Of a stretch of DNA of 64,000 nt, positions 1-64,000 are shown piece after piece. The DNA is from Candidatus Omnitrophota bacterium. Lineage in GTDB: Bacteria; Omnitrophota; Omnitrophia; Omnitrophales; Aquincolibacteriaceae. Every line of letters starts with the position of its first letter. Positions within the stretch are counted from its first letter, which is position 1. A program made the translations under genes and the position numbers. Location of the stretch: positions 66,005 through 130,004 of the forward strand of contig JAYTHE010000032.1 of NCBI GenBank assembly GCA_043732705.1, given 5' to 3'. The notes under the pieces were generated by a model, which was not told where the DNA came from, did not search any database, and worked only from the letters and a program-made list of their open reading frames with translations.

Positions 1-1
1 T

Positions 2-379
2 CAAATGAGCTCAGTGATTAAGAATTTATTGGTGATGCCTAAGAACATGATGGCCAATATGGAAAAGAGCCGCGGAATTGTATTTTCCCAGGGGCTTTTG
101 TTGAAGCTCGTCCGCAAAGATCTCACCCGCGAAGAAGGCTATGCGCTGGTTCAACGCGCGGCCAAAAAAGTTTGGGACGAAGGCATTACGTTGAAAGAAG
201 CCGTGCTTTCCGATGACGCATTGATGCAGCATTTATCCCGTCAGGAAGTTGAAGAAGCTTTTGATTATGATTATCACATGCGCAACGTGCCGGTGATTAT
301 GGAACGTGCAGGAATTCCTGTGCGGACGGCTCAGGCCCGTAAAGAAGCGCGCATTAAAGAAAAGGAAATACGGAGATGA
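2..379 (+). CDS. purB: adenylosuccinate lyase, C-terminal fragment (gene continues upstream of the window)
   Basis: Frame is open from the window edge; the C-terminal residues resemble the PurB C-terminus and the gene sits directly upstream of purC. Confidence 0.6.
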   Translation, partial: QMSSVIKNLLVMPKNMMANMEKSRGIVFSQGLLLKLVRKDLTREEGYALVQRAAKKVWDEGITLKEAVLSDDALMQHLSRQEVEEAFDYDYHMRNVPVIMERAGIPVRTAQARKEARIKEKEIRR

Positions 380-1293
380 GTACCATGACTCAAAACGTTA
401 AGACAGTTTATCAAACCGAACTTAATCTTCCCGTCGTCGGCCGCGGCAAAGTGCGCGATATTTATGCCGTGGGCTCCGACAAGCTTTTGCTTGTAACATC
501 CGATCGCTTGAGCGCTTTCGATGTAGTTTTGCCTGATCCGATCCCAAACAAGGGCAAAGTTCTCAACCAGCTCACGATTTTTTGGTTGGATTATTTTAAA
601 AATATTATTCCGCAGCATTTGCTTTCAACGGATGTGAAGACGATGGGACTGCCTGCGGATGTTCTGGCGAAGCATGGCGAATTGCTCGAGGGGCGTTCCG
701 TTCTCGTCAAGCGTGCCAAGCCTTTGCCGATCGAGTGCGTTGTACGCGGATATATTACGGGTTCGGGTTGGAAAGATTATTTGAAGACCGGCTCTGTGTG
801 TGGACACAAGCTTCCAGAGGGTCTTAAACAATGTGAGAAATTCCCCGAGCCGCTTTTTACGCCCGCGACCAAAGCCGAAAGCGGACATGATGAAAACATT
901 GATTTTGAAACGGCAGCGAAACTTTGCGGAAAAGAAATTGCCGAAAAAGTGCGCGAGCTTTCAATTATGCTTTATGAAAAAGGTGCGGAATTTGCAAAAA
1001 CCAAAGGAATCATCATCGCCGATACAAAATTTGAATTTGGAATTTTGGATGGAAAGCTTATTTTGATCGACGAAGTATTGACGCCGGATAGTTCGCGTTT
1101 CTGGCCCGCGGATCAATATGAAGTGGGGCATGACCAGCCGAGTTTTGATAAACAGATTGTGCGTAACTATTTAGACGGTTTGGATTGGAATAAGGAAGCT
1201 CCGGGGCCGAAGTTGCCCGCGGATATCGCGCTGAAGACCGGTCTTGCTTATGTAGCCGCATATGAAAAATTGACAAACAAAAAATTTAGTTAG
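376..1293 (+). CDS. purC: phosphoribosylaminoimidazole-succinocarboxamide (SAICAR) synthase
   Basis: VGRGKVRDIY...SDRLSAFD signature; start overlaps the purB stop (ATGA). Confidence 0.9.
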   Translation: MSTMTQNVKTVYQTELNLPVVGRGKVRDIYAVGSDKLLLVTSDRLSAFDVVLPDPIPNKGKVLNQLTIFWLDYFKNIIPQHLLSTDVKTMGLPADVLAKHGELLEGRSVLVKRAKPLPIECVVRGYITGSGWKDYLKTGSVCGHKLPEGLKQCEKFPEPLFTPATKAESGHDENIDFETAAKLCGKEIAEKVRELSIMLYEKGAEFAKTKGIIIADTKFEFGILDGKLILIDEVLTPDSSRFWPADQYEVGHDQPSFDKQIVRNYLDGLDWNKEAPGPKLPADIALKTGLAYVAAYEKLTNKKFS

Positions 1294-1301
1294 TTTTTGT
1301 T

Positions 1302-1367
1302 TGTCATCCCCGCGAAGGCGGGGATCCAGTTACTAAAGACTAGATTCCCGCCTTCGCGGGAATGACA
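1302..1367. repeat. 66-bp imperfect inverted repeat made of two CCCCGCGAAGGCGGGG-type hairpins, purC-purS spacer
   Basis: tgtcatccccgcgaaggcggggatc ... gattcccgccttcgcgggaatgaca; the two arms are reverse complements of each other. Confidence 0.5.
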
Positions 1368-1388
1368 GAGAAGATTTGGAGAAACAGT

Positions 1389-1640
1389 ATGAAATTTAAA
1401 GCCAAAGTTTTAGTTTATCTTAAAAAATCAATTCTCGACGCGCAGGGTAATACAACTTTACACGCTTTGAAGAAAATCGGTTTTGCCGAAACCGAGAGCC
1501 TGCGTATCGGAAAGTATTTTGATTTGACGCTCGAAGCTGCTTCTCAGGCTGAAGCTGAAGCAAAAGCTAAGAAAATGAGTGAGCAGGTTCTTGCAAACAC
1601 CGTCATGGAAGACTTTTCAGTTGAGGTGAAAGCGCAATGA
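1389..1640 (+). CDS. purS: phosphoribosylformylglycinamidine (FGAM) synthase subunit PurS
   Basis: [20 protein letters not shown]... ~83 aa PurS-like; true start inside the longer track ORF. Confidence 0.85.
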
Positions 1641-2338
1641 AAGCGGCTGTCATCGTTTTTCCGGGATCAAACTGCGACACAGACTGTCAGCATGCTTTAC
1701 AGAATGTCATGGGTATTTCAACTGAAATGGTTTGGCATAAAGATGCCGTGCTGCCCAAAGTTGATTTAGTCGTTTTGCCGGGCGGATTCAGCTACGGCGA
1801 TTATCTGCGCACTGGCGCGATTGCAAAATTTTCGCCGATTATGGAGCAGGTAAAAAAGCATGCCGAACGCGGCGGGCTTGTGATCGGCATCTGCAACGGT
1901 TTTCAAATTCTTCTGGAAGCAGGGCTTTTACCGGGAGCGATGCTGCGTAACCGTAATCAGCATTTTATCTGTAAGCATGTTTGGTTGAAAACGGAATCCA
2001 ACCAAACGTCGTTTACAAGTATATTGAAGACAGGCGAGCTTTTGAATGTTCCCGTGGCACACGGTGAGGGCAATTATTACTGTGACGATGCGACACTTAA
2101 ATCTTTACAGGAAGGCAAACAGATTATTTTTACGTATTCGAATGAAAAAGGTGAAGTGAATGAAAATACGAATATTAATGGATCGCGCGCCAATATCGCG
2201 GGCATTTGTAACGCAAAACGTAATGTGCTTGGCATGATGCCGCATCCTGAACGCGCCAGTGAATCAGTTTTAAGTTCATGGGACGGAAAAAAGATTTGGG
2301 AAAGTTTATTGAGTCAGGCCGGAGTGGCGCTCAAATGA
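1637..2338 (+). CDS. purQ: FGAM synthase glutaminase subunit PurQ
   Basis: Class-I glutamine amidotransferase with GICNGFQ motif; ATGA overlap with purS. Confidence 0.9.
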
Positions 2339-4590
2339 CAACAACTGCTGTGGAAAAAAAGATGACACCCGAAATTATCAAGGCGCATGGGATTACAACC
2401 GACGAATACAGCCGGATTTTAAAAATCCTCGGCCGCGAACCGAATTTGACCGAGCTCGGAATGTTTAGCGTGATGTGGAGCGAGCATTGCTCCTACAAAA
2501 ATTCAAAGCCCATTCTCAAATTATTTTCAAAAATGAATGCGGATTTGCCGCGCCAGGAACAGCTTCTCGTGAAGCCGGGCGAAGAAAATGCGGGCATTAT
2601 TGATATCGGCGACGGCTGGGCGATTTGTTTTAAAATCGAAAGTCATAATCATCCTTCCGCGATTGAGCCGTTTCAAGGTGCCGCAACCGGCGTGGGCGGG
2701 ATCTTGCGTGACATTTTTACCATGGGCGCGCGGCCTGTATTGCTCATGAATTCATTACGTTTCGGAGATTTGAAGCAGCCGATTACACAGCGTTTATTTA
2801 AAGGTGTTGTTGCGGGTATCAGCCATTATGGTAATTGCATGGGGATTCCGACGGCGGGCGGCGAAGTTTATTTTGATCCTTGCTACGAAGGCAATCCGCT
2901 TGTGAATGCAATGGCGCTGGGCCTTATCCGTTCGGATGAAATTGTGCGCGGCAGCGCAACCGGCATCGGAAATTCAGTTTATTATCTTGGCGCGGCAACC
3001 GGACGCGACGGACTCGGCGGCGCGGCCTTCGCATCCAAAGAACTTTCTGAAGAAAGCCACGAAGACCGACCTGCGGTTCAAGCCGGCGATCCGTTTATGG
3101 AAAAGCTTTTGCTTGAAGCCTGCCTCGAACTTTTAAAAACCGACGCGGTTGTAGGTATGCAAGATATGGGCGCGGCGGGATTAACTTGCGCGGGCTGCGA
3201 AACAGCATCGCGCGGAAATTCAGCGGTCGAAATTGATTTACAGTATGTGCCACGCCGCGAAACAGGAATGATTCCTTACGAAATTATGCTTTCTGAATCC
3301 CAAGAGCGCATGCTTGTGATCGTAAAAAAAGGCCGCGAAAGTGAAGTGGAACGTATTTTTGAAAAATGGGATTTACATGCGGTTCGGATCGGAGAAGTCG
3401 TTGCCGGCAATGACTATATTGTTAAAGATAACGGCAAAGTTGTTGCGCAGATTCCGGCGAAAGCTCTCGCCGATGACGGTCCGGTTTATGTGCGTGAAGA
3501 ACAGCGACCCGCATATTTAGCTGAGGCTTCAAAATTGGATTTATCTAAAATTCCCGAGCCAAAAGATTTCACCGTGACCTTGCTCAAACTTTTGGGACAT
3601 CCTTCGCTTGCAAGTAAAGCATGGGTTTGGGAACAGTACGATCACATGGTCCGTACCGACACTGTTTTTTATCCCGGTCATGATGCTGCGTTAATCCGCG
3701 TTAAAGGGACGAATAAGGGCATTGCGGTTTCGACTGATTGCAATAGCTTGTATGTTTATCTTGATCCTTATCGCGGAGGAACCATTGCCGTGGCTGAAGC
3801 GGCCCGCAATGTCGCATGTACAGGAGCGCGTCCGGTCGGTATGTCAAATTGTTTAAACTATGGTAACCCAATGAAGCCGGAAATTTTCTGGCAATTCCAT
3901 CAATCGGTTTTGGGCCTCATCGAATCCTGCAAAACACTTGAAATTCCGGTGACCGGCGGCAATGTCAGCTTTTATAATGAAAGTCCGCAAGCCGCTGTTT
4001 TTCCGACGCCGACGATTACGATTGTAGGCTTGCTTGATAATCTTGAAAATCGCGTCCCGTCTTCATTTCAAAATGAAGGTGATTTGATTTTTGTCGTGGG
4101 CGAAACCAAAAATGAAATCGGCGCCAGCCATTATTTAATGGTTGAGCATGGTTTGCAGAAAGGCGTGCCGCCGATTCTTGATTTAAAGCGTGAAAAAAAT
4201 CTTCAACAGTTTTTAATCGCAGCTGCCGCGCAGAAGCAAGTCAACTCCGCGCATGACACATCAGAAGGCGGATTGGCATTTGCACTTGCAGAATGCTGCT
4301 TTAAGAACTGTAAAGGTTTGGGCGCCGTAGTGGATGGCCTTGAGCTTATCCGTCACTCTGAACTGCGTGATGATGCGCTTTATTTCGGTGAAAGCCAGTC
4401 ACGCGTGATTATTTCTGTAAATGCCGGTAAGAAAGAATCCGTGATTAAGCTTGCAATGCAATATGACTTACCGATTCTTCCGCTTGGAAAAGTCTCTGGT
4501 AAAGAATTGATCATGGATAAGTTGCAGATTTCGGTTGAAAAAATGAAACAGGTCTTTGATTCCGCCATTCCAAACATCATGGACGCATAA
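2335..4590 (+). CDS. purL: FGAM synthase II large subunit PurL
   Basis: AIR-synthase-related repeats; start MTTTAVEKK overlaps the purQ stop. Confidence 0.9.
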
Positions 4591-6132
4591 ATGGACATTT
4601 TTAAGTACCAGCGGTTGCTCAAAAAAGCTCAGATGCAAGACGCGGCCGAGCGATTGCGGAGGCGTGCAAAGACGCACGCCGCACAAAAGAGCGGTGGACG
4701 CGACGCAGCAGGTGAATTTTTTCAGCAGCCGCAGCACTATTGTGGAGTGTTCGGGATTTACAACCATCCCGAAGCAGCGCGTCTAACGCATCTCGGTCTT
4801 TTCGCTTTGCAGCATCGCGGTGAAGAAGCTGCTGGTATTTGCACATCCGACGGACGTGAACTCCACCTGATTAAAAATCGCGGTCTAGTTGGAGAAGTCT
4901 TCAACGAGGAAAGTTTTGCCAAGCTTCCGGGCTCGAGCGCAATCGGACATGTTCGTTACTCAACTACCGGCTCATCCAACCTTTTAAATACCCAGCCGTA
5001 CAAAGTGAACTATTTAAAAGGACAGCTCGCGGTGGGGCATAACGGTAATTTGGTGAATGCGCAGCAACTGCGCGCGGACCTCGAAGCATCTGGCGCGATT
5101 TTTGGCAGCACGATGGATTCCGAGGTTTTTGTGCATCTTATGGCCAATCCCGCGTACCCAACGTTGGAAGAAGCTCTAACGCACACTGTAAAGAAAGTCG
5201 AGGGCGCGTACTCGCTCGTTATGCTGACTCAAAAAGAATTGATCGGCGTGCGTGATCCAAATGGTTTTCGTCCACTTTGCTTAGGTAAAATCGGCGGATG
5301 CTACGTGATTGCTTCCGAAACCTGCGCGTTTGATTTAGTGGAAGCGGAATTAATCCGTGAAATTGAACCGGGCGAAGTCGTGATTATTGACGAGAACGGA
5401 GTGAAGAGCTTTTTCCCGCACGGCCGTAACTCGCGGAAGCCCGCTCAATGTGTTTTTGAATTTGTTTATTTTGCGCGTCCCGATTCGAATATTTTCGGAA
5501 ATAACGTTGCGCTGGTACGTGAAGAATTAGGCCGTCAGCTTGCCAAAGAAACAAACGTAGCCGCTGATCTTGTCATTCCGGTGCCGGACTCAGGCAATTT
5601 TGCGGCCATGGGATATTCAAAGCAATCCGGAATTCCTTTGGGGCATGGCTTCACACGCAACCATTATATTGGGCGAACCTTTATTAATCCCGAACAGGGA
5701 CAGCGGACACTCAAAGTAAAAATTAAACTGAATCCGATTAAGCAGGTTGTGAAAGATAAACGCGTTGTGGTGGTGGATGATTCGATTGTGCGCGGCAACA
5801 CGGCAAAATCGCGCGTCAAGCTTTTGCGTGCCGCGGGAGCCAAGGAAGTGCATATGCGCATCAGCTGTCCGCCACATCTTTGGCCATGCTATTACGGGAT
5901 TGATTTTCCTTCAAAAACGGAACTGATCGCATCCAACATGGAAATCAGCGAAATCAAAAAATATTTAGATGTCGACAGCATTGGTTATCTGTCGCTCGAT
6001 GGCATGCTGCAGGCAACAGGCAAGAATCCCAACGATTTTTGCTCGGCTTGTTTTGACGGAAAGTATCCGACTAAAATTACGGATGAAATTGATAAATTGA
6101 AGCTAGAAAGAAAAACGAGTTTATTCGCATGA
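4591..6132 (+). CDS. purF: amidophosphoribosyltransferase (long N-terminal extension before the catalytic Cys)
   Basis: CGVFGIY...HRGEEAAGI Ntn motif, PRTase domain and C-terminal Cys ligands. Confidence 0.85.
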   Translation: MDIFKYQRLLKKAQMQDAAERLRRRAKTHAAQKSGGRDAAGEFFQQPQHYCGVFGIYNHPEAARLTHLGLFALQHRGEEAAGICTSDGRELHLIKNRGLVGEVFNEESFAKLPGSSAIGHVRYSTTGSSNLLNTQPYKVNYLKGQLAVGHNGNLVNAQQLRADLEASGAIFGSTMDSEVFVHLMANPAYPTLEEALTHTVKKVEGAYSLVMLTQKELIGVRDPNGFRPLCLGKIGGCYVIASETCAFDLVEAELIREIEPGEVVIIDENGVKSFFPHGRNSRKPAQCVFEFVYFARPDSNIFGNNVALVREELGRQLAKETNVAADLVIPVPDSGNFAAMGYSKQSGIPLGHGFTRNHYIGRTFINPEQGQRTLKVKIKLNPIKQVVKDKRVVVVDDSIVRGNTAKSRVKLLRAAGAKEVHMRISCPPHLWPCYYGIDFPSKTELIASNMEISEIKKYLDVDSIGYLSLDGMLQATGKNPNDFCSACFDGKYPTKITDEIDKLKLERKTSLFA

Positions 6133-6143
6133 GCCTATTTTTG

Positions 6144-6169
6144 TTTTGCTCTGGGCTGCGCCCAACCGC
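6144..6169 (+). repeat. intergenic motif family copy 1 (TTTGCTCTG-hairpin-CAACCGC)
   Basis: ttttgctctgGGGCtgcGCCCaaccgc between purF and purM. Confidence 0.6.
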
Positions 6170-6184
6170 TAAGAGGCAATAATA

Positions 6185-7216
6185 GTGACAAAAAAACCTC
6201 TGAAAAAATGGACCTACGAAGCCGCGGGTGTGCCGCATTTAAAAGGCGACCCAAAATATAACGGAGAAATCCGCAATTGGATCGGCTCAACCAAAATTCC
6301 CGGTGTGATGGGCAGTGCCACGGGCTTCGCGTCGATGTTTGATTTAAGTGCGCGGGGTATTAAAGATCCTGTTATGGTAACTTCGACGGATGGTGTGGGT
6401 ACCAAGTTGGAACTTGCGTCATTGCAAAAAAAGCATGATACGATCGGAATTGATTTGGTCGCGATGTGCGTGAACGATATTCTCGCGGTCGGTGCGGCGC
6501 CCGTTGTCTTTTTAGATTATTTTGCGACAGGAAAGTTTAATCCCAAAACGACGCGTGAAGTTTTAAGAGGTGTAGTCGAAGGCTGCCGCCAGGCCGGCTG
6601 CGCGCTTGTGGGCGGTGAAACCGCGATTATGCCCGGATTTTACCAAACATCAGGCGGACATTCACAATACGATGTGGCTGGTTTTTCAGTAGGGCTAGTT
6701 TCCAAAAGCCGGATTATCGACGGCAGTAAAATAAAAAAGGGCGATGTTGTTTTAGGTATCGCATCATCCGGCGTGCATTCAAACGGTTTTTCGCTTGTGC
6801 GGAAATTATTTTCAAAAAAGGAATTATCCGGGAAAATCGGGCAATCGCTTTTAACTCCGACGCGAATTTATGTGAAACCTGTTTTGCGTTTGATGCAGTC
6901 TGTTTCGCTCCTGGGAATCGCGAATATTACCGGAGGCGGCTTGGTTGATAATTTGCCGCGCATTTTGCCCAAAGGCCTTTCGGCCGCGATTGATGCGAAG
7001 AGTTGGACAGTACCTGATATTTTTAAAAAGATGCAAAGTGCGGGCGGTATCAATTCGCGTGAAATGTTCCGTACTTTTAATATGGGGATCGGTATGACGC
7101 TTGTCATGCGCCCTGATCATGCGGCGACAGCGCAAAAAATTTTAAAATCATTGGGTTTTGTGTCATGGAAAATCGGTCACATTGTTTCCGGTAAACAGCA
7201 AGTGGAGATTGCATGA
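6185..7216 (+). CDS. purM: phosphoribosylformylglycinamidine cyclo-ligase (AIR synthetase)
   Basis: PurM-like N- and C-terminal domains (DGVGTK...). Confidence 0.9.
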   Translation: MTKKPLKKWTYEAAGVPHLKGDPKYNGEIRNWIGSTKIPGVMGSATGFASMFDLSARGIKDPVMVTSTDGVGTKLELASLQKKHDTIGIDLVAMCVNDILAVGAAPVVFLDYFATGKFNPKTTREVLRGVVEGCRQAGCALVGGETAIMPGFYQTSGGHSQYDVAGFSVGLVSKSRIIDGSKIKKGDVVLGIASSGVHSNGFSLVRKLFSKKELSGKIGQSLLTPTRIYVKPVLRLMQSVSLLGIANITGGGLVDNLPRILPKGLSAAIDAKSWTVPDIFKKMQSAGGINSREMFRTFNMGIGMTLVMRPDHAATAQKILKSLGFVSWKIGHIVSGKQQVEIA

Positions 7217-8493
7217 AAGTCTTAGTGGTTGGTTCCGGCGCGCGCGAGCATGCGTTGATTTGGAAAATGAAGCAAAGTCCGATTGTTACCAAGATTTTTG
7301 CCGCGCCAGGGAATGCTGGCATCGCGGATATCGCGGAATGTGTTTCAATTAAAGTTGAAGACATTCAAGGTTTGCTTGATTTTGCTTTAACAGAAAAAAT
7401 CGGATTGACGGTAGTGGGTCCGGAAATTCCACTTGTACTCGGAATTCAAAATGCTTTTCACGAACGCGGGCTTAAAGTATTTGGACCTTCAAAAGAAGCC
7501 GCATATCTTGAAGGCAGTAAAGTTTTTTCCAAGCAAATGATGACAAAATATGGAATTCCTACCGCGGAATATGAAATCTTTTCCAACCCAAACGAAGCCA
7601 AGCATTATGTGATTGAAACTGAAATGCCGGTTGTGATTAAGGCCGATGGGCTCGCAGCGGGCAAAGGCGTTATTATTTGTGAAACAGCCGAACAGGCGGT
7701 TGCCGCAATCACGCAAATCATGGAACAAAAAATTTTCGGAGATTCCGGAAATAAGATTGTGATTGAGGAAAAATTAGAAGGCGAGGAGATTTCCGTTTTT
7801 GCTTTAACTGACGGAGAAATGGTTTTACCTTTAATCAGCGCGCGTGACCATAAGCGTGCTTATGATAATGATCAGGGGCCGAATACCGGCGGAATGGGCG
7901 CTTTTTCACCGAACCCCCAATTTTCAGATGCAGACACTCAGGAAATGGTTCGGGTCGCGATTGAACCGCTTGTGAAGGGCATGAAAAATGAAGGCAAGCC
8001 TTTTCGTGGTGTCGTATTCGCGGGGATCATGATGACGGCAAAAGGCCCGTATGTGCTTGAATACAACGCGCGTTTTGGTGACCCCGAAACCGAAGTCATT
8101 TTACCGCGTTTAAAATCCGATATAGTTCCGTTATTCCAGCAAATCAGCGAAGGCCGTTTAACGACACGGCAGCTTGATTGGGATATGCGTCCATGCATGA
8201 CCGTTGTGATGGTTTCAGGCGGTTATCCCGGTGGTTACGCCAAGGGCCATCCGATTCATGGACTTCAAGCCTCTGCGCAAAGAAAAGATGTTTGCGTGTT
8301 TCATGCTGGAACCGCTTTTAACGATTCGAAGCAAGTTGTAACGGCGGGTGGGCGTGTGCTGGCGGTAACGGCCTGGGGTGAAACTATGCGTGAGGCGTTT
8401 GACCGCGTTTACCAGGCAGTTTCCGACATTAAATTTAAAGATGCGTATTTCCGCCGCGACATAGGCAAGAAGACGTTGGAAGTACTGCGCTGA
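7213..8493 (+). CDS. purD: phosphoribosylamine-glycine ligase
   Basis: MKVLVVGSGAREHAL... ATP-grasp fold; ATGA overlap with purM. Confidence 0.9.
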   Translation: MKVLVVGSGAREHALIWKMKQSPIVTKIFAAPGNAGIADIAECVSIKVEDIQGLLDFALTEKIGLTVVGPEIPLVLGIQNAFHERGLKVFGPSKEAAYLEGSKVFSKQMMTKYGIPTAEYEIFSNPNEAKHYVIETEMPVVIKADGLAAGKGVIICETAEQAVAAITQIMEQKIFGDSGNKIVIEEKLEGEEISVFALTDGEMVLPLISARDHKRAYDNDQGPNTGGMGAFSPNPQFSDADTQEMVRVAIEPLVKGMKNEGKPFRGVVFAGIMMTAKGPYVLEYNARFGDPETEVILPRLKSDIVPLFQQISEGRLTTRQLDWDMRPCMTVVMVSGGYPGGYAKGHPIHGLQASAQRKDVCVFHAGTAFNDSKQVVTAGGRVLAVTAWGETMREAFDRVYQAVSDIKFKDAYFRRDIGKKTLEVLR

Positions 8494-8497
8494 TATA

Positions 8498-8525
8498 TTT
8501 TGCTCTGTGCCAATGGCACAACCGC
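8498..8525 (+). repeat. intergenic motif family copy 2
   Basis: tttgctctgTGCCAaTGGCAcaaccgc immediately after the purD stop. Confidence 0.6.
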
Positions 8526-8534
8526 ACAATTATG

Positions 8535-8559
8535 TTTAGCTCTGGCTTCGCTCAACCGC
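8535..8559 (+). repeat. intergenic motif family copy 3 (tandem with copy 2)
   Basis: tttagctctggcttcgctcaaccgc followed by gaagtc (alternative pairing). Confidence 0.45.
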
Positions 8560-8588
8560 GAAGTCTATAAAATAAGGAGAAGGTTAGT

Positions 8589-9089
8589 ATGTCAAAAGTT
8601 CAAGTATCAATTCTTATGGGCAGTGACTCGGATTGGGAAGTTATGAAAGAAGCCTATGATGCCATGAAGGAATTTGGCGTTGTAAGCGATATGAACGTGA
8701 TGTCAGCTCATCGCACGCCGCATGAAGTTGGGGAATTTGTCTCACGCGCGGTGAGTGACGGTAAGAAAGTGATTATCGCAGGCGCGGGCAGCGCGGCGCA
8801 TTTGGCGGGAGTTTGTGCGGCGCATACGACATTACCCGTTATCGGTGTTCCGCTCAATGCCACTTCATTGGGCGGATTTGACGCTTTGCTTGCTACAGTT
8901 CAAATGCCCGCAGGTATTCCTGTTGCGACTGTCGCGGTTGGGAAGTCGGGCGCGCGCAATGCAGGTATTTTGGCTGTGCAAATTTTGGCGACTTCGGACG
9001 CGGTATTGGCAAAAAAATTAACAGAATTTAAAAAGACCATGGCCGACAAAGTAAAAGAAAAAAATGCGCGCATGCAGAAGACGCTGTGA
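8589..9089 (+). CDS. purE: N5-carboxyaminoimidazole ribonucleotide mutase / AIR carboxylase
   Basis: ILMGSDSDW...GAGSAAHL PurE signature. Confidence 0.9.
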   Translation: MSKVQVSILMGSDSDWEVMKEAYDAMKEFGVVSDMNVMSAHRTPHEVGEFVSRAVSDGKKVIIAGAGSAAHLAGVCAAHTTLPVIGVPLNATSLGGFDALLATVQMPAGIPVATVAVGKSGARNAGILAVQILATSDAVLAKKLTEFKKTMADKVKEKNARMQKTL

Positions 9090-9091
9090 TA

Positions 9092-9117
9092 TTTTTTTCT
9101 CTGCGTAAACGCAACCG
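9092..9117 (+). repeat. intergenic motif family copy 4
   Basis: tttttttctctGCGTaaACGCaaccg after the purE stop. Confidence 0.55.
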
Positions 9118-9133
9118 AGAAACCTAATAAACT

Positions 9134-9595
9134 ATGACTGAAACAGCGACAGCAGTAAAAAAAGTTTTAGTGGTTTGCACGGGGAATACATGCCGTTCTC
9201 CGATGGCGGAAGCCCTGCTCCGTTTAGAATTTAAGAAAAAAGGTTATGGCTCGCGCGTGGAAGTTTCTTCCTGCGGAACAGGAACCCGTGACGGAATTCC
9301 AGCCGCTTCAGAAGGTGTTTTTGTGATGCGTAACCGTGAAATTGATATTAGTCCGCATCGCAGCCGTAAAATCAAACCGGAATTTTTAAAAGACGCGGCC
9401 TTAATTATTGCCATGAATCCGATGCATACGGAGGCATTACTTGCGACCAATCCGGAAGTGAAGCCTAAGCTGATGACGTTTCAAATTACGGATCCGGTCG
9501 GAATGAGTATTCGTGTTTATCAGGAGACGCTTGATTCAATTCAGGTTCAAATTACAAAAGAATGGCCGGAAATCTTAAAAAGGCTGGGATTGTAA
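9134..9595 (+). CDS. low-molecular-weight protein tyrosine phosphatase
   Basis: VLVVCTGNTCRSPMAE P-loop (CX5R) near the N-terminus. Confidence 0.8.
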   Translation: MTETATAVKKVLVVCTGNTCRSPMAEALLRLEFKKKGYGSRVEVSSCGTGTRDGIPAASEGVFVMRNREIDISPHRSRKIKPEFLKDAALIIAMNPMHTEALLATNPEVKPKLMTFQITDPVGMSIRVYQETLDSIQVQITKEWPEILKRLGL

Positions 9596-10056
9596 TGAAT
9601 ATTCAAAAAATTGCGTTAGCCTGTGATCACCGCGGCATTGCGATTAAAAATGAAATTATCGGTTATTTAAAGAAGCGCGGAATCGAAGCGCTTGATTTTG
9701 GGACCAATACGGAAGCTTCCTGCGATTATCCCGATTTTATTTTACCGGCCGCGGTTTCGCTCTCAAAAGGCGAATCGCAACGCGCGATCGGGATTTGCTA
9801 TACGGGTATCGGCAGTGTGATTGCTGCGAATAAGGTCAAAGGTGTGCGAGCGGCTTTGGTCGAAGATGTTCCTCGCGCCCGGTTGACGCGTCAGCATAAT
9901 GATTCCAATATGCTGATTCTTGCGTCAGGTTTTCATTCCAGTAACGAATTAATGCAAATTGTCGAAGCCTGGCTCGACACCGACTTCGAAGGAGGCCGTC
10001 ATGAGCACCGCGTTCGCAAAATCGAGTCCTATGAAAACAAACACATCGCTTCTTGA
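9595..10056 (+). CDS. rpiB: ribose-5-phosphate isomerase B (RpiB/LacAB family)
   Basis: [21 protein letters not shown]...; a good ATG at 9595 inside the longer track ORF. Confidence 0.8.
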
Positions 10057-11299
10057 GCAATTAAAAAAAGGCGACCCCGCGATTTATGAATGCGTGCGCA
10101 ATGAAATGCGTCGGCAAAATCAGGGGATTGAGCTGATCGCCAGCGAGAATTTCACCTCGCTTGCCGTGATGGAAGCGATGGGTTCGGTGCTGACCAATAA
10201 ATATGCCGAAGGTTATCCCGGAAAACGCTGGTATGGCGGCTGCGAATATGTCGATGTGGTTGAACAGCTAGCGATTGACCGGGCTAAAAAGCTTTTCGGC
10301 GCGGAGCATGCGAATGTTCAGCCGCATAGCGGTGCTTCCGCGAATACGGCGGTCTTTATGGCGGTTTTAAATCCCGGTGATAAAATTCTCGGGATGAATT
10401 TATCGCATGGCGGACATTTGACGCATGGGCATCCGATGAATTTTTCGGGTAAGTTCTATCAAATTATTCCTTATGGCGTGAGCAAAGAAACCGAAACGAT
10501 TAATTATGACGAACTCGACGCTTTAGCGCGCGAGCACAAGCCTAAACTCATTTTGATGGGCGCTTCGGCCTATTCACGGCAGATTGATTTTGCGCGTGCG
10601 AGAAAAATCGCAGATGAGGTTGGGGCGTTAGTGATGGTCGATATGGCGCATTTCGCGGGATTGGTCGCGGTTGGCGCGCATCCTAATCCGGTTCCGTATG
10701 CTGACATTGTGACAACGACAACGCATAAAACTTTGCGCGGACCGCGCGGCGGCTTAATTCTTTGCAAAGAAAAATATGCCAAGGCTATTGATTCAGCGGT
10801 GTTTCCCGGAGTCCAAGGCGGACCTTTGATGCATGTGATTGCGGGCAAAGCCGTTTGTTTTCATGAAGCACTGCAGCCTTCGTTTAAAGATTACGGATTG
10901 CAAGTTGTCAAAAATGCGAAAGCGCTTTGCGAAGCGATGAAAGCTAAAGGCTGGCGCATCGTATCCGGCGGAACGGACAATCATTTAATGCTTGTTGACG
11001 TAAAATCAAAAGGTTTTAACGGCAAGCAGGTCCAGGAAGCTTTGGACGTGGTGCATATCACGGCAAATAAAAATACGATTCCGTTTGATGCGGAGTCGCC
11101 GTTCAAAGGTTCGGGTATTCGTCTCGGAACACCCGCGGTAACAACGCGCGGTTTAAAAGAGCCCGAAATGAAACTGATCGCAGGCTGGATTGATGACACG
11201 ATGAAAAATCTTGATAACGAAAGCGAACTTTCCAAAATTCGCGCCCAGGTGTTGGATTTAATGGCAAAGTTTCCGCTTTATCCGGAGATTAACGGCTGA
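10031..11299 (+). CDS. glyA: serine hydroxymethyltransferase
   Basis: [11 protein letters not shown]...; PLP-lysine region [13 protein letters not shown]. Confidence 0.9.
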
Positions 11300-11760
11300 T
11301 GCTTTGCCCCTATTGTAAAGTTGATAACGATAAAGTTCTCGATTCACGCTCGGTCAGCGATGGGGTGGTGATTCGCCGCCGCCGCGAATGTATCGGCTGC
11401 GGCCGACGTTTTACGACTTATGAGCGGATCGAGGAAATGCCGCTTTTCGTGATTAAGAAGGACCAGCGGCGTGAACCTTATGACCGTATTAAAGCCTTGG
11501 CGGGCGTGTATAAAGCCTGCGAGAAAAGGCCTGTGCCGCTTTCGGTGCAAGATGAAGTAGCTGAAGAGCTTGAGAAAATGATCCGAGATAAGTATGACAA
11601 GGAAATTCCCGCGAAAATGATCGGAGAATTTATTATGCGCAAACTCGCAAAAATTGATCAAATTGCGTATGTCCGGTTTGCGAGCGTTTACCGTGAATTT
11701 CAAGACGTCAGTCATTTTATGGATGAACTCAAGGGACTTTTAGATAAGTCTAAAAAATAG
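11299..11760 (+). CDS. nrdR: transcriptional repressor NrdR
   Basis: MLCPYCK...CIGCGRRFTTYERIE zinc ribbon plus ATP-cone. Confidence 0.9.
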   Translation: MLCPYCKVDNDKVLDSRSVSDGVVIRRRRECIGCGRRFTTYERIEEMPLFVIKKDQRREPYDRIKALAGVYKACEKRPVPLSVQDEVAEELEKMIRDKYDKEIPAKMIGEFIMRKLAKIDQIAYVRFASVYREFQDVSHFMDELKGLLDKSKK

Positions 11761-11933
11761 TCCTTAATACTGTGCTTGAAGGGGGGTCGGCGTTATGGTA
11801 TAAAAATGCCGACTTGTAGAGGGTTGAATTGCGTTAAACTGTTTTTTTAATTAACTCGGTAACAGCGCTGAGTTTTGGAATTCAAATTATTTGAATCCTA
11901 ATGAAGCACTTGTAACCACAAAAGGAGAATATC

Positions 11934-12188
11934 ATGGCGAAAGCAAATTCCGCGTTTATGAAACCGTTGACAGTGAGCGATAGTCTTGCCGCTGTTGTGG
12001 GGAAAGGTCCGATGCCGCGCAGTGAAGTTGTGAAGAAGATCTGGGTTTACATCAAGAAGAATAAGCTTCAGGACGACAAGAACAAACGTAATATCAATGC
12101 TGATGCAGCATTGAAAGTTGTTTTTGGCGGAAAAGCCGTCGTCAATATGTTTGAGATGACTAAGCTTGTTTCCAAGCACCTCTCGTAA
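11934..12188 (+). CDS. SWIB/MDM2-domain protein
   Basis: PRSEVVKKIWVYIKKNKLQD...NMFEMTKLVSKHL matches the SWIB core. Confidence 0.7.
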   Translation: MAKANSAFMKPLTVSDSLAAVVGKGPMPRSEVVKKIWVYIKKNKLQDDKNKRNINADAALKVVFGGKAVVNMFEMTKLVSKHLS

Positions 12189-12203
12189 TTTTTGATTCAA
12201 TCG

Positions 12204-12246
12204 GGCGGGAGTTAAACGCTCCCGCCCGTATCAATTTGTTTTTATT
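12204..12246 (+). terminator. rho-independent terminator
   Basis: gggcgggag-ttaaacg-ctcccgccc stem-loop followed by a T-rich tail. Confidence 0.6.
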
Positions 12247-12963
12247 ATGGTTGTAAGATTTTTTATAGTAGCGGGTTTTATCTTAGCGCTTGTCGCCGCG
12301 GGCGGTTCATTTTCTATTTATCAATCCTACCAAACGGAACGCGAACAACGTCTTGATGCCGAAAGCAAGTTTATGCAGGCGCAGGATTCCGCCGCCGCAA
12401 TTAAAGCCGACATGGAGCAACAAAAATCACGCGTGGTTGATTTAGAAGGCCAAGTCGAGTCCCTGAAGAAGGAAAGTCAAAATTTTAAAACTCAGCAAGC
12501 CGCAAAAGACACTGAAATTCAAAGTCTAAAAAATGATATCGCTTCAAAGTCTGAAGAGCTTCTGAAGTTAAAAGGGCAGCTGGAAACTTATAAGCAAAAG
12601 GAACGAATTCCTGCGGCTGTCGGCACGAATGTTTCAGGTCTTGCGGGAGCGGCTGCACCCTCTTCAACGACGCCTGTTTTAAAGCTGGAACCAAGCGGTG
12701 CTTCCGCAGTGATTCCAGCCGAAGCGCCGCCGTCCGATGACAGCCGTATTTTGACGGTTAACCGCAAGTTCAATTTTATTGTTGTGAATCTTGGATTGCG
12801 CGATGGTTTAAGAATGGGCGATAAAGTTCAGGTTGTTCAGGGCGGTAATCCAAAAGCTTCGGCGCAAATTGAAAAAATTTACGATAAATTTTCAGCGGCA
12901 ACGTTGCTTGATGAAGATAAAGGAAATCCTGTTCATGAAGGCGACTCTGTTCGTAAAGGTTAA
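12247..12963 (+). CDS. hypothetical membrane-anchored coiled-coil protein with Ala/Pro linker and C-terminal beta domain
   Basis: N-terminal TM, heptad-rich middle, no recognised catalytic motif. Confidence 0.45.
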   Translation: MVVRFFIVAGFILALVAAGGSFSIYQSYQTEREQRLDAESKFMQAQDSAAAIKADMEQQKSRVVDLEGQVESLKKESQNFKTQQAAKDTEIQSLKNDIASKSEELLKLKGQLETYKQKERIPAAVGTNVSGLAGAAAPSSTTPVLKLEPSGASAVIPAEAPPSDDSRILTVNRKFNFIVVNLGLRDGLRMGDKVQVVQGGNPKASAQIEKIYDKFSAATLLDEDKGNPVHEGDSVRKG

Positions 12964-13177
12964 TTTTCTTATTTGGGCCTGCCTATTGGCCTCATTTCTT
13001 TTCTTTTTCTCAGCTGCGTTTGCTGCGGGTGATTCCACTGGCGCGAGTTCTGATCAGCTGCTTCAAATCAATAAGAAGCTCGATGAGTCACAAAAGCGCG
13101 AAGAACGGATTCTTGCCAATCAGGAAAAAATTATCGCTGAAATTATAAAATCCCGTAAATGGGCATATAATAACTAA
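12935..13177 (+). CDS. hypothetical small secreted protein (signal peptide + coiled coil)
   Basis: MKATLFVKVNFLIWACLLASFLFFFSAAFAAG signal-like N-terminus; start uncertain. Confidence 0.3.
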   Translation: MKATLFVKVNFLIWACLLASFLFFFSAAFAAGDSTGASSDQLLQINKKLDESQKREERILANQEKIIAEIIKSRKWAYNN

Positions 13178-13183
13178 CTCCTC

Positions 13184-14476
13184 ATGTCCGACCTTGTTTT
13201 TGAGGGTTCCCGGCGTTTTTTGGGAACTTTGCAGCCCTCCGGTGATAAATCCGTTTCCCACCGCGCGCTTCTTTTTGGGGCGATTTCTTCCGGCGTGAGC
13301 CGTTATGAAGGCTTTCTCGCGTCCGAAGATTGTCTTTGCACCTTGCAAGCCCTCCGTGACTTAGGTGTTACCATCCGGCATGATCCCGCGAATCAAACCA
13401 TCGAAGTCCATGGCGTTGGAATGCATGGACTCAAACAGCCCGCAGTTGATCTCAATATGGGTAATTCCGGAACCGCGATGCGCTTGATGCTCGGCCTTTT
13501 AGCGGGACAAAAATTAAGCGCGACACTTTTTGGCGATGCTTCACTTTCTTCCAGGCCGATGCGTCGCGTAACCGATCCCTTGAAGCAGATGGGGGCGCAG
13601 ATCAAAGGCGGGGAAAAAGGTAATTTTGCGCCGCTTACAATTCAAGGCGGAAAACTAAAAGCGATCGAATTTCACAATAAGTTACGCAGCGCGCAACTAA
13701 AATCCGCGCTGCTGTTTGCCGGAATGTATGCTGACGGTGTAACAAAAATTATTGAAGATATCCCTTCCCGCGATCACACGGAAAGATTTTTAAATGCCGC
13801 AGGGGCGGTCTTTAAACAACAGGGCGGTATTTTGGAAATTCAAAAGACCGAATCTTTAAAAGCATTGTCAGGGCGCATCCCGGGCGATATTTCTTCCGCG
13901 GCTTTTTTTATCGTGGGCGCGAGTTTAACCCCAGGCTCCGACGTGACATTCCGCCATGTTGGTTTAAATCCGACACGTGTGGGTTTACTCAACGTTTTGA
14001 AACGCATGGGCGCTCATATTGAAGTGACGCAGGAAAGCGATATTCCCGAACCTATCGGAGCTATCCGCGTACGCGGCAGCAAACTAGCCGGAACCCGGAT
14101 TAAGCATGATGAAATTCCTGCGTTGATTGATGAGCTTCCAATTTTGATGGTAGCGATGTCGCTTGCGGAAGGTGAAAGCCTCGTTTCGGGAGCGGAAGAA
14201 TTACGGGTTAAAGAAACTGATCGAATTTTGGCGATGGTGACCAACCTTAAAAAAGCGGGTGCTGACATTGAGGAGCTAGTGGATGGCTGTATTGTTCGTG
14301 GTGTTGCATCTTTGAAGGGCGCGGAGATTGACAGTTTTGGGGATCATCGCGTGGCGATGAGTTTTGCGGTCGCAAGCTGTGCCGCGGCAGGCCCCATGCG
14401 CATTTTGAATACCGATTGCATCGCGACATCTTATCCAGATTTTACCCGCCATTTTAAGCTTTTAACCGCCGGTTGA
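13184..14476 (+). CDS. aroA: 3-phosphoshikimate 1-carboxyvinyltransferase (EPSP synthase)
   Basis: LQPSGDKSVSHRALLFGA...; full-length two-domain EPSPS. Confidence 0.9.
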   Translation: MSDLVFEGSRRFLGTLQPSGDKSVSHRALLFGAISSGVSRYEGFLASEDCLCTLQALRDLGVTIRHDPANQTIEVHGVGMHGLKQPAVDLNMGNSGTAMRLMLGLLAGQKLSATLFGDASLSSRPMRRVTDPLKQMGAQIKGGEKGNFAPLTIQGGKLKAIEFHNKLRSAQLKSALLFAGMYADGVTKIIEDIPSRDHTERFLNAAGAVFKQQGGILEIQKTESLKALSGRIPGDISSAAFFIVGASLTPGSDVTFRHVGLNPTRVGLLNVLKRMGAHIEVTQESDIPEPIGAIRVRGSKLAGTRIKHDEIPALIDELPILMVAMSLAEGESLVSGAEELRVKETDRILAMVTNLKKAGADIEELVDGCIVRGVASLKGAEIDSFGDHRVAMSFAVASCAAAGPMRILNTDCIATSYPDFTRHFKLLTAG

Positions 14477-14496
14477 GTCGAGCCATCCTGTTTCAT

Positions 14497-14525
14497 TTGA
14501 CAGGGTTAGGGGTGTTGCTTATACT
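14497..14525 (+). promoter_or_regulatory. sigma-70-type promoter TTGACA-17-TATACT upstream of mreB
   Basis: Exact -35 consensus, 17-nt spacer, near-consensus -10, ~40 nt before the mreB start. Confidence 0.55.
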
Positions 14526-14566
14526 AGCCCCCAATTTCAGACCCATTTTAAGCAAGTGATGGTGAC

Positions 14567-15625
14567 ATGTTTTTCATTGACCGAATTCTTAGTTTCTTTT
14601 CAAGCGATATCGGAATTGATCTTGGAACCGCCAATACTCTTGTGTATGTCAAGGGGCAGGGCGTAGTCCTTTGTGAACCCTCCGTCGTCGCCGTTGATAA
14701 AGTGACGGGACAAGTGCTTAAAGTCGGCGAAGAAGCGAAGCGTATGTTGGGCCGTACTCCCGGAAGTATTGTTGCTATCCGTCCGATGAAAGATGGCGTG
14801 ATTGCTGATTTTGATATTACCGAAGCTATGCTGCGCCATTTTATTCAAAAAGTTCACCGCAAAAATACTCTCATCAGTCCGCGCGTTGTCATTGCCGTAC
14901 CGAGTGGAATCACCGAAGTTGAAAAACGCGCCGTGAAAGATTCTGCGGAACGCGCCGGAGCCCGTTCGCCGGTTTATTTAGTTGAAGAACCGATTGCCGC
15001 TGCGATTGGTGTGGGCCTCCCGATTCAGGAGCCGACCGCAAGTATGATCGTGGACATCGGCGGCGGTACAACTGAAATCGCCGTGATTTCTTTGGGCGGA
15101 ATTGTTTTTTCAAAAAGTTTACGCGTCGGCGGTGATGAATTTGATGATGCCGTTATTTCCCACCTTAAAAAATCTTACAATCTTTTGATTGGTGAAAGAA
15201 CCGCGGAAGAAATTAAAATCCGTATCGGTTCCGCGTATCCGCTTGAAGAAGAAATGACGATGGATGTCAAAGGTCGCGATATTTTGGCCGGTCTTCCCAA
15301 GACAATTACAGTGACCAGCGAAGAAATTCGTGAAGCTCTTTCCGAGTCTCTTTCCGCGATTTTAGAAGGCGTGCGTATCGCGCTTGAACGTACTCCGCCG
15401 GAACTTTCTTCCGACTTAATCGATAAGGGTTTAATTTTAGCGGGCGGCGGTTCTTTGATTCGCGGGCTTGATAAGCTAGTAAGCGAAGAAACAGGTTTGC
15501 CAGTTCATATTGCAGATGATCCGTTAACTGCCGTTGCCCTCGGTACAGGCCGCTATTTGACCGATTTTAATTTGCTTAAGAGTTTGTCTGTGAATCGCGG
15601 CGGCGCGAGTGCCCGCGAATACTGA
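14567..15625 (+). CDS. mreB: rod shape-determining protein MreB
   Basis: [15 protein letters not shown]... actin-like ATPase. Confidence 0.9.
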
Positions 15626-15763
15626 TTAACGAGCGTCCGGTAAATTGGGAGATCATTTTGCCGGTGAAATTCCTCGAGAGTTACCCCGCCGATATTGATT
15701 CGATACGAGTTCTTATGACACGCCTAGTCTATTTACTATTGTCCTGCAAAATTTATTCGCGAT

Positions 15764-16561
15764 ATGTTTAAACGTTTTTTAGCCTTTGCCGCCGCGGCCT
15801 TCGTCCTAATTGCTTTTACTTTCCAATTTCCAAAAATCCGCAATGTCACGGGCGTATGGGCTCACTCCTTCTTCCGGCCTTTTTTAGAATCAACCAGCCT
15901 TGTCAGCGCTCAAGCGGGGCATGTGCGCAACCAGTTTTATAATTATTGGAACGCAATTGATAAGCAGCATGAACAAGAACAGGAAATCAATGAGCTTGAG
16001 TCAAGGCTTGTGCATTTTGATGAAGTTCTGGGAGAAAATAACCGTTTGAAACGCCTGCTTGATTTTCGTGATTCACTTTCGCAAAAAGCCGTCGGTGTCC
16101 GAATTATGGGGTATGGACTCAAACCCTGGAAAAAGTCTGTGTTGTTGAATAAGGGAAGCAGCCAAGGTATTAAGCCCTTGTCCGCTTTGGTTGTGCCTTC
16201 GGGACTTGTGGGGCGAATTGTAGATGTGGGTTTGCTTTCATCCCAGGCTATTTTTTTAACGGACCCCGAATCCCGCGTCACGGCGGTGACGCTCAATAGC
16301 CGCGCGCAAGGAATTGCGGAGGGAAATGGCGGCGACAAGCTCAAGCTGCGGTACCTGAATTTAGATGATGCGGTTCAAGTCGGCGAAATTGTGGTTACTT
16401 CCGGTCTCAGCGATATTTACCCAAAAGGTTTGCGGGTCGGCCGGATTGAGTCTGTTGAGCGCGATCCGGATGGTTTGCATTTGTCGGCGACGGTTCGTCC
16501 GGCTGTAAAATTTTCAAGAATTGAGGAAATGCTGTGTTTGGAACCCTCCGATTTAAAATAG
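15764..16561 (+). CDS. mreC: rod shape-determining protein MreC
   Basis: N-terminal TM/coiled coil; C-terminal VGRIVDV...VVTSGLSDIYPKGLRVGRI beta domain. Confidence 0.85.
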   Translation: MFKRFLAFAAAAFVLIAFTFQFPKIRNVTGVWAHSFFRPFLESTSLVSAQAGHVRNQFYNYWNAIDKQHEQEQEINELESRLVHFDEVLGENNRLKRLLDFRDSLSQKAVGVRIMGYGLKPWKKSVLLNKGSSQGIKPLSALVVPSGLVGRIVDVGLLSSQAIFLTDPESRVTAVTLNSRAQGIAEGNGGDKLKLRYLNLDDAVQVGEIVVTSGLSDIYPKGLRVGRIESVERDPDGLHLSATVRPAVKFSRIEEMLCLEPSDLK

Positions 16562-17055
16562 TTCTCCTTTCGCTTGGACTGTTAATTTTTGACTGCTGCA
16601 TTGCGCCGGTCATTGAAGTATCAGGCGCGCGGCCGGTCTTTTCATTTTTATTGATCGCCTATGCCGCATTCCACTGGGATTCCCATCGAATTTTGCCGCT
16701 GGCCGCTTTTCTTGGTTTAGCGCGAGATATCTTGGGGGGGGGGATTTTGGGCGTTGAAATGTTGGCGCTTGTTTGTGGCGGGTTTGTGTTTGATGCGGTC
16801 GCGCATAAAATCGAACGGGAATTTCCTGGAATTTATTTTTTATTGACCGTGATCTTTTGCTTTTTTGTTCTTTCCGGAGAAATAGTTTTGGACTCCATTT
16901 TGGGCAGAGTCTCATTGGTGGGCTGGGAACACCTGCGCGTTATTTTTATGAGCTCCGTTTATACCGGATTATTTTTGCCGCTCTTTTATCAAATCGCGGA
17001 TTTTCTTTTTAAGCCGCATTCGGAACTACGACAGTATGATCTTTTCAGAGCTTGA
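16534..17055 (+). CDS. mreD: rod shape-determining protein MreD
   Basis: Polytopic small membrane protein directly after mreC; contains a G10 homopolymer. Confidence 0.7.
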   Translation: MFGTLRFKIVLLSLGLLIFDCCIAPVIEVSGARPVFSFLLIAYAAFHWDSHRILPLAAFLGLARDILGGGILGVEMLALVCGGFVFDAVAHKIEREFPGIYFLLTVIFCFFVLSGEIVLDSILGRVSLVGWEHLRVIFMSSVYTGLFLPLFYQIADFLFKPHSELRQYDLFRA

Positions 17056-17073
17056 TCCGAATCGGATACCGTT

Positions 17074-18789
17074 GTGATCGGCAGGCATCATCTTTTTCAG
17101 ACGACGATTCTCAGCTTAATCGCTGTTTTAACCGGCGGCCTTTTTTATATGCAGGTCATACGTGGCGATGAATTCGCTCAAATGAGCGAAAGAAATTATA
17201 TTCGTCTCATTCCGCTTGAAGCGCCGCGCGGCCGTGTTTTTGACGCTCAGGGGCGACTGCTGGCCGCCAACCGGCCCTCTTTTGATGTGGTTGCAATTCC
17301 TGAAGACGTGCGGGCCACAACTTTTGCTCAGCTCGCGCCTTTGCTCGGAATGACGCCGCTGGAAGTGCGCAAGCGTTTGGCCGAGAAACGGGAATATAAT
17401 TTCGCGCCCGCGGTTATTGCCGAGGATGTTTCTCAGGAGCTTGCCTATAAAATTGAAGAACATCGTCCCGAATTGCCGGGAGTTTCCATTCGCGTTTCCG
17501 GAATTCGTTATTACCCTTACGGAAAAACAGCTTCGCATATCATCGGCTATATCGGAAAAATCAGTCCCACAGAATATGAAAAATCTGACCGCGGGCGGTT
17601 TGGAATGAATTCCATGGTCGGGCGCGCGGGCTTGGAGCGGTCCTATGATGAAGATCTACGCGGCTGGCGCGGCGGAAAAACAATCCAGGTCAATTCTGCC
17701 GGGCGGCTTGTGAAAGTTATTTCGGCGCGCAACCCGGAACCTGGAAAAGACGTGCATTTGACGATTGATTTGGAATTCCAAAAAAAGATTATGCAGATGA
17801 TTGAAGGCAAGACTGCGACGGTGGCGGTGATTGATTTGGAAACCGAAGGTTTGTTGGCCCTCGCAAGTACGCCGGCGTATGACCCCAATGTTTTTGTCAG
17901 CCCGGTGCGCAGCGATGAAAGAACCGAGCTTTTGACCAGCACGCATTCGCCGTTGCTGGATCGAGCGATGAATTCAGCTTATCCTCCCGGTTCGATTTTT
18001 AAACTTGTTACGGGCCTTTCAGGCCTCGAAACGGGAGCTATCCAGCCGGGAAGCCGGTTTTATTGCGGAGGACAGTTTTTTACAAGTCCAAAAGCGCGGC
18101 CCATGAAATGCTGGTGGCATACAGGCCATGGCAGTATTAATTTATATGAAGCGCTTGAACGCTCATGCAATGTTTACTTCTATAATGTGGCGCGCAAAGT
18201 GGGACCAGAGCAAATTGCTTACCACGCGCGTTTGTTTGGTTTTGGCGCGCCATATTCATTGGAAACCGGCCAGGTTACGGCGGGGCTGATTCCTGACCCG
18301 CAGTGGAAAATGAAAAAAATGCATGAAAAATGGTATGAAGGCGAAACGTTGAATATGGGAATCGGCCAAGGTTATGTTCAAGCCAATCCGCTGCAAATCC
18401 TACGCATGACTTCGATGATCGCAAAAGACGGAGAAATCGTTGAGCCGCATCTTGTAAAAAAAGAAAAGGATCCCATGGCGCGCAAGCCGCGTTTGCCGGT
18501 AAAGCGTGAAAACCTTGCCGCTCTGCGCAAGGGCATGTTTCAAGTGGTTCAATCACCTTATGGCACAGGACAATTAGCGCGTGTCGATTATGCCAGGCTC
18601 GCGGGTAAAACAGGCACGGCTCAAAATCCGCCGCATGAACCCCATAGTTGGATGACCGGTTTTCTGCCATTTAATAAGCCCAAGCTTGCGCTCGTTGTTT
18701 TTGTTGAAAATGGGGGATCGGGCGGTATTACCAGCGGGAAAATTGTTAAGCAGGTTCTTATGGCCGCGAAGGAGCAAAACCTTGTTTAA
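17074..18789 (+). CDS. mrdA: penicillin-binding protein 2 (peptidoglycan D,D-transpeptidase)
   Basis: SIFK (SxxK), SCN and KTG motifs. Confidence 0.85.
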   Translation: MIGRHHLFQTTILSLIAVLTGGLFYMQVIRGDEFAQMSERNYIRLIPLEAPRGRVFDAQGRLLAANRPSFDVVAIPEDVRATTFAQLAPLLGMTPLEVRKRLAEKREYNFAPAVIAEDVSQELAYKIEEHRPELPGVSIRVSGIRYYPYGKTASHIIGYIGKISPTEYEKSDRGRFGMNSMVGRAGLERSYDEDLRGWRGGKTIQVNSAGRLVKVISARNPEPGKDVHLTIDLEFQKKIMQMIEGKTATVAVIDLETEGLLALASTPAYDPNVFVSPVRSDERTELLTSTHSPLLDRAMNSAYPPGSIFKLVTGLSGLETGAIQPGSRFYCGGQFFTSPKARPMKCWWHTGHGSINLYEALERSCNVYFYNVARKVGPEQIAYHARLFGFGAPYSLETGQVTAGLIPDPQWKMKKMHEKWYEGETLNMGIGQGYVQANPLQILRMTSMIAKDGEIVEPHLVKKEKDPMARKPRLPVKRENLAALRKGMFQVVQSPYGTGQLARVDYARLAGKTGTAQNPPHEPHSWMTGFLPFNKPKLALVVFVENGGSGGITSGKIVKQVLMAAKEQNLV

Positions 18790-19861
18790 ACTTTTTCGCA
18801 GGATTCACTTCTCGATGCTTTTTGCGATGCTGGGGCTTTCTGTTCTAGGCGTGCTTTTTATTTTCAGCGCATCTTATGACCAGCCCGGATATTTTGAGCT
18901 CAAGCAATGTGTTTGGATCGCGGCCGGAATCGCGGTTTATTTTATGACCGCCTCAGCAGGTTACCGCACTTTTCTGAGCCTGTCTTATTTGCTTTATGTT
19001 GTATCCGTTATTTTGTTGGTGGCAGTAGCGTTATTTGGACAAAAAGTTTATGGGGCGCAGCGATGGCTGACTCTGGGGCCGCTTGTCGTTCAGCCATCTG
19101 AGTTCGCAAAAATTTTTACGCTTGTCGCGGTTGTTAAGTATGTCGGGAATTACGACCCGAGAAATAATCAGTTCAAAGCTATCGGCGGGGCGACTGCGAT
19201 TGTCATACTGCCATTTTTATTTATTTTAAAACAACCCGATTTAGGCAGTGCTTTGTTGTTTATTCCAATGTTGCTTGCGGTTCTTTTTTTATGGGGGATT
19301 CGCATTCGGTATCTCATTTTAACAATTACTTCCGCGCTGATTGCCATGCCGATCGCGTGGAATTTTTTGAAGCCCTATCAGAAAAAACGTTTACTTGTTT
19401 TTATCGATCCCAACGCGGATCCGCTCGGTTCAGGCTACACCGCTCTTCAATCTAAGATTGCGGTCGGCTCGGGAGGATTATTTGGAAAAGGTTATTTGCT
19501 CGGCACACAAACCCAGCTTAATTTTGTACCTGAGCATCATACGGATTTTATTTTCAGTGTCGTGGGGGAGGAATGGGGGTTCATCGGCTCCTTGGCGGTA
19601 ATTTGTTTGTATGTTTTGCTTTTTATCGCTCTTTTCAGAATATGTGATCAGACCACGGACCCCAAGGCAAAAATGCTGGTGAGCGGCGTATCCGCGCTCA
19701 TTTTTGCCCAAGTTTTTATCAATATCGGAATGACATTTGGCTGGATGCCCATCACCGGATTGACATTGCCCTTCGTGAGTTATGGGGGGTCGTCCTATAT
19801 TTTAATGTGCTTTTGCTTGGCGTTAGCTTTGAGCGTTCACAGGGAACGATCCATATTTTAA
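18782..19861 (+). CDS. rodA: peptidoglycan glycosyltransferase RodA (SEDS family)
   Basis: FtsW/RodA/SpoVE topology; probable TTG start overlapping the mrdA stop. An ATG at 18710 or 18815 is possible instead. Confidence 0.8.
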   Translation: MFKLFRRIHFSMLFAMLGLSVLGVLFIFSASYDQPGYFELKQCVWIAAGIAVYFMTASAGYRTFLSLSYLLYVVSVILLVAVALFGQKVYGAQRWLTLGPLVVQPSEFAKIFTLVAVVKYVGNYDPRNNQFKAIGGATAIVILPFLFILKQPDLGSALLFIPMLLAVLFLWGIRIRYLILTITSALIAMPIAWNFLKPYQKKRLLVFIDPNADPLGSGYTALQSKIAVGSGGLFGKGYLLGTQTQLNFVPEHHTDFIFSVVGEEWGFIGSLAVICLYVLLFIALFRICDQTTDPKAKMLVSGVSALIFAQVFINIGMTFGWMPITGLTLPFVSYGGSSYILMCFCLALALSVHRERSIF

Positions 19862-19916
19862 CTAGTTATTGATAGCTTCTTTCGAGCCAAATAGATAGAA
19901 TTCCTCGTTTCAATTT

Positions 19917-19991
19917 TCGGGGTGTAGCTCAGCTTGGCTAGAGCGCTTGCTTTGGGAGCAAGATGTCGTAGGTTCAAATCCTGCCATCCCG
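19917..19991 (+). tRNA. tRNA-Pro (anticodon UGG)
   Basis: Cloverleaf CGGGGTG/CATCCCG acceptor, GCTC..GAGC D-arm, anticodon loop TTTGGGA, T-loop TTCAAAT; CCA not encoded. Confidence 0.9.
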
Positions 19992-20029
19992 ATACTAAAA
20001 GACCGAGATTCATTCTCGGTCTTTTAGTA
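19991..20029 (+). terminator. hairpin/terminator downstream of tRNA-Pro
   Basis: atactaaaagaccgag-attcatt-ctcggtcttttagtat, 16-bp stem. Confidence 0.5.
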
Positions 20030-20181
20030 TTTGAGCTCAGGATTTGAAGGGAGCTTCGCAATTTATAAAGCTGAACGGCTCAAAAAACTGACTTAATGTC
20101 AGATTTTTGAAAAGTGAAGACGGCGCGAAGCGGGAGGCGACTCAAAGCGAATGCCGCGGCTAGCGGACATAAGCGAAGAGC

Positions 20182-20201
20182 GTCAAATCCTGCCAACCCG
20201 A
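20182..20201 (+). repeat. partial direct duplicate of the tRNA-Pro 3' end (att-like)
   Basis: gtcaaatcctgccaacccga vs tRNA gttcaaatcctgccatcccga, 19/21 identical; an inverted T-loop fragment caggatttgaagg lies at 20037-20049. Confidence 0.5.
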
Positions 20202-20229
20202 TTTTTATGATCCTCAGGATCATAAAAAT
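20201..20229. repeat. 29-nt near-perfect palindrome
   Basis: atttttatgatcc-tca-ggatcataaaaat. Confidence 0.6.
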
Positions 20230-20241
20230 CTTCGATCAGTT

Positions 20242-20270
20242 ATATTTTGCTCTGGGCTTCGCCCAACCGC
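20242..20270 (+). repeat. intergenic motif family copy 5
   Basis: tattttgctctgGGGCttcGCCCaaccgc. Confidence 0.6.
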
Positions 20271-20603
20271 ATCTCGCGCCAATGGCGTAACCTGCGTGCT
20301 GCTGGTCAATCTTAATCATGCTTGATCAGGTGCATCCTACCACGAGCTTGCCTGGTCTGTGTCTTTGATCGAAATAAAATAAGAAGTTGCATTTTCTCCG
20401 GCATTTCGTTACATTTATTAGATGGGAAGCAGGAGCTTGTTGCCCTATTACTTGTTGTTAGCGACCTCGAACACCCCCATGGATGATGTTTCTGCTGAAG
20501 TTTTGCAGAAAATATCCGTAAATTAAAGGGTTGCTTTGGCTCCTTTTAATGAATTTATAAAAATATATGAAGCCGATTTTTACGGCAAAGGATTAGTATA
20601 AAA

Positions 20604-21779
20604 ATGGAACATAGCGGTTACGCAAAACGAAAACTGATTTGGCGCAATATTCTATTTTTTGTGTTCACTACCCTTGTTGCTTTGGTGGGTTGTCCTTTAT
20701 ACCTTCTGCATTATGGGATTTCTCCGTCTATTATTGGGTTGACCGCTTTTTTTATGGTGGCAACTGGCATGTCAATTACGGTGGGGTATCATCGCTTGTT
20801 TGCCCACGCGACCTTCAAAGCGCATCCCGTCGTTCGTTTTCTCCTTCTTTTTTTTGGTGCAGCGGCCTTTCAACAGGCAGCCTTAGAATGGTCTGCACAG
20901 CATCGTGATCATCACCGTTATGTTGATACAGATCGTGATCCTTACGATATTAAAAAGGGATTCTTTTACGCGCATATCGGCTGGCTTATTTTTTGGGAGC
21001 ATGTTGTAGATTTTGATAATGCGCATGACTTGGCCAAAGATCCCATGGTCGCACATCAAAATAAGCACTATTTTGCGTGGTGCATTGTTGCAGGGGTAAT
21101 TACGCCGGTGCTCATCGGCGCTCTTATGGGGCACGCTTTAGGAGCCTTTCTTTTTGCGGTTTGCCTGCGCATTACGCTTGTTTATCATTCCACCTTTTGC
21201 ATTAATTCGGTTTGCCATATGTTCGGCACCGCGACTTACGATCCTGATTCTTCCGCAAAAGATAATTGGCTTAGCGCGCTTGCGACAAACGGTGAAGGAT
21301 ATCATAATTTTCACCACCGCTTTCCGAGCGATTATCGTAATGGTGTGCGTTGGTATCATTTTGATCCGAGCAAGTGGTTGATCAAAGGCTTAGCAACGCT
21401 TGGCTTGACTTGGGACTTGAAGCAGGTTTCTGATTTTAGAATTCTTGCCGCGCGCCTTTACGGAGAAAATGTCCGCGTTACCAAAGCATTGGCGTTGTTG
21501 CAAAAACACGAAGCTGAAAAACTACAGGCTCAGTTGGTGTGGACGCAGCGTTATGAGGCCGTGAGACGCAACTTAACCGAATGGCAAACTCAGTTTGAGT
21601 CTTACCAGGCTTTAGCTCGTGAGCGGATGAGCGAGTCTTCACATGAATTGCGCGTCTCGGCTCGAAAAAACATGAAAGAAGCACGCCGGAAATTTAAAAC
21701 TACGCATATCCAGTGGAAGGAATTGACGCGGAAGCATCCCGTGCATCTTCAGGGTTTGTTGCTTGCGGGAATTGCATAA
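20604..21779 (+). CDS. acyl-CoA/acyl-lipid delta-9 fatty acid desaturase with ~110-aa C-terminal coiled-coil extension
   Basis: Histidine boxes HRLFAH, HRDHHRY, HNFHHRF; four TM segments. Confidence 0.85.
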   Translation: MEHSGYAKRKLIWRNILFFVFTTLVALVGCPLYLLHYGISPSIIGLTAFFMVATGMSITVGYHRLFAHATFKAHPVVRFLLLFFGAAAFQQAALEWSAQHRDHHRYVDTDRDPYDIKKGFFYAHIGWLIFWEHVVDFDNAHDLAKDPMVAHQNKHYFAWCIVAGVITPVLIGALMGHALGAFLFAVCLRITLVYHSTFCINSVCHMFGTATYDPDSSAKDNWLSALATNGEGYHNFHHRFPSDYRNGVRWYHFDPSKWLIKGLATLGLTWDLKQVSDFRILAARLYGENVRVTKALALLQKHEAEKLQAQLVWTQRYEAVRRNLTEWQTQFESYQALARERMSESSHELRVSARKNMKEARRKFKTTHIQWKELTRKHPVHLQGLLLAGIA

Positions 21780-21797
21780 TTTTCGATTTTAATAAAA

Positions 21798-21836
21798 GCC
21801 CCCAATCGGTTTTACCGGTTGGGGGTTTCTTTTTTT
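21798..21836 (+). terminator. rho-independent terminator after the desaturase
   Basis: gcccccaatcgg...ccggttggggg stem then tttcttttttt. Confidence 0.7.
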
Positions 21837-21943
21837 GTTTAAGCCAAGCGCTGAAACCACAACCCCCGTTGCTATTATAATTATTTTGTTTTCTCTATTC
21901 GAAGCGTATAGTTTTTGATAGTTTAAGCGTGTCTGGATTATTT

Positions 21944-22540
21944 ATGCCGAACAAAATCATTATTTATTTAGCTTCACAGTCACCGCGAAGGCGGCATTTA
22001 ATCCGCAAGGCCGGATATGGCTGCCGTGTGATTCCAAGCTCCTATGTCGAAAAGCATGAATCGCGCGCGCTTCCTCGACAGCTTGTTCTGAAACATGCCC
22101 GCGGTAAATTAGCTCAAGCTAAGATTCCGTCCGGTGCGCGCTTTGTTATTGCTGCTGATACCGTTGTTGCGCTGCATGGAAAAGTTTACGGCAAACCATC
22201 GAACTTGAAGCATGCTGAGCGAATGCTTAAAACTTTGTCTGGTCATACGCATGATGTCTATACGGGCTGGGCCATGCGCGATTTATTGTCTGGGCGGAAA
22301 ACAGTCCGCTGCGTGCGTTCACGTGTTAAAATCCGCGAGCTCAGTAAAGAAGCGATACGTCAATATTTTAAGAAAATGAACCCGCTTGATAAAGCCGGTT
22401 CTTACGCAGTGCAGTCGCGTCCGTCGGTGGTGCGCTTTATTGACGGGTCTTATTCCAACGTTATGGGGTTTCCCATGGAAGACTTTGAAGCAAGAATGAA
22501 AATGATTTTAAAAGGCGCCGGGCGTAATGAAAAAAAATAA
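21944..22540 (+). CDS. maf: Maf-like nucleoside triphosphate pyrophosphatase
   Basis: IIYLASQSPRRRHLI ... Maf fold. Confidence 0.8.
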   Translation: MPNKIIIYLASQSPRRRHLIRKAGYGCRVIPSSYVEKHESRALPRQLVLKHARGKLAQAKIPSGARFVIAADTVVALHGKVYGKPSNLKHAERMLKTLSGHTHDVYTGWAMRDLLSGRKTVRCVRSRVKIRELSKEAIRQYFKKMNPLDKAGSYAVQSRPSVVRFIDGSYSNVMGFPMEDFEARMKMILKGAGRNEKK

Positions 22541-23342
22541 CCGCCGCGCACTGCTTTGTTTTACAGCCTTGTTAACCGCACTTGTGACGTCCGCAGCTTA
22601 TGCAGAAGACCAGGAAGACTATAAAATTCTCCGTGAAATAGTAATCAATGAATTTAAGAAAGAAGTCCCAGCCGAACAGGGCAGTGAGTTTGCGGATATT
22701 TTGCGCCGTTTCAAAGCCAAGGAAAAGAAGGTCGCGATCATTTTAGGTGCCTGTTTGGATCAGGGCACGGAAGTAGACGACGAGCTTTTCCGGAAATTTC
22801 AAGAGAAACAAACCCCGGTTTCTCTTTTTGTAGACCAGGGATGGCTCAAAAAAAATTCGGATAAATTAAAAAAAATTACTTTGTCTAAAAACGTCACGCT
22901 TGAAAATCATGGTCTTTTTTGCCGGCCTCTTTCGGTTGCCGGGAAAGGAATGAAGGGACATCCGGGCACGGCGGATGTTGACGAGGCTTTCGAAGAAATT
23001 GAGAAAAACGCGCGGGAAATCGAGCAGTTTTCAGGCCGTTTGCCAAGATTCTTTGCGTCAGGGTTTGATTCTTATGATGATGTGTCCTTGAAAATTGTAT
23101 CCGTGTTGGGTTATACGGCAGTTCAGGGCGATTTAAAATTACGCGCGCGTGATGTTGAGTCGGATAGTTCGCTTAAAGATTTTTTAGGGCAAGTTAATCC
23201 GGGGTCGATTATTTTAATTCCCGCCAATCGTCCGGGCTCCGCGGCTGTTTGGATTCCCAAATTACTTGAAGGCCTCGAGCGCGGTGGGTATCAGGTTGTC
23301 GCGCTGGACGACGCGGTGAATGCCGAAGAAGAAAGCCGTTAG
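22527..23342 (+). CDS. secreted protein, divergent polysaccharide-deacetylase (CE4)-like
   Basis: Signal peptide; weak NodB-like motifs (ENHG..., RFFASGFDSY). Confidence 0.35.
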   Translation: MKKNNRRALLCFTALLTALVTSAAYAEDQEDYKILREIVINEFKKEVPAEQGSEFADILRRFKAKEKKVAIILGACLDQGTEVDDELFRKFQEKQTPVSLFVDQGWLKKNSDKLKKITLSKNVTLENHGLFCRPLSVAGKGMKGHPGTADVDEAFEEIEKNAREIEQFSGRLPRFFASGFDSYDDVSLKIVSVLGYTAVQGDLKLRARDVESDSSLKDFLGQVNPGSIILIPANRPGSAAVWIPKLLEGLERGGYQVVALDDAVNAEEESR

Positions 23343-23347
23343 GTAGA

Positions 23348-24235
23348 ATGTTGAGTCCGACTGCTGATTCTTTCGAAAGTATTTTTTCATTTCTCCCCAA
23401 GCAAAAAGCGCAAGAGCCGCTTATTATTCATTTTCTTAAAAATTTAGGTTTTGCAAGATACGAACTGATTCAAACGCGTGAAGGTAAGTGGGCGCAGATT
23501 CGTGTTTACTTTTCCAGTCAAACCCAGGCAAAACGACTTCGACTTGCGGTTGAAAAGAACCCTATTTCCAAAGTTTGTTTTTCTGAGCGAAAACTGGCCT
23601 ATAAAGAATGGGCGGAAAAATGGAAAGAAGATTATCAGATTCAAACCTTAGGAAAGTCTTTTGTGGTCGTACCCGCATGGCGCAAAAAAGAATTTAAACC
23701 CGATATGTTTCCAAAGCGCATTCCGATTTGGATTGATCCTTTAAGTGCGTTTGGCTCAGGAGAACATGAAACAACACGCTTGGTTGTGCGGCTTATGGAG
23801 ACCGTGAAAGGACGGTTTCAATCTTTTTTGGATGTGGGGACGGGTACAGGTATTCTTTCAATTGCGGCTGCATATTGCGGGGCCAATAAAATCAGCGGCT
23901 TTGATAACGATAAGCCTTCCGTGGAATGCGCGCGATTTAATTTTCAGCAGAATGGATTAAATAAAAATCTGGCGCAATTTACAGGAGCAGAATTGGCACG
24001 TTTTAAAACAAAGACATCATTTGATTTAGTTTGCGCGAATATCAATTCACATATTCTTGAAAATTACCGCAAGCAAATTGTTGCTGCAGCAAAAAAGGGC
24101 GGGTGGGTTTTGGTCTCAGGAATTTTACATCAAACCTATGCTTCATTTCGCGAAGCTTTCGACGGAAAAGATTTGCGTTGTTTGAAGGTCCTGCGCGGCC
24201 GCCGCTGGGTAGCGGTTTTATATCGCAAGCTTTAG
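23348..24235 (+). CDS. prmA: ribosomal protein L11 methyltransferase
   Basis: FGSGEHETTRL and LDVGTGTGILSIAA SAM-binding motif. Confidence 0.8.
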   Translation: MLSPTADSFESIFSFLPKQKAQEPLIIHFLKNLGFARYELIQTREGKWAQIRVYFSSQTQAKRLRLAVEKNPISKVCFSERKLAYKEWAEKWKEDYQIQTLGKSFVVVPAWRKKEFKPDMFPKRIPIWIDPLSAFGSGEHETTRLVVRLMETVKGRFQSFLDVGTGTGILSIAAAYCGANKISGFDNDKPSVECARFNFQQNGLNKNLAQFTGAELARFKTKTSFDLVCANINSHILENYRKQIVAAAKKGGWVLVSGILHQTYASFREAFDGKDLRCLKVLRGRRWVAVLYRKL

Positions 24236-24264
24236 CCGCATTACGAGCTTGCGAAGCAATGCAT

Positions 24265-24972
24265 TTAATAGCGGAGATTCCAGTCGGATTGGGAATAAAC
24301 TTCGGATTTTAATTTTTCAATATCGGGGACCGGACCAAATTTTTTTTCTGCCCCCCATGCTTTTTGAAGCGACGCGATGATGGTTTGCTTTTTAACCGGA
24401 ATATTGGTCAAAAAGTCTTGATGCGCACGTTTGGCACGGTAAGCAGGCTCACGATCGGGATTTCCCAGGTAATCTGAAATTTTAGGAAGATCGAATTGGT
24501 AAAGAAAAGTTCCGTGAAAAAGAAAGAATTTTTTACCGCGGCGCATGGCATTGCCTGAAAACTTTCGGTCGGCCCAAGTTAAGTCGCTGATGCCTTGAAT
24601 TTCAATTTTTTCTTTGAGCTTCCAGGTTTCAGCCGCTTGTAAATTTCTTTCCATGACCAGCTTCGTGTCGGTTTTAATGCCAGAGTTTTCTGCGGCTTTG
24701 AGAATTAAAGAAAAATTGAGACAGCCGGCTCCTTGAAGTACCGTGGCTCCGCCGCTTTTTCTTCTTAATATTCGGACATTGTCCTTTTTGCAGTTCTTGG
24801 TTTTGACTTCATTTTTCCATTTACTGGAATAACCTAGCACGACGAAGTAATCGGGAGATTCCCAGACTCTCAAAACTTCTCCGTTTAAGCCGGACTCAGC
24901 GTTTTCGAGCAAGGTTTCATCCAAGGCAAGATTTGATTCAGGGTCCTGGAAAGAGTGGTTGAGGAACAACAT
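24265..24972 (-). CDS. lipoate-protein ligase / octanoyltransferase family protein (BPL_LplA_LipB domain)
   Basis: LRRKSGGATVLQGAGCLNFSLI... conserved Lys-containing motif. Confidence 0.65.
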   Translation of the reverse strand: MLFLNHSFQDPESNLALDETLLENAESGLNGEVLRVWESPDYFVVLGYSSKWKNEVKTKNCKKDNVRILRRKSGGATVLQGAGCLNFSLILKAAENSGIKTDTKLVMERNLQAAETWKLKEKIEIQGISDLTWADRKFSGNAMRRGKKFFLFHGTFLYQFDLPKISDYLGNPDREPAYRAKRAHQDFLTNIPVKKQTIIASLQKAWGAEKKFGPVPDIEKLKSEVYSQSDWNLRY

Positions 24973-25011
24973 ACAGGCACATTAGCACGCAATTGAAAAG
25001 GGCTCAAGCAA

Positions 25012-25192
25012 ACCTGAATGTCTCATCCGTTTTCTGTTGCGTCGGCACATTTGCCTGCGTCTACGGCGTTATGCTCGCAAAGCTTCCCTCGACGTGCTAC
25101 GAGAGCACGCCTGCGGGTTCTTTGCTCGCAAGCCTTGTATTCTCAGGCAACTCTGCGCGACTCACGACGAAACGGATGAGACATTTAGGTTA
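25012..25192. repeat. 181-bp MITE-like / structured element with 20-bp terminal inverted repeats
   Basis: cctgaatgtctcatccgttt ... aaacggatgagacatttagg (19/20 complementary) enclosing internal direct repeats and a cgtgct-acgag-agcacg hairpin; ORF-poor divergent region upstream of aceE. Confidence 0.45.
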
Positions 25193-25297
25193 GGGGTTTT
25201 ATAAAAGGTCAAAAAAGATTTGATTGGGGGGGGAGATTCATGTAAATTGGTGGCTCATTTTGAGCCCAACTCGGGTATCTCTAACACGTTATCATCT

Positions 25298-28069
25298 ATG
25301 AAATCCAAGAAAAATATGAGCACAGCACAAGACAGCGAAAACGCCCTGACAGACTTACCTGCGGTGGGTAGCCCCACTTCATCTTCATTACCCAAAAATA
25401 TTACCGACGAAAATACGCAAGAATGGCAAAAGTGGCTTGATTCTCTGGAGCATATCCTCGAGGTGGCCCTGAAAGACCAGGCTGGTCCCGACCGTGCGCC
25501 TTTTATTATGGATACCCTGATCAAACGTCTCCGTAAATCCGGGATTCCGTTGCCGGCTCCTGTAAGCACGCCTTATATCAATACTATCCCGGCGACTGAA
25601 GAACCTGATTATCCCGGTGACCGTGAAATCGAACGCCGCATAAAAAGCTTAGTCCGTTGGAATGCCATGGCGATGGTGGTTAAGGCCAATGAAGTTCATC
25701 CGGGTTTGGGCGGACATATTTCAACCTTTGCTTCAAGCGCCACACTTTATGAAGTTGGGTTTAATCATTTCTTTCATGGCGGCGATAAAGAAGGGCGTCC
25801 CGCGGATTTCATTTATTTTCAGGGGCATGCATCGCCCGGTAATTATGCGCGCGCATATCTTGAACGCCGTTTGAACAAAGAACATCTGCATAATTTCCGA
25901 CAAGAACTTGCTCCAGGCGGAGGCCTTTCGTCTTATCCACATCCTTACTTGATGCCGAACTTCTGGCAATTTCCGACTGTGTCCATGGGCTTGGGACCGA
26001 TCATGTCGATTTATCAAGCTCGGTTTATGAATTATTTGAAAGCCCGCGGAATTTTTACCGGCGAAATGCCCAAGGTTTGGTCTTATGTCGGCGACGGCGA
26101 AACAGGCGAGCCCGAAACATTTGGTGCGCTTAATTTTGCGGGTCGCGACAAATTAGATAATTTAATTTGGGTTGTGAACTGTAATCTTCAGCGTTTGGAT
26201 GGTCCCGTTCACGGCAACGGAAAAATTATTCAGGAATTCGAATCAGTTTTCCGCGGCGCGGGCTGGAATGTGATCAAAGTGATTTGGGGTTCGGAGTGGG
26301 ATGAACTCATGAAGAAAGACAGCAAGGGCTTGCTTCTGAAACGTATGAGCGAATGCTGCGACGGAGATTATCAAAAATATTCTGTTGAGCCGGGAAGTTA
26401 TACCCGTAAACATTTCTTCGGCAAATATCCCGAGCTGCTTGCGATGGTGAATCATATGACCGATGCGCAAATTACAAAGTTATTGCGCGGAGGACATGAC
26501 CCTAAGAAAGTTTATGCCGCTTACAAAGCCGCGGTTGAGCATAAAGGCCAGCCGACTGTGATTCTCGCTAAAACTATCAAAGGTTACGGTTTAGGTGAAG
26601 CCGGTGAAGGCCGCAATATTACGCATCAACAGAAGAAGTTGAATGAAAAAGAATTACGCGAATTCCGCCAGCGCTTTGATATTCCTATCGGCGATGAAGA
26701 AATTGTTACGACCCCGTTTTACCGTCCGCCTGTGGATAGTCCGGAAATGAAATATCTTTTTGAGCGCCGTAAAGCTCTCGGCGGCTTTGTTCCTGAGCGT
26801 AAGGTTAAAGCAGCCTTGTTGCAAACTCCGGGATTCGATTATTACGATGAGTTTACAAAAGGTTCGGGTGAAGCCGAAGTTTCGACGACGATGGCTTTCG
26901 TGCGTATTCTGACCAAGCTTTTACGCGAACCCAATATCGGAAAAAATATCGTTCCGATTATTCCGGATGAAGCGCGTACTTTCGGTATGGACGCGCTTTT
27001 TCGCCAGGTTGGAATTTACGCTCCGCAAGGTCAGCTTTATGAACCTGTCGACATCGAGTCTTTGCTTTACTTTAAAGAAGCCAAAGACGGTCAGATTCTT
27101 GAAGAAGGAATTAATGAGGCCGGTTCAATGTGCTCATTTATTTCAGCGGGAACGGCGCATGCTACGGTCGGTACTTATATGATTCCGTTCTACATTTACT
27201 ATTCGATGTTCGGATTCCAGCGTGTGGGTGATTTGATTTGGCTTGCCGGTGATATCCGCGCCAAAGGATTTATGCTTGGCGGAACTTCCGGCCGCACGAC
27301 ATTAAACGGCGAAGGATTACAGCATCAAGACGGACATAGCCAATTGATGGCAAGCACGGTTCCGAGTCTTGTGGCCTATGATCCTGCATTTGCTTATGAG
27401 CTCGCTGTGATTATTGAAGACGGTATTGAGCGCATGTATAAAAAAGGCGAAGAGCTTTTTTACTATTTGAGCGTCTATAACGAAAATCATGTGATGCCCG
27501 CGATGCCTGCAGGAAGCCGTGAGGGTATTCTCAAGGGGCTTTATAAATTCAAGGCCAGCGATAAGAAGCTTAAATTGCGCGCCCAGCTTTTAGGAAGCGG
27601 TCCGATTATTCAATCCGCGCTTAAAGCCCAACAGATGCTTGAAAAGTATGGCGTTGCCGCGGATGTTTGGTCAGTAACCAGCTATAATCAGCTGCGCCGC
27701 GAAGCGCTTGAAGTTCAGCGCGCAAACCGCCTCAATCCAACAGCTAAACCGAATAAGTCTTATGTTGAGCAGTCCTTTGACAAGCAAGAGGGTGTTTTTG
27801 TGGCGGTTTCGGATAACATGAAAATTGTAGCCGAGCAAATCACGCCTTGGGTGCCGGGTAAATTTACGGTACTCGGAACGGATGGGTTTGGACGCAGTGA
27901 TACTCGTGCACAATTGCGCCGTTTTTTTGAAATCGATGCTGAGAGTGTTGTGATTGCGACTTTATATGCTTTGATGGAAAAAGGTGAAGTCGATGCGAAA
28001 GTTGTTAAACAAGCGATGCAAGATTTGAATTATTCTGCCGATAAAACCTATCCTCATATAGTCATATGA
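25298..28069 (+). CDS. aceE: pyruvate dehydrogenase E1 component (homodimeric type)
   Basis: TPP-binding and transketolase-like domains; the N-terminus resembles E. coli AceE once the start is set at MKSKKNM. Confidence 0.85.
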   Translation: MKSKKNMSTAQDSENALTDLPAVGSPTSSSLPKNITDENTQEWQKWLDSLEHILEVALKDQAGPDRAPFIMDTLIKRLRKSGIPLPAPVSTPYINTIPATEEPDYPGDREIERRIKSLVRWNAMAMVVKANEVHPGLGGHISTFASSATLYEVGFNHFFHGGDKEGRPADFIYFQGHASPGNYARAYLERRLNKEHLHNFRQELAPGGGLSSYPHPYLMPNFWQFPTVSMGLGPIMSIYQARFMNYLKARGIFTGEMPKVWSYVGDGETGEPETFGALNFAGRDKLDNLIWVVNCNLQRLDGPVHGNGKIIQEFESVFRGAGWNVIKVIWGSEWDELMKKDSKGLLLKRMSECCDGDYQKYSVEPGSYTRKHFFGKYPELLAMVNHMTDAQITKLLRGGHDPKKVYAAYKAAVEHKGQPTVILAKTIKGYGLGEAGEGRNITHQQKKLNEKELREFRQRFDIPIGDEEIVTTPFYRPPVDSPEMKYLFERRKALGGFVPERKVKAALLQTPGFDYYDEFTKGSGEAEVSTTMAFVRILTKLLREPNIGKNIVPIIPDEARTFGMDALFRQVGIYAPQGQLYEPVDIESLLYFKEAKDGQILEEGINEAGSMCSFISAGTAHATVGTYMIPFYIYYSMFGFQRVGDLIWLAGDIRAKGFMLGGTSGRTTLNGEGLQHQDGHSQLMASTVPSLVAYDPAFAYELAVIIEDGIERMYKKGEELFYYLSVYNENHVMPAMPAGSREGILKGLYKFKASDKKLKLRAQLLGSGPIIQSALKAQQMLEKYGVAADVWSVTSYNQLRREALEVQRANRLNPTAKPNKSYVEQSFDKQEGVFVAVSDNMKIVAEQITPWVPGKFTVLGTDGFGRSDTRAQLRRFFEIDAESVVIATLYALMEKGEVDAKVVKQAMQDLNYSADKTYPHIVI

Positions 28070-28083
28070 GGATAGGTTTTTTT
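28047..28083 (+). terminator. rho-independent terminator overlapping the 3' end of aceE
   Basis: cctatcctcatat-agtc-atatgaggatagg (13-bp perfect stem) followed by T7. Confidence 0.65.
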
Positions 28084-28088
28084 AATTA

Positions 28089-28116
28089 TTAAGCTCTGAG
28101 CCTTTGGCTCAACCGC
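28089..28116 (+). repeat. intergenic motif family copy 6
   Basis: ttaagctctgaGCCtttGGCtcaaccgc between aceE and aceF. Confidence 0.6.
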
Positions 28117-28133
28117 AATACATTAGCTAGGAG

Positions 28134-29501
28134 TTGAAGATGGAAGTTCGTTTACCGCAGCTTGGGGAAGGTGCCGATACAGGTACTGTCGTAAATATTT
28201 TGGTTAAAGTCGGTGATACCGTCAAAAAGAATCAAACTTTAATTGAGCTTGAAAGCGGTAAAGCTGTCGCGCCGATCCCTTCAACCGGCGACGGAACGGT
28301 TCAAACTTTGAATGTTAAACAAGGTGATAAAGTTTCTGTCGGCCAATTAATCGCTACGTTGTCGGGTTCAGGCACGATTTCTTCTGGCTCTGCGCCTGCG
28401 GCGCAACCGCAAACACCGGTTCAGCAGCCAATTCAGCAAAACACCTTTAATGCCGCGCCTTCACAGGTTCTGCCTGCTGCAGGTGCCTATCAATATCAGT
28501 CGCAAAGTGGTTTTCCGCCTGCGGCTGCGCCTTCGGTTCGTGCAATTGCGCGAGATCTTGGGATTGATTTAGGACGAGTCCGCGGAACGGAAAACGGCGG
28601 ACGTATTGGTTTAGCTGATTTGCGTAATTACTTTATGCAGATTCAGGCGATGGCATTCGCTGGATCAGGTTCTGCGGCTGCTAGTACTTCTGCCTCCGCG
28701 ACGCAGTCGCAACCGGCGGCTGCAATTGATTTTTCGCAATGGGGAACCGTAACCAAGAAACCGCTTTCGGGTTTACGCCGTGCAATCGCGAAGCAAATGA
28801 GCAGTTCATGGAATACCATTCCGCATGTCACTCAATTTGATGATGCGGATGTAACCGTAATCAGCCAGCTGCGCAAAAAATATGCGGCTGAATATGAAAA
28901 GAAAGGCGCGAACTTAACTTTGACTGCCATTATTTTGAAAGCAGTTACAGTTGCGCTCAAAAAACATCCTGTATTGAACTCAAGTATCGATCTTGAGAAA
29001 GATGAGCTGATTTTAAAAGAGTATATTCATCTGGGTGTTGCGGTGGATACAGACCAAGGGTTAATTGTGCCTGTGATTCGCAATGCTGATAAAAAATCAA
29101 TTTTTGAATTAGCTCAGGAACTCGGACAGCTTGCTGAAAAGACACGCGCCCGCAAAATTTCCGGTGAAGAACTTAAAGGCGGAACTTTTACGATTTCGAA
29201 TTTGGGCGGAATTGGCGGCGGACATTTTACGCCGATTGTGAATAAGCCTGAAGTCGCGATTCTTGGAATCGGCCGCGGAGTTCCCAAGACAGTCGTACGG
29301 GACGGAAAAATTGAAATTCGCACACTGATGCCTGTTTGCGTATCATATGATCACCGTGTGGTTGATGGGGCTGATGGAGCAAGATTTACACGCGCATTTG
29401 TCGAAGCATTGGAAAAAATTACTGATGCTGACATCAAATTAAGCTCTACAACAAAGGCTCAACCGGCTGCTAAAAAACCGGTCAAGAAGGGGAAGAAATA
29501 A
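28134..29501 (+). CDS. aceF: dihydrolipoamide acetyltransferase E2
   Basis: Single lipoyl domain (ELESGKAVA), Ala/Pro linker, E3-binding domain, catalytic DHRVVDGA. Confidence 0.85.
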   Translation: MKMEVRLPQLGEGADTGTVVNILVKVGDTVKKNQTLIELESGKAVAPIPSTGDGTVQTLNVKQGDKVSVGQLIATLSGSGTISSGSAPAAQPQTPVQQPIQQNTFNAAPSQVLPAAGAYQYQSQSGFPPAAAPSVRAIARDLGIDLGRVRGTENGGRIGLADLRNYFMQIQAMAFAGSGSAAASTSASATQSQPAAAIDFSQWGTVTKKPLSGLRRAIAKQMSSSWNTIPHVTQFDDADVTVISQLRKKYAAEYEKKGANLTLTAIILKAVTVALKKHPVLNSSIDLEKDELILKEYIHLGVAVDTDQGLIVPVIRNADKKSIFELAQELGQLAEKTRARKISGEELKGGTFTISNLGGIGGGHFTPIVNKPEVAILGIGRGVPKTVVRDGKIEIRTLMPVCVSYDHRVVDGADGARFTRAFVEALEKITDADIKLSSTTKAQPAAKKPVKKGKK

Positions 29502-29502
29502 A

Positions 29503-30930
29503 ATGGCCAAGATGGAAGCGGATATTGTTGTATTAGGCGCGGGCCCCGGCGGTTATGCAGCGGCTTTTTATGCCGCTACAAAAGGACGTAAAGTTTTATT
29601 GATCGAAAGAGACACCCGTTTGGGCGGCGTTTGTTTAAATCGCGGTTGTATTCCATCTAAAGCCTTGTTACATGCGACAGCGTTAATGAGCGAGGCCCGC
29701 GAAGGTGTTCATTGGGGAATTGAATTCAGCGCTCCTAAAATTAATTTAGAAAAATTACGTGCTTGGAAAGAATCTGTTTTAAGTAAGTTGTCAGAGGGGA
29801 TCCGGGGGTTGGCGAAACGCCGCAACGTGGAAGTGATTCAGGGCCGCGGTCATTTTGAAGGCAATAATGTTCTGCGTTTAGAAACTGAAGACGGACAAAA
29901 GTTTATTCATTATAAAAAATTGATAATGGCTGTCGGTTCCTCACCGGCATTACCGGCTGTTTTTGATTTGGGTAATAAGCGCATCATGACTTCAACGGAA
30001 GCTTTGGAACTTGAAGAAATCCCCGAAACATTGCTGGTTGTCGGCGGCGGTTATATCGGAATGGAATTAGGAACAGTTTATGCCGAGCTCGGCAGTAAAG
30101 TCACCGTTGTTGAAGCATTGGACACGATTCTGGCCGGCGCCGATCAGGATTTAGCGCGTCCGGTACAAGAGTATGCCAAGAAGAATTTTAAAGAGGTGCG
30201 TGTTAAAGCTAAGGTTTCCAAAATGGCAACGCATGGCAAGCAAATTAAAGTTGTTATGGAATATGAAGGCAAAAAGCTTGAAGAAACATATGACCGTGTT
30301 TTGGTTTCGGTGGGGCGTGTGCCGAATACGGGCGACTTAGGTTTAAAAAGTACTTCGATTCAGCTTGATCCCAAGGGTTTTATTAAAGTCAATTCCGGAC
30401 AGCAAACAGATGATCCGGATATTTATGCCATCGGTGACGTTGTCGGTGGGCTAATGCTGGCCCATAAGGCTTCAAAAGAAGCGCGTATTGCCGTTGATCA
30501 GGTTTGCGGTGAAAGCAGTGTTTTTGAGGACGTTGTCATTCCCGCGGTCGTTTTCACTAATCCCGAAGTGGCTTGGTGTGGTTTAACTGAGTCGGATGCG
30601 CGTAAGAAGAATATTGCCGTTGAAGTTGTTAAATTTCCTTGGGCTGCCAGCGGACGCGCAATGACTTTGGACCGCACGGATGGTTTAACAAAACTTATTA
30701 TTGAACCGGGAACCGATCGGATTTTAGGAGTGGGCCTGGTAGGCGTAGGCGCGGGCGACATGATTGCTGAAGGTGTTTTGGCGGTTGAAATGGGCGCGAC
30801 AGCACTTGATTTAGCATCTTGCGTCCATCCGCATCCGACGCTTTCAGAAACTTTGCAGGAAGCCGCGGAAATGTTTTACGGTCACTCATCTCATGCTTAC
30901 TCGCGTCCTCGGGACCATGTTGGGGTTTGA
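29503..30930 (+). CDS. lpdA: dihydrolipoyl dehydrogenase E3
   Basis: GAGPGGY FAD motif, redox disulfide GGVCLNRGCIPSK, C-terminal HPHPTLSE. Confidence 0.9.
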   Translation: MAKMEADIVVLGAGPGGYAAAFYAATKGRKVLLIERDTRLGGVCLNRGCIPSKALLHATALMSEAREGVHWGIEFSAPKINLEKLRAWKESVLSKLSEGIRGLAKRRNVEVIQGRGHFEGNNVLRLETEDGQKFIHYKKLIMAVGSSPALPAVFDLGNKRIMTSTEALELEEIPETLLVVGGGYIGMELGTVYAELGSKVTVVEALDTILAGADQDLARPVQEYAKKNFKEVRVKAKVSKMATHGKQIKVVMEYEGKKLEETYDRVLVSVGRVPNTGDLGLKSTSIQLDPKGFIKVNSGQQTDDPDIYAIGDVVGGLMLAHKASKEARIAVDQVCGESSVFEDVVIPAVVFTNPEVAWCGLTESDARKKNIAVEVVKFPWAASGRAMTLDRTDGLTKLIIEPGTDRILGVGLVGVGAGDMIAEGVLAVEMGATALDLASCVHPHPTLSETLQEAAEMFYGHSSHAYSRPRDHVGV

Positions 30931-30974
30931 CCAATAATAGTTTTGAATCGGTAGTATAATATCTCAGGTAAAAA

Positions 30975-31448
30975 ATGCGCCCCATACAAGAACTTGTAAA
31001 AAATATTAAAATCGGTCAAATCGTTAATCCACGGTTGATCCAAGCCCCGCCTGAAATTACTGTTCGCACTGCGGTTGAGATCATGCAAAACAACAAATCA
31101 GGCTATATTGTAATTGCTGATCACCAAAGAAAAGTGGTCGGAATTTTTACCGAAACTGATGTGCTGCAAAAAGTTTTTGGAAAAAAAGATGCATGGGAAA
31201 AGCCCGTGTCACAGTATATGACTCAAAATCCCAAAGTTCTCAGCGTGCGTGATACGGTCGGCCAGGCGATTGAGCTCATGGGTAAAAATCACTTTTACCA
31301 TATTCCGCTTGTGGACGAAAAGGCGGCACTTGTGAATGTTATTTCGGTGCGGACACTGATTCGATTTTTGGCGGAGTTTTACCCGACGGAAATTTATAAT
31401 TTGCCGCCCCGATATAATCAGATTATGGAAACCGCAGAGGGCGGGTAA
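30975..31448 (+). CDS. CBS-domain pair protein
   Basis: Two CBS motifs, ~157 aa. Confidence 0.7.
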   Translation: MRPIQELVKNIKIGQIVNPRLIQAPPEITVRTAVEIMQNNKSGYIVIADHQRKVVGIFTETDVLQKVFGKKDAWEKPVSQYMTQNPKVLSVRDTVGQAIELMGKNHFYHIPLVDEKAALVNVISVRTLIRFLAEFYPTEIYNLPPRYNQIMETAEGG

Positions 31449-31460
31449 AGCGATTTTTTT

Positions 31461-31500
31461 GTTTGCTGAGCAAGCCTCAGCAAACACTTTTAGAATTTAT
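31461..31500 (+). terminator. hairpin (possible terminator/attenuator) in the kor leader
   Basis: gtttgctgag-caagc-ctcagcaaac 10-bp stem; more hairpins follow before korA. Confidence 0.45.
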
Positions 31501-31572
31501 TTTACGTTTGCGATCCTCGATAAAACTCGGATCGCAGTTGCGCGAAGCGCAGAGCAAATAGGAAATAATAGA

Positions 31573-33438
31573 ATGGATACTGAAAAAGAAACGAAGCATG
31601 TGCAGAAGCAGGAGCCTCAGGAGCTTTCCGCGATTACAGTGAGATTTGCAGGCGATTCCGGCGACGGAATGCAGCTGACAGGTGATCAATTTACTGACAC
31701 GACGGCGATGATGGGCAATGACTTTGCAACGTTTCCGGATTATCCGGCTGAAATTCGCGCTCCGGTTGGTACGCTTCCCGGAGTGAGCAGTTTTCAAATT
31801 CAATTTTCTAAATCCATTATTTTTACTCCGGGCGACATGTCGGATGTTTTGGTCGCGATGAATCCTGCCGCGCTCAAAGTTAACCTTTCCAATATTAAGA
31901 AAAATGGTTTGATCATTGTTAACTCGGACGCGTTCAATGAAATCAATTTGCGGAAATCTGCCTGGAAAGTGAATCCGCTTTTAGATGAAACGCTTAAAGA
32001 TTTTCAAGTTATCAAGGTTCCGCTTTCAGAACTGACAAAAAACGCGCTTAAAGAACATCCGTTGAAGCTGACAGAAGTTGACCGCTGCAAAAACTTTTTC
32101 GCGTTGGGAATGATGTTTTGGCTTTATGACCGGGTTTTAGATCACACCGTTGATTGGATTACAAAAAAGTTTGTAAAAAAACCCGAGATGGTAAATGCCA
32201 ATGTGGCCGCACTTAAAGCCGGGTACAATTTTGCTGATATCACCGAAACTTTGCCGACTCAATACCGGATTCCTAAAACAAAAATGGAGCCGGGCACTTA
32301 CCGTAAAATTTCAGGCAATGAAGCAACCGCGATTGGGTTGATTACTGCCGCGCAGCTTGCGGGCAAGACTCTTTTTTATGGTTCCTATCCCATTACGCCT
32401 GCAAGCAATATTTTGCATGATTTGGCACGCTACAAAAATTTTGGCGTGCGGACTTTCCAGGCTGAAGATGAGATCGCCGCGATGGGAACAACCATTGGCG
32501 CGGCCTTCGGCGGTGCGATCGGCGTTACGGGCACCAGCGGCCCGGGAATTTGTTTAAAGTCCGAAGCACTTGGTTTGGCTGTTATGGCCGAACTTCCCGT
32601 GGTTGTGATTGATGTGCAGCGTGGCGGGCCAAGTACCGGTATGCCCACAAAAACCGAACAAACAGATTTGTTGCAGGTGATGTTTGGCCGCAACGGAGAA
32701 TCTCCTGTAGCGGTTGTTGCACCCAAGACGCCTTCGGATTGCTTTGCGATGGCGTTAGAAGCTGTGCGCTTGGCTTTGACGCATATGACACCGGTTATCT
32801 TTTTGTCGGAAGGTTATTTGGCGAATGCGGCGGAACCCTGGAAACTTCCTAAAATCGAAGATCTGCCAAAAATCGAAATTAAGCATCCTGTTGCTGAAGA
32901 GGGTAAACCTTTTTATCCGTATGCGCGCGATGAAAAGACATTGGCCCGTCCCTGGGCGCTTCCGGGAACGCCAGGGCTTGAGCATCGCATCGGAGGGCTT
33001 TCGAAAGCTGATTTAACCGGGAACGTAAGCTATGACCCTGAAAATAATCAAAAGATGATTAATTATCGTGCTGAAAAAGTGGCGCGCATCGCGAATGATA
33101 TTCCTGAAATTGAAGTCCGCGGCGAGCAGAAAGGGAAATTGTTGATTTTGGGATGGGGTGGAACCTTTGGCGCGATTTTCCAGGGAATGGAAGAGCTTGC
33201 AGGTCAGGGTATTCATGTTTCGCATGCTCATTTAAATTATCTCAATCCGTTTCCAAGAAATTTAGGCAAGGTGCTTTCTAGCTTTGAGAAAATTTTAATT
33301 CCCGAATTGAATATGGGGCAGCTTTTAATGTTAATTCGAAATGGCTTTCCCGGAGTGAACGCGGTGGGTCTGAATAAAGTCAAAGGTTTGCCGTTTCATG
33401 GTGCCGAAATCGCCGAGCGAGTGAAGGAGCTTTTATGA
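31573..33438 (+). CDS. korA: 2-oxoacid:ferredoxin oxidoreductase alpha(/gamma) subunit
   Basis: POR N-terminal and domain III regions; RBS-supported ATG at 31573 inside the longer track ORF. Confidence 0.85.
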   Translation: MDTEKETKHVQKQEPQELSAITVRFAGDSGDGMQLTGDQFTDTTAMMGNDFATFPDYPAEIRAPVGTLPGVSSFQIQFSKSIIFTPGDMSDVLVAMNPAALKVNLSNIKKNGLIIVNSDAFNEINLRKSAWKVNPLLDETLKDFQVIKVPLSELTKNALKEHPLKLTEVDRCKNFFALGMMFWLYDRVLDHTVDWITKKFVKKPEMVNANVAALKAGYNFADITETLPTQYRIPKTKMEPGTYRKISGNEATAIGLITAAQLAGKTLFYGSYPITPASNILHDLARYKNFGVRTFQAEDEIAAMGTTIGAAFGGAIGVTGTSGPGICLKSEALGLAVMAELPVVVIDVQRGGPSTGMPTKTEQTDLLQVMFGRNGESPVAVVAPKTPSDCFAMALEAVRLALTHMTPVIFLSEGYLANAAEPWKLPKIEDLPKIEIKHPVAEEGKPFYPYARDEKTLARPWALPGTPGLEHRIGGLSKADLTGNVSYDPENNQKMINYRAEKVARIANDIPEIEVRGEQKGKLLILGWGGTFGAIFQGMEELAGQGIHVSHAHLNYLNPFPRNLGKVLSSFEKILIPELNMGQLLMLIRNGFPGVNAVGLNKVKGLPFHGAEIAERVKELL

Positions 33439-34472
33439 GTCCCGAAACATTAACACCGGCACCGGTGCCGTATCAAAAAGCGGACTTCGAATCCAATCAA
33501 GAAGTCCGTTGGTGTCCCGGTTGTGGCGACTATTCGATTCTTGCGACAATGCAGAGAACTTTAACCAAGTTCAATCGCCCGAAACACGAATATGCTTTTA
33601 TTTCTGGCATTGGCTGTTCAAGTCGCTTTCCTTATTACATGAATACGTATGGATTTCATACGATTCATGGGCGCGCGCCCACAATTGCGTCCGGCTTGCG
33701 CTGCGTGAATCCGAATCTTTCGATTTGGGTCATTACCGGCGACGGTGATGGCCTCAGTATTGGAGGCAATCATTTAATTCATTGTATGCGCCGCAATATC
33801 AATCTGAATATCTTGCTTGTGAATAATGAGATCTATGGTTTGACCAAAGGTCAATATTCACCGACTTCGCGTGTCGGAACAGTGACCAAGTCAACGCCGA
33901 TGGGATCGATTGATTATCCGTTGAACGCGCTTTGTGTTGCGATCGCTTCGGAAGCGACTTTTATCGCGCGCACTTTAGATTCGGATCCGAATCACATGAG
34001 CATGATTATGGAACGCGCTGAAAAACACAAAGGTGTTTCGTTTGTGGAGATTTTACAGAACTGTGTTATTTTTAATGATAAGGTTCACGCGCCGGTAGTG
34101 GCCCGCGAAAACCGCGAAGACCGCATGATTTACCTTGAGCATGGCAAGCCGCTTCTGTTCGGAAAAAATAAAGCGAAGGCGATTCGGCTGAGCGGGCTGC
34201 GCGCAGAGATCGCCGATGCAAACGATGCGGATGCTAAAGAGCATTTACTAATTCATAACGAGAAAGATGCGACCCCGAATTACGCGTACTTGCTGACGCA
34301 GATGACTTATCCGGAAATGCCGGTGCCTTTCGGTGTTTTTCGCGATATTGACCGTCCTACTTATGATGAACTGATGCTCGGCCAGGAAAAGGCGGCATTA
34401 GAAGCGCGCGGCAAAGGCGATTTAAAAAAATTGATTTACGGTTCGAATACTTGGGAGGTAAAACCTACATGA
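33435..34472 (+). CDS. korB: 2-oxoacid:ferredoxin oxidoreductase beta subunit (TPP-binding)
   Basis: CPGCGD...GDGD TPP motif; ATGA overlap with korA. Confidence 0.9.
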   Translation: MSPETLTPAPVPYQKADFESNQEVRWCPGCGDYSILATMQRTLTKFNRPKHEYAFISGIGCSSRFPYYMNTYGFHTIHGRAPTIASGLRCVNPNLSIWVITGDGDGLSIGGNHLIHCMRRNINLNILLVNNEIYGLTKGQYSPTSRVGTVTKSTPMGSIDYPLNALCVAIASEATFIARTLDSDPNHMSMIMERAEKHKGVSFVEILQNCVIFNDKVHAPVVARENREDRMIYLEHGKPLLFGKNKAKAIRLSGLRAEIADANDADAKEHLLIHNEKDATPNYAYLLTQMTYPEMPVPFGVFRDIDRPTYDELMLGQEKAALEARGKGDLKKLIYGSNTWEVKPT

Positions 34473-34984
34473 TTCTTCATCGTAAACCCGGCGATTCTCA
34501 CGAAAATTCAGTGAAGCATGTTTTTCATCCGGGTGACAAAGTTCCCATGAGCGCGGGCGCTCAGCGGAGTCCGTCTGACGAATACCAAAATATTATGATG
34601 GAAAAGCCGGTTTCTGAACTTCTTAGTAAGAAAAGTTTTTTGTATGTTCTGCCCTCTGACTCGGTTGAAAAAATCGTTCATATTTTGCAAAAAGAAAAGC
34701 AAAGCGCCGTTCTCATTATTCAGCATGAACGTCTCATGGGGATTGTCAGTAAACGTGATCTTTTGCGAAGAACCGCGGGAAATGAAACCAAGCTTTCGAG
34801 TATGAAAGCTTTGGACGTGATGACCGCCAACCCTGAGATTGTAAAAGCAGCTGACCCGCTTTCTTTCGCGGTTAATAAAATGGCCATGGGCGGCTTTAGG
34901 CATTTACCGGTTTTATCTGAAGAAGGGGATCCGATCGGGATTATCTCGATTCAGGATGTATTGAGTTTTTTAGCTCAGCTTTAA
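34469..34984 (+). CDS. CBS-domain pair protein
   Basis: Start overlaps the korB stop with a strong RBS (gggagg); two CBS motifs. Confidence 0.7.
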   Translation: MILHRKPGDSHENSVKHVFHPGDKVPMSAGAQRSPSDEYQNIMMEKPVSELLSKKSFLYVLPSDSVEKIVHILQKEKQSAVLIIQHERLMGIVSKRDLLRRTAGNETKLSSMKALDVMTANPEIVKAADPLSFAVNKMAMGGFRHLPVLSEEGDPIGIISIQDVLSFLAQL

Positions 34985-34992
34985 CAGTTTCT

Positions 34993-35023
34993 TTTTTGCC
35001 TCTGTGCTTTGGGCACAACCGGC
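34993..35023 (+). repeat. intergenic motif family copy 7
   Basis: ttttttgcctctGTGCtttggGCACaaccggc. Confidence 0.55.
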
Positions 35024-35063
35024 GATTTAATTTCTCATCTATTTCTCGACCTTTTCATATCAA

Positions 35064-35107
35064 GTGCCCGTAGCTCAGTTGGATAGAGCAACAGATTTCT
35101 AATTTGA
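35064..35107 (+). pseudogene. 3'-truncated tRNA-Arg(TCT): acceptor 5' strand, D-arm and anticodon arm only
   Basis: GTGCCCG-TA-GCTCAGTTGGATAGAGC-A-ACAGA-TTTCTAA-TTTGA; no T-arm or 3' acceptor strand follows. Confidence 0.6.
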
Positions 35108-35584
35108 TTCAGCTGTTTTCATAACTACTTAAAAAATAACGCTTTTTATTGTCAGTTCAACACTTGCGCGAAAATCTCTTGTTGATTAATATACTCTAAA
35201 ATGCCCAATTTACCGAAGTTAGACAGGGGACAGGTACAAAAGCAGGTCTGTTTGCAGGAGTTTTCAGGGTATCTCCTTATCCTGATCAAACTAGCCACTG
35301 CTATAGAATATAGAGACTTTCTCTATACGAGGGCAGGTTGGTTGAACTCCATTTTTTAATATTAGCTTTCACTAACGATGAAGGCAAGTTTTGAGCATGA
35401 AGCTGTTGCTTCAGTTCAAAGATATGTCAGACCGAAGGCACATGGTACCACCCGCAAAAGAAATCAATCTTTTTTTTCAAGAGAGTGATATGCAAATGCA
35501 ATGATTCCGAACGCAATAAGCAAAACTGCAAAAATTGCATTTTGGTTCATAAAAAAACTGATTTTATACCCTGATTTTTAGCAA

Positions 35585-35734
35585 TTAAAGTTTTTTATTT
35601 CCACCGATAAGATTAACCAACACCATGACCACGGCAACAACGAGCAGGATATGAATAAATCCACCCATGGTATAACTGCTTACTAAACCCAAAACCCATA
35701 AAACTAAAAGCACAACAGCAATTGTGTACAACAT
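35585..35734 (-). CDS. lmo0937-family small membrane protein (49 aa)
   Basis: MLYTIAVVLLVLWVLGLVSSYTMGGFIHILLVVAVVMVLVNLIGGNKKL read from the minus strand; below the ORF-track cutoff. Confidence 0.55.
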   Translation of the reverse strand: MLYTIAVVLLVLWVLGLVSSYTMGGFIHILLVVAVVMVLVNLIGGNKKL

Positions 35735-35752
35735 ACACGCTCCTTATAGTTG

Positions 35753-35788
35753 TCGCATCCGAGTGAAAATTTTTTCACTCGGATGCGA
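35753..35788. terminator. perfect palindromic (bidirectional) terminator downstream of the BON gene
   Basis: tcgcatccgagtgaaaa-tt-ttttcactcggatgcga. Confidence 0.65.
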
Positions 35789-35797
35789 AGTTTATTC

Positions 35798-36592
35798 TTA
35801 GATATTTTTAGGAGTGTTAACTGACATATTGTTGACGATGCTTTGAACGCCGACAATATCGCTCGTGAGTTTTGTCACGAGGTCTTTTTCCGCGCCATTT
35901 TTAGCGTCACCGTTTAATGTCACGATACCGTCCTTGGTCGAGACGGAAGTTTTAACTGCGCTCGTAGAGCGATGAGTCAAAAGCGCCATTTTAACCTGAG
36001 CGGTAATCGACGCATCATCAATTTTCTCTTGCATCGTTTGTTTTGTATCTCCCTTGACCGTTTGATCCGAATTACTTTGTGCATTTGCGACAGTCATTTC
36101 ATTTTTAACTTCCCGAACACCTTCAATATCCGCGTATTCAGCAGTCAATTCCTTTTGAGATTCGCTGGCCGCTTCTCCGCGCAATGTGACAATGCCTTCC
36201 TCGACATACACCTGTGTGTTCGTGGCGCTTACATTTCGGTGGAAGAGCAGCGCAGCTTTGATATTCAGCGCAAGCCACGCATTCGATTTTTCGTCCGGAT
36301 AGCCTACTTTGAGTTCTAAGAGGTTATCAACTTTGGTAACGCCCGGCAGATTGGATACAGTTTCTTGAGCCAATGCTTTGTGGGATTGTTGATTGACTGT
36401 TCCTGACAAGGTCACCATACCGTTTTTGGAAGTCGCTTTGACAGCGTCCTCTTTGAGGTAGGTTTTGAACACATAGGATTCTTTAGCGGAGGACTCAATA
36501 CGATCATCCATTTCGGAAGCACGAAGCGGCGTGCTTGCTGACAGAAGAGCCATTACAGCCACGGTTAGAATTCGTTGATAATTAAATTTCAT
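35798..36592 (-). CDS. periplasmic OsmY-like protein with three BON domains
   Basis: Signal peptide plus three repeats of GxVTLxGxV...xVxGVxxVxNxL; RBS aaggatgg before the ATG at 36592. Confidence 0.8.
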   Translation of the reverse strand: MKFNYQRILTVAVMALLSASTPLRASEMDDRIESSAKESYVFKTYLKEDAVKATSKNGMVTLSGTVNQQSHKALAQETVSNLPGVTKVDNLLELKVGYPDEKSNAWLALNIKAALLFHRNVSATNTQVYVEEGIVTLRGEAASESQKELTAEYADIEGVREVKNEMTVANAQSNSDQTVKGDTKQTMQEKIDDASITAQVKMALLTHRSTSAVKTSVSTKDGIVTLNGDAKNGAEKDLVTKLTSDIVGVQSIVNNMSVNTPKNI

Positions 36593-36658
36593 AGAACCAT
36601 CCTTCGTTTTTAGTTTGTTTTGCGATCCGAGCATCATGGCTCGAAAGAAAGTAAAAAA

Positions 36659-36674
36659 CTATGGGGTTAAACCC
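36659..36674 (-). promoter_or_regulatory. GGGG-N4-CCCC-ATA regulon motif copy (upstream of the BON gene)
   Basis: Minus strand GGGTTTAACCCCATAG, ~62 nt upstream of the BON start. Confidence 0.5.
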
Positions 36675-36783
36675 TATTGCAACCTTTTATTGAACGTAAG
36701 GGTTTGCCTGATAGGCCGATGTAGGCAATCGGCTTATAGTTACATGGATTTGATCCAAAGAATTATCGCAGCCGCCGGGCAGG

Positions 36784-37557
36784 GTGTTTATGCCGAAAAA
36801 GTTAAAACAGATGATTCTCAAGCATAAAGTTGTGAGTAGAAGACTCGCAACAAGAGAACAGCATTACAGTCACTTGCTGGAGCAGTCGCGCTACAGTGAA
36901 AAGCATTTTCGCCGCCTGGCCCGCCAGATTCTTCTGACGCAAGAAAAGGAACGTAAACAAATCAGCCGCGAGCTTCACGATGGAATCGCCCAGACTTTGG
37001 CGGGAATCAATCTTTATCTTGAGACGCTCAAGGTCAAGACCGCCGTCAGTGGCAATGGCTCCACAAAAAAAATCACGCTTGCCCAAAGTCTTGTCGAAAA
37101 ATCGTTGAAAATCGTGCTGGGCTTTGCTCGTGACCTGCGTCCGACGCTTTTGGATGATTTGGGGCTTTTCCCTGCTTTGCAAGCGCATATGAAAAGCTTT
37201 ACAAAACGCACCGGTATTTTGATCCGTTTTAAAACTTTTCAAGGTGAGGAGAAATTAAACAGTGTTAAACGCACGGTGCTTTACCGCGTTGCGCAAGCCA
37301 CTCTTGAAAATGTCGCACGGCATGCGCAGGCGAGCCTTGTGAAAATTAAAATTCAAAAAATAACCCGCTTCATTCAAATGGAAATCAAAGATAACGGAAA
37401 ATCTTTTCGAGTTAAGAACTTGTCACCGGTTACAAAAAGTAATCGGTTGAGTTTGCATGGTATGCGTGAGTATGTTGAGATGGTAGGGGGGCGCTTTACC
37501 GTAAAATCTATAATGGGCATCGGCACAACGGTTAAGGTTGAGGTTCCATTCCTATGA
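36784..37557 (+). CDS. cytoplasmic sensor histidine kinase, HisKA_3 (NarX/DegS-type) + HATPase_c
   Basis: Phospho-His box ELHDGIAQTL; no TM segments; coiled-coil N-terminus. Confidence 0.8.
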   Translation: MFMPKKLKQMILKHKVVSRRLATREQHYSHLLEQSRYSEKHFRRLARQILLTQEKERKQISRELHDGIAQTLAGINLYLETLKVKTAVSGNGSTKKITLAQSLVEKSLKIVLGFARDLRPTLLDDLGLFPALQAHMKSFTKRTGILIRFKTFQGEEKLNSVKRTVLYRVAQATLENVARHAQASLVKIKIQKITRFIQMEIKDNGKSFRVKNLSPVTKSNRLSLHGMREYVEMVGGRFTVKSIMGIGTTVKVEVPFL

Positions 37558-38243
37558 AAAAAAACACCGCGAGGACCACAGTTTTGCTTGTGGATGATCA
37601 CGCTGTGCTCCGTGAAGGGCTTCGGATGGTACTGGAAGCCGAAAAAGATATGCACGTCATCGCCGAGGCTCGCAGCGGGCGTGAGGCTGTTGAGTTTGTT
37701 AAACAGTTTCGGCCCGATGTGGTTGTCATGGATATTGCCATGCCGCTTCTCAATGGATTTGAAGCCGCCAGGCAGATCATAAAATCTTTTTCCGCCACAA
37801 GAATTTTGATTCTTTCGGCCTATAGTGATGATGAGTACATTGATCAAATGATCGCGATCGGTGTCGCCGGGTACTTGATCAAACAAAGCTCCGCGCAGAT
37901 TTTATCTAAAGCAATACGAGAGGTCAGCAAAGGCCGCTTGTTTTTCAGCGCGGAAATTGCAAAGCGCCTCGAAGAGAAAAATAAAAAGTCATTGGGGCGC
38001 AATGGAGTCCTTAAAAATAAAAATATACGATTGAGTTCGCGCGAAGCCGAAGTCCTTCAGCTGATTGCTGAAGGCAAAGCGAATAAGGAAATTGCTTCAG
38101 AATTAACGATTAGTATTAAAACAGTCGAGAAGCACCGCCAACATCTGATGGAAAAACTCAATATTCATGATACCGCCGGGCTGACTCGCCACGCTATTTC
38201 TGCGGGAGTGATTGAAAGTAGTATTCAGTTGCCCGTTCGTTAG
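37554..38243 (+). CDS. NarL/LuxR-family response regulator (REC + HTH)
   Basis: Receiver Asp in VVVMDIAMP; C-terminal LSSREAEVLQLIAEGKANKEIASELTISIKTVEKH. Confidence 0.85.
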   Translation: MKKNTARTTVLLVDDHAVLREGLRMVLEAEKDMHVIAEARSGREAVEFVKQFRPDVVVMDIAMPLLNGFEAARQIIKSFSATRILILSAYSDDEYIDQMIAIGVAGYLIKQSSAQILSKAIREVSKGRLFFSAEIAKRLEEKNKKSLGRNGVLKNKNIRLSSREAEVLQLIAEGKANKEIASELTISIKTVEKHRQHLMEKLNIHDTAGLTRHAISAGVIESSIQLPVR

Positions 38244-38288
38244 GCTCCTGCGGAAAGATGATTGTTTTCAACTCATTAGGGGAATACC

Positions 38289-38303
38289 CCATATTGTCTG
38301 TCT
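38289..38303 (+). promoter_or_regulatory. GGGG-N4-CCCC-ATA regulon motif copy
   Basis: GGGGAATACCCCATA, then 21 nt, then TACGAT; ~55 nt upstream of 38358. Confidence 0.5.
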
Positions 38304-38357
38304 TGTTTACAGCATACGATCTTGTCCAAGAATGGTTTTCAACCTAAAGAGGAATGA

Positions 38358-38699
38358 ATGAATAATCCTGAAGCAAAGACACCGCTCGCCACCAAAGCAT
38401 CGCAATCAAATTTAAAGGATGTCGAAAAAGTTAACCGCAACGAAAAAGAAGCCGGATCTCGAGAAGATTGGGAGGGGGGCGCATCACGTCCAATGGACGC
38501 GATAGTTCCGGAGGAAAAACTTCCCAATAGCAGCTCCGCAAAAAATTTACAGGCTCAGGCTGAAAGTGTTCCTAAAACACCGAGTGGTGATAATGGGCCG
38601 CCCGAGAATCTGCAATCTCTCCCAACTCAAGATACGCATACAGTGAGTCCGGAACAAGAAGTTGAAAATAAGCCCAAGCGGCAGCGACTTCCTTTTTAA
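38358..38699 (+). CDS. intrinsically disordered hydrophilic protein, SREDWEGG / GPPxNLQSLPTQxTH family, paralog 1
   Basis: Low-complexity, highly charged; shares two blocks with 50468..51049. Confidence 0.55.
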   Translation: MNNPEAKTPLATKASQSNLKDVEKVNRNEKEAGSREDWEGGASRPMDAIVPEEKLPNSSSAKNLQAQAESVPKTPSGDNGPPENLQSLPTQDTHTVSPEQEVENKPKRQRLPF

Positions 38700-38732
38700 G
38701 CGGTAATTTTCTCCGATCTAACCTTGCCCTGA

Positions 38733-38747
38733 GGGTAATACCCCATA
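38733..38747 (+). promoter_or_regulatory. GGGG-N4-CCCC-ATA regulon motif copy
   Basis: GGGTAATACCCCATA, then 22 nt, then TATGAT; upstream of the lipoprotein gene at 38822. Confidence 0.5.
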
Positions 38748-38821
38748 GTTTCATTGATGGACTTAGTCCTATGATCAACTCTGACAACAAAAGCCTGCCC
38801 ACAGGCAGGCAGGAGGAAAAT

Positions 38822-39058
38822 ATGAAAAAATTATTAGTCGCTTCTATGATTTTATCGGTGGCTTTGGGACTGTCGGCGTGTAGTGGTGCGTTTTGGGGCG
38901 GTGCGGGCGGCGGAACAGCTGCGGCAGGCGCGGGCTATGAAGTTAACGCAAAATTAAAGATGGACCAGCTGAAGAAAGATCTCGCTGCAGGTAAGATCAA
39001 TCAGGCTGAATACGATATTCGCGTCGATCAAATTAAAAAAATGTCGCTGATTTATTAA
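38822..39058 (+). CDS. small lipoprotein with Gly/Ala-rich linker and SHOCT-like C-terminal motif, paralog 1
   Basis: Lipobox LSAC; ...LKKDLAAGKINQAEYDIRVDQIKKM; RBS caggagg. Confidence 0.55.
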   Translation: MKKLLVASMILSVALGLSACSGAFWGGAGGGTAAAGAGYEVNAKLKMDQLKKDLAAGKINQAEYDIRVDQIKKMSLIY

Positions 39059-39080
39059 TCGGCATTTAAAAGGGAGCGTC

Positions 39081-39206
39081 ATGAGAAAAATTCAGTGGGG
39101 TTTAATCCTTTTTTGTGTCTTAGGCCTATTTGCAGGTTGTCATAGTGGAATTATGAAAGGTGCCGGATCTGATATGTCCAGAATGGGAGATAGCTTACAG
39201 AAATAA
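39081..39206 (+). CDS. entericidin (EcnA/EcnB)-like small lipoprotein, 41 aa
   Basis: MRKIQWGLILFCVLGLFAGCHSGIMKGAGSDMSRMGDSLQK; lipobox plus the G-x-G-x-D-hxxxG entericidin pattern; below the ORF cutoff. Confidence 0.7.
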   Translation: MRKIQWGLILFCVLGLFAGCHSGIMKGAGSDMSRMGDSLQK

Positions 39207-39236
39207 AACAGTCAACTGTTTAAGGTAAAGGCTTTT

Positions 39237-39641
39237 ATGAAAAAAAATGTGGGCTTGTGGATTGATCACCGTGAGGCAGTGATGGTTTTTGCTTCACCTG
39301 AAGGGGAAGTCATCAAGAAAATCAGTTCTGCCGCTGAGAAGCATGCCGGCAGGATTGATGGTGAGCGCTCAACTGCGCCTTATGAGTCACAGCTGGTGCA
39401 CGCAGATGACAGCCAACAACGTGCTCTCACGGGACATTTAAACCATTACTATGATGAAGTGATTGCCGACATTCATGACGCAGAATCCATTCTGATATTT
39501 GGCCCCGGCGAAGCAAAAACCGAGCTTAAAAATAGAATGCAGCTTTCAAAAGCGAATTGTTCCGCGGTTATTGTTGAAGCTGCAGACAAGATGACTGACC
39601 CGCAAATTGCGGCAAAAGTTTGGGACTATTTTAAAATTTAA
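39237..39641 (+). CDS. eRF1-like 'host attachment protein' (baeRF-type) family protein
   Basis: Pattern GLWIDHREAVMVF ... ILIFGPGEAKTEL ... VIVEAADKMTDPQIA resembles PF10116-like proteins. Confidence 0.4.
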   Translation: MKKNVGLWIDHREAVMVFASPEGEVIKKISSAAEKHAGRIDGERSTAPYESQLVHADDSQQRALTGHLNHYYDEVIADIHDAESILIFGPGEAKTELKNRMQLSKANCSAVIVEAADKMTDPQIAAKVWDYFKI

Positions 39642-40191
39642 CGATAAAGCATCAAAATTCTTGCCGTATTAAAGTGAGTATAAAATTTATTTAGCGATGT
39701 CATAAATTTCTGACATATTTCTATCATTTCAGACATAGCGCCCGCATTTTAAAGCCTTCCCCTCGAAAGAAACAGGCATGAAGATTGCCTGGTTTTCAAA
39801 TAATATATCCTGAAAGTTTGAGGGAGGCTTTATGCTCGGAAAATCAACTATGGGTATAAAGTTTTCAGCGAAAAAGGTAGGTCTTTGGGCCAAGTTTAAA
39901 AAATGCGAACTGAAGCGGTTAAGGGCGTGGATAGATTAGTATTTTAAACGCAAAGCGGGCTGACCCGCCCGCCTGAAATCGAAAAAATTTAGAATGAGAT
40001 TGATTCGTCGCGGAGATGATCGAGGAGACAAAGAAGATCTGCTCTTAGAACGCTTAAAAAAATTCCTTGTGAGTACGGTTGGCAAAAGAGATTTAAATCT
40101 TAGGTGTTCTCCCAGTTTGTCTTTGTAAGGGGAAATAAATCTATTTTTTTTATTTGCTTTGCCTATATTATAGTCACGCGAAGATAATTTT

Positions 40192-40222
40192 TTGACGTCA
40201 AATGCGATTGAGTTAACTCAAT
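40192..40222 (+). promoter_or_regulatory. two adjacent palindromes (TTGACGTCAA; ATTGAGTTAACTCAAT) 20 nt upstream of the CHASE3 kinase
   Basis: A perfect 10-bp and a perfect 16-bp palindrome immediately 5' of the RBS/GTG start. Confidence 0.4.
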
Positions 40223-40241
40223 TCCGAAGAAGGAAAGACTC

Positions 40242-42545
40242 GTGTTAACCACTTTCTATTCTCAAATTTTACGCTTAATCCGTAAATGGATTTCAGGAAG
40301 AGAGTTTTTTCTTTCGGCCGTAATTTTGGTTTCTCTGCTTTCGGTGAATTCATGGCTTTCTTTCCGCAATATCAATCTCGTGCGCCATGACGCCGAATTA
40401 GTTATTCATACCCAAAAAGTAATTAACGCTCTTGAGGCGGCGCTTTCATTTGCAAAAGATGCGGAGACCGGGCAGCGAGGCTATCTTCTTACCGGCAAAC
40501 AATCCTATCTCGAACCGTATAATCATGCGGTACCGGCCATTTATGGGCAATTGGCGCTGCTGAAACAATTGACCCGTGATAATGCATCGCAGCAGAAACG
40601 CCTGGATGAATTTAAAGCGCGCATTGGATTAAGGTTGAAAGTGCTGGATGAAGTTATCAATGCACAAGAAGGTTTACGCTATCAGTTTACCCGTAAGACT
40701 TTATTGGGCGACCGCGGCAAAGTCGAGATGGACGCCTTGCGCCGGCAGGCCGCTACCATTGAAAAGGTAGAACGCGATTTGTTAGAGCAAAGAACGGAAC
40801 GCTCCACTGTCTCATACCACATCGCGCTTTTCACCAGTTTTCTGTCAAGTTCGATCGGGTTAGGCTTGCTTGTCGCGTTTCTTTTTCTTTTAAGGAAACA
40901 TTTAATTTCTAAAGACAAAGATATGGCCGCGATTTTTGAGCAGCACGAAAGATTTCGAATCACAATCGGAAGTATCGGCGATGCGGTTCTGACCACAGAT
41001 ACACAGGGCCGCGTTACATACTTAAATGAAATTGCGCAAAAATTGACAGGCTGGAAAGAAAAAGATGCTTTCGGGAAGCCTCTAGAGGTAGTTCTTCACA
41101 TTTTAAATGAAAGTTCCCGCCGTATTGTTGAAAGCCCCGCATATCAGGCGTTAAGAGAAGGCACCATTGTCGGGCTGGCTTATGGGACGCTTCTGATCGC
41201 GAAGGACGGAAAAGAAATTCAAATCGAGGACAGTGCCGCACCGATCCGCAATCAGCAAGGTGATGTTGTGGGGGTTGTGCTCGTGTTCCGGGATGTAACT
41301 GATCGTAAAAAATCAGAAGCTGTTTTACTCGAAAGCGAAAAGCGTTATCGACAGTTAATTCAAGGTCTGCCCGCAGCTGTTTATACCTGTGATGCTGACG
41401 GCTACATTATGCTTTATAACCCCGCAGCGGCTGTGCTTTGGGGCCGGGAACCCGAGTTGGGGAAAGAGCTGTGGTGCGGCTCGCATCGAATCTATAGGTC
41501 AAACGGAGAACCTCTCCCGTTAGAGCAATGCCCCATGGCCGTTGTTTTGGAAGGAAAAGAGCCGAAGCGCGGTCAGGAAATTATTATTGAAAGGCCCGAT
41601 GGTACGCGGCGGAATGTTCTACCTTATCCCCAGGCGATTCTTAATAAAGACGGAATTCTCATGGGTGCGATTAACATGCTTGTGGATATCACCGAGCGTA
41701 AAAAAGCAGAGCAAGATTTAATCCGCACGGCCAAAGAGCTTGCAGCTTCAAACACTGAATTAGAAAAAGCGAATATACAGCTTAAGAAATCGACGCATGA
41801 ACTTGAACTGGCAAATATAAGCCTAAAAAAACTCGATGAGATGAAAACGAATTTTATTGCGATCGCATCGCATGAACTCAAGACCCCTCTGACCGCGATG
41901 AAAGGTTTTTTAAGTTTAGTCATCGAAGGCGCGAACGGAAAGCTGCGAGCCGCACAAAAGGAAAGTTTACTTTTTGTAAAAGAAGGCAGTGATCGAATGC
42001 ACCGGCTGATTGACAGTCTATTGAATCTATCGAAAATGGAGCTTGGGCAAATGCCGATGAAAATGAGCGAGAAGGTAAGTGTTAAGAGAATTTTGAGCGA
42101 GACCGTGCGAACATTTCATAATTTAGCCGAAAAGAAGAGCATTTCAATTCAAGAGGAAGTCGAAAGTGATTTAAAAGAAGTTTGTGGCGACGAAGACCGT
42201 TTACGGGAAGTGTTTGATAATCTTGTTTCCAATGCTCTGAAATATACTCCACGTGGCGGAACTATTTGGATTCGAGCGAAAAATAATTCAAAAAAAGTAG
42301 AAATTAAAATTGAAGATACCGGAATTGGAATGAGAAAAGAAGATCTTTGTAAAATATTTGAACCTTTCCAGCACTTGAGGCGCAGCGGCTTGGAAGGCGA
42401 AGAAAGCACCGGATTGGGTTTAGCGTTAGTCAGAAAAATTATCGATGCGCATGGCGGAGAAGTTCAAGTTGAAAGCGTGCTCGGAAAAGGTTCGATTTTT
42501 ATGGTGCTGCTTCCGCAAAAAAATTTGATGGAGGCGGCGCGATGA
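40242..42545 (+). CDS. sensor histidine kinase: CHASE3 - TM - 2x PAS - HisKA - HATPase_c
   Basis: GTG start; CHASE3-like N-terminus, PAS blocks, H-box IASHELKTPLTAMKG, G-boxes. Confidence 0.85.
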   Translation: MLTTFYSQILRLIRKWISGREFFLSAVILVSLLSVNSWLSFRNINLVRHDAELVIHTQKVINALEAALSFAKDAETGQRGYLLTGKQSYLEPYNHAVPAIYGQLALLKQLTRDNASQQKRLDEFKARIGLRLKVLDEVINAQEGLRYQFTRKTLLGDRGKVEMDALRRQAATIEKVERDLLEQRTERSTVSYHIALFTSFLSSSIGLGLLVAFLFLLRKHLISKDKDMAAIFEQHERFRITIGSIGDAVLTTDTQGRVTYLNEIAQKLTGWKEKDAFGKPLEVVLHILNESSRRIVESPAYQALREGTIVGLAYGTLLIAKDGKEIQIEDSAAPIRNQQGDVVGVVLVFRDVTDRKKSEAVLLESEKRYRQLIQGLPAAVYTCDADGYIMLYNPAAAVLWGREPELGKELWCGSHRIYRSNGEPLPLEQCPMAVVLEGKEPKRGQEIIIERPDGTRRNVLPYPQAILNKDGILMGAINMLVDITERKKAEQDLIRTAKELAASNTELEKANIQLKKSTHELELANISLKKLDEMKTNFIAIASHELKTPLTAMKGFLSLVIEGANGKLRAAQKESLLFVKEGSDRMHRLIDSLLNLSKMELGQMPMKMSEKVSVKRILSETVRTFHNLAEKKSISIQEEVESDLKEVCGDEDRLREVFDNLVSNALKYTPRGGTIWIRAKNNSKKVEIKIEDTGIGMRKEDLCKIFEPFQHLRRSGLEGEESTGLGLALVRKIIDAHGGEVQVESVLGKGSIFMVLLPQKNLMEAAR

Positions 42546-42925
42546 AAAAGCATATTCTTATTGTCGAAGATGACTTTGCGATCGGCAAGCTCCTTCAAAT
42601 GTCTTTTACGCATGCAGGATTTACCGTTTCTTTGGCGCGCGATGAAGCCTCTTTTTGCGAGTTGGCGAAAAATACATCCCCCGATTTTATTTTGCTTGAT
42701 CTGATGATTAACAATCGAAAAAGCATCGAATTTTATGAGGCATTAGTTGAAGAAGGGTTGAATCCGCATATCCCGGTGATTGTTTTGACAGCGTCTGTCC
42801 AGGGATTGGTTTCTGTGAAAGGCCCCTCCGGAAAATCTTATCGGGCCTTCGGCAAGCCTTTCGAAACTAAAAACCTGATTGAATTAGTGGGTTCTTCTTT
42901 TTCAGTCAAGCCTTCGAAAGCCTAA
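42542..42925 (+). CDS. single-domain response regulator (receiver only), paralog family member
   Basis: ILIVEDDF...ILLDLMI...; ATGA overlap with the kinase. Confidence 0.75.
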   Translation: MKKHILIVEDDFAIGKLLQMSFTHAGFTVSLARDEASFCELAKNTSPDFILLDLMINNRKSIEFYEALVEEGLNPHIPVIVLTASVQGLVSVKGPSGKSYRAFGKPFETKNLIELVGSSFSVKPSKA

Positions 42926-43056
42926 AAAACCCGTGTAAAAGTGTCTCGTCTTTCGTACAGAATTCTTAAAAATCTGACACATTTCAGCCGCACAAAACAG
43001 CTCTTTTAAGAAATAATATTTTTGTTCCCAATAAGAAGCATGCGCAGTGGCCGAGC

Positions 43057-43072
43057 TGGCACTCCTGATGCT
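43057..43072 (+). promoter_or_regulatory. candidate sigma-54 promoter (TGGCAC-N5-ATGCT)
   Basis: cTGGCACtcctgATGCt, GG-N10-GC spacing correct; ~120 nt upstream of the ferritin-like gene. Confidence 0.4.
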
Positions 43073-43191
43073 ACTCTGATGTTGGGGTTTTCTCAAAGAA
43101 TGAGCTTCAGACGCTTGCCGATGGGGGCTAAAAATGAACAATGAAGATTGGGATTTAGAATAATTCAATTGAATATTATTCGAATTTTTAA

Positions 43192-43788
43192 ATGAAAAAG
43201 GAAAAAATGAAAAATAAAGGTTCTGATTTGGAGCAAAAATCAAAAAGCCGGTTTGTGATGGATGTAAAGGAAATCCGCCGCCGCGCCCGCAAACATGTCG
43301 AAGAAGGTGCTGTCACGGAAGGTTACGAAGGTGACCGCAAGACTATCTTAAAGCTGCTCAATGATGCGCTTGCGACCGAAATTATTTGTGTATTACGCTA
43401 CAAGCGCCATTATTTCATGGCGCAAGGCATTCATGCGAAACCGATTGCTGAAGAATTCCAGGAGCATGCCACTGAAGAACAGGCGCATGCCGACAGTATC
43501 GCGGAAAGAATTATGCAGCTGGGCGGTGAACCTGACCTGAATCCTGAAGGCTTGACTACCCGCAGCCACTCACAGTATGTGGAAGGCGAGTCTTTGCTTG
43601 ATATGGTTAAAGAAGATTTGGTTGCGGAAAGAATCGCGATTGATTCTTACAAAGAAATCATCGCCTATGTCGGCGGCAAAGACCCGACGACCCGCCGTCT
43701 TATGGAGGAAATTCTTTCGAAGGAAGAAGAACATGCGGATGATATGGCGGATATTTTGGCGGCCCTAGATCCGGCCAAAAAAATGTGA
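43192..43788 (+). CDS. bacterioferritin/ferritin-like di-iron protein
   Basis: Ferritin-like four-helix bundle with paired E..H ligand motifs (EIICVLRY...EEQAHADSIAERI). Confidence 0.65.
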   Translation: MKKEKMKNKGSDLEQKSKSRFVMDVKEIRRRARKHVEEGAVTEGYEGDRKTILKLLNDALATEIICVLRYKRHYFMAQGIHAKPIAEEFQEHATEEQAHADSIAERIMQLGGEPDLNPEGLTTRSHSQYVEGESLLDMVKEDLVAERIAIDSYKEIIAYVGGKDPTTRRLMEEILSKEEEHADDMADILAALDPAKKM

Positions 43789-43812
43789 CGGTAAAACGGT
43801 AAAGATTAATTT

Positions 43813-43998
43813 ATGGAATTGATTTTTGAGTGGATAGCGTGGTTTGCCTTGTTCTTGGGATGTATTTTTATTTTATGGAAACTGTACTTATTCACGACGT
43901 GGAACATTGAGAGAACTGTTTTTCTTGGCGGAATCGGCGCTTATCTGGGTTCGAAGTCAAAAAACGCGCGGAAGAAGCAAGCCGTGGCCGCGAAATGA
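43813..43998 (+). CDS. hypothetical small membrane protein (61 aa)
   Basis: Two hydrophobic helices; stop overlaps the GT4 start (ATGA). Confidence 0.3.
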   Translation: MELIFEWIAWFALFLGCIFILWKLYLFTTWNIERTVFLGGIGAYLGSKSKNARKKQAVAAK

Positions 43999-45266
43999 AA
44001 ATATTGATGGTGACGAACACCTATTTAAATGTGGTGGGTGGCCTTGAAAAATCAATCCAGTCTTTTACGCAAAAATTAAGAGAATTGGGACACAAGGTAT
44101 TGATCGCCGGTCCTGACTTTGTCGGCGAAGAAATCGGCGGCAGCAAGGGGGCTCATCCTTTAGCGGACAAATATGCGCCAGTGGTTTTTCCTTTTCGTGG
44201 GAAACTTGAAAAAATTATTGCTCAATTTAATCCTGATGTCATCCACGCCCACCATCCTTTTTTAATGGGAGAAATGGCTTTGCGCTTCTCGGCCTATTAC
44301 GCGCGGCCCGTTATTTTTACTTACCATATTATGTTCAATCAATACGCGCATTATTTACCGTCTGTGTCTTCGTGCCTTTCCGGAACTTTCTTGGTGGAAA
44401 TGGCTGCGGGATTTTGCAATCTTTCAACCCGGGTGATTGCGCCGAGCGAAAGCGTACGTAAAATTTTATGCGATCAAGGCGTTAAAAAACCAATTGATGT
44501 CGTTCCAACCGGAGTTGATATCGCAAAGTTTTCGCGCGGGAACCGTGAAAAAAAGAGAAGAGAACTTGGTTTATCAAAAGAATCGATTCTGCTCGGTTAT
44601 GTGGGGCGTCTCGCGCCCGAGAAAAACCTTGAATTTTTGACAGCTCAGGTTGCACAGTTAATGAACACAAATAAAAATGTTCACTTTCTTGTCGTTGGGA
44701 AAGGTCCTTCCGAAAAAGATTTGGAGAAAGCCTTTAGCCATATGGATATATTGCCGCGTCTTCACTTTTTGGGTGCGCTTCAAGGGCAGGATTTGGTGGA
44801 TTGCTACCATGCAATGGACGTGTTTGTGTTTGCGTCCAAAAGCGAAACTCAAGGTTTGGTTCTCTGCGAAGCGATGGCAGCGGGAGTGCCTGTGGTAGCT
44901 TTGGATGCGCCGGGAGTCCGTGAAGTTGTCAAGGATTTTGAAAATGGCCGGCTAATCTCCGGCGGACATGAAGAGGAGTTTCAATCCGCCTTGGTGTGGT
45001 GCGTGAGCCAGGAGGGCAGGAAGCTTATTCAGTTGAAACAAAACGCCCGGGAAACCGTCAACGCTTTCGGACTTGAAATTTGCGCGGTTCGCGCGCTGGA
45101 GACATATCGTTCAGCTATGCAAGATTATTCTTGTCTTAAAAATGCTCATAAAAACAGAGAGCTAAAGTTATGGCAGTGTTTTCGGATTGAATTGAAAATA
45201 GCGGGTAATTTTCTCCGCTCTTTTTTTCGTGCAGTGAGTAAGACGCTTTTTAAACAAGCAGCCTGA
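43995..45266 (+). CDS. GT4-family glycosyltransferase, paralog 1
   Basis: MKILMVTNTY..VGGLEKSIQ N-terminus; E-x7-E region ...FASKSETQGLVLCEAMAAGVPVVA. Confidence 0.8.
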   Translation: MKILMVTNTYLNVVGGLEKSIQSFTQKLRELGHKVLIAGPDFVGEEIGGSKGAHPLADKYAPVVFPFRGKLEKIIAQFNPDVIHAHHPFLMGEMALRFSAYYARPVIFTYHIMFNQYAHYLPSVSSCLSGTFLVEMAAGFCNLSTRVIAPSESVRKILCDQGVKKPIDVVPTGVDIAKFSRGNREKKRRELGLSKESILLGYVGRLAPEKNLEFLTAQVAQLMNTNKNVHFLVVGKGPSEKDLEKAFSHMDILPRLHFLGALQGQDLVDCYHAMDVFVFASKSETQGLVLCEAMAAGVPVVALDAPGVREVVKDFENGRLISGGHEEEFQSALVWCVSQEGRKLIQLKQNARETVNAFGLEICAVRALETYRSAMQDYSCLKNAHKNRELKLWQCFRIELKIAGNFLRSFFRAVSKTLFKQAA

Positions 45267-45276
45267 GGAGGGCATA

Positions 45277-45402
45277 ATGAAAAGGTTTATGTTGGTTTTA
45301 ATCATGATTCTTTTTGTGGGAGCATTCAATGGTTGTCATAGCGGAACGATGCGTGGAGTCGGTTCGGACATTTCGAGGGTCGGAGACCACTTGCAGAAAT
45401 AA
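45277..45402 (+). CDS. entericidin-like small lipoprotein, paralog 2 (41 aa)
   Basis: MKRFMLVLIMILFVGAFNGCHSGTMRGVGSDISRVGDHLQK; RBS gaggaggg. Confidence 0.7.
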   Translation: MKRFMLVLIMILFVGAFNGCHSGTMRGVGSDISRVGDHLQK

Positions 45403-45484
45403 ATGAACAGATTTATTGCCTGCAAGCTAAACGCAAGAGTACCTTTTATTTCTTTTTAGGAAACAGTACAATATGTTTTAACTT

Positions 45485-45895
45485 ATGGATCAAAAGAAAA
45501 GTGCTCCCGATGCGGGAGTGGTTAAACCCAGAGTTCTTGTCGTGGATGACGAGCAGTCCATGCGGCGTCTTTTGTGCCATACTCTCTCTCTCTCCGGCTT
45601 TAATATTTCAACTGCAGCTAATGCGGCAGAATTTCGTGAGCAAGTTTTTATTCAAAAACCAGAGGTTATTATTCTCGATATTTTGCTGGGTGACCATAAC
45701 GGTCCCGAAGTTTATTTGGAACTGCTGGATGAGGGCTTGGATTCAAATATTCCCGTCATTTTTCTTTCGGCACTGATTGAAAAAAGGTGGATGCCCAAAT
45801 CGATTGAGAGTAACCCGCGCCATGCATTTATCAGCAAGCCGTTTGAGTACCAAGAACTAATACTCAAATTGCGAGAGTTTGCGGCGCTTAAATAA
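45485..45895 (+). CDS. single-domain response regulator (receiver only), paralog family member
   Basis: VLVVDDEQ...IILDILLGDHNGPEVY...IPVIFLSAL. Confidence 0.75.
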   Translation: MDQKKSAPDAGVVKPRVLVVDDEQSMRRLLCHTLSLSGFNISTAANAAEFREQVFIQKPEVIILDILLGDHNGPEVYLELLDEGLDSNIPVIFLSALIEKRWMPKSIESNPRHAFISKPFEYQELILKLREFAALK

Positions 45896-48779
45896 TAAGT
45901 GGGGGATTGCTTTTACCGTGCCAAAGCAGAGTTCTTTTTTAAATCGTCTCCGTTTGAGTAACCTTCTTATTCCTCGGAAGCTGGGCCTGATTGTGGCTAT
46001 TTTTTCGCTTATCATTTGCGCCCTGCTTTCAGTCAATCTCTTTGGAATGGGGGTTCTCTCCGATGTTCGTGCTTATGTTGCCGGTGAAGGAATATGGTCA
46101 AAATCACAAAAAGAAGCCGTTTATGCATTGATGCGGTATGTGATTTTTTATCAGGAAAAAGATTATCAGAATTATTTGGACCATCTCAAAGTTCCTCTGG
46201 GGGACCGTAAAGCCTTAATCGAGCTTTCAAAGCCCAACCCTGACTTTCTCGTTGTGGATGCCGGCTTTATTGAAGGTCAAAATCATCCGCGTGATGTGCG
46301 TGGCATGGGGTATTTATTTAAGCGTTTTTATTTTATTTCTTATATTCGTGATGCCATTCAAGCCTGGAAAGAAGCGGATCAGCTGCTGAATGAATTGATT
46401 CGAGCGGGAGAAGAAGTCAGGAAATATGTCCGGTCCGGAAATGTCACTGAAGAGAAAACGACGCAGTTTTTAGAACGCATAGATAAAATCAATAATACCT
46501 TGGCGCCGCTTGAAGATTCATTTTCTTATCGGTTAGGGGAAGGTGCACGGTGGCTTGTCAGCCTGTTGGTTTGTGTGATGTTCGGGGTTACAGGTATACT
46601 GTTGATTCTAGGAATTATTATCGCAAATTTTATTGCGCGCCAGCTGATCCAGGAAATATACCGGCTTAGAAACGCGGCGGCCAAAATTGCCGAGGGGGAT
46701 TACAGTCAGCCGATAGAAAATCACACCTTGGATGAAGTCGGGGACCTTGCCCGGAGCTTTCAGCAAATGGCGGCTCAGCGACAACACGCGGAAAGAGTTA
46801 AAAATGAATTTTTTGCGACCGTTTCTCATGAACTTCGTACGCCCTTAACATTAGTGCTGACACCGCTTGAATCGCTTTTAATGGGCGAATATGGCCCGTT
46901 ATCGGAACCCGCGCAGCGGATTTTGGGAACGATGCACAATAACGCGATACGACTGCTTCAGATGGTGACCGGGCTGCTTGATTTCTCAAAATTTGAAGCC
47001 GGGCGGATGGAAGTTAAGCGTGAAGATACCGATATCATCGGGGTTACGCAGTCGATTCTCGATGATTTTACGGCCATTGTCAGCCAGAAAAAAATAAAAG
47101 TTCGGCTGAGCGCAAATCAGCCCTCTATTTCGGTTCTTATGGATCGTTATTTTTACGAGCGAATTTTATTTAATCTTCTTTCCAATGCGGTTAAATTTAC
47201 ACCCGAAGAAGGTGAAATTTCTGTTGCGCTTGAACTGCGCGGTGAATATTTGCGCTTGGTGGTTTGTGATACTGGCATTGGCATCTCGGAAGAAAATCAA
47301 AAAATCCTGTTTGAAAAATTTAAACAGCTTGAAGGCGCATCAACACGGCGCTTTGAAGGAACTGGCCTGGGGCTTGCTTTAGTCAAAGAATTTTCCGAAC
47401 TTCTTGGCGGACAGGTTTTGGTTCACAGCGAAGCCGGAAAAGGATCGACATTTACCGTGGAGTGTTTTGCCCCGGCCGCAGCGTCTGTGGCAAAGATCGA
47501 AACTGTGCGTCCCAAAAGAAAACTGGTTCAGCAATTTCCGGTGAATACGGAGTTATCACTCATTTCCGATTCAGTTGATAGGAAGGAATTACCCAAACTT
47601 CTGATTGCTGAAGATAATCCCGAGCTGGCGTTTTATTTGTCCGAGCAGATGCAGGATATTGCGCGCTTAAAAATCGCGAAAGACGGGGAAGAAGCATTGA
47701 AGCTTGCCGAAGAATGGCTGCCTGATCTTGTTCTTTCTGATGTCATGATGCCCAAATTAGACGGAATCGCCCTATGCCGGGCGATTAAAAGCCATCCGAA
47801 AATGGCTTACATTCCGGTTATTTTGCTGACCGCATTGACTTACCGGGATGCTCTTTTAAAAGGATGGGAAGCGGGCGCGGACGAGTATTTGTTTAAACCT
47901 TTTCACCCCACTGAACTTTTAACACGGGTTAAATCCGTGCTTGAAAATTGCAAAGAGCGCCGTGAAACACAAATTGCGCTTAAAGAGTCACACGACCAGC
48001 TTGAAGTCAAAGTCCGCGAGAGAACCGAGGAGCTTCTCGGGGCGAATGAGCGTTTAAAAGAGCTGGATGAATTAAAAACACAATTTATTTTGACCGCGTC
48101 GCATGAGCTCAGGACTCCGCTAACGTCGATTAAGGGCTATGTTGAAATGGTTTTGTACGGTGAGGCGGGCGCGCTCAATGACGAACAAAAAGAGTTTTTG
48201 GGATATGTCAAGGACTCCACCGACCGTTTGCAGCGTTTACTGCGCGAACTTTTGGATATTTCAAAAATAGAATCCGGCGGAGTAGCCATGCATCGGGAAT
48301 TTACTGATATGCGGATTTTAATTAAAGAAGAGCAGGCTCTTTTTAAAGCGCAGGCGCTGGATAAAAAAATTCAGATTCTGATGGATGTTGATCCGGAGTT
48401 AAAGTTTATTTTTTGTGATTCGGATAAAATTCGCGAGGTTTTGGATAATTTGCTCAGCAATGCCATAAAATATACACCCGCAAAAGGGCAAATTAAAATT
48501 TTCGCGCAAAACCAGGAGCATGGAATTTTAATTGGTGTTCAGGATAATGGCATTGGAATTAAAAAGAAAGACCACCGCCTGATTTTTGAACCTTTTCAAC
48601 ATTTGGGAAAGAATGGAACGAATGCCTCAGAGGAAAGTACGGGTTTGGGTTTAACGCTTGTTGAAAAAATTGTTGAAGCGCATGGCGGGCAAGTTCAGGT
48701 CCAAAGCGAAGAGGGTCAAGGCGCGCTTTTTACTGTAAACTTACCTTTCGATATGAATGAAAAAAAACAACCGGAGTAA
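45879..48779 (+). CDS. hybrid sensor kinase with two transmitter modules: sensor-TM-HAMP-HisKA-HATPase-REC-coiled coil-HisKA-HATPase
   Basis: Two H-boxes (ATVSHELRTPLT; LTASHELRTPLTSIKGY), two G-box sets, and an internal receiver (LLIAEDNPE...LVLSDVMMPKLDG). TTG/GTG start uncertain. Confidence 0.85.
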   Translation: MRRLNNKWGIAFTVPKQSSFLNRLRLSNLLIPRKLGLIVAIFSLIICALLSVNLFGMGVLSDVRAYVAGEGIWSKSQKEAVYALMRYVIFYQEKDYQNYLDHLKVPLGDRKALIELSKPNPDFLVVDAGFIEGQNHPRDVRGMGYLFKRFYFISYIRDAIQAWKEADQLLNELIRAGEEVRKYVRSGNVTEEKTTQFLERIDKINNTLAPLEDSFSYRLGEGARWLVSLLVCVMFGVTGILLILGIIIANFIARQLIQEIYRLRNAAAKIAEGDYSQPIENHTLDEVGDLARSFQQMAAQRQHAERVKNEFFATVSHELRTPLTLVLTPLESLLMGEYGPLSEPAQRILGTMHNNAIRLLQMVTGLLDFSKFEAGRMEVKREDTDIIGVTQSILDDFTAIVSQKKIKVRLSANQPSISVLMDRYFYERILFNLLSNAVKFTPEEGEISVALELRGEYLRLVVCDTGIGISEENQKILFEKFKQLEGASTRRFEGTGLGLALVKEFSELLGGQVLVHSEAGKGSTFTVECFAPAAASVAKIETVRPKRKLVQQFPVNTELSLISDSVDRKELPKLLIAEDNPELAFYLSEQMQDIARLKIAKDGEEALKLAEEWLPDLVLSDVMMPKLDGIALCRAIKSHPKMAYIPVILLTALTYRDALLKGWEAGADEYLFKPFHPTELLTRVKSVLENCKERRETQIALKESHDQLEVKVRERTEELLGANERLKELDELKTQFILTASHELRTPLTSIKGYVEMVLYGEAGALNDEQKEFLGYVKDSTDRLQRLLRELLDISKIESGGVAMHREFTDMRILIKEEQALFKAQALDKKIQILMDVDPELKFIFCDSDKIREVLDNLLSNAIKYTPAKGQIKIFAQNQEHGILIGVQDNGIGIKKKDHRLIFEPFQHLGKNGTNASEESTGLGLTLVEKIVEAHGGQVQVQSEEGQGALFTVNLPFDMNEKKQPE

Positions 48780-48790
48780 TCAATAAAGTT

Positions 48791-50149
48791 ATGAATAAAA
48801 CTGTTCTTGTTGTGGATGATGACAGTCGAATCGCGAATCTCATTTCGACTCGCTTAAAGAAGCAAGGATATTTGCCCGTGATTGTTGAAGATGGCAACAG
48901 CGCGATTGAATGGGTCGAGCGTAATGAAGCGGCATTGATTATGTTGGATGTCCGGCTTCCAGATATTAACGGTGTTGATGTGTTAAGACAAATCATCAAA
49001 AAGAAACCGGGTCTATTTGTAATTATGATTAGTGCGCATGCGGACGTTCAAAACGCGGTGGAATGTATCAAAATCGGAGCCACGGACTTTCTTGAAAAGC
49101 CGTTTGAATTTCCTACCTTTGACGCAAAAGTGAAGCAGATTTTTCAGCAGCTGGGATTAAAGGCCGAGGTTGCCGCTTTAAAACAGGAATTAGGAATTAC
49201 TTATAAAGATAAAAGTTTAATCGGAAAAAGCCCCGCGATGATTAAGGTTTTTCAATCGATTGGCATCGCGGCAAAAAGTGAAGCCAGTGTCTTGATTCAC
49301 GGAGAAAGCGGAACAGGAAAAGAGCTTGTTTCAAGAGCAATTCATTTTAACGGGACACAAAAACAGGGCCCTTTTATGGCGGTGAATTGCGGAGCCATTC
49401 CGGAAAACCTTCTTGAAAGTGAATTATTTGGACATGAGAAGGGATCTTTTACGGGCGCGGTAGGCCGTAAGCTGGGAAAATTCGAGGAAGCGCAAAACGG
49501 AACTATATTTTTAGATGAAATCGGGGAAATGCCACTGTCATTGCAGGTTAAATTGCTGCGGGTGCTGCAAGAGCGAGAAATCGTCCGCGTGGGCGGAACG
49601 GTCTCCATTCCCATTCATGCCCGCTTTATTACGGCGACAAACCGCGATTTAAAGAAAATGGTGCAAGAAGGGTTGTTCCGCGAAGATCTTTATTACCGGA
49701 TCAATGTATTTCCGATTCGTTTGCCGCCCTTACGCGAAAGAAAAGAGGATATTACAGATCTTTTCCGCCACTTCGTAAACCGGCATAGCGAAGGCAAAGC
49801 GTCGGTTAAGACAGATGAAGGCGCGTTAAGAAGACTGGAAGAGTATGACTGGCCCGGAAATATCCGCGAGCTAGAAAATTTTGTCGAACGTCTTTTGCTT
49901 TTATTGGGAGAAAAAAATCACATTACCGAAAAAGATATCGATGCTATGGATGGATTAAGCGATGCTCCTGCTTCAGAAAAAGCCGAAGCGCCTAAAGAAA
50001 GAGCTCAGGTGTTGGGCGAGACGGAGCGGGCAATTCTTGAAAAGGCATTGCAAGACGCCAATGGTAATATTGCTAAGGCTTCTAAGCTTGTTCAGATGAG
50101 CCGTGATTCTTTTTATCGGAAGATGAAAAAATATTCAATTGCCCGGTAA
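48791..50149 (+). CDS. sigma-54-dependent response regulator (NtrC family: REC - AAA+ - Fis-type HTH)
   Basis: GESGTGKE Walker A, GSFTGA (GAFTGA-type) motif, C-terminal HTH. Confidence 0.9.
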   Translation: MNKTVLVVDDDSRIANLISTRLKKQGYLPVIVEDGNSAIEWVERNEAALIMLDVRLPDINGVDVLRQIIKKKPGLFVIMISAHADVQNAVECIKIGATDFLEKPFEFPTFDAKVKQIFQQLGLKAEVAALKQELGITYKDKSLIGKSPAMIKVFQSIGIAAKSEASVLIHGESGTGKELVSRAIHFNGTQKQGPFMAVNCGAIPENLLESELFGHEKGSFTGAVGRKLGKFEEAQNGTIFLDEIGEMPLSLQVKLLRVLQEREIVRVGGTVSIPIHARFITATNRDLKKMVQEGLFREDLYYRINVFPIRLPPLRERKEDITDLFRHFVNRHSEGKASVKTDEGALRRLEEYDWPGNIRELENFVERLLLLLGEKNHITEKDIDAMDGLSDAPASEKAEAPKERAQVLGETERAILEKALQDANGNIAKASKLVQMSRDSFYRKMKKYSIAR

Positions 50150-50467
50150 GTCTTATAACAAGAACGGCTGTTATCTCCATTTGTGCTTAAAACGCGCTAT
50201 GCGATGCGTTAAAGTCCGCTATTGCTAAGCTGGATGGGGCCGCGCTGAATTTTCCAGCCTGCATGGCTTCCCAAGGCTTTTCCTTCCTAGTCCGACAATT
50301 GCAAAAAACCGTCAGAGCCCTCTGACACTATTTTCTTAATTGAGATTTTTTCAAAAGACGTTTTTTTCTTAAGTTGTTTATCTGTATGAAGATATGACTT
50401 TGGCATGCGCCGTGGATATACAGAGTCAACGGAATGAAATACGTGAGGGAAAAAGGAGGGCTTGTTT

Positions 50468-51049
50468 ATGGAAAAGAGTCATTACGAACAAATCAAAAAT
50501 AATAATAATTTCAATTCATCGACGAGGGGATCCAAACGCAGACCACCGATGCAAAGTGAGTTTGATGAGCCTAAATTATCCTATTGCGATGTCCCTCAGC
50601 CGGCTGTAAGTGCTTGCGGGATAGCTCAATCGACAAATGCGCAAGCCTGTGATCAAACAGCTTATTCACGCTCGCAAGGAACTTCTGATCAGACTTTTAA
50701 AAATAAAAAAGATCAGAAAGACGCTGTGTCCCGTGAAGACTGGGAAGGCGGCGGGTCGCGTCCCGCGGCAGCATTCTCAGACGAAATGTTTCCCCATAAT
50801 AACCCTGCAAATGACTTACAGACACAAGCTGACAGTGTTCCAAAAGCTAAATATGGCGACTTTGGGCCGCCTAAAAATCTTCAATCGCTTCCGACCCAAA
50901 ATACGCATGAGCTGGCTGCGGAAGAGGAGCTTGATGATGAAGTGCGTGTAAAAGCAGCGAAGAACTCCGGAGAAGAAGTCCATTGGAACGAAAGAGCGGA
51001 CCGCCTTAAAAAGCGGGGAGAAGATTATAGAGGGCGTCGCAGTGCTTAG
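50468..51049 (+). CDS. intrinsically disordered hydrophilic protein, SREDWEGG / GPPKNLQSLPTQNTH family, paralog 2
   Basis: Shares SREDWEGGGSRP and GPPKNLQSLPTQNTH blocks with 38358..38699; RBS aaaggaggg. Confidence 0.55.
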   Translation: MEKSHYEQIKNNNNFNSSTRGSKRRPPMQSEFDEPKLSYCDVPQPAVSACGIAQSTNAQACDQTAYSRSQGTSDQTFKNKKDQKDAVSREDWEGGGSRPAAAFSDEMFPHNNPANDLQTQADSVPKAKYGDFGPPKNLQSLPTQNTHELAAEEELDDEVRVKAAKNSGEEVHWNERADRLKKRGEDYRGRRSA

Positions 51050-51155
51050 CATTACGTCCTCGGCGGAGAGTCAAGCTCCGCGTCAACCGAAGGAGATGGC
51101 GGGCTTCAAAAGCAGTAGTCCCGCCGCTCTTCTCGGAATAGTTAAGGAGGCTGTT

Positions 51156-51545
51156 ATGAATGAACGGATTTTAGTCATCGAAAACAGAGGGCCTAGCTAT
51201 CAAATTTTGAAGGATAAGTTGGAAGAAAAAGGCTGCGTTGTTTTAACGGCTCAAAACGAACACGAGTTTTGGGGGCATGCTTGCGAGACGAATGTTGAAT
51301 TAGTTCTTTTTGATATTTGCCTCAAGAACCGGCTCAGTTCCGAGGTTTACGCGGCAATTTTAAACTTTCAACAAAGCCGAAAAATCCCGGTCATTTTTAA
51401 GACCGGGATGACTGACCAGGACGAACACGGAGCCATGCTGTATGACGAGAACTATATTTTTTTTCCGGAACCGGTTGGTTTTGAGCGTCTCTATGTAGAA
51501 ATACAAAAACTACTTAATCAAAGACAGCTGGCCCATGCTGCCTAA
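51156..51545 (+). CDS. receiver-like single-domain protein with partly degenerate acidic pocket (EN in place of DD)
   Basis: MNERILVIENRGPS...LVLFDICL...IPVIFKTG; RBS aaggagg; paralogous to the other stand-alone receivers. Confidence 0.55.
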   Translation: MNERILVIENRGPSYQILKDKLEEKGCVVLTAQNEHEFWGHACETNVELVLFDICLKNRLSSEVYAAILNFQQSRKIPVIFKTGMTDQDEHGAMLYDENYIFFPEPVGFERLYVEIQKLLNQRQLAHAA

Positions 51546-51557
51546 GAGAAGGAAACA

Positions 51558-52043
51558 ATGAAAAAAATTTTAGTGGTGGATGATGAATGGGCCATTCTTG
51601 AACTTTTACGGATCAAACTTACAAAAAAGGGGTTTGATGTGATTACCGCGAGCAATGAAAAAGAGTTTTTTGAACAGGTTTTTGAAAATAAACCGGATTT
51701 GATTATTTTGGATATTTGGCTCGGGAACGAAGGCGGCGGAACGAAGCTTTATGACGTGGCGCTTGACGGAGGGCTTGATCCGGATGTTCCGGTTATTTTT
51801 ATGAGCGCACTTGTAGAAGAAGGTACGCCGCCCAAAAGAGCGTCCAAGGGAGGGCGTTTTGCTCTGTACGGCAAACCATTCGATTTTAATTTTTTGTTGG
51901 AAGACATTTATTGTTTAACGGGGGTTGAGTCGGGGTTGAATTCGGCGGAAGTTGACAGAGATAGGATTGGGAAGGCTGCAAATTTAGGGAAATATAAAAG
52001 TGGGTCGAATGGCGGGCCAGCCCCGCAGCTAAAAACCGGATAA
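51558..52043 (+). CDS. single-domain response regulator (receiver only) with Gly-rich C-terminal tail
   Basis: ILVVDDEW...IILDIWLGNEGGGTKLY...VPVIFMSAL. Confidence 0.75.
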   Translation: MKKILVVDDEWAILELLRIKLTKKGFDVITASNEKEFFEQVFENKPDLIILDIWLGNEGGGTKLYDVALDGGLDPDVPVIFMSALVEEGTPPKRASKGGRFALYGKPFDFNFLLEDIYCLTGVESGLNSAEVDRDRIGKAANLGKYKSGSNGGPAPQLKTG

Positions 52044-52154
52044 GGAAATGAAAGCAGATCAGGGAAATTTGCATATGTCAACTTAACGAGATTAAGGAGG
52101 AAGCAAAAATGAAATACTTAAAACTAAAAAAAAGAATGGGATTCTATTACAGTC

Positions 52155-52391
52155 ATGGCTTTTGTGATTGCCGTGAGCGTGCTAAGTGGTTGCGCAAGCC
52201 ATTCTAAAATTGTTCATACCGAAACGGTAAGCAATCCGCCGGCACAGACTGTAGTTGTGGAGCAACAAACAACCAAAACAACGGCAGAGAGCCACGACTC
52301 CGGAATTTTAGGTGGAGCTTTCCATGTCGTCGGGGAAGTTTTGGCATTTCCGTTTGTCGTTATCGCAGATGTTTTTCGTTTCATCTTTTAA
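52155..52391 (+). CDS. putative small lipoprotein (start ambiguous; A8 tract and strong RBS upstream)
   Basis: MAFVIAVSVLSGCASHS lipobox; alternative start ATG 52109 lies in another frame across an A8 run. Confidence 0.35.
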   Translation: MAFVIAVSVLSGCASHSKIVHTETVSNPPAQTVVVEQQTTKTTAESHDSGILGGAFHVVGEVLAFPFVVIADVFRFIF

Positions 52392-52411
52392 CAGATAAAA
52401 AGGAGTTATTT

Positions 52412-52645
52412 ATGAAAACTTACGCATCTTTAGGGCTTTTGATCGCAGCGATTGCTTTTTCAGGGTGCAGCGGAGCTTTTTGGGGTGGAACGGCAGCCGG
52501 AGCAGCAGGCGGAGCGGCCGGTTATGAAGTCAATTCCAAAGTGCAAATGGACCGCTTGAATAAGGATCTTGCCGCGGGACGTATCAATCAACAGGAATAT
52601 GACATTCGCAAAGATCAAATTCAACGGGGTTCGGTTTTCTATTAA
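52412..52645 (+). CDS. small lipoprotein with Gly/Ala linker and SHOCT-like C-terminal motif, paralog 2
   Basis: Lipobox FSGC; ...LNKDLAAGRINQQEYDIRKDQIQ; paralog of 38822..39058. Confidence 0.55.
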   Translation: MKTYASLGLLIAAIAFSGCSGAFWGGTAAGAAGGAAGYEVNSKVQMDRLNKDLAAGRINQQEYDIRKDQIQRGSVFY

Positions 52646-52693
52646 TCGCTTTATTCGGTAACAGAACGTTGAAAGCAAAGGAGGCTGGTTACG

Positions 52694-52867
52694 TTGAATT
52701 GGGCAATTAGTTTTTTGATTATCGCATTGGTTGCTGCGATTTTAGGATTTGGAGGTATTGCCGCAACTGCTGTGGATATGGCGAAGGTCGTATTCGTAGT
52801 TTTTCTGGTGCTGGCATTGCTTTCAGGTTTGATCGGCATTTTCCAGGGTAAGGGGCCGCGGGTTTAA
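52694..52867 (+). CDS. DUF1328-family small membrane protein (57 aa)
   Basis: [45 protein letters not shown]; TTG start 10 nt after aaggagg. Confidence 0.6.
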
Positions 52868-52898
52868 ATAAAAAAGAAGAAACAAACAAGGAGGAGTT

Positions 52899-53240
52899 AT
52901 GCAGACACACACTAAGGTAAATGAGAAAAAAGACAAAATTCATGATGCTCTTGAGCTGCTTAATGATGCGGCAAAAGAGAAAAAGGATGAAGTTTTTGAA
53001 GTGATCAACACTAAGTATGAACATGTCCGGGATATGTTCGCAGGCGCTGCCGAAAACGGACAGGCCATTGCAAAGGAAGCCAAGAAGCAGCTTTCAAAAA
53101 CGCTTCAAACGGAAAAGATAAAAATTAAACAAGTCGCGGGCGATCTGAATAAGAAAGTTCACAGAAGCCCATGGGCCTATTTAGGCGGCGCGGCATTAAG
53201 TTCTTTTGTCGTTGGAATTTTACTGGCGCGCAAAAAATGA
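52899..53240 (+). CDS. DUF883 (ElaB/YqjD/YgaM) membrane-anchored stress protein, paralog 1
   Basis: C-terminal PWAYLGGAALSSFVVGILLARKK matches the ElaB tail anchor. Confidence 0.75.
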   Translation: MQTHTKVNEKKDKIHDALELLNDAAKEKKDEVFEVINTKYEHVRDMFAGAAENGQAIAKEAKKQLSKTLQTEKIKIKQVAGDLNKKVHRSPWAYLGGAALSSFVVGILLARKK

Positions 53241-53383
53241 TTCCGACTTATATTGTGGCGCTGCTGGCGGACCTGGCTTTTTTGTTATGGCTCGCCAGCG
53301 GCTTAGCATTCAATTGGTTTGAAGATTTCCTGGGCTCGTCGGAAACGAAAGGAGCTTTTTATGAAAGCGAATCTGGATCTTAA
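53237..53383 (+). CDS. hypothetical small membrane protein (48 aa), translationally coupled to DUF883
   Basis: ATGA overlap with 52899..53240; one hydrophobic helix. Confidence 0.3.
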   Translation: MIPTYIVALLADLAFLLWLASGLAFNWFEDFLGSSETKGAFYESESGS

Positions 53384-53459
53384 CTGCGTCTCTATTTTTT
53401 TGGCAAGGCGAGGGGGATGTTGGTTTTTGATTTTCTGAAAAGCAAAATAAAGGGGATTT

Positions 53460-53585
53460 ATGAATAAACTTATAAAAAAATCACAAAGTGAAAAGGGCGG
53501 ATTAAGAGGCGGGATTTTACTATGGCTGATTGGCGTGCCGTTGCCGCTCATTCTTTTGTTTTCACTTTTACGCGGTTGCCACTAA
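53460..53585 (+). CDS. small KGG-motif (stress-induced) membrane protein, 41 aa
   Basis: MNKLIKKSQSEKGGLRGGILLWLIGVPLPLILLFSLLRGCH; RBS aaagggg. Confidence 0.4.
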   Translation: MNKLIKKSQSEKGGLRGGILLWLIGVPLPLILLFSLLRGCH

Positions 53586-53603
53586 GCGGAGAAGCGGTGA
53601 TCT

Positions 53604-53777
53604 ATGTATGGAGTCATCGGAACCTTGGTTTTAATTCTGGATGTCGCTGTGATCGTCGATTGCCTGCAGTCGCCTATGAGCGCAGCAGAAAAATGCCTTT
53701 GGATCTTTTTGGTTCTGTTTTTGCCTGTCTTAGGCATGCTGCTTTACTTCTTATTGGCGAAACGACCTATTTTATAA
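53604..53777 (+). CDS. PLDc_N-family small membrane protein (57 aa)
   Basis: MYGVIGTLVLILDVAVIVDCLQSPMSAAEKCLWIFLVLFLPVLGMLLYFLLAKRP. Confidence 0.55.
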   Translation: MYGVIGTLVLILDVAVIVDCLQSPMSAAEKCLWIFLVLFLPVLGMLLYFLLAKRPIL

Positions 53778-53839
53778 CGAAAAGAACAGGAAGAATAAAA
53801 AGATGGGCACAGCCAGGATCGAGTCACTTCTTCGGTGCT

Positions 53840-53856
53840 GGGGTAAATGCCCCATA
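53840..53856 (+). promoter_or_regulatory. GGGG-N4-CCCC-ATA regulon motif copy
   Basis: GGGGTAAATGCCCCATA, then 21 nt, then TAAGCT; upstream of the DUF883 paralog at 53953. Confidence 0.5.
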
Positions 53857-53952
53857 TGAACGAAGTCAGTGGAAGGTTAAGCTTGCGTTTACGAAATAAG
53901 GGCTTTTTTGAGGTGAATCACGGAAATTTTAAATAAAAAAGGAAAACATAAT

Positions 53953-54294
53953 ATGACAACTCATTCGAAAGAAAATGAAAAGAAAGACAAAATTCACGAG
54001 GCATTGGAATTGTTGAATGAAGCCGCCAAAGAAAAAAAAGACGAGGTGTATGGCGTGATTAATTCCAAATATGAGCATCTTCGTGAAATGTTTGCCGGCG
54101 CGGTTGAGACAGGGCAGGACTTTGCGGACGACGCGAAGAAAAATATTTCCAAAACACTTTCAGCGGAAGAGAAGAAATTGAAACAAATCGCCGCTCAATG
54201 GGATAAGGAAGTTCGTAAAAATCCTTGGACTTATATCGGCGGAGCGGCGCTTGGCTCGCTTTGTTTGGGGCTTTTACTGGGCCGGAAGAAATAG
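53953..54294 (+). CDS. DUF883 (ElaB/YqjD) membrane-anchored stress protein, paralog 2
   Basis: ~60% identical to 52899..53240; PWTYIGGAALGSLCLGLLLGRKK tail. Confidence 0.75.
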   Translation: MTTHSKENEKKDKIHEALELLNEAAKEKKDEVYGVINSKYEHLREMFAGAVETGQDFADDAKKNISKTLSAEEKKLKQIAAQWDKEVRKNPWTYIGGAALGSLCLGLLLGRKK

Positions 54295-54318
54295 TAAGCA
54301 GTCAACTTGCTAAAAAGG

Positions 54319-54729
54319 ATGTTTATGAAGTTGAAAAATGCTTGGTTTATCGCAGAGCTTTTAGGCGCATTCGGAGTTGTGCAAAAGTACAAGAAAAATA
54401 CGGCAGAGTGGGTGCGGATTCAAACCGCGATGGTTTGGCTTAAGAGTATTGCTTTTGCACGTGATCTTGTGATTTATCAGGTGGGGATTTCAGCTTGCGT
54501 TTTAGTTCTGGTTATTAGTGCGGTTTTGATGGAAGTGGCGTTCATTTTTTGTTTGCCAATGAGCCTGCAATCAAAGATAACCGCTGTCTTCGTAGTGAGC
54601 GGAATTGATTTTGCGGCGGCGTTAAGCTTTCTGGGTTACTTTTTATCTTCTGAGCGTTGGCTTAAGCAGGCGGCCAGTTACAACGCTTGCGTTTCGGAAA
54701 TGATACAGAAAACGAATTCAAAAAAATAA
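54319..54729 (+). CDS. hypothetical inner-membrane protein, YqjE (DUF1469)-like position and size
   Basis: ~135 aa with 2-3 TM segments immediately after a DUF883 gene, as in the E. coli yqjD-yqjE arrangement. Confidence 0.4.
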   Translation: MFMKLKNAWFIAELLGAFGVVQKYKKNTAEWVRIQTAMVWLKSIAFARDLVIYQVGISACVLVLVISAVLMEVAFIFCLPMSLQSKITAVFVVSGIDFAAALSFLGYFLSSERWLKQAASYNACVSEMIQKTNSKK

Positions 54730-54744
54730 AAGAGAGGTATTGAT

Positions 54745-54903
54745 ATGGCAACGTCAACAATTTTACTCATCGTGCTTATAGTATTACTGATTGGCGGATT
54801 GCCGACATGGCCGCATAGCAAGAGTTGGGGATATTATCCTGCCGGCGGAATAGGGACTGTACTTCTGATTGTTTTGATTTTGGCATTGATGGGCCGAATC
54901 TAA
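54745..54903 (+). CDS. DUF3309-family small membrane protein (52 aa)
   Basis: MATSTILLIVLIVLLIGGLPTWPHSKSWGYYPAGGIGTVLLIVLILALMGRI. Confidence 0.6.
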   Translation: MATSTILLIVLIVLLIGGLPTWPHSKSWGYYPAGGIGTVLLIVLILALMGRI

Positions 54904-54941
54904 CATTTTTCAAAACGAAGTACAAAACAGCAGGAGGCTTT

Positions 54942-55469
54942 ATGTTGACTAAGATCGAAGAGAAGAAAACTGAGGTTGCGGTTGGCATTGCAGTCGACAA
55001 GCAGGTTGATATTGCGCTTCCCAAAAATGATCGTAAGGAGCTGGCGCATGCTCTCTCGCTTATATTGGCCGATACGTACGCGCTTTATTTGAAAACTCAA
55101 AACTTTCATTGGAATGTGAAGGGTGCACGTTTTCCATCGTTGCACATTCTTTTTGAAAGCCAATATCTCGAATTAGCGGCTGCGGTGGATTTAATCGCAG
55201 AACGGATCCGGGCGCTTGGATGTCTTGCCCCGGCAAGCTTCAGCGAGTTTGCGAAATTGACCTGTCTAGAAGAGGGCAATTCTCAAATTCCTGCAGCAGA
55301 AATGGTCGCGGTCCTCATGCATGATCACGAACGAGTAGCGCAAAGTATGCGTGCTATAGTGCCTAGGGCAGAGAAGACACATGATCACGCTTCCGTTGAC
55401 CTTCTTTCACAAAGAATATCAACGCATGAAAAGACAGCATGGATGCTTCGCAGCACAAACGAAACCTAA
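54942..55469 (+). CDS. dps: DNA starvation/stationary phase protection protein Dps
   Basis: LKTQNFHWNVKG...HILFESQY ferroxidase-centre region; RBS caggagg before the ATG at 54942. Confidence 0.85.
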   Translation: MLTKIEEKKTEVAVGIAVDKQVDIALPKNDRKELAHALSLILADTYALYLKTQNFHWNVKGARFPSLHILFESQYLELAAAVDLIAERIRALGCLAPASFSEFAKLTCLEEGNSQIPAAEMVAVLMHDHERVAQSMRAIVPRAEKTHDHASVDLLSQRISTHEKTAWMLRSTNET

Positions 55470-55562
55470 GTCAAACCAGATAAGCGTTCGTCTTTAACGG
55501 GCTTTTTTGCGCCGAGTGTAAAGACACAGAGACGAGTTGCTTTTTTTGGGATAGGATGAAGT

Positions 55563-57878
55563 ATGTGGAAAAAATGGCTTCCATGGCGTTTCTTCATTAG
55601 GGCACTTGCGCGCAAAAAGGGTTTTCTTGACCCCATTGCTTTTTTTTCCAAACTCCAAAGTTTTGGTCAGCCTTCCGAAGTGACCATGCCGATTGAAATT
55701 GTGCGTCTTGCGACAATATTAATTGCGCGCGGCTCGCTGAATGTTGTCGCGATTCAACATAACCTGGATTGGAATTGGCCTTATTGGGTCGTGCGCCAAT
55801 TTGATCCAAAAGATGTATCGTTTATTCCGCGCGCATTTTCACTGACTCATATTAATTTAACGCATCGTAATTGGACCGCTGTCGGTATTCCTGATCTGAG
55901 TTTGTATCCGATTGTTGACCCGCGAGGATTGCTGACCCCTTTTTTAGACGGCTGGTCTCTGGATGCTTGGGTGGTCCAAGGCGAAGGTGATCAAAACCTG
56001 ATTCCTGCGTATTTAAAAACAACTACTCAGAAATGGCATCTGGAAAAAACCCCCTCAATTACGACTCACTCAAACCATCATCATCTGAAACTTAATTCGC
56101 ATATCAGTGTTGAAAAAAGCAAAGAGGGGCCTTATTGCATGATGACTGTTGAAGCGAGTTCGGCCTCAGCCGCTTGGCTTGTGATTTCATTGCGTCCCCT
56201 TAACCCCGAGGGGGTGAGTGAAATCAGAAATATTACGCTCCTTGATCAAGGGTTAACGTGGCAGGTTAATAAAAAGGAGCGGATTTATTTTAATGAAGTT
56301 CCTGACAAGCATTATTTCTCTGAATTTCGAGAAGGCGACGTTTACCGTAAAGTTATGGCCGCAAATAAACACCCCGAAAAACTTTCGGCACAAAATGCCG
56401 AATCTGTTGAATGCTCTTCGGGAATGGCGACCGCGGCAGCCATGTTTCGTATTCCGGAACACGGACAAAGAAAAATCGAAATTCAAATTCCTTTGACGAT
56501 CTCTCTGATCAGGAAGCCCGTTCCGCAGAGTTTTATTGTGGCTTCAAGTGGCGAAGCGGAACAAATTTGGTCGGAAGCTCTACGGGGCCATACTAAACTT
56601 CAGGTTGCGGATAAACAGACGCAGGCCGTTTATGATGCTGCGGTTTATGCCATGATTCTACATACGCCCGGTATCGATGCTTTTCCCGGGCCGTATACCT
56701 ATAAACATTTTTGGTTCCGTGACGCGGCTTTTATTGTGAATGCTCTTTTGGGCGCAAACTTGATTGCAAGAGCCGAGAAAATTCTAGATCACTTTCCGGC
56801 TCGCCAAAGACTTACGGGTTACTTTTGTTCACAAGACGGCGAATGGGACTCCAACGGACAAGTGCTTTGGATTTACCGCCGGTTTTGTGAGTTAACAGGT
56901 ACTTTGCCCAAGGCTGCATGGAAAGATTCAATAAAAAGAGGCGCAGAATGGATGAAACGTAAAAGATTGCCCGAAGATCTTGAACAGCCGCATGCCGGAC
57001 TTTTTCCTCCCGGCTTTAGCGCCGAACATTTGGGTCCCAACGACTATTATTATTGGGATGATTTTTGGGGAGTAGAAGGATTTTTTTCCGCCGCTTACCT
57101 CATGCAGGGCTATCAAGATTCCCAAAGCGCGCAACAATATGAAAATGAGGCCGGCCATTTTGAAACTTGTCTCCTTCGCAGCCTAGATCAAAGTGAAGCA
57201 CGACTTAAGACAAAAGCCATGCCTGCATCACCTTATCGCCGTCTGGATACCGGAGCGATTGGTTCTTTGGCGATTGGTTATCCGCTCACTTTTTGGGAAC
57301 CTGATGATTTGCGTGTTATGCAGACAGTTGAATATCTTTTGAAAAATCATTTTATCGAACATGGATTTTTCCATGACATGAGTCACTCGGGTATTAATCC
57401 GTATCTGACATTAACAGTCGCGCAAACTCTATTGAGAAATTACGACCCGCGTTACGCGGATATCATGAGGCGTATTCAAAAGCTGGCATCGCCGACAGGA
57501 CAATGGCCCGAAGCCGTTCATCCTCAGACTTTGGGCGGCTGTATGGGAGATGGCCAGCATATCTGGGCCGCAGCGGAATGGATTCTCATGATTAAAAATT
57601 GTTTTGTACGCGAAGAAAAAGAAAGACTTATTCTTTGTTCGGGAGTTTTGCCGGAATGGTATGAGGGCGGCAAAAAAGCTTCCTTCGGAGTGACTCCCAT
57701 TTCACAAGGTTTAATTTCGGTGGAGCTTTTTTCAGAAGGTACCGGAGTGCGAGTGAGCTGGAAAGCCGAATGGCGCGGAGCGGTTCCGACGATTGAGGTC
57801 CGGCTTCCCGGTTACACAATGATCAACGTCAATTCCGGCGAGACCACGGTATTGCTGGCAAAGGAAAAGCATTCATGA
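55563..57878 (+). CDS. glycoside hydrolase, (alpha/alpha)6 six-hairpin superfamily (GH15/GH63/GDE-like)
   Basis: 771 aa; HFWFRDAAF-type motif and Trp/acidic-rich C-terminal half; exact family not assignable. Confidence 0.5.
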   Translation: MWKKWLPWRFFIRALARKKGFLDPIAFFSKLQSFGQPSEVTMPIEIVRLATILIARGSLNVVAIQHNLDWNWPYWVVRQFDPKDVSFIPRAFSLTHINLTHRNWTAVGIPDLSLYPIVDPRGLLTPFLDGWSLDAWVVQGEGDQNLIPAYLKTTTQKWHLEKTPSITTHSNHHHLKLNSHISVEKSKEGPYCMMTVEASSASAAWLVISLRPLNPEGVSEIRNITLLDQGLTWQVNKKERIYFNEVPDKHYFSEFREGDVYRKVMAANKHPEKLSAQNAESVECSSGMATAAAMFRIPEHGQRKIEIQIPLTISLIRKPVPQSFIVASSGEAEQIWSEALRGHTKLQVADKQTQAVYDAAVYAMILHTPGIDAFPGPYTYKHFWFRDAAFIVNALLGANLIARAEKILDHFPARQRLTGYFCSQDGEWDSNGQVLWIYRRFCELTGTLPKAAWKDSIKRGAEWMKRKRLPEDLEQPHAGLFPPGFSAEHLGPNDYYYWDDFWGVEGFFSAAYLMQGYQDSQSAQQYENEAGHFETCLLRSLDQSEARLKTKAMPASPYRRLDTGAIGSLAIGYPLTFWEPDDLRVMQTVEYLLKNHFIEHGFFHDMSHSGINPYLTLTVAQTLLRNYDPRYADIMRRIQKLASPTGQWPEAVHPQTLGGCMGDGQHIWAAAEWILMIKNCFVREEKERLILCSGVLPEWYEGGKKASFGVTPISQGLISVELFSEGTGVRVSWKAEWRGAVPTIEVRLPGYTMINVNSGETTVLLAKEKHS

Positions 57879-59443
57879 AAATTTTAATGATGACCAATAC
57901 CTACGCACCCATTGTCGGAGGGCTTGAAAAATCCATTCAGGTTTTCAGTGAGCAATTCAGATTAAAAGGGCATGAAGTTAAGATTGTCGCGCCCGAGTTC
58001 GAAAAAATGCCGGCACATGAAAAAGATGTGATTCGTGTGCCTTCGCTTGAAAAATTTGTCGGGACAGATTTTTCTGTGGGTTTACCGCTGCCTGAATTAC
58101 TTCAAAATTTGATCGAGAAATTTAAGCCCGATATCGTGCATTCCCACCATCCCTTTCTCATGGGGGATTTGGCTTTGCGTGTTTGTGGACAGCATAAAAT
58201 TCCACTGGTGTTCACTTATCACACCATGTTTGAGCATTACACGAACTACTTTGGACTCGAAAACCAGGCCATGCAGAAATTTGTCGTCGAAATTGCTACC
58301 GGATACGCCAAAATGGTGGATCAAGTCATTGTTCCAAGCGATAGTGTGGCGCGCCTTTTGGTAGAGAGAAAAATTCAGACGCCGATTGCTGTTGTTCCCA
58401 CCGGTCTTGATGTGGCACATTTTTCTCCCGCAGCCACGACACTCAGGAGACAGTTTAAAATTCCTCAAAAAGCTTTCGTTGTCGGACATTTAGGGCGACT
58501 CTCTCCTGAGAAAAATCTGATGTTTTTGACCGAAGCGGTTGCTGAGTTTCTTACCCAGCACAAAGAAGCTCATTTTTTGATTGTAGGCAGCGGACCCAGT
58601 GAAAGAGAAATGAAAAAAATGATGCGTGTGAAAGGAGTTTTAAACCGTGCGCATTTTGCGGGGGTGCAGAAAGGAAAAAAATTAGTCGAGGCTTATCATG
58701 CAATGGATGTTTTTGCTTTCGCCTCTAAGAGTGAAACGCAGGGTATGGTGGTGACTGAGGCAATGGCCGCAGGATTACCGGTTGTGGCTTTAGATGCTCC
58801 CGGAGTGCGTGAGGTTGTCCATGATAAAAAAAATGGCCGTCTGCTTGAGGAAGAATCCCGCAAGAAGTTTGCGGCCGCGCTGGCATGGTGCTTGATCCGA
58901 ACCGCACCTCAATGGAATTTGATAAAAAAGCAGGCTCTTGCAACCGCGAATGAATTCTCGTTGGAGACTTGCGCGACCAAGGCTTTAAAAGTTTATGAAA
59001 CTGTTTGTGCGAATCATGTTATTCCGTCAGACGATAAGTGGGGAGCTTGGCATGCGCTCGCGGGGAGATTTAAGACGGAGCTAGGGCTTTTACTTAATTT
59101 AGGTAAAGCCGCAGGATCTGCAGTGATTCAGGCGACGGTTACGGAAAGCCCGCTCAAAGAAAAAATTGTAAATGCTTATCAGAAAAAAATTACGGAATCA
59201 GTTGAATCTTGGACTGTGGCACTTAAAAAAAATCGCAAACAAGCGGAAGATGTGTTAAGGGGAGAGCAACCAAGATCTGAAAATGAAGATGAGGCCATTG
59301 CCAAAAAAATTCATATTTACGAATCGGAATTGATCGAGCTTAATCGCAAAGTTGCAAAAGCCTGCGAAGATTTTGAAAAATACTTTGATGACGCTCACGC
59401 AAATTTAAAAAAAGAGTTTGAAGGTGGAGCTCCGAGACAATGA
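57875..59443 (+). CDS. GT4-family glycosyltransferase, paralog 2, with ~140-aa C-terminal coiled-coil extension
   Basis: MKILMMTNTYAPIVGGLEKSIQ...; FASKSETQGMVVTEAMAAGLPVVA. Confidence 0.8.
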   Translation: MKILMMTNTYAPIVGGLEKSIQVFSEQFRLKGHEVKIVAPEFEKMPAHEKDVIRVPSLEKFVGTDFSVGLPLPELLQNLIEKFKPDIVHSHHPFLMGDLALRVCGQHKIPLVFTYHTMFEHYTNYFGLENQAMQKFVVEIATGYAKMVDQVIVPSDSVARLLVERKIQTPIAVVPTGLDVAHFSPAATTLRRQFKIPQKAFVVGHLGRLSPEKNLMFLTEAVAEFLTQHKEAHFLIVGSGPSEREMKKMMRVKGVLNRAHFAGVQKGKKLVEAYHAMDVFAFASKSETQGMVVTEAMAAGLPVVALDAPGVREVVHDKKNGRLLEEESRKKFAAALAWCLIRTAPQWNLIKKQALATANEFSLETCATKALKVYETVCANHVIPSDDKWGAWHALAGRFKTELGLLLNLGKAAGSAVIQATVTESPLKEKIVNAYQKKITESVESWTVALKKNRKQAEDVLRGEQPRSENEDEAIAKKIHIYESELIELNRKVAKACEDFEKYFDDAHANLKKEFEGGAPRQ

Positions 59444-61830
59444 TTTTAAGAAGATTTGTACGAAAATATTGCGTGTGGCTGAACCCTGATGAGCTGCGAA
59501 TGCGCCTGCTCGGATTGTCGCGTCCCGACAAGCCGCAAGAAGGGCGTGGGTTGGTTTTGATTCAAATCGACGGATTTTCCTATCGCAACTGTGAACGCGC
59601 AATGAAAAAAGGGCATATGCCTTTTTTGAAAAAACTGATCAATCGCGAGCATTATCAGTTTAGAGATATGTATTCGGGAATTCCTTCCAATACGCCCGCT
59701 TTTCAAGGGGAGTTTTTTTTTGGTAAAGCGCAATGTGTGCCCGCTTTTCAATACTGGAATCGTAAAAGCGGAAAAATTAACACGATGTATGAAAAGGAAA
59801 GCGCGGAAGCGATGGAGCGTTCGCTGATGCAGAACGAGCCGGGATTGATTGCGGGAGGAACGGCCTACGGAAATATTTTTTCAGGAGGCGCGGCCGAATC
59901 CCATGTGTGTGCTTCGACGGCGGATTGGCTCGGAGTGGTTAAAACTTGGAATCCTTACTCGGTCTTCGTCACTTTTTTGTTAAGCCCGTTTACGCTCATA
60001 CGCGGCCTATTTCTTTGTATCGTCGAAGCGGGTTTGGCATTTTTTGATTTTTTGAGGGCTCTCGCTAAAAAAGATATTCTGAATGAATTCGCATTTATCT
60101 TAATGCGCGTTTTTGTTTCCATTATGATGCGTGAAATTATTACAGCGCATGCGTGCATGGATATTTACCGCGGAACTAAAGTGGTTCATGTCAATTATTT
60201 TGGTTATGACGAACAGGCGCATCGCCGGGGTCCGTCCACGCGCTTTGCTTTTTGGAGTTTAAGCGGCATCGACAGCGCGATTAAAAAAATATGGAACGCC
60301 GCGGCGCATTCAGATTTACGTCATTATGATGTGTGGATTTACTCCGACCACGGACAGGAAACCGTGCAGCCCTTTCCAAGTATTTCAGATAAGAGCATTC
60401 AGACGCTGGTTCAGGAAGTCTATAGTGAGATGGGCATGTCTGAATCCGAAGTCTTTTCCTCGGTATTTGTGAAAAGACACGAACTTTCCGGCGATACGGT
60501 CATGAGTCAGCGGTTTTTGGGAGCACAAGATCAAGGTGAGGATGTCACGTGGCCGGTTGTGACAACTTTGGGACCCATTTGTCATATTTATTTTCAAAAA
60601 AAGCATATGGATGGGGAGAAACGGATTTTTGCTGAAAATCTTTTGAAGAAAAATATAAATCTGCCTGTGGTCGTGATTCCGCTAGAAAACGGAAAAGCAG
60701 AATACCGAACTCAGACTGAAACTTTAACTTTACCAGAAGATGCCTCGAAACTCTTGGGAGATGATCATCCCTACCGGGATGCCGTCACGAAAGACTTGGA
60801 AACTTTTTTGCAGCTTGAAAATTCCGGGGATCTTATTTTATTCGGTTGGTGTCATGGTAAACAGGCCATTTCTTTTTCAAGCGAACGCGGAGCCCATGCC
60901 GGCCTCGGACCGCATGAAACACAGGCGTTCGTGCTTTTGCCGCCGGATGCTGCGATTGAAAAAGATCCCAAGGTTTTGATCCGCGGAAATGATTTAAGAC
61001 AGGCCGCATTGAAAGTTCTCGGACGTGTAAAACACGATCGAAGGTCTCTGGTTGAGGCTGTTGCCACGGAACGCAGGAAATTGCGTGTTATGTCTTATAA
61101 CGTGCATAGCTGCATCGGTATGGACGGAAATTTATCGGTGGAACGGATTGCCCGTGTAATCGCCAAGTATGACCCGGATATTGTGGCTTTGCAGGAATTG
61201 GACGCGGGCCGCAGAATCAAAGGCTGTGACCAAGCGGCTGCCATTGCGCGCGAATTAGAAATGAATTTTCATTTTCATTCAGTGCATGGCGCGGAAAAGC
61301 AATGCTTTGGCAACGCGATTCTGAGTTGTCATCCCATGAAAATGATTCAGGCGGAACAACTGCCTTCCTTAAGAAAATCAGCTTTACTTGAGACGCGGGG
61401 AGTTTTGCAAATGGAGGTGGATTTTTATGGGCATAAAATACAGGTTTTTAACACACATTTGAGTATTTGGACTCCGGAGTTAAAATTGCAAATCCAAAAA
61501 TTAATACACGCTGAAATTTTGGGAAAACCCGGGCCCGAAGAGCATGTTATTTTATGCGGAGATTTCAACATGACGCCGCAATCTCAACTTTATCGCTTGC
61601 TCGCACAGTCTTTTCAAACCCCTCATTTTAAGAAGCAGAAAGGAATTTCTGAAAATACATGGATCAGTCACTGGCCAATCCGGAAACTCGATCATATTTT
61701 AATGCGCGGCGGTTTGACCGCTAAGTTTGTCAATGTGCCGCGGACAAGGCTTGAGCGCGATGCGTCTGATCATCTTCCGGTGGTTGCGGATTTCGTATTT
61801 AATCCGGTTTATCAAGGGAGTACGTTATGA
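59440..61830 (+). CDS. fusion protein: alkaline-phosphatase-superfamily (type I phosphodiesterase-like) domain + TM helices + C-terminal EEP phosphoesterase domain
   Basis: N-terminus LVLIQIDGFSYRN...GIPSNTPAF; C-terminus VMSYNVHSCIG...ALQELD...DHLPVVADF. Confidence 0.5.
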   Translation: MILRRFVRKYCVWLNPDELRMRLLGLSRPDKPQEGRGLVLIQIDGFSYRNCERAMKKGHMPFLKKLINREHYQFRDMYSGIPSNTPAFQGEFFFGKAQCVPAFQYWNRKSGKINTMYEKESAEAMERSLMQNEPGLIAGGTAYGNIFSGGAAESHVCASTADWLGVVKTWNPYSVFVTFLLSPFTLIRGLFLCIVEAGLAFFDFLRALAKKDILNEFAFILMRVFVSIMMREIITAHACMDIYRGTKVVHVNYFGYDEQAHRRGPSTRFAFWSLSGIDSAIKKIWNAAAHSDLRHYDVWIYSDHGQETVQPFPSISDKSIQTLVQEVYSEMGMSESEVFSSVFVKRHELSGDTVMSQRFLGAQDQGEDVTWPVVTTLGPICHIYFQKKHMDGEKRIFAENLLKKNINLPVVVIPLENGKAEYRTQTETLTLPEDASKLLGDDHPYRDAVTKDLETFLQLENSGDLILFGWCHGKQAISFSSERGAHAGLGPHETQAFVLLPPDAAIEKDPKVLIRGNDLRQAALKVLGRVKHDRRSLVEAVATERRKLRVMSYNVHSCIGMDGNLSVERIARVIAKYDPDIVALQELDAGRRIKGCDQAAAIARELEMNFHFHSVHGAEKQCFGNAILSCHPMKMIQAEQLPSLRKSALLETRGVLQMEVDFYGHKIQVFNTHLSIWTPELKLQIQKLIHAEILGKPGPEEHVILCGDFNMTPQSQLYRLLAQSFQTPHFKKQKGISENTWISHWPIRKLDHILMRGGLTAKFVNVPRTRLERDASDHLPVVADFVFNPVYQGSTL

Positions 61831-63488
61831 CAAAAGGGAAAGTCGGTATTGTTTTGGGGATTATGATTTTTTTAGGCGCAGCTGTTTTTATTCTCGGCCG
61901 CGGTGAAAAACTCCAGCAGCCTATCCAATGGGCTGCGGGCCAACTTCGCTACACGAAGTATCAAGAAACAAACTTTTTAAGTTTTAAAGTGTTACAAAGC
62001 CTCTATGAAAACCCGAATCCCAACGGGATGCTTGCGCTTAAATTAAAAAAATTTTGGAAAACACCTATTATCAGTAATGAAGCTTATTATCGGGGCGCCC
62101 AGCCCCATCATCCTGTTGACCCAAAGCTTGGTCCCGCGTTAAAGGTGATGACCTGGAATATTGAAAAATCCTATCACATTCGAGATGTGATTAAGTTGTT
62201 AACCTCCGATGATGAATTCCACAAAATGGTTAACTTGGAAAAGGCGCCGCCGGAATCAGAAGCTTTTAAAAATTTAGCGAGGCAGCGTGAACGGATGCAG
62301 CAGGCGGACATTATTCTGCTGCAAGAGATGGATATCGGCGTGAGCCGCTCGGGTTATATTGACGCGGCAAGGGAATTGGCGCAAGCCTTAAATATGAATT
62401 ATGCTTATGGACCTGAGCAGTTAGAAATTGACCCCGTGATTATGGGAACAGAAAAAATATTGCATTCAGACGGCTCGATTGATCAAGAAGCCACCCAGCA
62501 TTACAAAGCCGACCCCGAAAAATATAAAGGTGTTTTTGGTTCGGCCGTATTGTCGCGGTATCCCATTAAAAAAGTTGAGCTTTTTCAGCTGAATCATCAG
62601 GCTTATGACTGGTACGCGAAAGAGAAAGGCAAAACTACTTTTTTGGAAAAAGCGCGCCGGTTAGGCGCTGAAGTTACTTTTAAGAATGAAGTGACGCGCG
62701 AAATTAAAATGGGCGGGCGAATTTTCTTTCGTGTCGATTTGGATGTTCCCGACGTCCAAGGTGGAACGCTCAGCGTGATTGATATTCATTTGGAAATAAA
62801 ATGTCAGCCGCTGGGCCGGAAAATTCAGATGGAAGAAATCTTGGAATATATCCGGAAAATTAAAAATCCCATGATTGTTGCCGGTGATTTTAATTCAGCT
62901 CCCGATGATTTAAGCCCGACCTCTATTTCTCGTACGGCGGAACGCGCGGTTAAAAATCCGACCAATTGGTTTTCCGCGGGAGTGGCAGTCCTTCTTCCTC
63001 AAGCGCTTTTAATCAATACTTCCCGGGCATTGGGTAATGTTACAAAGAACTTTCAGGATCCCACGGCGAAAGATATTCCCGTACTTGCACCGAATAAAAT
63101 AAAAGGTTTGTTTGATTTGATGCAGAATTTTAGGTCATCACAGGGCTATGCTTTTGATTTTCGCGGCGAAAAAGAAAGGTCCATGGGCGGGCATACAGGC
63201 ACTCTCGCAAATGCCAATCAACGCGATCTCTTAGGCTTTAAAACAAGTTTCAGCGTGAAGCGTCCGTTGGGACCGATTGGTAAATACCGGCTGGATTGGA
63301 TTTTTGTTAAATCTTATTTGAAAGATCCTTTGGATGTTTCGGGTCCGCATCGCATGGCGCCGCATTTTGGCGAGACGCTGGAAGAATTAAATACCGGTGT
63401 TCAACCGCAGCTGTCCGACCATCATCCCAGTGTGGTTGATCTTCCTTTGCAGGAGCCCAAATTAATCAAAGACGGGACAGGTAAATAA
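61827..63488 (+). CDS. membrane-anchored EEP (endonuclease/exonuclease/phosphatase) family protein
   Basis: VMTWNIEKS...ILLQEMD...GDFNSAPDD...SDHHPSVVDL catalytic motifs; N-terminal signal anchor. Confidence 0.55.
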   Translation: MTKGKVGIVLGIMIFLGAAVFILGRGEKLQQPIQWAAGQLRYTKYQETNFLSFKVLQSLYENPNPNGMLALKLKKFWKTPIISNEAYYRGAQPHHPVDPKLGPALKVMTWNIEKSYHIRDVIKLLTSDDEFHKMVNLEKAPPESEAFKNLARQRERMQQADIILLQEMDIGVSRSGYIDAARELAQALNMNYAYGPEQLEIDPVIMGTEKILHSDGSIDQEATQHYKADPEKYKGVFGSAVLSRYPIKKVELFQLNHQAYDWYAKEKGKTTFLEKARRLGAEVTFKNEVTREIKMGGRIFFRVDLDVPDVQGGTLSVIDIHLEIKCQPLGRKIQMEEILEYIRKIKNPMIVAGDFNSAPDDLSPTSISRTAERAVKNPTNWFSAGVAVLLPQALLINTSRALGNVTKNFQDPTAKDIPVLAPNKIKGLFDLMQNFRSSQGYAFDFRGEKERSMGGHTGTLANANQRDLLGFKTSFSVKRPLGPIGKYRLDWIFVKSYLKDPLDVSGPHRMAPHFGETLEELNTGVQPQLSDHHPSVVDLPLQEPKLIKDGTGK

Positions 63489-63489
63489 A

Positions 63490-64000
63490 ATGTTGAATGG
63501 CGAGGAACAGCTTAAAAAAAATCCGGTTGTGCTTTTACATGCATTTCCGCTTTCCTCCGAAATGTGGCAGCCTCATGTAGATTCGCTCTCAAAAGACTTT
63601 CGTTTAATTACACCTGATTTGACGGGCTTAGGAAAATCACCCGTAAAAACAAAAGTTTCAATTGAGGGGATGGCGGAAGATATTTTTAAATCATTGGAAG
63701 ACATGAATCTCAAGCAGCCTGTTTTTTTGGCCGGCCTTTCGATGGGAGGATACGTTGCTTTTGAATTTTTCAGAAAATATCCTGAGCGAGTTAAAGGATT
63801 GGGATTATTTTCAACGCGTGCGAGCGCAGATACGCCGGCAACTCGTGAAAAGCGCTTTCAAGGTATTGAGAAGATTGAAAAAGAAGGTTTAGAGTCGTTT
63901 TTGGGAGGGAATTTACCCAGTCTGATAGGTAAAACGACCGCTGAAAAACATCCCGAAATACTGACGCAGCTTAAGATTATAGCCGGTGGCAACACGCCAG
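63490..64000 (+). CDS. alpha/beta-hydrolase fold protein (N-terminal part; continues beyond the window)
   Basis: VVLLHAFPLSS...GLSMGGYVAF nucleophile elbow; starts 1 nt after the preceding stop. Confidence 0.6.
   Translation, partial: MLNGEEQLKKNPVVLLHAFPLSSEMWQPHVDSLSKDFRLITPDLTGLGKSPVKTKVSIEGMAEDIFKSLEDMNLKQPVFLAGLSMGGYVAFEFFRKYPERVKGLGLFSTRASADTPATREKRFQGIEKIEKEGLESFLGGNLPSLIGKTTAEKHPEILTQLKIIAGGNTP

Follow-up and report, generated by a model that had tools for sequence, protein, structure and literature searches.

The question raised by this locus is what two small, highly charged proteins, each encoded directly behind a response-regulator gene, might do in a member of the Candidatus Omnitrophota, and how they relate to the signalling genes beside them. 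Throughout, the window denotes the whole 64,000-nucleotide stretch of DNA that was analysed. A first reading, made from the sequence alone (hereafter the sequence-only reading), had proposed two paralogous open reading frames here, and both exist where it had placed them:

38358..38699, + strand: paralog A, 113 aa, predicted to be disordered, with all three conserved segments present
50468..51049, + strand: paralog B, 193 aa, starting at ATG 50468

The two proteins are 47% identical over 102 aa (BLASTP, E 7e-29), and a six-frame motif scan of the window finds the conserved motifs in these two genes only. The ATG of A at 38358 is preceded by AGAGGA, and B most likely starts at ATG 50468, 9 nt past a GGAGG; a mechanical ORF list had extended B to TTG 50462, and the database copy of B (P0008) begins MEKSHYEQ. 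B is extended at its N-terminus relative to A, and its basic C-terminus ends in RRSA, where B-type orthologs end in RRTA or RRIA.

As the ORFs are short, of low complexity and without annotation, and as short contigs carry most of their database copies, they might be chance reading frames, leader or regulatory RNAs, or precursors of secreted or modified peptides. Comparison of codon positions argues strongly against this. Nei-Gojobori counts give an in-frame pS of 0.59-0.85 against a pN of 0.25-0.52 for every pair among seven family genes, and the DNA alignment of A and B contains synonymous differences inside the conserved blocks. Synonymous sites are saturated while non-synonymous sites are not; the similarity of A and B thus reflects purifying selection at the protein level, which excludes chance resemblance or a shared DNA or RNA element, and both genes are coding. 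Both also have good Shine-Dalgarno sequences, Rfam has no match in the region, the proteins have neither a signal peptide nor a hydrophobic stretch, and no peptide-modifying enzymes are encoded nearby. A non-functional origin is largely refuted and can be regarded as very improbable; A and B are paralogs that diverged long ago within a small family confined to one lineage.

The suspicion that this family had not been described is borne out. Neither protein, conserved blocks included, has a match in Pfam (E<=1), NCBIfam, PADLOC, PHROGs or the PDB sequences, Foldseek returned nothing significant, and the strings EDWEGG and NLQSLPTQ are absent from the full-text literature; the negative PADLOC and PHROGs searches indicate no link to a defence system or to phage. 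A search of 5.8 billion proteins gave 7 matches, and an exhaustive HMMER profile scan of 1.8 billion protein representatives gave 13 clusters at E<=1e-3, 12 of them credible. P0014 (2561 aa, with 7 matched stretches) was rejected as a relative, being a repetitive junk ORF in which LLSNLQSLPTS occurs by chance. The scan of metagenome contigs yielded one match, a fragment at a contig edge. All relatives whose source is named belong to Omnitrophota MAGs (the loci L005 and L007 from GCA_043718225.1, and P0023 as named by NCBI), and so far the family is essentially exclusive to metagenome bins of this phylum. Relatives are also present in GFS_12873 and in the BUSI22 assembly, which links the family to glacier-fed streams.

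Conservation is concentrated in short segments:

38457..38492, + strand: motif 1 in A (aa 34-45), SREDWEGGASRP
50729..50764, + strand: motif 1 in B (aa 88-99), SREDWEGGGSRP
about 38544..38576, + strand: mid block in A, between motifs 1 and 2
38586..38639, + strand: motif 2 in A (aa 77-94), GDNGPPENLQSLPTQDTH
50855..50908, + strand: motif 2 in B (aa 130-147), GDFGPPKNLQSLPTQNTH

Motif 1 follows the pattern S(R/Q)EDWEGGxSRP and motif 2 the pattern GDxGPPKNLQSLPTQ(D/N)TH. The sequence-only reading had quoted these two blocks, which are real, but its count was too low, as A and B also share the mid block, (N/D)LQxQA(E/D)SVPK (also written NLQxQAxSVPK). The segments are modular, with many relatives carrying motif 1 alone (P0013, P0016, P0017, P0019-P0024 and an ORF of L006); motif 2 stands alone in P0011 and P0015, and in P0012 motifs 1 and 2 are joined by a short linker. 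Over 20 proteins with diverged DNA keep the motifs, and the charged linkers between them evolve fast by comparison with these strongly conserved short segments. Between the window and L005, for example, the neighbouring NtrC-type proteins are 87% identical, while the B orthologs are 51% identical over 65 aa only and the L005 protein has lost motif 2. Motifs conserved this strictly suit a specific regulatory interaction no less well than a protective function. Three readings of the motifs in terms of known linear signals, as sortase (LPxTG) sites, as clamp-binding (QLxLF) sites and, for the C-terminal LPF of A, as an SSB tail, were rejected on account of ill-fitting residues or a lack of conservation in orthologs.

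The proteins are indeed very hydrophilic, and prediction supports the claim that they are disordered. The AF2 model has a pLDDT of 63 and a pTM of 0.17, with a single 7-residue helix, the mid block being the only segment modelled as a short helix. By the Uversky charge/hydropathy boundary both A and B classify as disordered, with GRAVY values of -1.28 and -1.32, about 0.3 of their residues charged, longest hydrophobic runs of 3-4 residues, and a net acidic character (pI 5.2 and 5.9). The low pTM, the confinement of conservation to segments and the existence of single-motif relatives are the properties of a disordered protein that carries short linear motifs. The further description as hydrophilin- or LEA-like survives only in part. 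Hydrophilins are defined, in the portion of PMC7448490 that cites Garay-Arroyo 2000, by a hydrophilicity index above 1 and a glycine content above 6%. The index, derived here from GRAVY, exceeds 1.0 for A and B, but glycine makes up 4.4% of A and 5.7% of B, the 6% level being passed in the relatives P0016 (7.0%), P0017 (9.6%) and P0018 (6.9%). Hydrophilins also accumulate under water deficit or osmotic stress, a trait on which the stress-gene neighbourhood described below has a bearing. Neither protein matches the Pfam families LEA_1-6, Dehydrin, KGG (YciG) or CsbD at E<=1, or any NCBIfam entry. A and B are not hydrophilins or LEA proteins in the strict sense.

Known systems nevertheless offer useful comparisons. 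The nearest are the hydrophilins and small general-stress proteins (E. coli YciG/YmdF with KGG repeats, YjbJ/CsbD; B. subtilis GsiB), which A and B resemble in being small, cytoplasmic, very hydrophilic (index about 1.3) and predicted to be disordered, and in the company of their genes, which lie among genes for OsmY-like (BON), ElaB-like, Dps-like and OsmB-like lipoprotein products. This set mirrors the RpoS osmotic/stationary-phase regulon of E. coli. In contrast to those proteins, A and B have no KGG, CsbD or LEA homology, fall below 6% glycine, carry unique linear motifs in place of repeats, and are apparently controlled by two-component systems and sigma-54 and not by a general-stress sigma factor. 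With the plant dehydrins (LEA group 2, built of K, Y, S and F segments) they share a disordered chain whose segments are independently combined, lost or retained. Their sequences are unrelated to dehydrins and match no Pfam Dehydrin entry, they are bacterial and lineage-restricted, and motif 1, unlike the dehydrin K-segment, is rich in Gly and Pro and so unlikely to form an amphipathic helix.

The gene order around B offers a more specific view of its regulation:

45879..48779, + strand: hybrid histidine kinase, upstream of B
48791..50149, + strand: NtrC-type sigma-54 activator (Response_reg, Sigma54_activat and HTH_8 domains), directly upstream of B
50290..50326, + strand: candidate enhancer (UAS), comprising a half-site, GTCCGACA, at 50290-50297 and a palindrome at 50311-50326
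50400..50420, + strand: sigma-54-like -24/-12 element, TTGGCATGCGCCGTGGATATA, ~50 nt before the start of B
51156..51545, + strand: first receiver gene after B, single-domain
51558..52043, + strand: second receiver gene after B, single-domain

The placement of B directly after the NtrC-type activator had been noted before, and the gap between them measures 318 nt; we find in addition that the arrangement recurs in four lineages together with its sigma-54-like promoter. The order of NtrC-type gene, small gene and two downstream genes is shared by the window, L005, L008 and L011; the downstream pair are receivers by Pfam in the window and L008 and receiver-like by sequence in L005, and in L011 they are genes of 129 aa and 192 aa with no Pfam match on record. 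The promoter element, with the consensus TTGGCAY-N5-KTGGA across the four loci, was judged against GG-N10-GC spacing (TGGCAC-N5-TTGCW): the -24 GG is present and the spacing is correct, but at -12 each of the four lineages has GG where GC would be canonical. A canonical TGGCAC-N5-ATGCT occurs elsewhere in the window, at 43057.

Some 90-110 nt separate the candidate enhancer from the -24 element downstream of it, and its palindrome reads GTCAGA-GCCC-TCTGAC. It is kept in L005 and L011 and, through a compensatory change, in L008, so that a GTCNGA-N4-TNNGAC palindrome and the promoter persist in four loci whose surrounding intergenic DNA has diverged. B combines an adjacent bEBP gene with an upstream inverted repeat as its candidate binding site; in the window alone, the palindrome may alternatively be the NtrC-type gene's terminator. 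In its adjacent Response_reg-Sigma54_activat-HTH_8 activator, its correctly spaced TTGGCAY -24 box and its inverted-repeat site ~100 nt upstream, the B locus resembles the glnAp2 and pspA modules, from which it differs in the -12 GG of the four lineages. B and the two receivers are probably co-transcribed, as no terminator-like site lies between them.

The receivers after B would suit another role for the family. In the first, the usual DD and K appear to be absent, with EN in place of DD and PEP in place of KP, and the domain looks degenerate. A and B might be connectors or feedback modulators, induced by a two-component system, whose motifs bind a receiver or a kinase and thereby tune or cross-link signalling, with the two single-domain receivers as possible targets and with PmrD, SafA, MzrA and the Ira anti-adaptors as analogues. 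Both window paralogs directly follow response-regulator genes. In four lineages the B-type gene has an NtrC-type activator on one side and the two downstream genes on the other, kinases and orphan receivers are very abundant in the region, and short motifs that hardly vary, set in a disordered chain, typically point to specific docking. Like PmrD, SafA, MzrA and IraP/IraM/IraD, the proteins are small, encoded next to two-component genes and probably induced by them, B being flanked by receivers. They share no homology with these connectors, however, and the same motifs occur in L001, L007, L006, L010 and L013, which have no two-component genes nearby; a locus-specific regulator is for that reason unlikely as the partner. 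The known connectors are folded or membrane-anchored and are not known to be long disordered chains. A role in modulating the adjacent signalling systems is, on balance, doubtful.

Control of A appears to take a different form, with a NarL-type regulator upstream:

36660..36678, + strand: element A, TATGGGGTTAAACCCTATT, preceding the HisKA_3/NarL-type operon and divergent to a BON gene
36784..37557, + strand: HisKA_3 histidine kinase, upstream of A
37554..38243, + strand: NarL-type response regulator (Response_reg and GerE), directly upstream of A
38277..38294, + strand: copy of element A at A, TAGGGGAATACCCCATAT, about 65-80 nt before the start of A
38731..38748, + strand: element A again, GAGGGTAATACCCCATAG, preceding the lipoprotein gene, as in L002
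38822..39058, + strand: Gly-rich SHOCT-like lipoprotein, one of two conserved downstream partners of A-type genes
39237..39641, + strand: 134-aa protein without a family assignment, the other conserved downstream partner, 62% identical to its L002 counterpart
53840..53857, + strand: element A, GGGGTAAATGCCCCATAT, preceding the second ElaB-like gene (53953..54294) by ~100 nt

That A follows a NarL-type regulator is true of the window, where the gap is 114 nt, but this adjacency is not kept at other A-type loci. In L002 a histidine kinase lies upstream of the A-type gene, L001 and L007 present a third context in which the family gene lies upstream of GATase1-like and photolyase genes, and no NarL-type gene is adjacent in any of the three. 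What these loci do share is a palindromic sequence, GGGT-AAY-ACCCYATA, here called element A, which is a candidate operator or promoter. In L001, L002, L007 and the window it precedes family genes, of the A-type and C-type, in sense orientation and at a distance of 65-115 nt. The copy at 36660..36678 contains a perfect palindrome, GGGTT-A-AACCC, and the copy at the ElaB-like gene is kept at the orthologous position in L005 (11181). The window holds 5 matches against 0.92 expected, a number reached in 0 of 300 Markov simulations, in a test that is partly circular, since the pattern was defined after the sites had been seen.

Assignment of element A to the NarL-type regulator rests on one locus and an autoregulation-like site, given the absence of a NarL-type neighbour in L001, L002 and L007. 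Element A may instead be a promoter for an alternative sigma factor, as its CCCCATAT core resembles a sigma-32-type -10 element. The resemblance is limited to that core, and no conserved -35 box was found at the distance required for a sigma-B-type promoter (GTTT-N12-14-GGGTAT) or a sigma-32-type promoter (TTGAAA-N13-14-CCCCATNT). Resemblances to the NarL heptamer (TACYYMT) and the DosR box were given no evidential weight.

The wider neighbourhood has a stress flavour. The window encodes three BON proteins, two ElaB-like proteins (E 1.5e-6 and 5.8e-6), two Dps/bacterioferritin-like proteins and GT4 glycosyltransferases. In L011 the neighbours are superoxide dismutase, DUF1328 and ferritin; the family genes of L001 and L007 adjoin the photolyase, the L006 ORF adjoins what reads as a LexA-like ORF, and the L010 relative adjoins an apparent PRC-barrel protein. 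Neighbours such as the photolyase, LexA-like, Dps-like and ElaB-like genes would also suit proteins that bind nucleic acids or ribosomes and protect against damage or in dormancy, in the manner of Dsup, HPF or YqjD, with the motifs docking on the ribosome, RNA polymerase or the nucleoid under stress. P0024, in which an ElaB-like N-terminal segment is fused to motif 1, points the same way, although that fusion is found on a single short contig. So does a C-terminal extension, the candidate zinc finger C-x2-C-x12-H-x4-H, in the A-type orthologs P0003, P0005 and P0011, which was judged by C2H2 spacing (C-x2-4-C-x12-H-x3-5-H) plus a beta-beta-alpha fold and is beta-beta-alpha in the model. Its matches, however, fall short of significance (E>2 in Foldseek; E 0.019 for Pfam zf-Di19, a score below the family cutoff), and a word-indexed search with the extension alone gave no match and did not recover even the parent protein. 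The two window proteins lack the finger, are net acidic, and contain no recognisable nucleic-acid-binding motif. We consider a nucleic-acid- or ribosome-binding role quite unlikely.

Taken together, these results favour, at a probability of about 0.45, a reading in which A and B are disordered proteins induced by stress, each under a two-component system of its own, that act by docking on specific partners. Both would be cytoplasmic chains of up to three segments joined by charged linkers. B would head an operon (B, receiver, receiver and so on) with a sigma-54-type promoter, and the adjacent NtrC-type activator would bind the palindrome upstream. For A, in the simplest model, element A would be bound by the NarL-type regulator, which would autoregulate and co-induce A, the kinase/NarL operon, the lipoprotein and the ElaB-like genes. 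Once made, the proteins would most likely serve as hydrophilic disordered stress proteins whose invariant segments, EDWEGGxSRP above all, dock on one or more conserved cellular partners, a mode nearer to the use of K, Y and S segments by dehydrins than to a nonspecific shield. A stronger version, which we hold to be unlikely, is that EDWEGGxSRP and GPPKNLQSLPTQ(D/N)TH dock on a conserved machine or on receivers and define a new class of disordered adaptor under two-component control; the paralogs would then deliver the same docking signal in response to sigma-54/NtrC input for B and NarL-type input for A.

The family is narrow and leaves current concepts unchallenged, so its general impact would be modest. 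Should the reading of A and B as stress-induced disordered proteins be true, an unrelated, motif-built family would join the short list of such proteins in bacteria, from a phylum known almost only from metagenomes, and it would come with two candidate regulons whose explicit cis-elements are directly testable. The strictly conserved motifs are of a length suited to peptide pull-downs; these could reveal a partner, and that partner could show how these nano-sized bacteria withstand cold, UV and osmotic stress.

The two small genes, A and B, lie at the positions proposed in the sequence-only reading, and domain matches agree with it that each follows a response-regulator gene, NarL-type before A and NtrC-type before B:

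37554..38243, Response_reg+GerE regulator upstream of A, preceded by a HisKA_3 kinase gene
38358..38699, paralog A, 113 aa
48791..50149, Response_reg+Sigma54_activat+HTH_8 activator upstream of B, preceded by a hybrid kinase gene
50468..51049, paralog B, 193 aa

GGAGG precedes the start codon of B (ATG 50468), and the database copy P0008 begins at the same point. BLASTP aligns A and B over 102 aa with 47% identity (E 7e-29), bearing out their paralogy. Two near-identical blocks had been described; both are real, but the proteins share three: S(R/Q)EDWEGGxSRP (motif 1), (N/D)LQxQA(E/D)SVPK, and GDxGPPxNLQSLPTQ(D/N)TH (motif 2). Since the DNA alignment of A and B contains synonymous changes within these blocks, and pS across seven family genes is saturated (0.59-0.85) against a lower pN (0.25-0.52), the substitution patterns indicate that A and B are old paralogs under purifying selection at the protein level. 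The pS and pN values also argue against non-functional ORFs, a reading that is essentially excluded. A six-frame motif scan found no third family copy in the window, and Rfam gave no RNA families in the region around A and B; the only Rfam or ARAGORN match in the 64 kb is tRNA-Pro (TGG) at 19917..19993.

The family is real, undescribed and narrow. It has no match in Pfam, NCBIfam, PADLOC, PHROGs or PDB sequences, and neither motif string was found in a full-text literature search, in keeping with its having gone unrecognised in the sequence-only reading. Only seven matches were obtained among 5.8 billion clustered proteins, and exhaustively scanning 1.84 billion representatives with a HMMER profile gave 13 at E<=1e-3, including P0014, which was rejected as a spurious repeat ORF. 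A profile centred on motif 1 yielded six further proteins of 55-84 aa (P0019-P0024). Relatives with a named source come from Candidatus Omnitrophota MAGs, and the window is syntenic with Omnitrophota contig JAYSWD010000129 (locus L005), where the NtrC gene is 87% identical.

Sequence conservation is limited to the three blocks, which are modular across relatives: motif 1 occurs alone in P0013, P0016, P0017, P0019-P0024 and an ORF of locus L006, motif 2 alone in P0011 and P0015, and both without the middle block in P0012. P0018 keeps W-x-x-G-x-x-x-P with reversed charge (RKKWKDGPVNP), and in P0007 the W is replaced by N. In P0016, the L005 ortholog of B, motif 2 has been lost despite 87% identity of the neighbouring genes; motif 1 and the RRxA C-terminus are kept. 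A C-terminal C-x2-C-x12-H-x4-H finger is added in three A-type relatives (P0003, P0005, P0011); it is modelled as beta-beta-alpha and has no significant structural matches. In P0024 (ENA contig, 84 aa), an N-terminus matching that of the window ElaB-like proteins (KIQDALDLLNDAAQEKK) is joined directly to motif 1 (APSAEDWEGGGSRP), whether as a true chimera or through misassembly. The zinc-finger fusions, the P0024 chimera, and the photolyase, LexA-like, Dps-like and ElaB-like neighbours would suit a nucleic-acid- or ribosome-associated protector, which we consider quite unlikely.

Both proteins are predicted to be disordered, as had been claimed. The AF2 model built with the family alignment (pLDDT 63, pTM 0.17) has one helix only, at residues 64-70, and A and B both fall beyond the charge/hydropathy boundary, in the disordered range; charged residues make up about 30% of the sequence, and the longest hydrophobic run is at most 4 residues. 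Of the hydrophilin/LEA-like character suggested earlier, hydrophilicity and disorder stand, but both proteins fail the strict hydrophilin definition on glycine content, and Pfam gave no LEA, KGG or CsbD homology.

Family genes recur in three contexts. In the A-type (window, L002), the gene is followed by a Gly-rich SHOCT-like lipoprotein and a 134/154-aa unknown protein. The latter (39237..39641 in the window, 134 aa) is 62% identical to L002:2731-3195 and has no match in Pfam, NCBIfam, PDB, PADLOC or PHROGs; its GPGEAK motif may be reminiscent of release-factor-like 'host attachment' proteins. The lipoproteins at 38822..39058, after A, and 52412..52645, downstream of B, are paralogous (61% identity over 69 aa), both Gly/Ala-rich after the lipobox Cys with a weak SHOCT-like C-terminus; L002 has this protein after P0003, and L005 has it too. 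In the C-type (L001, and L007 from the same MAG as L005), GATase1-like and photolyase genes follow. Single contexts include, by inspection, a LexA-like ORF (L006) and a PRC-barrel protein (L010).

B-type loci (window, L005, L008, L011/L012) run from kinase through NtrC-type activator and family gene to two further genes, with small membrane proteins and lipoproteins, DUF1328, ElaB-like, (SOD) and ferritin genes further downstream. By Pfam, the two genes after B in the window and in L008 encode receiver domains; those of L005 are receiver-like by sequence, and those of L011 have no Pfam match on record. There is no terminator-like site between B and its two receiver genes. This placement between NtrC and two receivers would suit a two-component connector, an unlikely role given that some family loci lack two-component genes. 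A 10-kb stretch contains four single-domain receiver genes (42542..42925, 45485..45895, 51156..51545, 51558..52043), at least three clearly paralogous through a common ...PVIF(L/M)SAL... region; that directly after B (51156..51545) lacks, by inspection, the usual acidic pair and conserved Lys. The tail-anchored ElaB-like paralogs (52899..53240 and 53953..54294, 65% identity) match NCBIfam ElaB with E about 1e-6, which falls short of the curated cutoff. Together with a triple-BON protein, two Dps/bacterioferritin-like proteins and GT4 glycosyltransferases in the window, they make up a gene set that resembles general and osmotic stress regulons. A 771-aa protein (55563..57878), syntenic and conserved in L005 (12857..15172), has no Pfam or NCBIfam match at the thresholds used; a GT4 glycosyltransferase and a phosphodiesterase/endonuclease-family protein follow it.

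Upstream of B, three-way alignment with L005 and L008 reveals conserved TTGGCAY-N5-GTGGATATA (50400-50420) and GTCYGAYA with the palindrome GTCNGA-N4-TCNGAC (50290-50326); the palindrome has a compensatory change in L008, and flanking sequence has diverged. L011 has TTGGCAT-N5-TTGGACATAT and GTCAGA-N4-TAAGAC at matching distances. The region has the apparent geometry of a sigma-54 promoter and enhancer, with the activator gene adjacent; we call it sigma-54-like because the -12 dinucleotide is GG rather than GC. A canonical sigma-54-type element, TGGCACTCCTGATGCT (TGGCAC-N5-ATGCT, 43057..43072), is found about 120 nt ahead of the Dps/bacterioferritin-like gene at 43192..43788; its counterpart at L005:1223, TGGCATCCCTGTTGCT, has no ferritin-like gene.

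A different signal, element A (GGG(G/T)-AAY-ACCCYATA), occurs in sense orientation 65-115 nt before start codons:

36660-36678, before the kinase/NarL operon, a perfect GGGTT-A-AACCC palindrome
38277-38294, before paralog A
38731-38748, before the lipoprotein gene
53840-53857, before the second ElaB-like gene only (53953..54294), conserved in L005 at 11181

In L001, L002 and L007 it is likewise placed before family genes and the lipoprotein gene. The window holds five matches against 0.92 expected (at least five in 0/300 simulations), a partly circular test because the sites were already known when the pattern was defined. Because the palindrome also precedes the regulator's own operon, element A may mark an autoregulated NarL-type regulon, or it may be a promoter for an alternative sigma factor, with CCCCATAT as its core. 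The HisKA_3 kinase paired with this regulator (36784..37557) is only about 255 aa; no sensor or transmembrane segment is evident by inspection, which suggests a soluble kinase dependent on another input.

Each paralog thus appears to answer to a different two-component system: sigma-54/NtrC for B and the element A regulon for A. The best-supported reading is a family of lineage-specific, stress-island disordered proteins. As its biochemical role we infer, and favour, a stress-induced hydrophilic protein that would dock conserved partners through linear motifs in a disordered chain, an architecture resembling that of dehydrins. The family would be of a kind already familiar: small, stress-associated and disordered.

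Follow-up and report, generated by a model that had tools for sequence, protein, structure and literature searches.

Four paralogous stand-alone receivers, one a pseudo-receiver, beside sensor kinases in a Candidatus Omnitrophota bacterium

Rec-only regulators carrying the FATGUY motif pair with HWE or HisKA_2 kinases. This motif (PFxFATGY) is a feature of the Rec-only proteins Sma0114, SdrG and MrrA (PMC9981736). Helix alpha4 has been reported missing in Sma0114, SdrG and the relay receiver of CckA; domains of this kind can do without an allosteric alpha4-beta5-alpha5 face (PMC9981736). Phosphate-sink roles have also been discussed for single-domain regulators (for example PMC5964349), and in RedCDEF several two-component proteins act as one circuit (PMC2755868). 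Osp, which is receiver-like and consists of one domain, controls a hybrid kinase by binding to it directly and not as a normal phospho-acceptor (PMC9430884), while in WhiI/BldM and CmrRST a pseudo-receiver works alongside a true two-component partner (PMC12632262).

The locus described here recalls each of these systems in part. It lies in a window of 64,000 nucleotides (the whole stretch of DNA that was analysed), and its components are as follows.

HK1: 40242..42545, + strand, orthodox (non-hybrid) sensor kinase without a receiver, CHASE3-PAS-PAS-HisKA-HATPase (Pfam)
R1: 42542..42925, + strand, single-domain receiver, 127 aa (ORF and Pfam PF00072)
R2: 45485..45895, + strand, single-domain receiver, 136 aa, immediately 5' of HK2 (ORF and Pfam PF00072)
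HK2: 45879..48779, + strand, hybrid kinase, HAMP-HisKA-HATPase-REC-HisKA-HATPase (Pfam)
Approximate parts of HK2: core 1, 46779-47513; internal receiver, 47601-47933; core 2, 48063-48779
NtrC-type sigma-54 activator: 48791..50149, + strand, REC-AAA+-HTH_8 (Pfam)
Acidic ORF with the motif SREDWEGGGSRP: 50462..51049, + strand, between the NtrC-type gene and R3, without a Pfam match
R3: 51156..51545, + strand, stand-alone pseudo-receiver, 129 aa, ending in -AA
R4: 51558..52043, + strand, single-domain receiver, 161 aa, starting 12 nt past R3

Three of the four receivers adjoin sensor kinases, and R3 adjoins its sister copy. As in branched systems with one kinase and two regulators, and in multi-component systems such as RedCDEF (PMC2755868), the genes of a transcriptional regulator and of single-domain receivers accompany that of one kinase, but the components are not homologous in detail, and HK2 unites two full kinase cores in a single polypeptide. 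A preliminary description had placed the receivers next to hybrid kinases; this holds for HK2 and not for HK1, which lacks a receiver, so that just one of the two is a hybrid. The acidic ORF has a paralogue at 38358-38699 (47% identical) and an orthologue in the matching position of a related locus (L001). Several kinases and receivers are grouped in a gene island of stress-related flavour. The window yielded no match to the sigma-54 promoter consensus.

The R1-R4 subfamily

Open reading frames begin at all four positions given for the receivers in the preliminary description, and each encodes a receiver domain only: PF00072 is the sole Pfam match of every one of them (R1 54.4, R2 63.8, R3 33.4 and R4 52.1 bits, all above the gathering cut-off of 30.2 bits). 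With lengths of 127-161 aa and no output domain, they are single-domain response regulators, as had been claimed. For want of such a domain, their outputs must run through protein-protein contacts.

The four are much closer to each other than to the three other receivers of the window. When they were compared with all window ORFs by blastp, the top three non-self matches of each were the other three (R2-R4 46% identical, E 1e-29; R1-R4 35%, 3e-20; R1-R2 33%, 1e-17; R3 against R1, R2 and R4 28-31%, 1e-7 to 4e-11), while every match to the window's three other receivers had an E value of at least 5e-6. A family HMM was built from database homologues of R4 alone, with no window sequence included. 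It scored R4 at 192, R2 at 132, R1 at 95 and R3 at 88 bits, as against 56, 41 and 33 bits for the NtrC-type, hybrid-kinase and NarL receivers; with the generic Pfam receiver model the ranking was reversed. In a neighbour-joining tree R1-R4 and their relatives form one clade to the exclusion of the other receivers (80% bootstrap value). The family-specific core that the preliminary description had noticed is supported, although the motif it quoted applies mostly to R2 and R4, R1 and R3 having only part of it.

About 100 stand-alone homologues of 120-165 aa were found at E < 1e-20. Metagenomes contain the family in abundance; the handful of members that bear a name belong to Candidatus Omnitrophica or Verrucomicrobiae MAGs. 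Within the tree, the R1 orthogroup (92%), the R3 orthogroup (92%) and the R4 core (100%) are each supported by bootstrap, and R2 pairs with its L001 orthologue (100%) inside a wider R4-like clade. The four genes are not the product of recent local duplication; they belong to four older orthogroups, three of them with a kept position beside a particular kinase. R1-R4 are in fact old paralogues belonging to one uncharacterised subfamily of stand-alone receivers.

One could object that these are arbitrary CheY-like receivers that share a generic fold, R3 being a decaying pseudogene. Structure and sequence searches of the PDB do indeed return ordinary receivers (PleD, YycF, PhoP, RR468, DivK and Spo0F). 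Such a reading is nonetheless refuted by the blastp results, by the family HMM and tree, which set R1-R4 apart from the other receivers of the window, and by the conservation of R3, with orthologues known from several genomes, a strong ribosome-binding site in front of it and a pN/pS ratio well below 1. Nor are there che genes nearby: none occurs among the ORFs of the 36-56 kb interval, where the CheA/CheW/receptor context of CheY regulators is therefore lacking. We regard this explanation as extremely improbable.

Kinase partners of R1, R2 and R4

The start of R1 overlaps the stop of HK1 by 4 nt (ATGA), and in another genome a relative of R1 (P0274 in L088, 47% identical) shows the same 4-nt overlap with a CHASE3-PAS kinase stop. 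Because of this overlap and the recurrence of the pairing, R1 would be the cognate regulator of HK1, translationally coupled to it. The catalytic core of HK1 is 48% identical to core 2 of HK2 and 32% identical to core 1; by this measure it is a paralogue of core 2.

HK2 contains two HisKA and two HATPase_c stretches as well as a receiver domain according to Pfam, with an H-box in both DHp domains, and its architecture of two kinase cores is repeated in L001, L003 and L091. Core 2 is 57-79% identical to kinase cores found beside R4-type genes elsewhere, where this type of core is joined to HAMP, PAS, ETR1_N-GAF-PAS or second-core sensors. When metagenomes were scanned with the kinase core as seed, and hence without bias as to receivers, 11 orthologous loci were recovered. 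An R4-type receiver (150-192 bits) lies downstream in all eight of the kinase-found loci with downstream DNA, at most about 2.3 kb past the stop of the kinase (farthest in L098). This conserved gene order suggests that R4 is the primary cognate regulator of HK2 core 2.

The order kinase core, NtrC-type gene, R4-type gene occurs in the window and in L001, L003, L004, L087, L092, L093, L095, L097 and L098. The NtrC-type activator is probably the transcriptional output of core 2 and phosphorylated by it. The preliminary description had proposed a branched arrangement, and the output of HK2 does look branched, orthologues of core 2 being followed by both an NtrC-type regulator and an R4-type receiver in ten loci; one branch would act on transcription through NtrC, and the other would act through R4 by protein-protein contact or phosphate buffering.

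A phosphate-sink arrangement had also been put forward. R4, and perhaps R2, would then mainly drain phosphoryl groups from HK2 and so shape the level and kinetics of NtrC~P without an output of their own. A potentially competing regulator is present in most loci, the kinase, NtrC and R4-type order being conserved in the window and nine other places. The R4-type receiver is, however, more constant beside this kinase core than NtrC is, and in L090, L091, L099 and L100 it directly follows the kinase as the sole regulator, NtrC being absent. With no second regulator nearby, the receiver of these four loci cannot be a sink alone. A pure sink thus has partial support and does not extend to those loci, and a mainly draining role in the window seems unlikely to us, if not negligibly so.

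R2 has a position that is less uniform among the related loci. Its L001 orthologue (82% identical) occupies the same place, a receiver from outside the family fills the slot upstream of the dual-core kinase in L003, and family receivers stand upstream of single-core kinases in L093-L095. R2 is best described as a further paralogue parked upstream of HK2.

Predicted fold and comparison with relay receivers

AlphaFold models of R3 and R4 (mean pLDDT 82.7 and 84.7, respectively) have five strands and four helices, with coil of pLDDT about 80-85 at the position of alpha4. Both are thus predicted to adopt a receiver fold in which helix alpha4 is replaced by a loop; the best PDB matches of family proteins are likewise receivers. 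Conservation within the family is at its lowest in a few segments, the beta4-beta5 linker being one of them. The C-terminal tail of R4 (~40 aa) is of low confidence in the model and poorly conserved.

The family resembles Sma0114, SdrG, MrrA and the CckA receiver (PMC9981736), which are also of the stand-alone or phosphotransfer type, lack a regular helix between beta4 and beta5 (only predicted here), retain intact phospho-acceptor chemistry and act via protein-protein contacts. The lineages differ, these proteins being from Alphaproteobacteria and the R1-R4 family being metagenomic with Omnitrophica-named members. Unlike Sma0114, SdrG and MrrA, the family is without FATGUY at beta4 and the following loop, has HisKA-type partner kinases and is accompanied by no visible phosphotransferase. 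The corresponding segment reads PVIF[IM][ST]AL in the family and PVIFKTGM in R3, the exposed Tyr being missing, and the adjacent kinases carry HisKA (PF00512) domains, not HWE or HisKA_2.

These comparisons bear on whether the receivers could be phosphorelay intermediates in the manner of Spo0F, MrrA or SdrG, passing phosphoryl groups from kinase to receiver to a His-phosphotransferase and on to a terminal regulator, with kinases that converge or branch. The absence of alpha4 from the R3 and R4 models would suit such a relay, as would the clustering of kinases and receivers in a stress-flavoured island. Against it are the family's own beta4 motif in place of the one found in known relay-type Rec-only proteins, the HisKA type of the partner kinases, and the lack of a middle component. 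No Hpt, Spo0B-like or ChpT-like gene was seen among ORFs of at least 80 aa in the 36-56 kb interval (such a partner could lie elsewhere in the genome), nor is any Hpt-like domain among the Pfam matches recorded for related loci. A classical His-Asp-His-Asp relay is consequently not borne out for this interval, and we find a relay role quite improbable.

R3 and its tandem with R4

All five catalytic residues are intact in R1 (E,D,D,T,K), R2 (D,D,D,S,K) and R4 (D,D,D,S,K), but not in R3 (E,N,D,T,E). The preliminary description correctly reported EN for the DD pair of R3 and missed a second lesion, the replacement of the conserved Lys by Glu (EPV vs KPF). R3 keeps the phospho-acceptor Asp (LFDIC) and the Thr, hence it is not an aspartate-less receiver, as some of its orthologues are. 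On account of the two substitutions it fits the definition of a pseudo-receiver (PMC12632262), so that the suspicion of one such member among the four was well founded.

The lesions are not peculiar to the window. At least one is present in 10/13 R3-like proteins vs 0/99 R4-like proteins, all 99 of which have the full DD-D-[ST]-K set, and the active sites of the R1 and R2 groups are intact. Among the R3-like proteins the second residue of the DD pair may be N, the Asp of the phosphorylation site may be Asn, the Thr may be Ala, and the Lys may be Glu, His or Gln. The phospho-acceptor itself is lost in P0126 (Glu, with a further Glu replacing the Lys), P0129 (Asn), P0131 (Asn) and the L092 copy (Asn). 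Even so, R3 is a functional gene and not a decaying one: an AAGGAGG Shine-Dalgarno sequence lies 6 nt upstream of its ATG at 51156, comparison with the L001 orthologue gives pN 0.151 and pS 0.727, and the tandem with an R4-type gene is kept across loci. On this comparative evidence the R3 orthogroup is one that has repeatedly lost catalytic residues, yet is under purifying selection.

R3 would have arisen from the same family as R1, R2 and R4; it has lost the second metal-binding acidic residue and the phosphate-binding Lys. With both gone, its mode of action is most likely that of a binding partner or modulator that does not depend on normal phosphorylation. In the window, L001/L002, L003, L086 and L092, an R3-type gene always directly precedes one of R4 type; there is no kinase within 10 kb of the tandem in L086, and in L092 it stands beside a single-core HAMP kinase. 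The constant neighbour of R3 is thus R4 and no particular kinase. R4 would be its most probable target, with the kinase as an alternative.

The kinase alternative has a precedent in Osp, an inhibitor of CckA kinase activity that binds the transmitter domain of this protein (PMC9430884). R3 might similarly dock on the DHp domain of HK2 and block autophosphorylation or the access of R4 and NtrC, and it is indeed kept in the HK2 cluster in the window, L001 and L003. Unlike in the case of Osp, the constant genomic partner of R3 is an R4-type receiver and no given kinase, and the likeness of the two families extends as far as the receiver fold. In the window's subclade the alpha1 of R3, usually the helix that docks on kinases, is strongly diverged from its counterpart in R4, the conserved surface of R3 being formed by the beta3-alpha3 loop, the beta4-beta5 linker and alpha5. 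Together with the kinase-free tandem of L086 and the different kinase of L092, this makes an Osp-like inhibitor distinctly unlikely.

By analogy with WhiI/BldM and CmrRST (PMC12632262), the model that first suggests itself for R3 is that of a heterodimer partner or modulator. As in those systems a pseudo-receiver, with two of five catalytic residues gone and the fold kept, accompanies a phosphorylatable paralogue and a kinase; WhiI, BldM and CmrT, however, have a DNA-binding output domain, which R3 and R4, consisting of a receiver alone, lack. R3-like proteins also tend to end in AA (9/14 vs 2/99 R4-like; Fisher p = 1.7e-8 in a test that ignores shared ancestry). Among ClpXP degrons a C-terminal Ala-Ala is common (PMC11034885), and its conservation here suggests that the level of R3 may be set by ClpXP-type proteolysis.

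Taken as a whole, the explanation of four old paralogues whose wiring can be read from gene order, with R3 as a non-phosphorylated modulator, appears somewhat more probable than its negation. The R1-R4 locus is a tidy, unsurprising example of known bacterial two-component wiring. A bolder and distinctly unlikely proposal is that R3 and R4 form a dedicated pseudo-receiver/receiver heterodimeric switch, the abundance of the pseudo-receiver being set by an Ala-Ala ClpXP-type degron, and that the alpha4-less family in its entirety is a hub connecting several sensor kinases, the two-core one included, with the stress-protection island. If that were true, the hub would be an independent invention resembling the alphaproteobacterial MrrA/SdrG stress hub.

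The receiver subfamily and its fold

The four stand-alone receiver genes of the preliminary description are all present on the plus strand, and each of them encodes a receiver domain only, PF00072 being the sole Pfam match per protein and no output domain being found in any of the four.

R1: 42542-42925, plus strand, receiver of 127 aa (PF00072)
R2: 45485-45895, plus strand, receiver of 136 aa (PF00072)
R3: 51156-51545, plus strand, receiver of 129 aa (PF00072 just above the cut-off)
R4: 51558-52043, plus strand, receiver of 161 aa (PF00072)

For R3, a longer ORF is possible from a GTG at 51042, but an AAGGAGG ribosome-binding site, located 6 nt before it, supports the ATG start at 51156. R4 ends in a tail of about 40 aa that is modelled with low confidence and is variable across homologues.

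In blastp comparisons with all window ORFs, the top three non-self matches of each of these proteins are the other three. Identity is 46% between R2 and R4 (E 1e-29), 35% between R1 and R4 and 33% between R1 and R2, and R3 reaches 28-31% with these three (E 1e-7 to 4e-11), while the other receivers of the window (in an NtrC-type regulator, a hybrid kinase and a NarL-type regulator) match R1-R4 with E-values of 5e-6 or worse. A family profile built solely from database homologues of R4, without window sequences, gives 192 bits for R4, 132 for R2, 95 for R1 and 88 for R3 versus 56, 41 and 33 for the other three receivers, a ranking opposite to that of the generic Pfam receiver model. R1-R4 and their relatives also form a clade without other receivers (80% support) in a neighbour-joining tree (Poisson distances, 200 bootstraps). 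The claimed likeness beyond that of arbitrary receivers is thus borne out for the 64-kb window, which sets the genome scope of this analysis, and the reading of the four genes as arbitrary receivers plus a dead gene is refuted by blastp, profile and tree along with the purifying selection on R3 (see below).

A search with R4 retrieved about 100 stand-alone proteins of 120-165 aa (E < 1e-20), the few named ones coming from 'Candidatus Omnitrophica bacterium' or 'Verrucomicrobiae bacterium' MAGs. The full catalytic set DD-D-[ST]-K is found in all of the closest R4 homologues (99/99), and the family consensus reads ILVVDDE..I.ELLR.KL...GF.V.TA.N..EF......KPDLIILDIWL.N..GT..Y..LL..GFD..VPVIFITALVE...P....G..YALYGKPFDF. 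A peptide-pattern genome scan with the family alignment hit generic receivers, the best among the matches listed being 40% identical. Within the tree, R1 groups with the database homologue P0273 and a copy from the related metagenome locus L088 (92%), R3 belongs to a group of 13 sequences (92%), the core R4 group has 100% support, and R2 clusters with its orthologue from locus L001 (100%) inside a wider R4-like clade. Family membership and orthogroups are direct observations here: R1-R4 are members of four orthogroups and not recent copies.

PDB matches by sequence and by fold are ordinary receivers (e.g. PleD, YycF, PhoP, RR468, DivK and Spo0F), with no subfamily member among them. The AlphaFold models of R4 (mean pLDDT 84.7) and R3 (82.7) have five strands and only four helices; the beta4-beta5 segment is a coil in both (pLDDT about 80-85), holds two prolines and three glycines in R4, and ranks, its two ends excepted, with the family's least conserved parts. 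There are precedents for receivers that have no ordered alpha4 (the Rec-only proteins Sma0114, SdrG, 3nhm and 3cg4, and the CckA relay receiver), and the missing helix has been tied to phosphotransfer roles that need no alpha4-beta5-alpha5 switch face (PMC9981736). The family differs from the Sma0114/SdrG-type Rec-only proteins in lacking their FATGUY motif, and FATGUY membership was rejected on this motif; a CheY-type role was rejected on gene context. The predicted absence of alpha4 points towards a classical phosphorelay through the receivers, as had been suggested, but no Hpt-like gene was found in the scanned window region or in the related loci, and the suggestion was not upheld.

A kinase core linked to R4-type receivers

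HK2 (45879-48779), the sensor kinase beside R2, has the architecture HAMP-HisKA-HATPase-REC-HisKA-HATPase, in which two complete kinase cores (core 1, N-terminal, and core 2, C-terminal), both with their H-boxes present, flank a receiver. The same two-core architecture is found in the related loci L001, L003 and L091. Simpler kinases adjoining R4-type receivers in L087, L090 and L004 have cores that share 57-79% identity with core 2. As core 2 is orthologous to the core of ordinary single-core kinases, the additional kinase-plus-receiver module upstream of it looks like an insertion. The order of small receiver, two-core kinase, NtrC-type activator, (acidic ORF), R3-type and R4-type receiver recurs in L001 and L003, a conservation of gene order that is observed directly.

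To avoid ascertainment via the receiver, metagenome contigs were scanned with this EQKEFLGYVK-type kinase core, and 11 loci with an orthologue of at least 53% identity were retrieved. In eight of them the locus continues downstream, and each of the eight has an R4-type receiver (150-192 bits with the family profile) no more than about 2.3 kb from the kinase stop, L098 having the farthest. The sensor parts of core-2-type kinases vary, being HAMP only, PAS, ETR1_N-GAF-PAS, or a whole extra kinase-plus-receiver module. Given this invariable downstream co-occurrence and the varied sensors, the kinase core and the R4-type receiver constitute a conserved cassette. An NtrC-type gene lies between the two in L092, L093, L095, L097 and L098 and is absent in L091, L099 and L100; NtrC, encoded in the window by a sigma-54 activator gene at 48791-50149, is a frequent second output of the cassette.

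The functional statements made here rest on sequence, predicted structure and gene order. HK2 core 2 would phosphorylate R4 and probably also NtrC, resulting in a branched output, and R4 would act through protein contacts or possibly by buffering phosphorylated NtrC. A pure phosphate sink, in which the R4-type receiver only drains the kinase, had also been proposed and fits in part: the loci carrying NtrC agree with it, but in four loci the R4-type receiver is the only regulator.

HK1 (40242-42545), the sensor kinase beside R1, is a non-hybrid CHASE3-PAS-PAS-HisKA-HATPase protein, so that the placement of the receivers next to hybrid kinases in the preliminary description holds for HK2 and not for HK1. 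The R1 start overlaps the HK1 stop codon by 4 nt, and in L088 P0274, which is 47% identical to R1, likewise overlaps a CHASE3-PAS kinase gene by 4 nt. Since the catalytic core of HK1 is nearer to HK2 core 2 (48% identity) than to core 1 (32%), the HK1-R1 pair looks like an older duplicate of the cassette, in which HK1 would phosphorylate R1. R2 was considered as the partner of HK2 core 1 and rejected, as L003 has a non-family receiver in the position of R2 upstream of its two-core kinase and family receivers lie upstream of single-core kinases too (L093-L095).

A scan for the -24/-12 consensus found no credible sigma-54 promoter, and for this reason neither the R3-R4 operon nor the stress genes are linked to NtrC here. 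Counts from a sigma-70 promoter and terminator scan were near chance, terminator-like sites being no commoner than in shuffled sequence. A weak terminator-like GC-rich hairpin followed by a T-run (50311-50326, about 160 nt after the NtrC stop) may separate an R2-HK2-NtrC unit from an ORF-R3-R4 unit.

The kinases of L096, L097, L098 and L004, which have a core-2-type transmitter, begin with ETR1_N (ethylene-receptor-like) followed by GAF and PAS. In L090 (3088-13083), a HAMP kinase and an R4-type receiver are followed by a GAF-ANTAR protein and by nitrite and nitrate reductase-like genes; since no receiver domain is built into this ANTAR protein, it might be acted upon in trans by the stand-alone receiver.

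R3 as a pseudo-receiver beside R4

The E-N replacement of the acidic pair reported for R3 is confirmed, and the alignment also reveals Glu for the conserved Lys; R3 is without the second acidic residue of the metal pair and without the Lys contacting the phosphoryl group, and keeps the phospho-acceptor Asp and the Thr. A pseudo-receiver being a receiver without any one of five residues (PMC12632262), R3 qualifies as one by these catalytic losses. A word-indexed search with R3 found 3 proteins only, and a full HMM scan of 1.84 billion representative proteins only about 8 further R3-type clusters at 98 bits or more. Lesions are present in 10 of the 13 members of the R3 group, the other three being intact, and differ by branch (Asn as second acidic residue, Asn at the phosphorylation site, Ala for Thr, and Glu, His or Gln for Lys), with Glu at the phosphorylation site of the homologue P0126. 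These active-site states are read directly from the alignment, as is the strong conservation of EFW, D[IV]CLK, LLDF, TTGL, DENY.FF and PV.FE.L..EI. across the group. Compared with the L001 orthologues, R3 has a pN of 0.151 and a pS of 0.727, and R4 a pN of 0.091 and a pS of 0.604, the ratios being rough owing to nearly saturated synonymous sites. Purifying selection on R3 is clear, with evolution somewhat faster than that of R4.

In the window and in L001/L002, L003, L092 and L086, the gene immediately preceding an R4-type gene is of the R3 type, and no kinase was found within 10 kb of the L086 pair. In the R3 subclade of the window, alpha1, the helix usually docking on the kinase, is strongly diverged; the conserved surfaces are the beta3-alpha3 loop, the linker and alpha5. 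R3 most likely acts without normal phosphorylation, as a partner of R4. This target is favoured because R4 is the only constant neighbour of R3 and because alpha1 has diverged while those other surfaces were kept; inhibition of the kinase by R3, in the way that Osp inhibits CckA (PMC9430884), is less likely. For partnership with R4, the WhiI/BldM-type heterodimer logic offers a model of a pseudo-receiver and receiver pair (PMC12632262).

A C-terminal Ala-Ala is found in 9/14 R3-type proteins (window 51156-51545, P0125-P0133 and L003 9601-9990 among those compared) versus 2/99 R4-type proteins (Fisher p = 1.7e-8, uncorrected for phylogeny). Such an ending is a common ClpXP degron (PMC11034885), and hypothetically the level of R3 could be set by proteolysis via this end. 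The internal DENY motif together with the -AA ending of R3-type proteins recalls ClpXP degrons.

Surroundings and significance of the subfamily

The signalling genes lie in an island with a stress-protection flavour (35798-36637 on the minus strand, 43192-43788, 54825-55469 and 55563-61830), whose genes encode a triple-BON protein, two ferritin-like proteins, GT4 glycosyltransferases, a 771-aa conserved protein without Pfam match and a phosphodiesterase/EEP protein. The block of 771-aa, GT4 and EEP genes is syntenic in L001 and L087. Two acidic low-complexity paralogues (47% identity, E 4e-28, motif SREDWEGGxSRP), for which no Pfam match was found, follow the NarL-type (38358-38699) and NtrC-type (50462-51049) regulators, the latter ORF having an orthologue in matching position in L001 (9197-9544). 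Two 113-aa paralogues (52899-53240 and 53953-54294; 65% identical), with no Pfam match above threshold, resemble ElaB/YqjD-type tail-anchored proteins in having a hydrophobic segment at the C-terminus. A DPBB_1 (RlpA-like) gene adjoins family receivers on the minus strand of L004 (10420-10794), L086 (8884-9336) and L088 (4728-5177), and P0135 combines a family receiver, a hydrophobic segment and DPBB_1 in one protein; a functional link is one possible meaning, an erroneous gene call behind the P0135 fusion another. In L003, the conserved cluster is closely followed downstream by a 5881-residue gene call (11684-20420) that runs off the locus end and matches PEP-utilizers_C, GlnD_UR_UTase and a methyltransferase.

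Single-domain regulators, pseudo-receivers, alpha4-less Rec-only proteins and branched kinase outputs are already established, and R1-R4 overturn none of the current views of two-component signalling. In the literature, we found no description of this subfamily and nothing relevant on two-component systems of the Omnitrophota. What is new is the delineation of the subfamily, its fixed tie to one kinase core, and the conserved tandem of stand-alone pseudo-receiver and receiver. The delineation provides an annotation handle for an unannotated, common subfamily of single-domain regulators with named members from an uncultured phylum, and the tie to one specific, portable kinase core helps to annotate such systems. 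The R3 lineage, spanning fully intact receivers to those with two lesions and always found beside a phosphorylatable sister gene, is a natural series for pseudo-receivers and a convenient system for how pseudo-receivers switch on and off.

What the first reader, a model, noticed from the sequence alone, without database searches (positions are those of the whole stretch)
45879..48779. 966-aa hybrid kinase with two complete HisKA-HATPase transmitters flanking an internal receiver
Reading the protein gives TM - ~165-aa periplasmic domain - TM/HAMP - H-box1 (VSHELRTPLT) - ATPase1 - receiver (DVMMPKLDG) - coiled coil - H-box2 (ASHELRTPLTSIKGY) - ATPase2. Two full kinase cores in one polypeptide are uncommon. 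The arrangement implies either an intramolecular phosphorelay with branching or a kinase whose second transmitter is gated by the first. The NtrC-type activator gene follows 12 nt downstream. The periplasmic domain matches no family I recognise.
Basis: seen in the sequence. Interest (0 to 1): 0.65.

Follow-up and report, generated by a model that had tools for sequence, protein, structure and literature searches.

The report
Double-kinase sensor with internal receiver
This gene encodes an intact membrane sensor protein with two complete histidine-kinase units either side of a receiver domain; it belongs to a widespread, unstudied family in which the first kinase most likely switches the second on or off through a rigid helix, so it is a variant of a known rare architecture rather than a new kind of system.

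Summary
ORF 45879..48779 (+) is uninterrupted. Its order is TM, ~163-aa periplasmic domain, TM, HAMP, HisKA/HATPase_c, receiver, helical linker, HisKA/HATPase_c. Every catalytic motif is intact in both kinase cores. The real start is probably GTG 45918, giving 953 aa.

It is not a mis-assembly. 114 of the 120 best database relatives, from independent assemblies, have the same kinase-receiver-kinase order. H, N, G1, F and G2 residues are kept in at least 97% of them in both cores.

Two-transmitter hybrid kinases are rare but known. TodS is the studied case and works as a His-Asp-His-Asp relay. This protein is not TodS-like: it has no PAS domains, is membrane-bound, and has a sigma54-type partner.

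The receiver-to-kinase-2 linker carries the S-helix 'ERT' signature. Linker lengths across relatives keep alpha-helical phase. Kinase 2 has been swapped between close relatives, and it is a paralog of a neighbouring PAS-kinase transmitter.

Best reading (about 0.5): kinase 1 phosphorylates the receiver, which allosterically gates kinase 2. Kinase 2 then signals to the NtrC-type regulator and/or a small stand-alone receiver. A TodS-type relay remains possible.

The periplasmic domain is an unannotated helical bundle found in at least 472 species genomes.

The parts
45485..45895 (+). Stand-alone receiver gene (136 aa), directly upstream and probably co-transcribed. Candidate partner of kinase 2.
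   Evidence: Pfam Response_reg, E 2e-17. The stop at 45893-45895 lies 22 nt before GTG 45918. A small stand-alone receiver gene is adjacent in 8 of 10 distinct kinase-receiver-kinase loci examined. It is 33% identical to REC 42542..42925 and 46% identical to REC 51558..52043.
45879..48779 (+). Whole ORF of the double-transmitter hybrid kinase. It is 966 aa from TTG 45879; the probable real start is GTG 45918, giving 953 aa.
   Evidence: P0001 is 100% identical and 953 aa long.
45984..46061 (+). Transmembrane helix 1 (about residues 36-61).
   Evidence: Hydrophobic stretch LGLIVAIFSLIICALLSVNLFGMGVL. It forms one long helix in the AF2 model.
46062..46550 (+). Periplasmic all-helical sensor domain (about residues 62-224) with unknown ligand and no family model.
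   Evidence: No Pfam, NCBIfam or PDB sequence hit. AF2 mean pLDDT is 85.8 and the model is all helices. The best fold match is the NarQ sensor-TM-HAMP fragment, probability 1.0, E about 0.02, TM 0.44-0.63. The domain is present in at least 472 species genomes.
46551..46637 (+). Transmembrane helix 2 (about residues 225-253).
   Evidence: Hydrophobic stretch WLVSLLVCVMFGVTGILLILGIIIANFIA. It is continuous with the HAMP helix in the model.
46629..46775 (+). HAMP domain (residues 251-299).
   Evidence: Pfam PF00672, E 1.5e-11.
46779..47468 (+). Transmitter 1: DHp1 with His317 (46827-46829), and CA1 with N-box Asn432/436, G1 Asp464 and G2 Gly494/496/498.
   Evidence: Pfam HisKA and HATPase_c, two stretches each. 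Across 114 homologs, H is kept in 112 and N, G1 and G2 in all 114. This part fits hybrid-kinase models best: LvrA, TorS, LuxQ, BarA.
47469..47591 (+). Poorly conserved tether between CA1 and the receiver (residues 531-571).
   Evidence: Only 24-56% identity among close homologs whose domains are 70-88% identical. The G2-box-to-Asp spacing is a smooth spread of 117-138 residues. pLDDT is low.
47601..47933 (+). Internal receiver domain (residues 575-685) with Glu578/Asp579, phospho-acceptor Asp621, Thr651 and Lys673.
   Evidence: Pfam PF00072, E 1.1e-21. Across 114 homologs, Asp is kept in 112 and Thr and Lys in all 114. The domain is 54-85% identical across kinase-receiver-kinase relatives.
47934..48074 (+). 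Helical S-helix linker from receiver helix 5 to DHp2 (residues 686-732). The 'ERT' signature is at residues 714-716 (48018-48026).
   Evidence: The sequence LEVKVRERTEELLGANERL carries the S-helix signature defined in PMC1592074. The linker is 77-86% conserved among close homologs. ERT occurs in 27 of 34 homologs of the 62/69/76/83/90 length series. Linker lengths are periodic at 3.6 residues.
48075..48752 (+). Transmitter 2: HisKA2 (733-800, His742 at 48102-48104) and HATPase_c 2 (847-958), with N-box Asn857/861, G1 Asp889 and G2 Gly922/924.
   Evidence: Across 114 homologs, His, F-box and G2 are kept in all 114 and N and G1 in 111-114. This part fits canonical kinase models best: WalK, PnpS, PhoR. 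It is 47% identical over 260 aa to the transmitter of the PAS kinase at 40242..42545.
48791..50149 (+). NtrC-type sigma54-dependent response regulator gene (452 aa). Probable output of kinase 2.
   Evidence: Pfam Response_reg, Sigma54_activat, AAA_lid_14 and HTH_8. It scores below the curated cut-offs of all named NCBIfam equivalogs. The same gene order is present in the closest relative, L001, a Ca. Omnitrophota MAG.

Best explanation
This is a two-tier kinase cascade fused into one polypeptide.

Shown from sequence:
- The protein has a periplasmic helical-bundle sensor and a HAMP domain.
- A complete hybrid-type transmitter (His317) is joined by a loose tether to a complete receiver (Asp621).
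- An S-helix-type coiled-coil linker runs from the receiver into a second complete, canonical-type transmitter (His742).
- A stand-alone receiver gene lies upstream and an NtrC-type regulator gene lies downstream.

Inferred mechanism:
1. An unknown periplasmic signal sets the autokinase activity of transmitter 1 through HAMP.
2. His317~P is passed within the dimer to Asp621, as in ordinary hybrid kinases.
3. Phosphorylation of the receiver changes the packing of the S-helix coiled coil. The receiver occupies the position that a PAS input domain holds in the paralogous kinase at 40242..42545.
4. This shifts transmitter 2 between kinase and phosphatase states. Transmitter 2 uses its own ATP.
5. 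His742~P is delivered to the NtrC-type activator, which drives sigma54-dependent transcription, and/or to the small receiver.

In this reading the receiver acts as the input domain of kinase 2, not as a relay station.
For: 1. Both ATP-binding domains are under selection. In 114 kinase-receiver-kinase relatives whose second core is only 23-39% identical, His2 is kept in 114, N-box in 111-114, G1 in 113-114, and F-box and G2 in 114. A pure phosphotransfer role for DHp2 would not need CA2.

2. The receiver-to-His2 linker carries the S-helix 'ERT' signature (RERT, residues 713-716). In the S-helix family the receiver always lies upstream of the helix and the kinase downstream, and the helix is proposed to act as a conformational switch (PMC1592074).

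3. Receiver-Lys-to-His2 distances in 137 distinct relatives fall in discrete classes (43, 51, 58, 62, 69, 76, 79, 83, 90).
- The strongest periodicity is at 3.6 residues: vector strength 0.61, against a maximum of 0.25 in 5000 jittered controls.
- Counting each length class only once gives p about 0.03-0.045.
- The ERT-bearing linkers form an exact +7 series, with Arg-to-His2 distances of 20, 27, 34, 41 and 48.
- The CA1-to-receiver tether shows no such quantisation.

4. Among close homologs the linker is conserved at 77-86%, like the folded domains. The CA1-receiver tether is only 24-56%.

5. DHp1 partner-specificity positions (H+7, +8, +11, +12, +15) are near-invariant and co-conserved with the receiver. 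The same positions in DHp2 vary at 2.3-3.4 bits although the receiver stays the same.

6. Kinase 2 is swappable. P0006 and P0007 share 40-79% identity through sensor, HK1, receiver and S-helix, but only 21-32% in HK2. The break falls right after the S-helix.

7. HK2 plus its linker is 47% identical over 260 aa to the transmitter of the PAS kinase at 40242..42545. That kinase is translationally coupled to a small receiver paralogous to the one at 45485.

8. 45 of the 114 relatives carry a further C-terminal receiver after kinase 2. Kinase 2 therefore has its own downstream acceptor in those proteins.

9. There is a split precedent. CheA3 phosphorylates the receiver of the receiver-kinase CheS3, and only CheS3 phosphorylates the single-domain CheY3 (PMC3868531).
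Against: - No experiment exists for any member of this family.
- The only characterised kinase-receiver-kinase protein, TodS, uses a His1-Asp1-His2-Asp2 relay while keeping two active autokinases (PMC4321377, PMC3018481). A conserved CA2 therefore does not exclude a relay.
- The AF2 monomer model did not predict a continuous helix. Residues 690-711 of the 953-aa numbering have pLDDT below 50 and are modelled as coil. The alignment is gappy there, so the result is inconclusive.
- Tethering is known to relax specificity constraints in hybrid kinases (own knowledge: Capra et al. 2012). This weakens the DHp2-variability argument.
- Linker-length statistics are inflated by shared ancestry. The class-level test is only p about 0.03-0.05.
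- Which of the two adjacent receivers, the NtrC-type or the small one, is served by kinase 2 is not established. The NtrC neighbour is seen only in the window and its closest relative.
Confidence: 0.5

Rival explanations
1. TodS-type four-step phosphorelay. His317~P goes to Asp621, then to His742, where DHp2 acts like an HPt domain, then to the aspartate of the NtrC-type regulator. CA2 provides only basal or auxiliary autophosphorylation.
For: TodS has the same kinase-receiver-kinase order and was shown to work this way (PMC4321377). The 2010 census argued that transmitter-receiver-transmitter-receiver relays may be common, and RedE accepts phosphate from a receiver (PMC3018481). About 11 of 114 relatives have PAS or GAF domains between the receiver and kinase 2, a TodS-like layout. 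All phospho-acceptor residues are present.
Against: - If the roughly 50-residue S-helix/DHp helix is continuous, the receiver sits about 75 Å from His742. It could not easily dock on DHp2 (inference).
- Linker lengths keep helical phase.
- The DHp2 docking surface is not co-conserved with the invariant receiver.
- Kinase 2 has been exchanged without change in the receiver.
- All CA2 catalytic residues are conserved.
- The protein lacks the PAS domains that define the TodS family.
Confidence: 0.27
2. Two largely independent signalling units fused by chance or for co-localisation. HK1 and the receiver form a self-contained hybrid module, acting for example as a phosphate sink or as a signal to the small receiver. 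HK2 is a constitutive or separately regulated kinase/phosphatase for the NtrC-type regulator. There is no communication through the linker.
For: The sensor-HAMP-kinase module also exists alone or with only a receiver in many Bacteroidota, often next to a small receiver gene. HK2 is a paralog of a separate kinase in the same window.
Against: - Among cluster representatives at least 50% identical over the HK1-receiver module, 76 of 83 have a second kinase directly after the receiver. Three of the seven exceptions have 92-146 residues after the receiver, which may mean they are cut at a contig end (not checked).
- Linker conservation, the ERT signature and helical-phase quantisation are not expected for a passive connector.
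- HK2 has no input domain other than the receiver.
Confidence: 0.1
3. Assembly artefact or gene-fusion error: two adjacent genes, a hybrid kinase and a kinase, joined by a mis-assembly or frameshift near 47.9 kb.
For: None was found. Read coverage could not be inspected.
Against: - The same order occurs in 114 of the 120 best relatives from NCBI, JGI, ENA and Logan assemblies.
- The closest relative, a Ca. Omnitrophota MAG at 79% identity, has the same gene and synteny.
- There is no composition break at 47.5-48.1 kb.
- The junction is a conserved S-helix.
Confidence: 0.01

Closest known systems
TodS / TmoS / StyS 'double sensor kinases' (Pseudomonas; TodS-TodT)
   Same: One polypeptide carries two complete autokinase modules separated by one receiver domain, in the order transmitter-receiver-transmitter, and signals to a separate response regulator (PMC4861429, PMC4321377, PMC3018481).
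   Different: - TodS is cytosolic. It has a PAS domain in front of each kinase, so PAS2 lies between the receiver and kinase 2. According to the cited papers it regulates aromatic degradation.
- Here there are two TM helices, a periplasmic helical bundle, HAMP and no PAS.
- Here the receiver is joined to kinase 2 by an S-helix, and the neighbouring regulator is sigma54/NtrC-type.
- The TodS mechanism, a His-Asp-His-Asp relay, is not established here and is disfavoured by linker geometry.
CheA3 - CheS3 - CheY3 cascade of Rhodospirillum centenum
   Same: Kinase 1 phosphorylates the receiver domain of a receiver-kinase protein. This controls kinase 2, which alone phosphorylates a single-domain receiver (PMC3868531). 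It has the same logic as the proposed model, and a small stand-alone receiver is likewise the conserved neighbour.
   Different: It is a split system of separate proteins with a chemotaxis-type CheA as kinase 1. Here everything is fused and kinase 1 is a HisKA-type membrane sensor.
S-helix (signaling helix) linkers of sensor kinases, cyclases and receiver-output proteins
   Same: The linker is a roughly 40-residue heptad helix with a central 'ERT' signature, placed between an upstream receiver and a downstream histidine kinase (PMC1592074).
   Different: In the published survey the upstream element is normally the only input. Here the receiver upstream of the S-helix is itself fed by a kinase in the same chain.
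NarX/NarQ-type TM - helical-bundle - TM - HAMP sensor modules
   Same: The topology matches, and NarQ is the best structural match for the AF2 model (5jgp, 5jeq; probability 1.0, TM 0.44-0.63).
   Different: Sequence identity is 13-16% and E is only about 0.02. The domain is about 50 residues larger and has two extra short helices carrying the family's most conserved motif (GF.EG.NHP.DVRGM). Nothing indicates nitrate sensing.

Membership tests
HisKA-type histidine kinase (transmitter 1) | H-box histidine in a DHp domain, plus N, G1, F and G2 boxes of the GHKL ATPase. | tested here: met
   Pfam HisKA and HATPase_c. His317, Asn432/436, Asp464-x-Gly-x-Gly, the F-box and Gly494/496/498 are present and kept in 107-114 of 114 homologs.
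HisKA-type histidine kinase (transmitter 2) | H-box histidine in a DHp domain, plus N, G1, F and G2 boxes. | tested here: met
   Pfam reports second stretches of HisKA (733-800) and HATPase_c (847-958). His742, Asn857/861, Asp889, the F-box and Gly922/924 are kept in 111-114 of 114 homologs.
Hybrid histidine kinase (kinase + receiver) | A receiver domain with an acidic pair, a phospho-acceptor Asp, and conserved Thr and Lys, tethered to the transmitter. | tested here: met
   Pfam Response_reg 575-685. Glu578/Asp579, Asp621, Thr651 and Lys673 are kept in 112-114 of 114. The best NCBIfam alignments over residues 285-692 are to hybrid kinases, all below their curated cut-offs.
TodS-like double sensor kinase family | Two kinase modules separated by a receiver domain. 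| tested here: met
TodS-like double sensor kinase family | Each supradomain contains a PAS sensor domain (PAS1 N-terminal, PAS2 between the receiver and kinase 2). | tested here: not met
   No PAS family matches the protein at E up to 1. Only a 47-residue helix lies between the receiver and HisKA2.
TodS-like double sensor kinase family | Soluble protein with no transmembrane region. The architecture is said to occur exclusively in kinases regulating degradation pathways (PMC4861429). | tested here: not met
   Two hydrophobic helices flank a periplasmic domain and a HAMP domain follows. The partner gene is NtrC-type, and the neighbours are glycosyltransferase, ferritin-like and receiver genes, not catabolic genes.
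TodS-like double sensor kinase family | His1-Asp1-His2-Asp2 phosphorelay through the second DHp. | not testable with these tools
   This needs in vitro phosphotransfer with His317Ala, Asp621Ala, His742Ala and CA2-dead variants.
S-helix (signaling helix) | A roughly 40-residue heptad coiled coil with a central 'ERT' signature (Arg at a 'd' position), located between an upstream receiver or sensor and a downstream kinase. | tested here: met
   The sequence is LEVKVRERTEELLGANERL, with hydrophobic residues in a heptad frame running from the receiver helix to DHp2. ERT occurs in 27 of 34 homologs of the +7 length series. The definition is from PMC1592074. No profile search against an S-helix model was possible.
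NarX/NarQ four-helix-bundle nitrate sensors | Periplasmic four-helix bundle with the conserved P-box ligand site. | tested here: inconclusive
   Fold-level similarity only: Foldseek E about 0.02, TM 0.44-0.63, 13-16% identity. No sequence match. The P-box was not examined.
NtrC-family sigma54-dependent response regulator (neighbour 48791..50149) | Receiver + AAA+ sigma54-interaction domain + Fis-type HTH. | tested here: met
   Pfam Response_reg, Sigma54_activat, AAA_lid_14 and HTH_8. Named equivalogs (AtoC, NtrC, ZraR and others) all score below their curated cut-offs, so the regulator has no assigned regulon.

The most novel reading that the evidence does not exclude
The protein represents a large uncharacterised family with a conserved cassette: input, HK1, receiver and S-helix. 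The cassette acts as a portable 'kinase-driven input module' that can be bolted onto unrelated output kinases. That would be an intramolecular kinase-to-kinase allosteric cascade, mechanistically distinct from the TodS relay. It would give thresholding or amplification, and a second ATP-dependent checkpoint, within one polypeptide. The family is also coupled to a widespread periplasmic helical sensor domain (at least 472 species) that has no family model or known ligand.
Probability: 0.45. Interest if true: 0.55.

Novelty: new variant of a known kind. Interest (0 to 1): 0.4.

Why it matters
Histidine kinases with two transmitters are usually discussed through one example, TodS. One paper describes that architecture as exclusive to kinases regulating degradation pathways.

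This locus shows a separate, much broader lineage. It occurs in Omnitrophota, Elusimicrobiota, Planctomycetota, Bdellovibrionota, Myxococcota and others. Its sequence features point to a different logic: a kinase whose only input domain is a receiver phosphorylated by another kinase in the same chain.

If confirmed, this would be a compact natural example of a two-tier kinase cascade in bacteria. It would also be a ready-made modular part for synthetic signalling, because the cassette is already found fused to many different output kinases.

The sensor domain is a good candidate for a new family definition. For the biology of this particular organism, however, the finding is one more two-component system of unknown signal and unknown regulon.

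Tried and rejected
- Mis-assembly or fusion artefact: rejected on comparative grounds.
- Degenerate second core: rejected.
- Membership of the TodS family: rejected because there are no PAS domains and the protein is membrane-bound.
- Sequence searches of the periplasmic domain against Pfam, NCBIfam and PDB gave only chance-level hits: JetA at E 0.033, a PHA-granule protein at E 0.003 but 17.6 bits against a cut-off of 94.7, and phage scaffolding protein at E 1.1. A Pfam scan of 40 homologs also found nothing on that region.
- The exact-sequence contig look-up for P0001 found nothing, and the cluster look-up gave no names.
- The AF2 full-length monomer did not resolve the receiver-to-DHp2 linker (pLDDT below 50), so it neither supports nor refutes a continuous helix.
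- A sigma54 -24/-12 scan of the window showed no enrichment: 24 sites against 35.7 expected. The one 1-mismatch site in an intergenic position is only a lead.
- The promoter/terminator scan was not above chance for terminators.
- I asked whether the upstream small receiver is the ancestral partner of the sensor-HK1 module, as in Bacteroidota sensor-kinase loci. It is not orthologous to those receivers. It groups instead with the window's other small receivers.
- Busch et al. 2009, the primary TodS relay paper, is not held. The mechanism is cited through later papers by the same group.


Full report

The window has one uninterrupted frame at 45879..48779 (+), 966 codons.

Pfam places the following, all far above gathering thresholds:
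- HAMP at residues 251-299.
- Two HisKA matches; the second is at 733-800.
- Two HATPase_c matches; the second is at 847-958.
- One Response_reg at 575-685.

They are VSHELRTPLT (His317), LSDVMMPKLDG (Asp621) and ASHELRTPLTSIKGY (His742).

Both ATPase domains have intact N, G1, F and G2 boxes:
- Core 1: LFNLLSNAVKF, CDTGIGI, LFEKF, GTGLGL.
- Core 2: LDNLLSNAIKY, QDNGIGI, IFEPF, STGLGL.

Two hydrophobic helices, at about 36-61 and 225-253, bracket a periplasmic stretch of about 163 residues.

The identical database protein (P0001) has 953 residues, and homolog N-termini align with it. The real start is therefore most likely GTG 45918. That codon is preceded by GGGGGA at 45901-45906 and lies 22 nt after the stop of the upstream receiver gene.

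The NtrC-type gene (REC, Sigma54_activat, AAA_lid_14, HTH_8) starts 11 nt after the kinase stop.

**2. Is it an artefact or degenerate?**

No. I mapped the domains of the 120 best database relatives. 114 have the order kinase-receiver-kinase: 69 KRK, 44 KRKR and 1 KRKRR. They come from NCBI, JGI, ENA and Logan assemblies.

In these 114, catalytic residues are kept as follows:

| Element | Residue | Kept (of 114) |
|---|---|---|
| Core 1 | His1 | 112 |
| Core 1 | N, G1, G2 boxes | 114 |
| Receiver | Asp | 112 |
| Receiver | Thr, Lys | 114 |
| Core 2 | His2 | 114 |
| Core 2 | N-box | 111-114 |
| Core 2 | G1 | 113-114 |
| Core 2 | F-box, G2 | 114 |

The closest genome match is a Candidatus Omnitrophota MAG: 79% identity for the protein and 80% for the sensor. 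It has the same synteny: GT4 glycosyltransferase, small receiver, KRK kinase, NtrC-type regulator, then two more small receivers. There is no GC or skew break near 47.9 kb.

**3. What kind of family is it?**

The HK1-receiver block is a tightly conserved cassette, 52-65% identical across all relatives. Outside the five nearest relatives, the second kinase is only 23-39% identical.

I ran an exhaustive HMMER search of 1.84 billion cluster representatives with the HK1-receiver block alone. Of the representatives at least 50% identical over the block, 76 of 83 have another kinase core directly after the receiver. Three of the seven exceptions have 92-146 residues after the receiver, which may mean they are cut at a contig end; I did not check this. 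The cassette is thus almost always coupled to a second kinase.

NCBIfam alignments show the two halves are of different types:
- Residues 285-692 align best with hybrid kinases (LvrA, TorS, LuxQ, BarA).
- Residues 725-960 align best with canonical kinases (WalK, PnpS, PhoR).
- All scores are below the curated cut-offs.

**4. The receiver-to-kinase-2 connection**

This is the most informative region.

(a) Its sequence, LKESHDQLEVKVRERTEELLGANERLKELDELK, carries the 'ERT' signature of the S-helix. That coiled-coil module is described as always having the receiver upstream and the kinase downstream, and as acting as a conformational switch (PMC1592074).

(b) Among close homologs the linker is as conserved as the folded domains, at 77-86%. 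The CA1-to-receiver tether is only 24-56%.

(c) Across 137 distinct relatives with short linkers, the distance from the receiver Lys to His2 falls into discrete classes: 43, 51, 58, 62, 69 (this protein), 76, 79, 83 and 90.
- The dominant period is 3.6 residues, with vector strength 0.61 against a maximum of 0.25 in 5000 jittered controls.
- The signal is still present when each length class is counted once (p about 0.03-0.045).
- The ERT-bearing linkers form an exact +7 series: 27 of 34 members of the 62/69/76/83/90 classes, with Arg-to-His2 distances of 20, 27, 34, 41 and 48.

(d) The CA1-to-receiver spacing is a smooth, unquantised spread. That is expected for a flexible tether that lets the receiver dock on DHp1.

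(e) The AF2 monomer model of the full protein (mean pLDDT 77) gives confident domains but low confidence (below 50) for 22 linker residues. I treat this as uninformative because the alignment is gappy there.

**5. Who talks to whom?**

The partner-specificity positions of DHp helix 1 (H+7, +8, +11, +12, +15) are near-invariant in DHp1, in step with the conserved receiver. The same positions in DHp2 are highly variable, at 2.3-3.4 bits.

Kinase 2 has been exchanged during recent evolution:
- P0006 and P0007 keep 40-79% identity through sensor, HK1, receiver and S-helix.
- They fall to 21-32% in DHp2 and CA2.
- The break is immediately after the S-helix.

In the window, HK2 with its linker is 47% identical over 260 residues to the transmitter of the CHASE3-PAS-PAS kinase at 40242..42545. 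In that paralog a PAS domain occupies the position the receiver has here. That kinase is translationally coupled to a small receiver (42542..42925). This receiver is paralogous to the small receiver upstream of our gene, at 33% identity, and the upstream receiver is 46% identical to a further copy at 51558.

A small stand-alone receiver gene is adjacent in 8 of 10 distinct KRK loci examined (window, L001, L002, L004, L005, L014, L087, L088). None is adjacent in L036 or L086. An NtrC-type neighbour occurs only in the window and its nearest relative.

45 of the 114 relatives carry a further receiver fused after kinase 2.

**6. Mechanism**

Best-supported model (about 0.5):
1. A periplasmic signal acts through HAMP on HK1 autophosphorylation at His317.
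2. Phosphate is transferred to Asp621 across the flexible tether.
3. Receiver phosphorylation is transmitted through the S-helix coiled coil. It sets the kinase/phosphatase state of HK2, which autophosphorylates His742 with its own ATP.
4. Phosphate is then transferred to the NtrC-type regulator and/or the small receiver.

The domain inventory, motif integrity, linker properties and paralogy are shown. Every phosphotransfer step and the direction of regulation are inferred.

The split CheA3-CheS3-CheY3 cascade is a functional precedent (PMC3868531).

The main rival (about 0.27) is a TodS-type His-Asp-His-Asp relay (PMC4321377, PMC3018481).
- It is favoured by precedent and by the roughly 11 relatives that carry PAS or GAF domains between the receiver and HK2.
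- It is disfavoured by the rigid, phase-conserving linker, the lack of co-conservation between the receiver and DHp2, and the strict conservation of CA2.
- Tethering can relax specificity (own knowledge), and TodS keeps both autokinases active. The relay is therefore not excluded, and the two models may coexist.

**7. The periplasmic domain**

There is no Pfam, NCBIfam or PDB sequence match for this protein or for 40 homologs.

An AF2 model of residues 14-300 (pLDDT 85.8) is all-helical. It has four long helices plus two short inserted helices that carry the most conserved motif, GF.EG.NHP.DVRGM.

The best structural match is the NarQ sensor-TM-HAMP fragment: probability 1.0, E about 0.02, TM 0.44-0.63, 13-16% identity. 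This shows the same topology but no evidence of the same ligand.

The domain is widespread. Most are Bacteroidota (Chitinophagaceae, Mucilaginibacter), where it fronts simple kinases (56 of 86 loci) or ordinary hybrid kinases (18). KRK versions occur in Omnitrophota, Elusimicrobiota and Planctomycetia, plus two metagenome contigs of unknown origin.

**8. Comparison with the known, and novelty**

Two-transmitter hybrid kinases were counted at 51 of 4650 hybrid kinases in 2010 (PMC3018481). The TodS-like family is the studied case, and its architecture has been described as exclusive to kinases regulating degradation pathways (PMC4861429).

The present protein fails the TodS membership tests: it has no PAS domains, is not soluble, and has a different regulator class. 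It shares only the transmitter-receiver-transmitter order.

An orphan HK-RR-HK in Myxococcus (MXAN_2606) is noted as uncharacterised. I found no experimental work on this lineage in the searchable library.

I therefore rate it a new variant of a known kind, with moderate interest (0.4). The architecture itself is catalogued. The indication of an in-cis kinase-gates-kinase design, the portability of the cassette and the unannotated sensor domain are the parts worth following.

**9. Limits**

- There are no read data, no experiments and no dimer model.
- Statistics on homologs are affected by shared ancestry.
- The output regulon is unknown. A sigma54-type -24/-12 scan shows no enrichment and gives only one 1-mismatch intergenic site, at 43057-43072 upstream of a ferritin-like gene.

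Noticed in passing
window 40242..42925 (+): A CHASE3-PAS-PAS histidine kinase (767 aa) overlaps by 4 nt with a 127-aa stand-alone receiver gene. Its transmitter is 47% identical to transmitter 2 of the double kinase, so the two systems are paralogous at the output end.
   Followed up: partly
window 42542..42925, 45485..45895, 51042..51545, 51558..52043 (+): Four small stand-alone receiver genes lie within 10 kb and form a paralogous group at 29-46% identity. The two at 51042 and 51558 are tandem, and the same tandem pair is present in the Omnitrophota relative L001.
   Followed up: partly
window 35798..59443: The region looks like a stress and regulatory island. It contains a triple-BON protein (35798..36637, minus strand), a HisKA_3 kinase with a LuxR-type regulator (36784..38243), two ferritin-like genes (43192..43788 and 54825..55469), and two GT4 glycosyltransferase paralogs (43995..45266 and 57875..59443). 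A 771-aa protein with no Pfam hit lies at 55563..57878.
   Followed up: partly
window 38358..38699 and 50462..51049 (+): Two ORFs with no Pfam match share the motif REDWEGG.SRP and the ending P.NLQSLPTQ.TH, so they appear to be paralogs of unknown function. One sits just downstream of the NtrC-type gene.
   Followed up: no
window 52899..53240 and 53953..54294 (+): Two paralogous 113-aa ORFs have a C-terminal hydrophobic segment and no Pfam hit. Similar unannotated 113-aa genes are called in the relative L001.
   Followed up: no
window 43057..43072 (+): The sequence TGGCACTCCTGATGCT is a one-mismatch match to the sigma54 -24/-12 consensus, about 120 nt upstream of the ferritin-like gene at 43192. 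It is a possible target of the NtrC-type regulator. Such sites are not enriched in the window: 24 found against 35.7 expected.
   Followed up: no
L002/L003 (Omnitrophica GWA2_52_12 relative), positions 1632-9511: The KRK gene sits in a run of two-component genes on one strand: HAMP-kinase, receiver-GGDEF, receiver-kinase, small receiver, KRK, receiver. This suggests a larger multi-kinase network ending in c-di-GMP signalling in that organism.
   Followed up: no
DHp1 of the family (window 46827..46880): Transmitter 1 has an invariant second proline at His+12 (HELRTPLTL.L.P.E; 114 of 114 homologs). This implies a kinked DHp helix 1 that is characteristic of this hybrid-kinase lineage.
   Followed up: no
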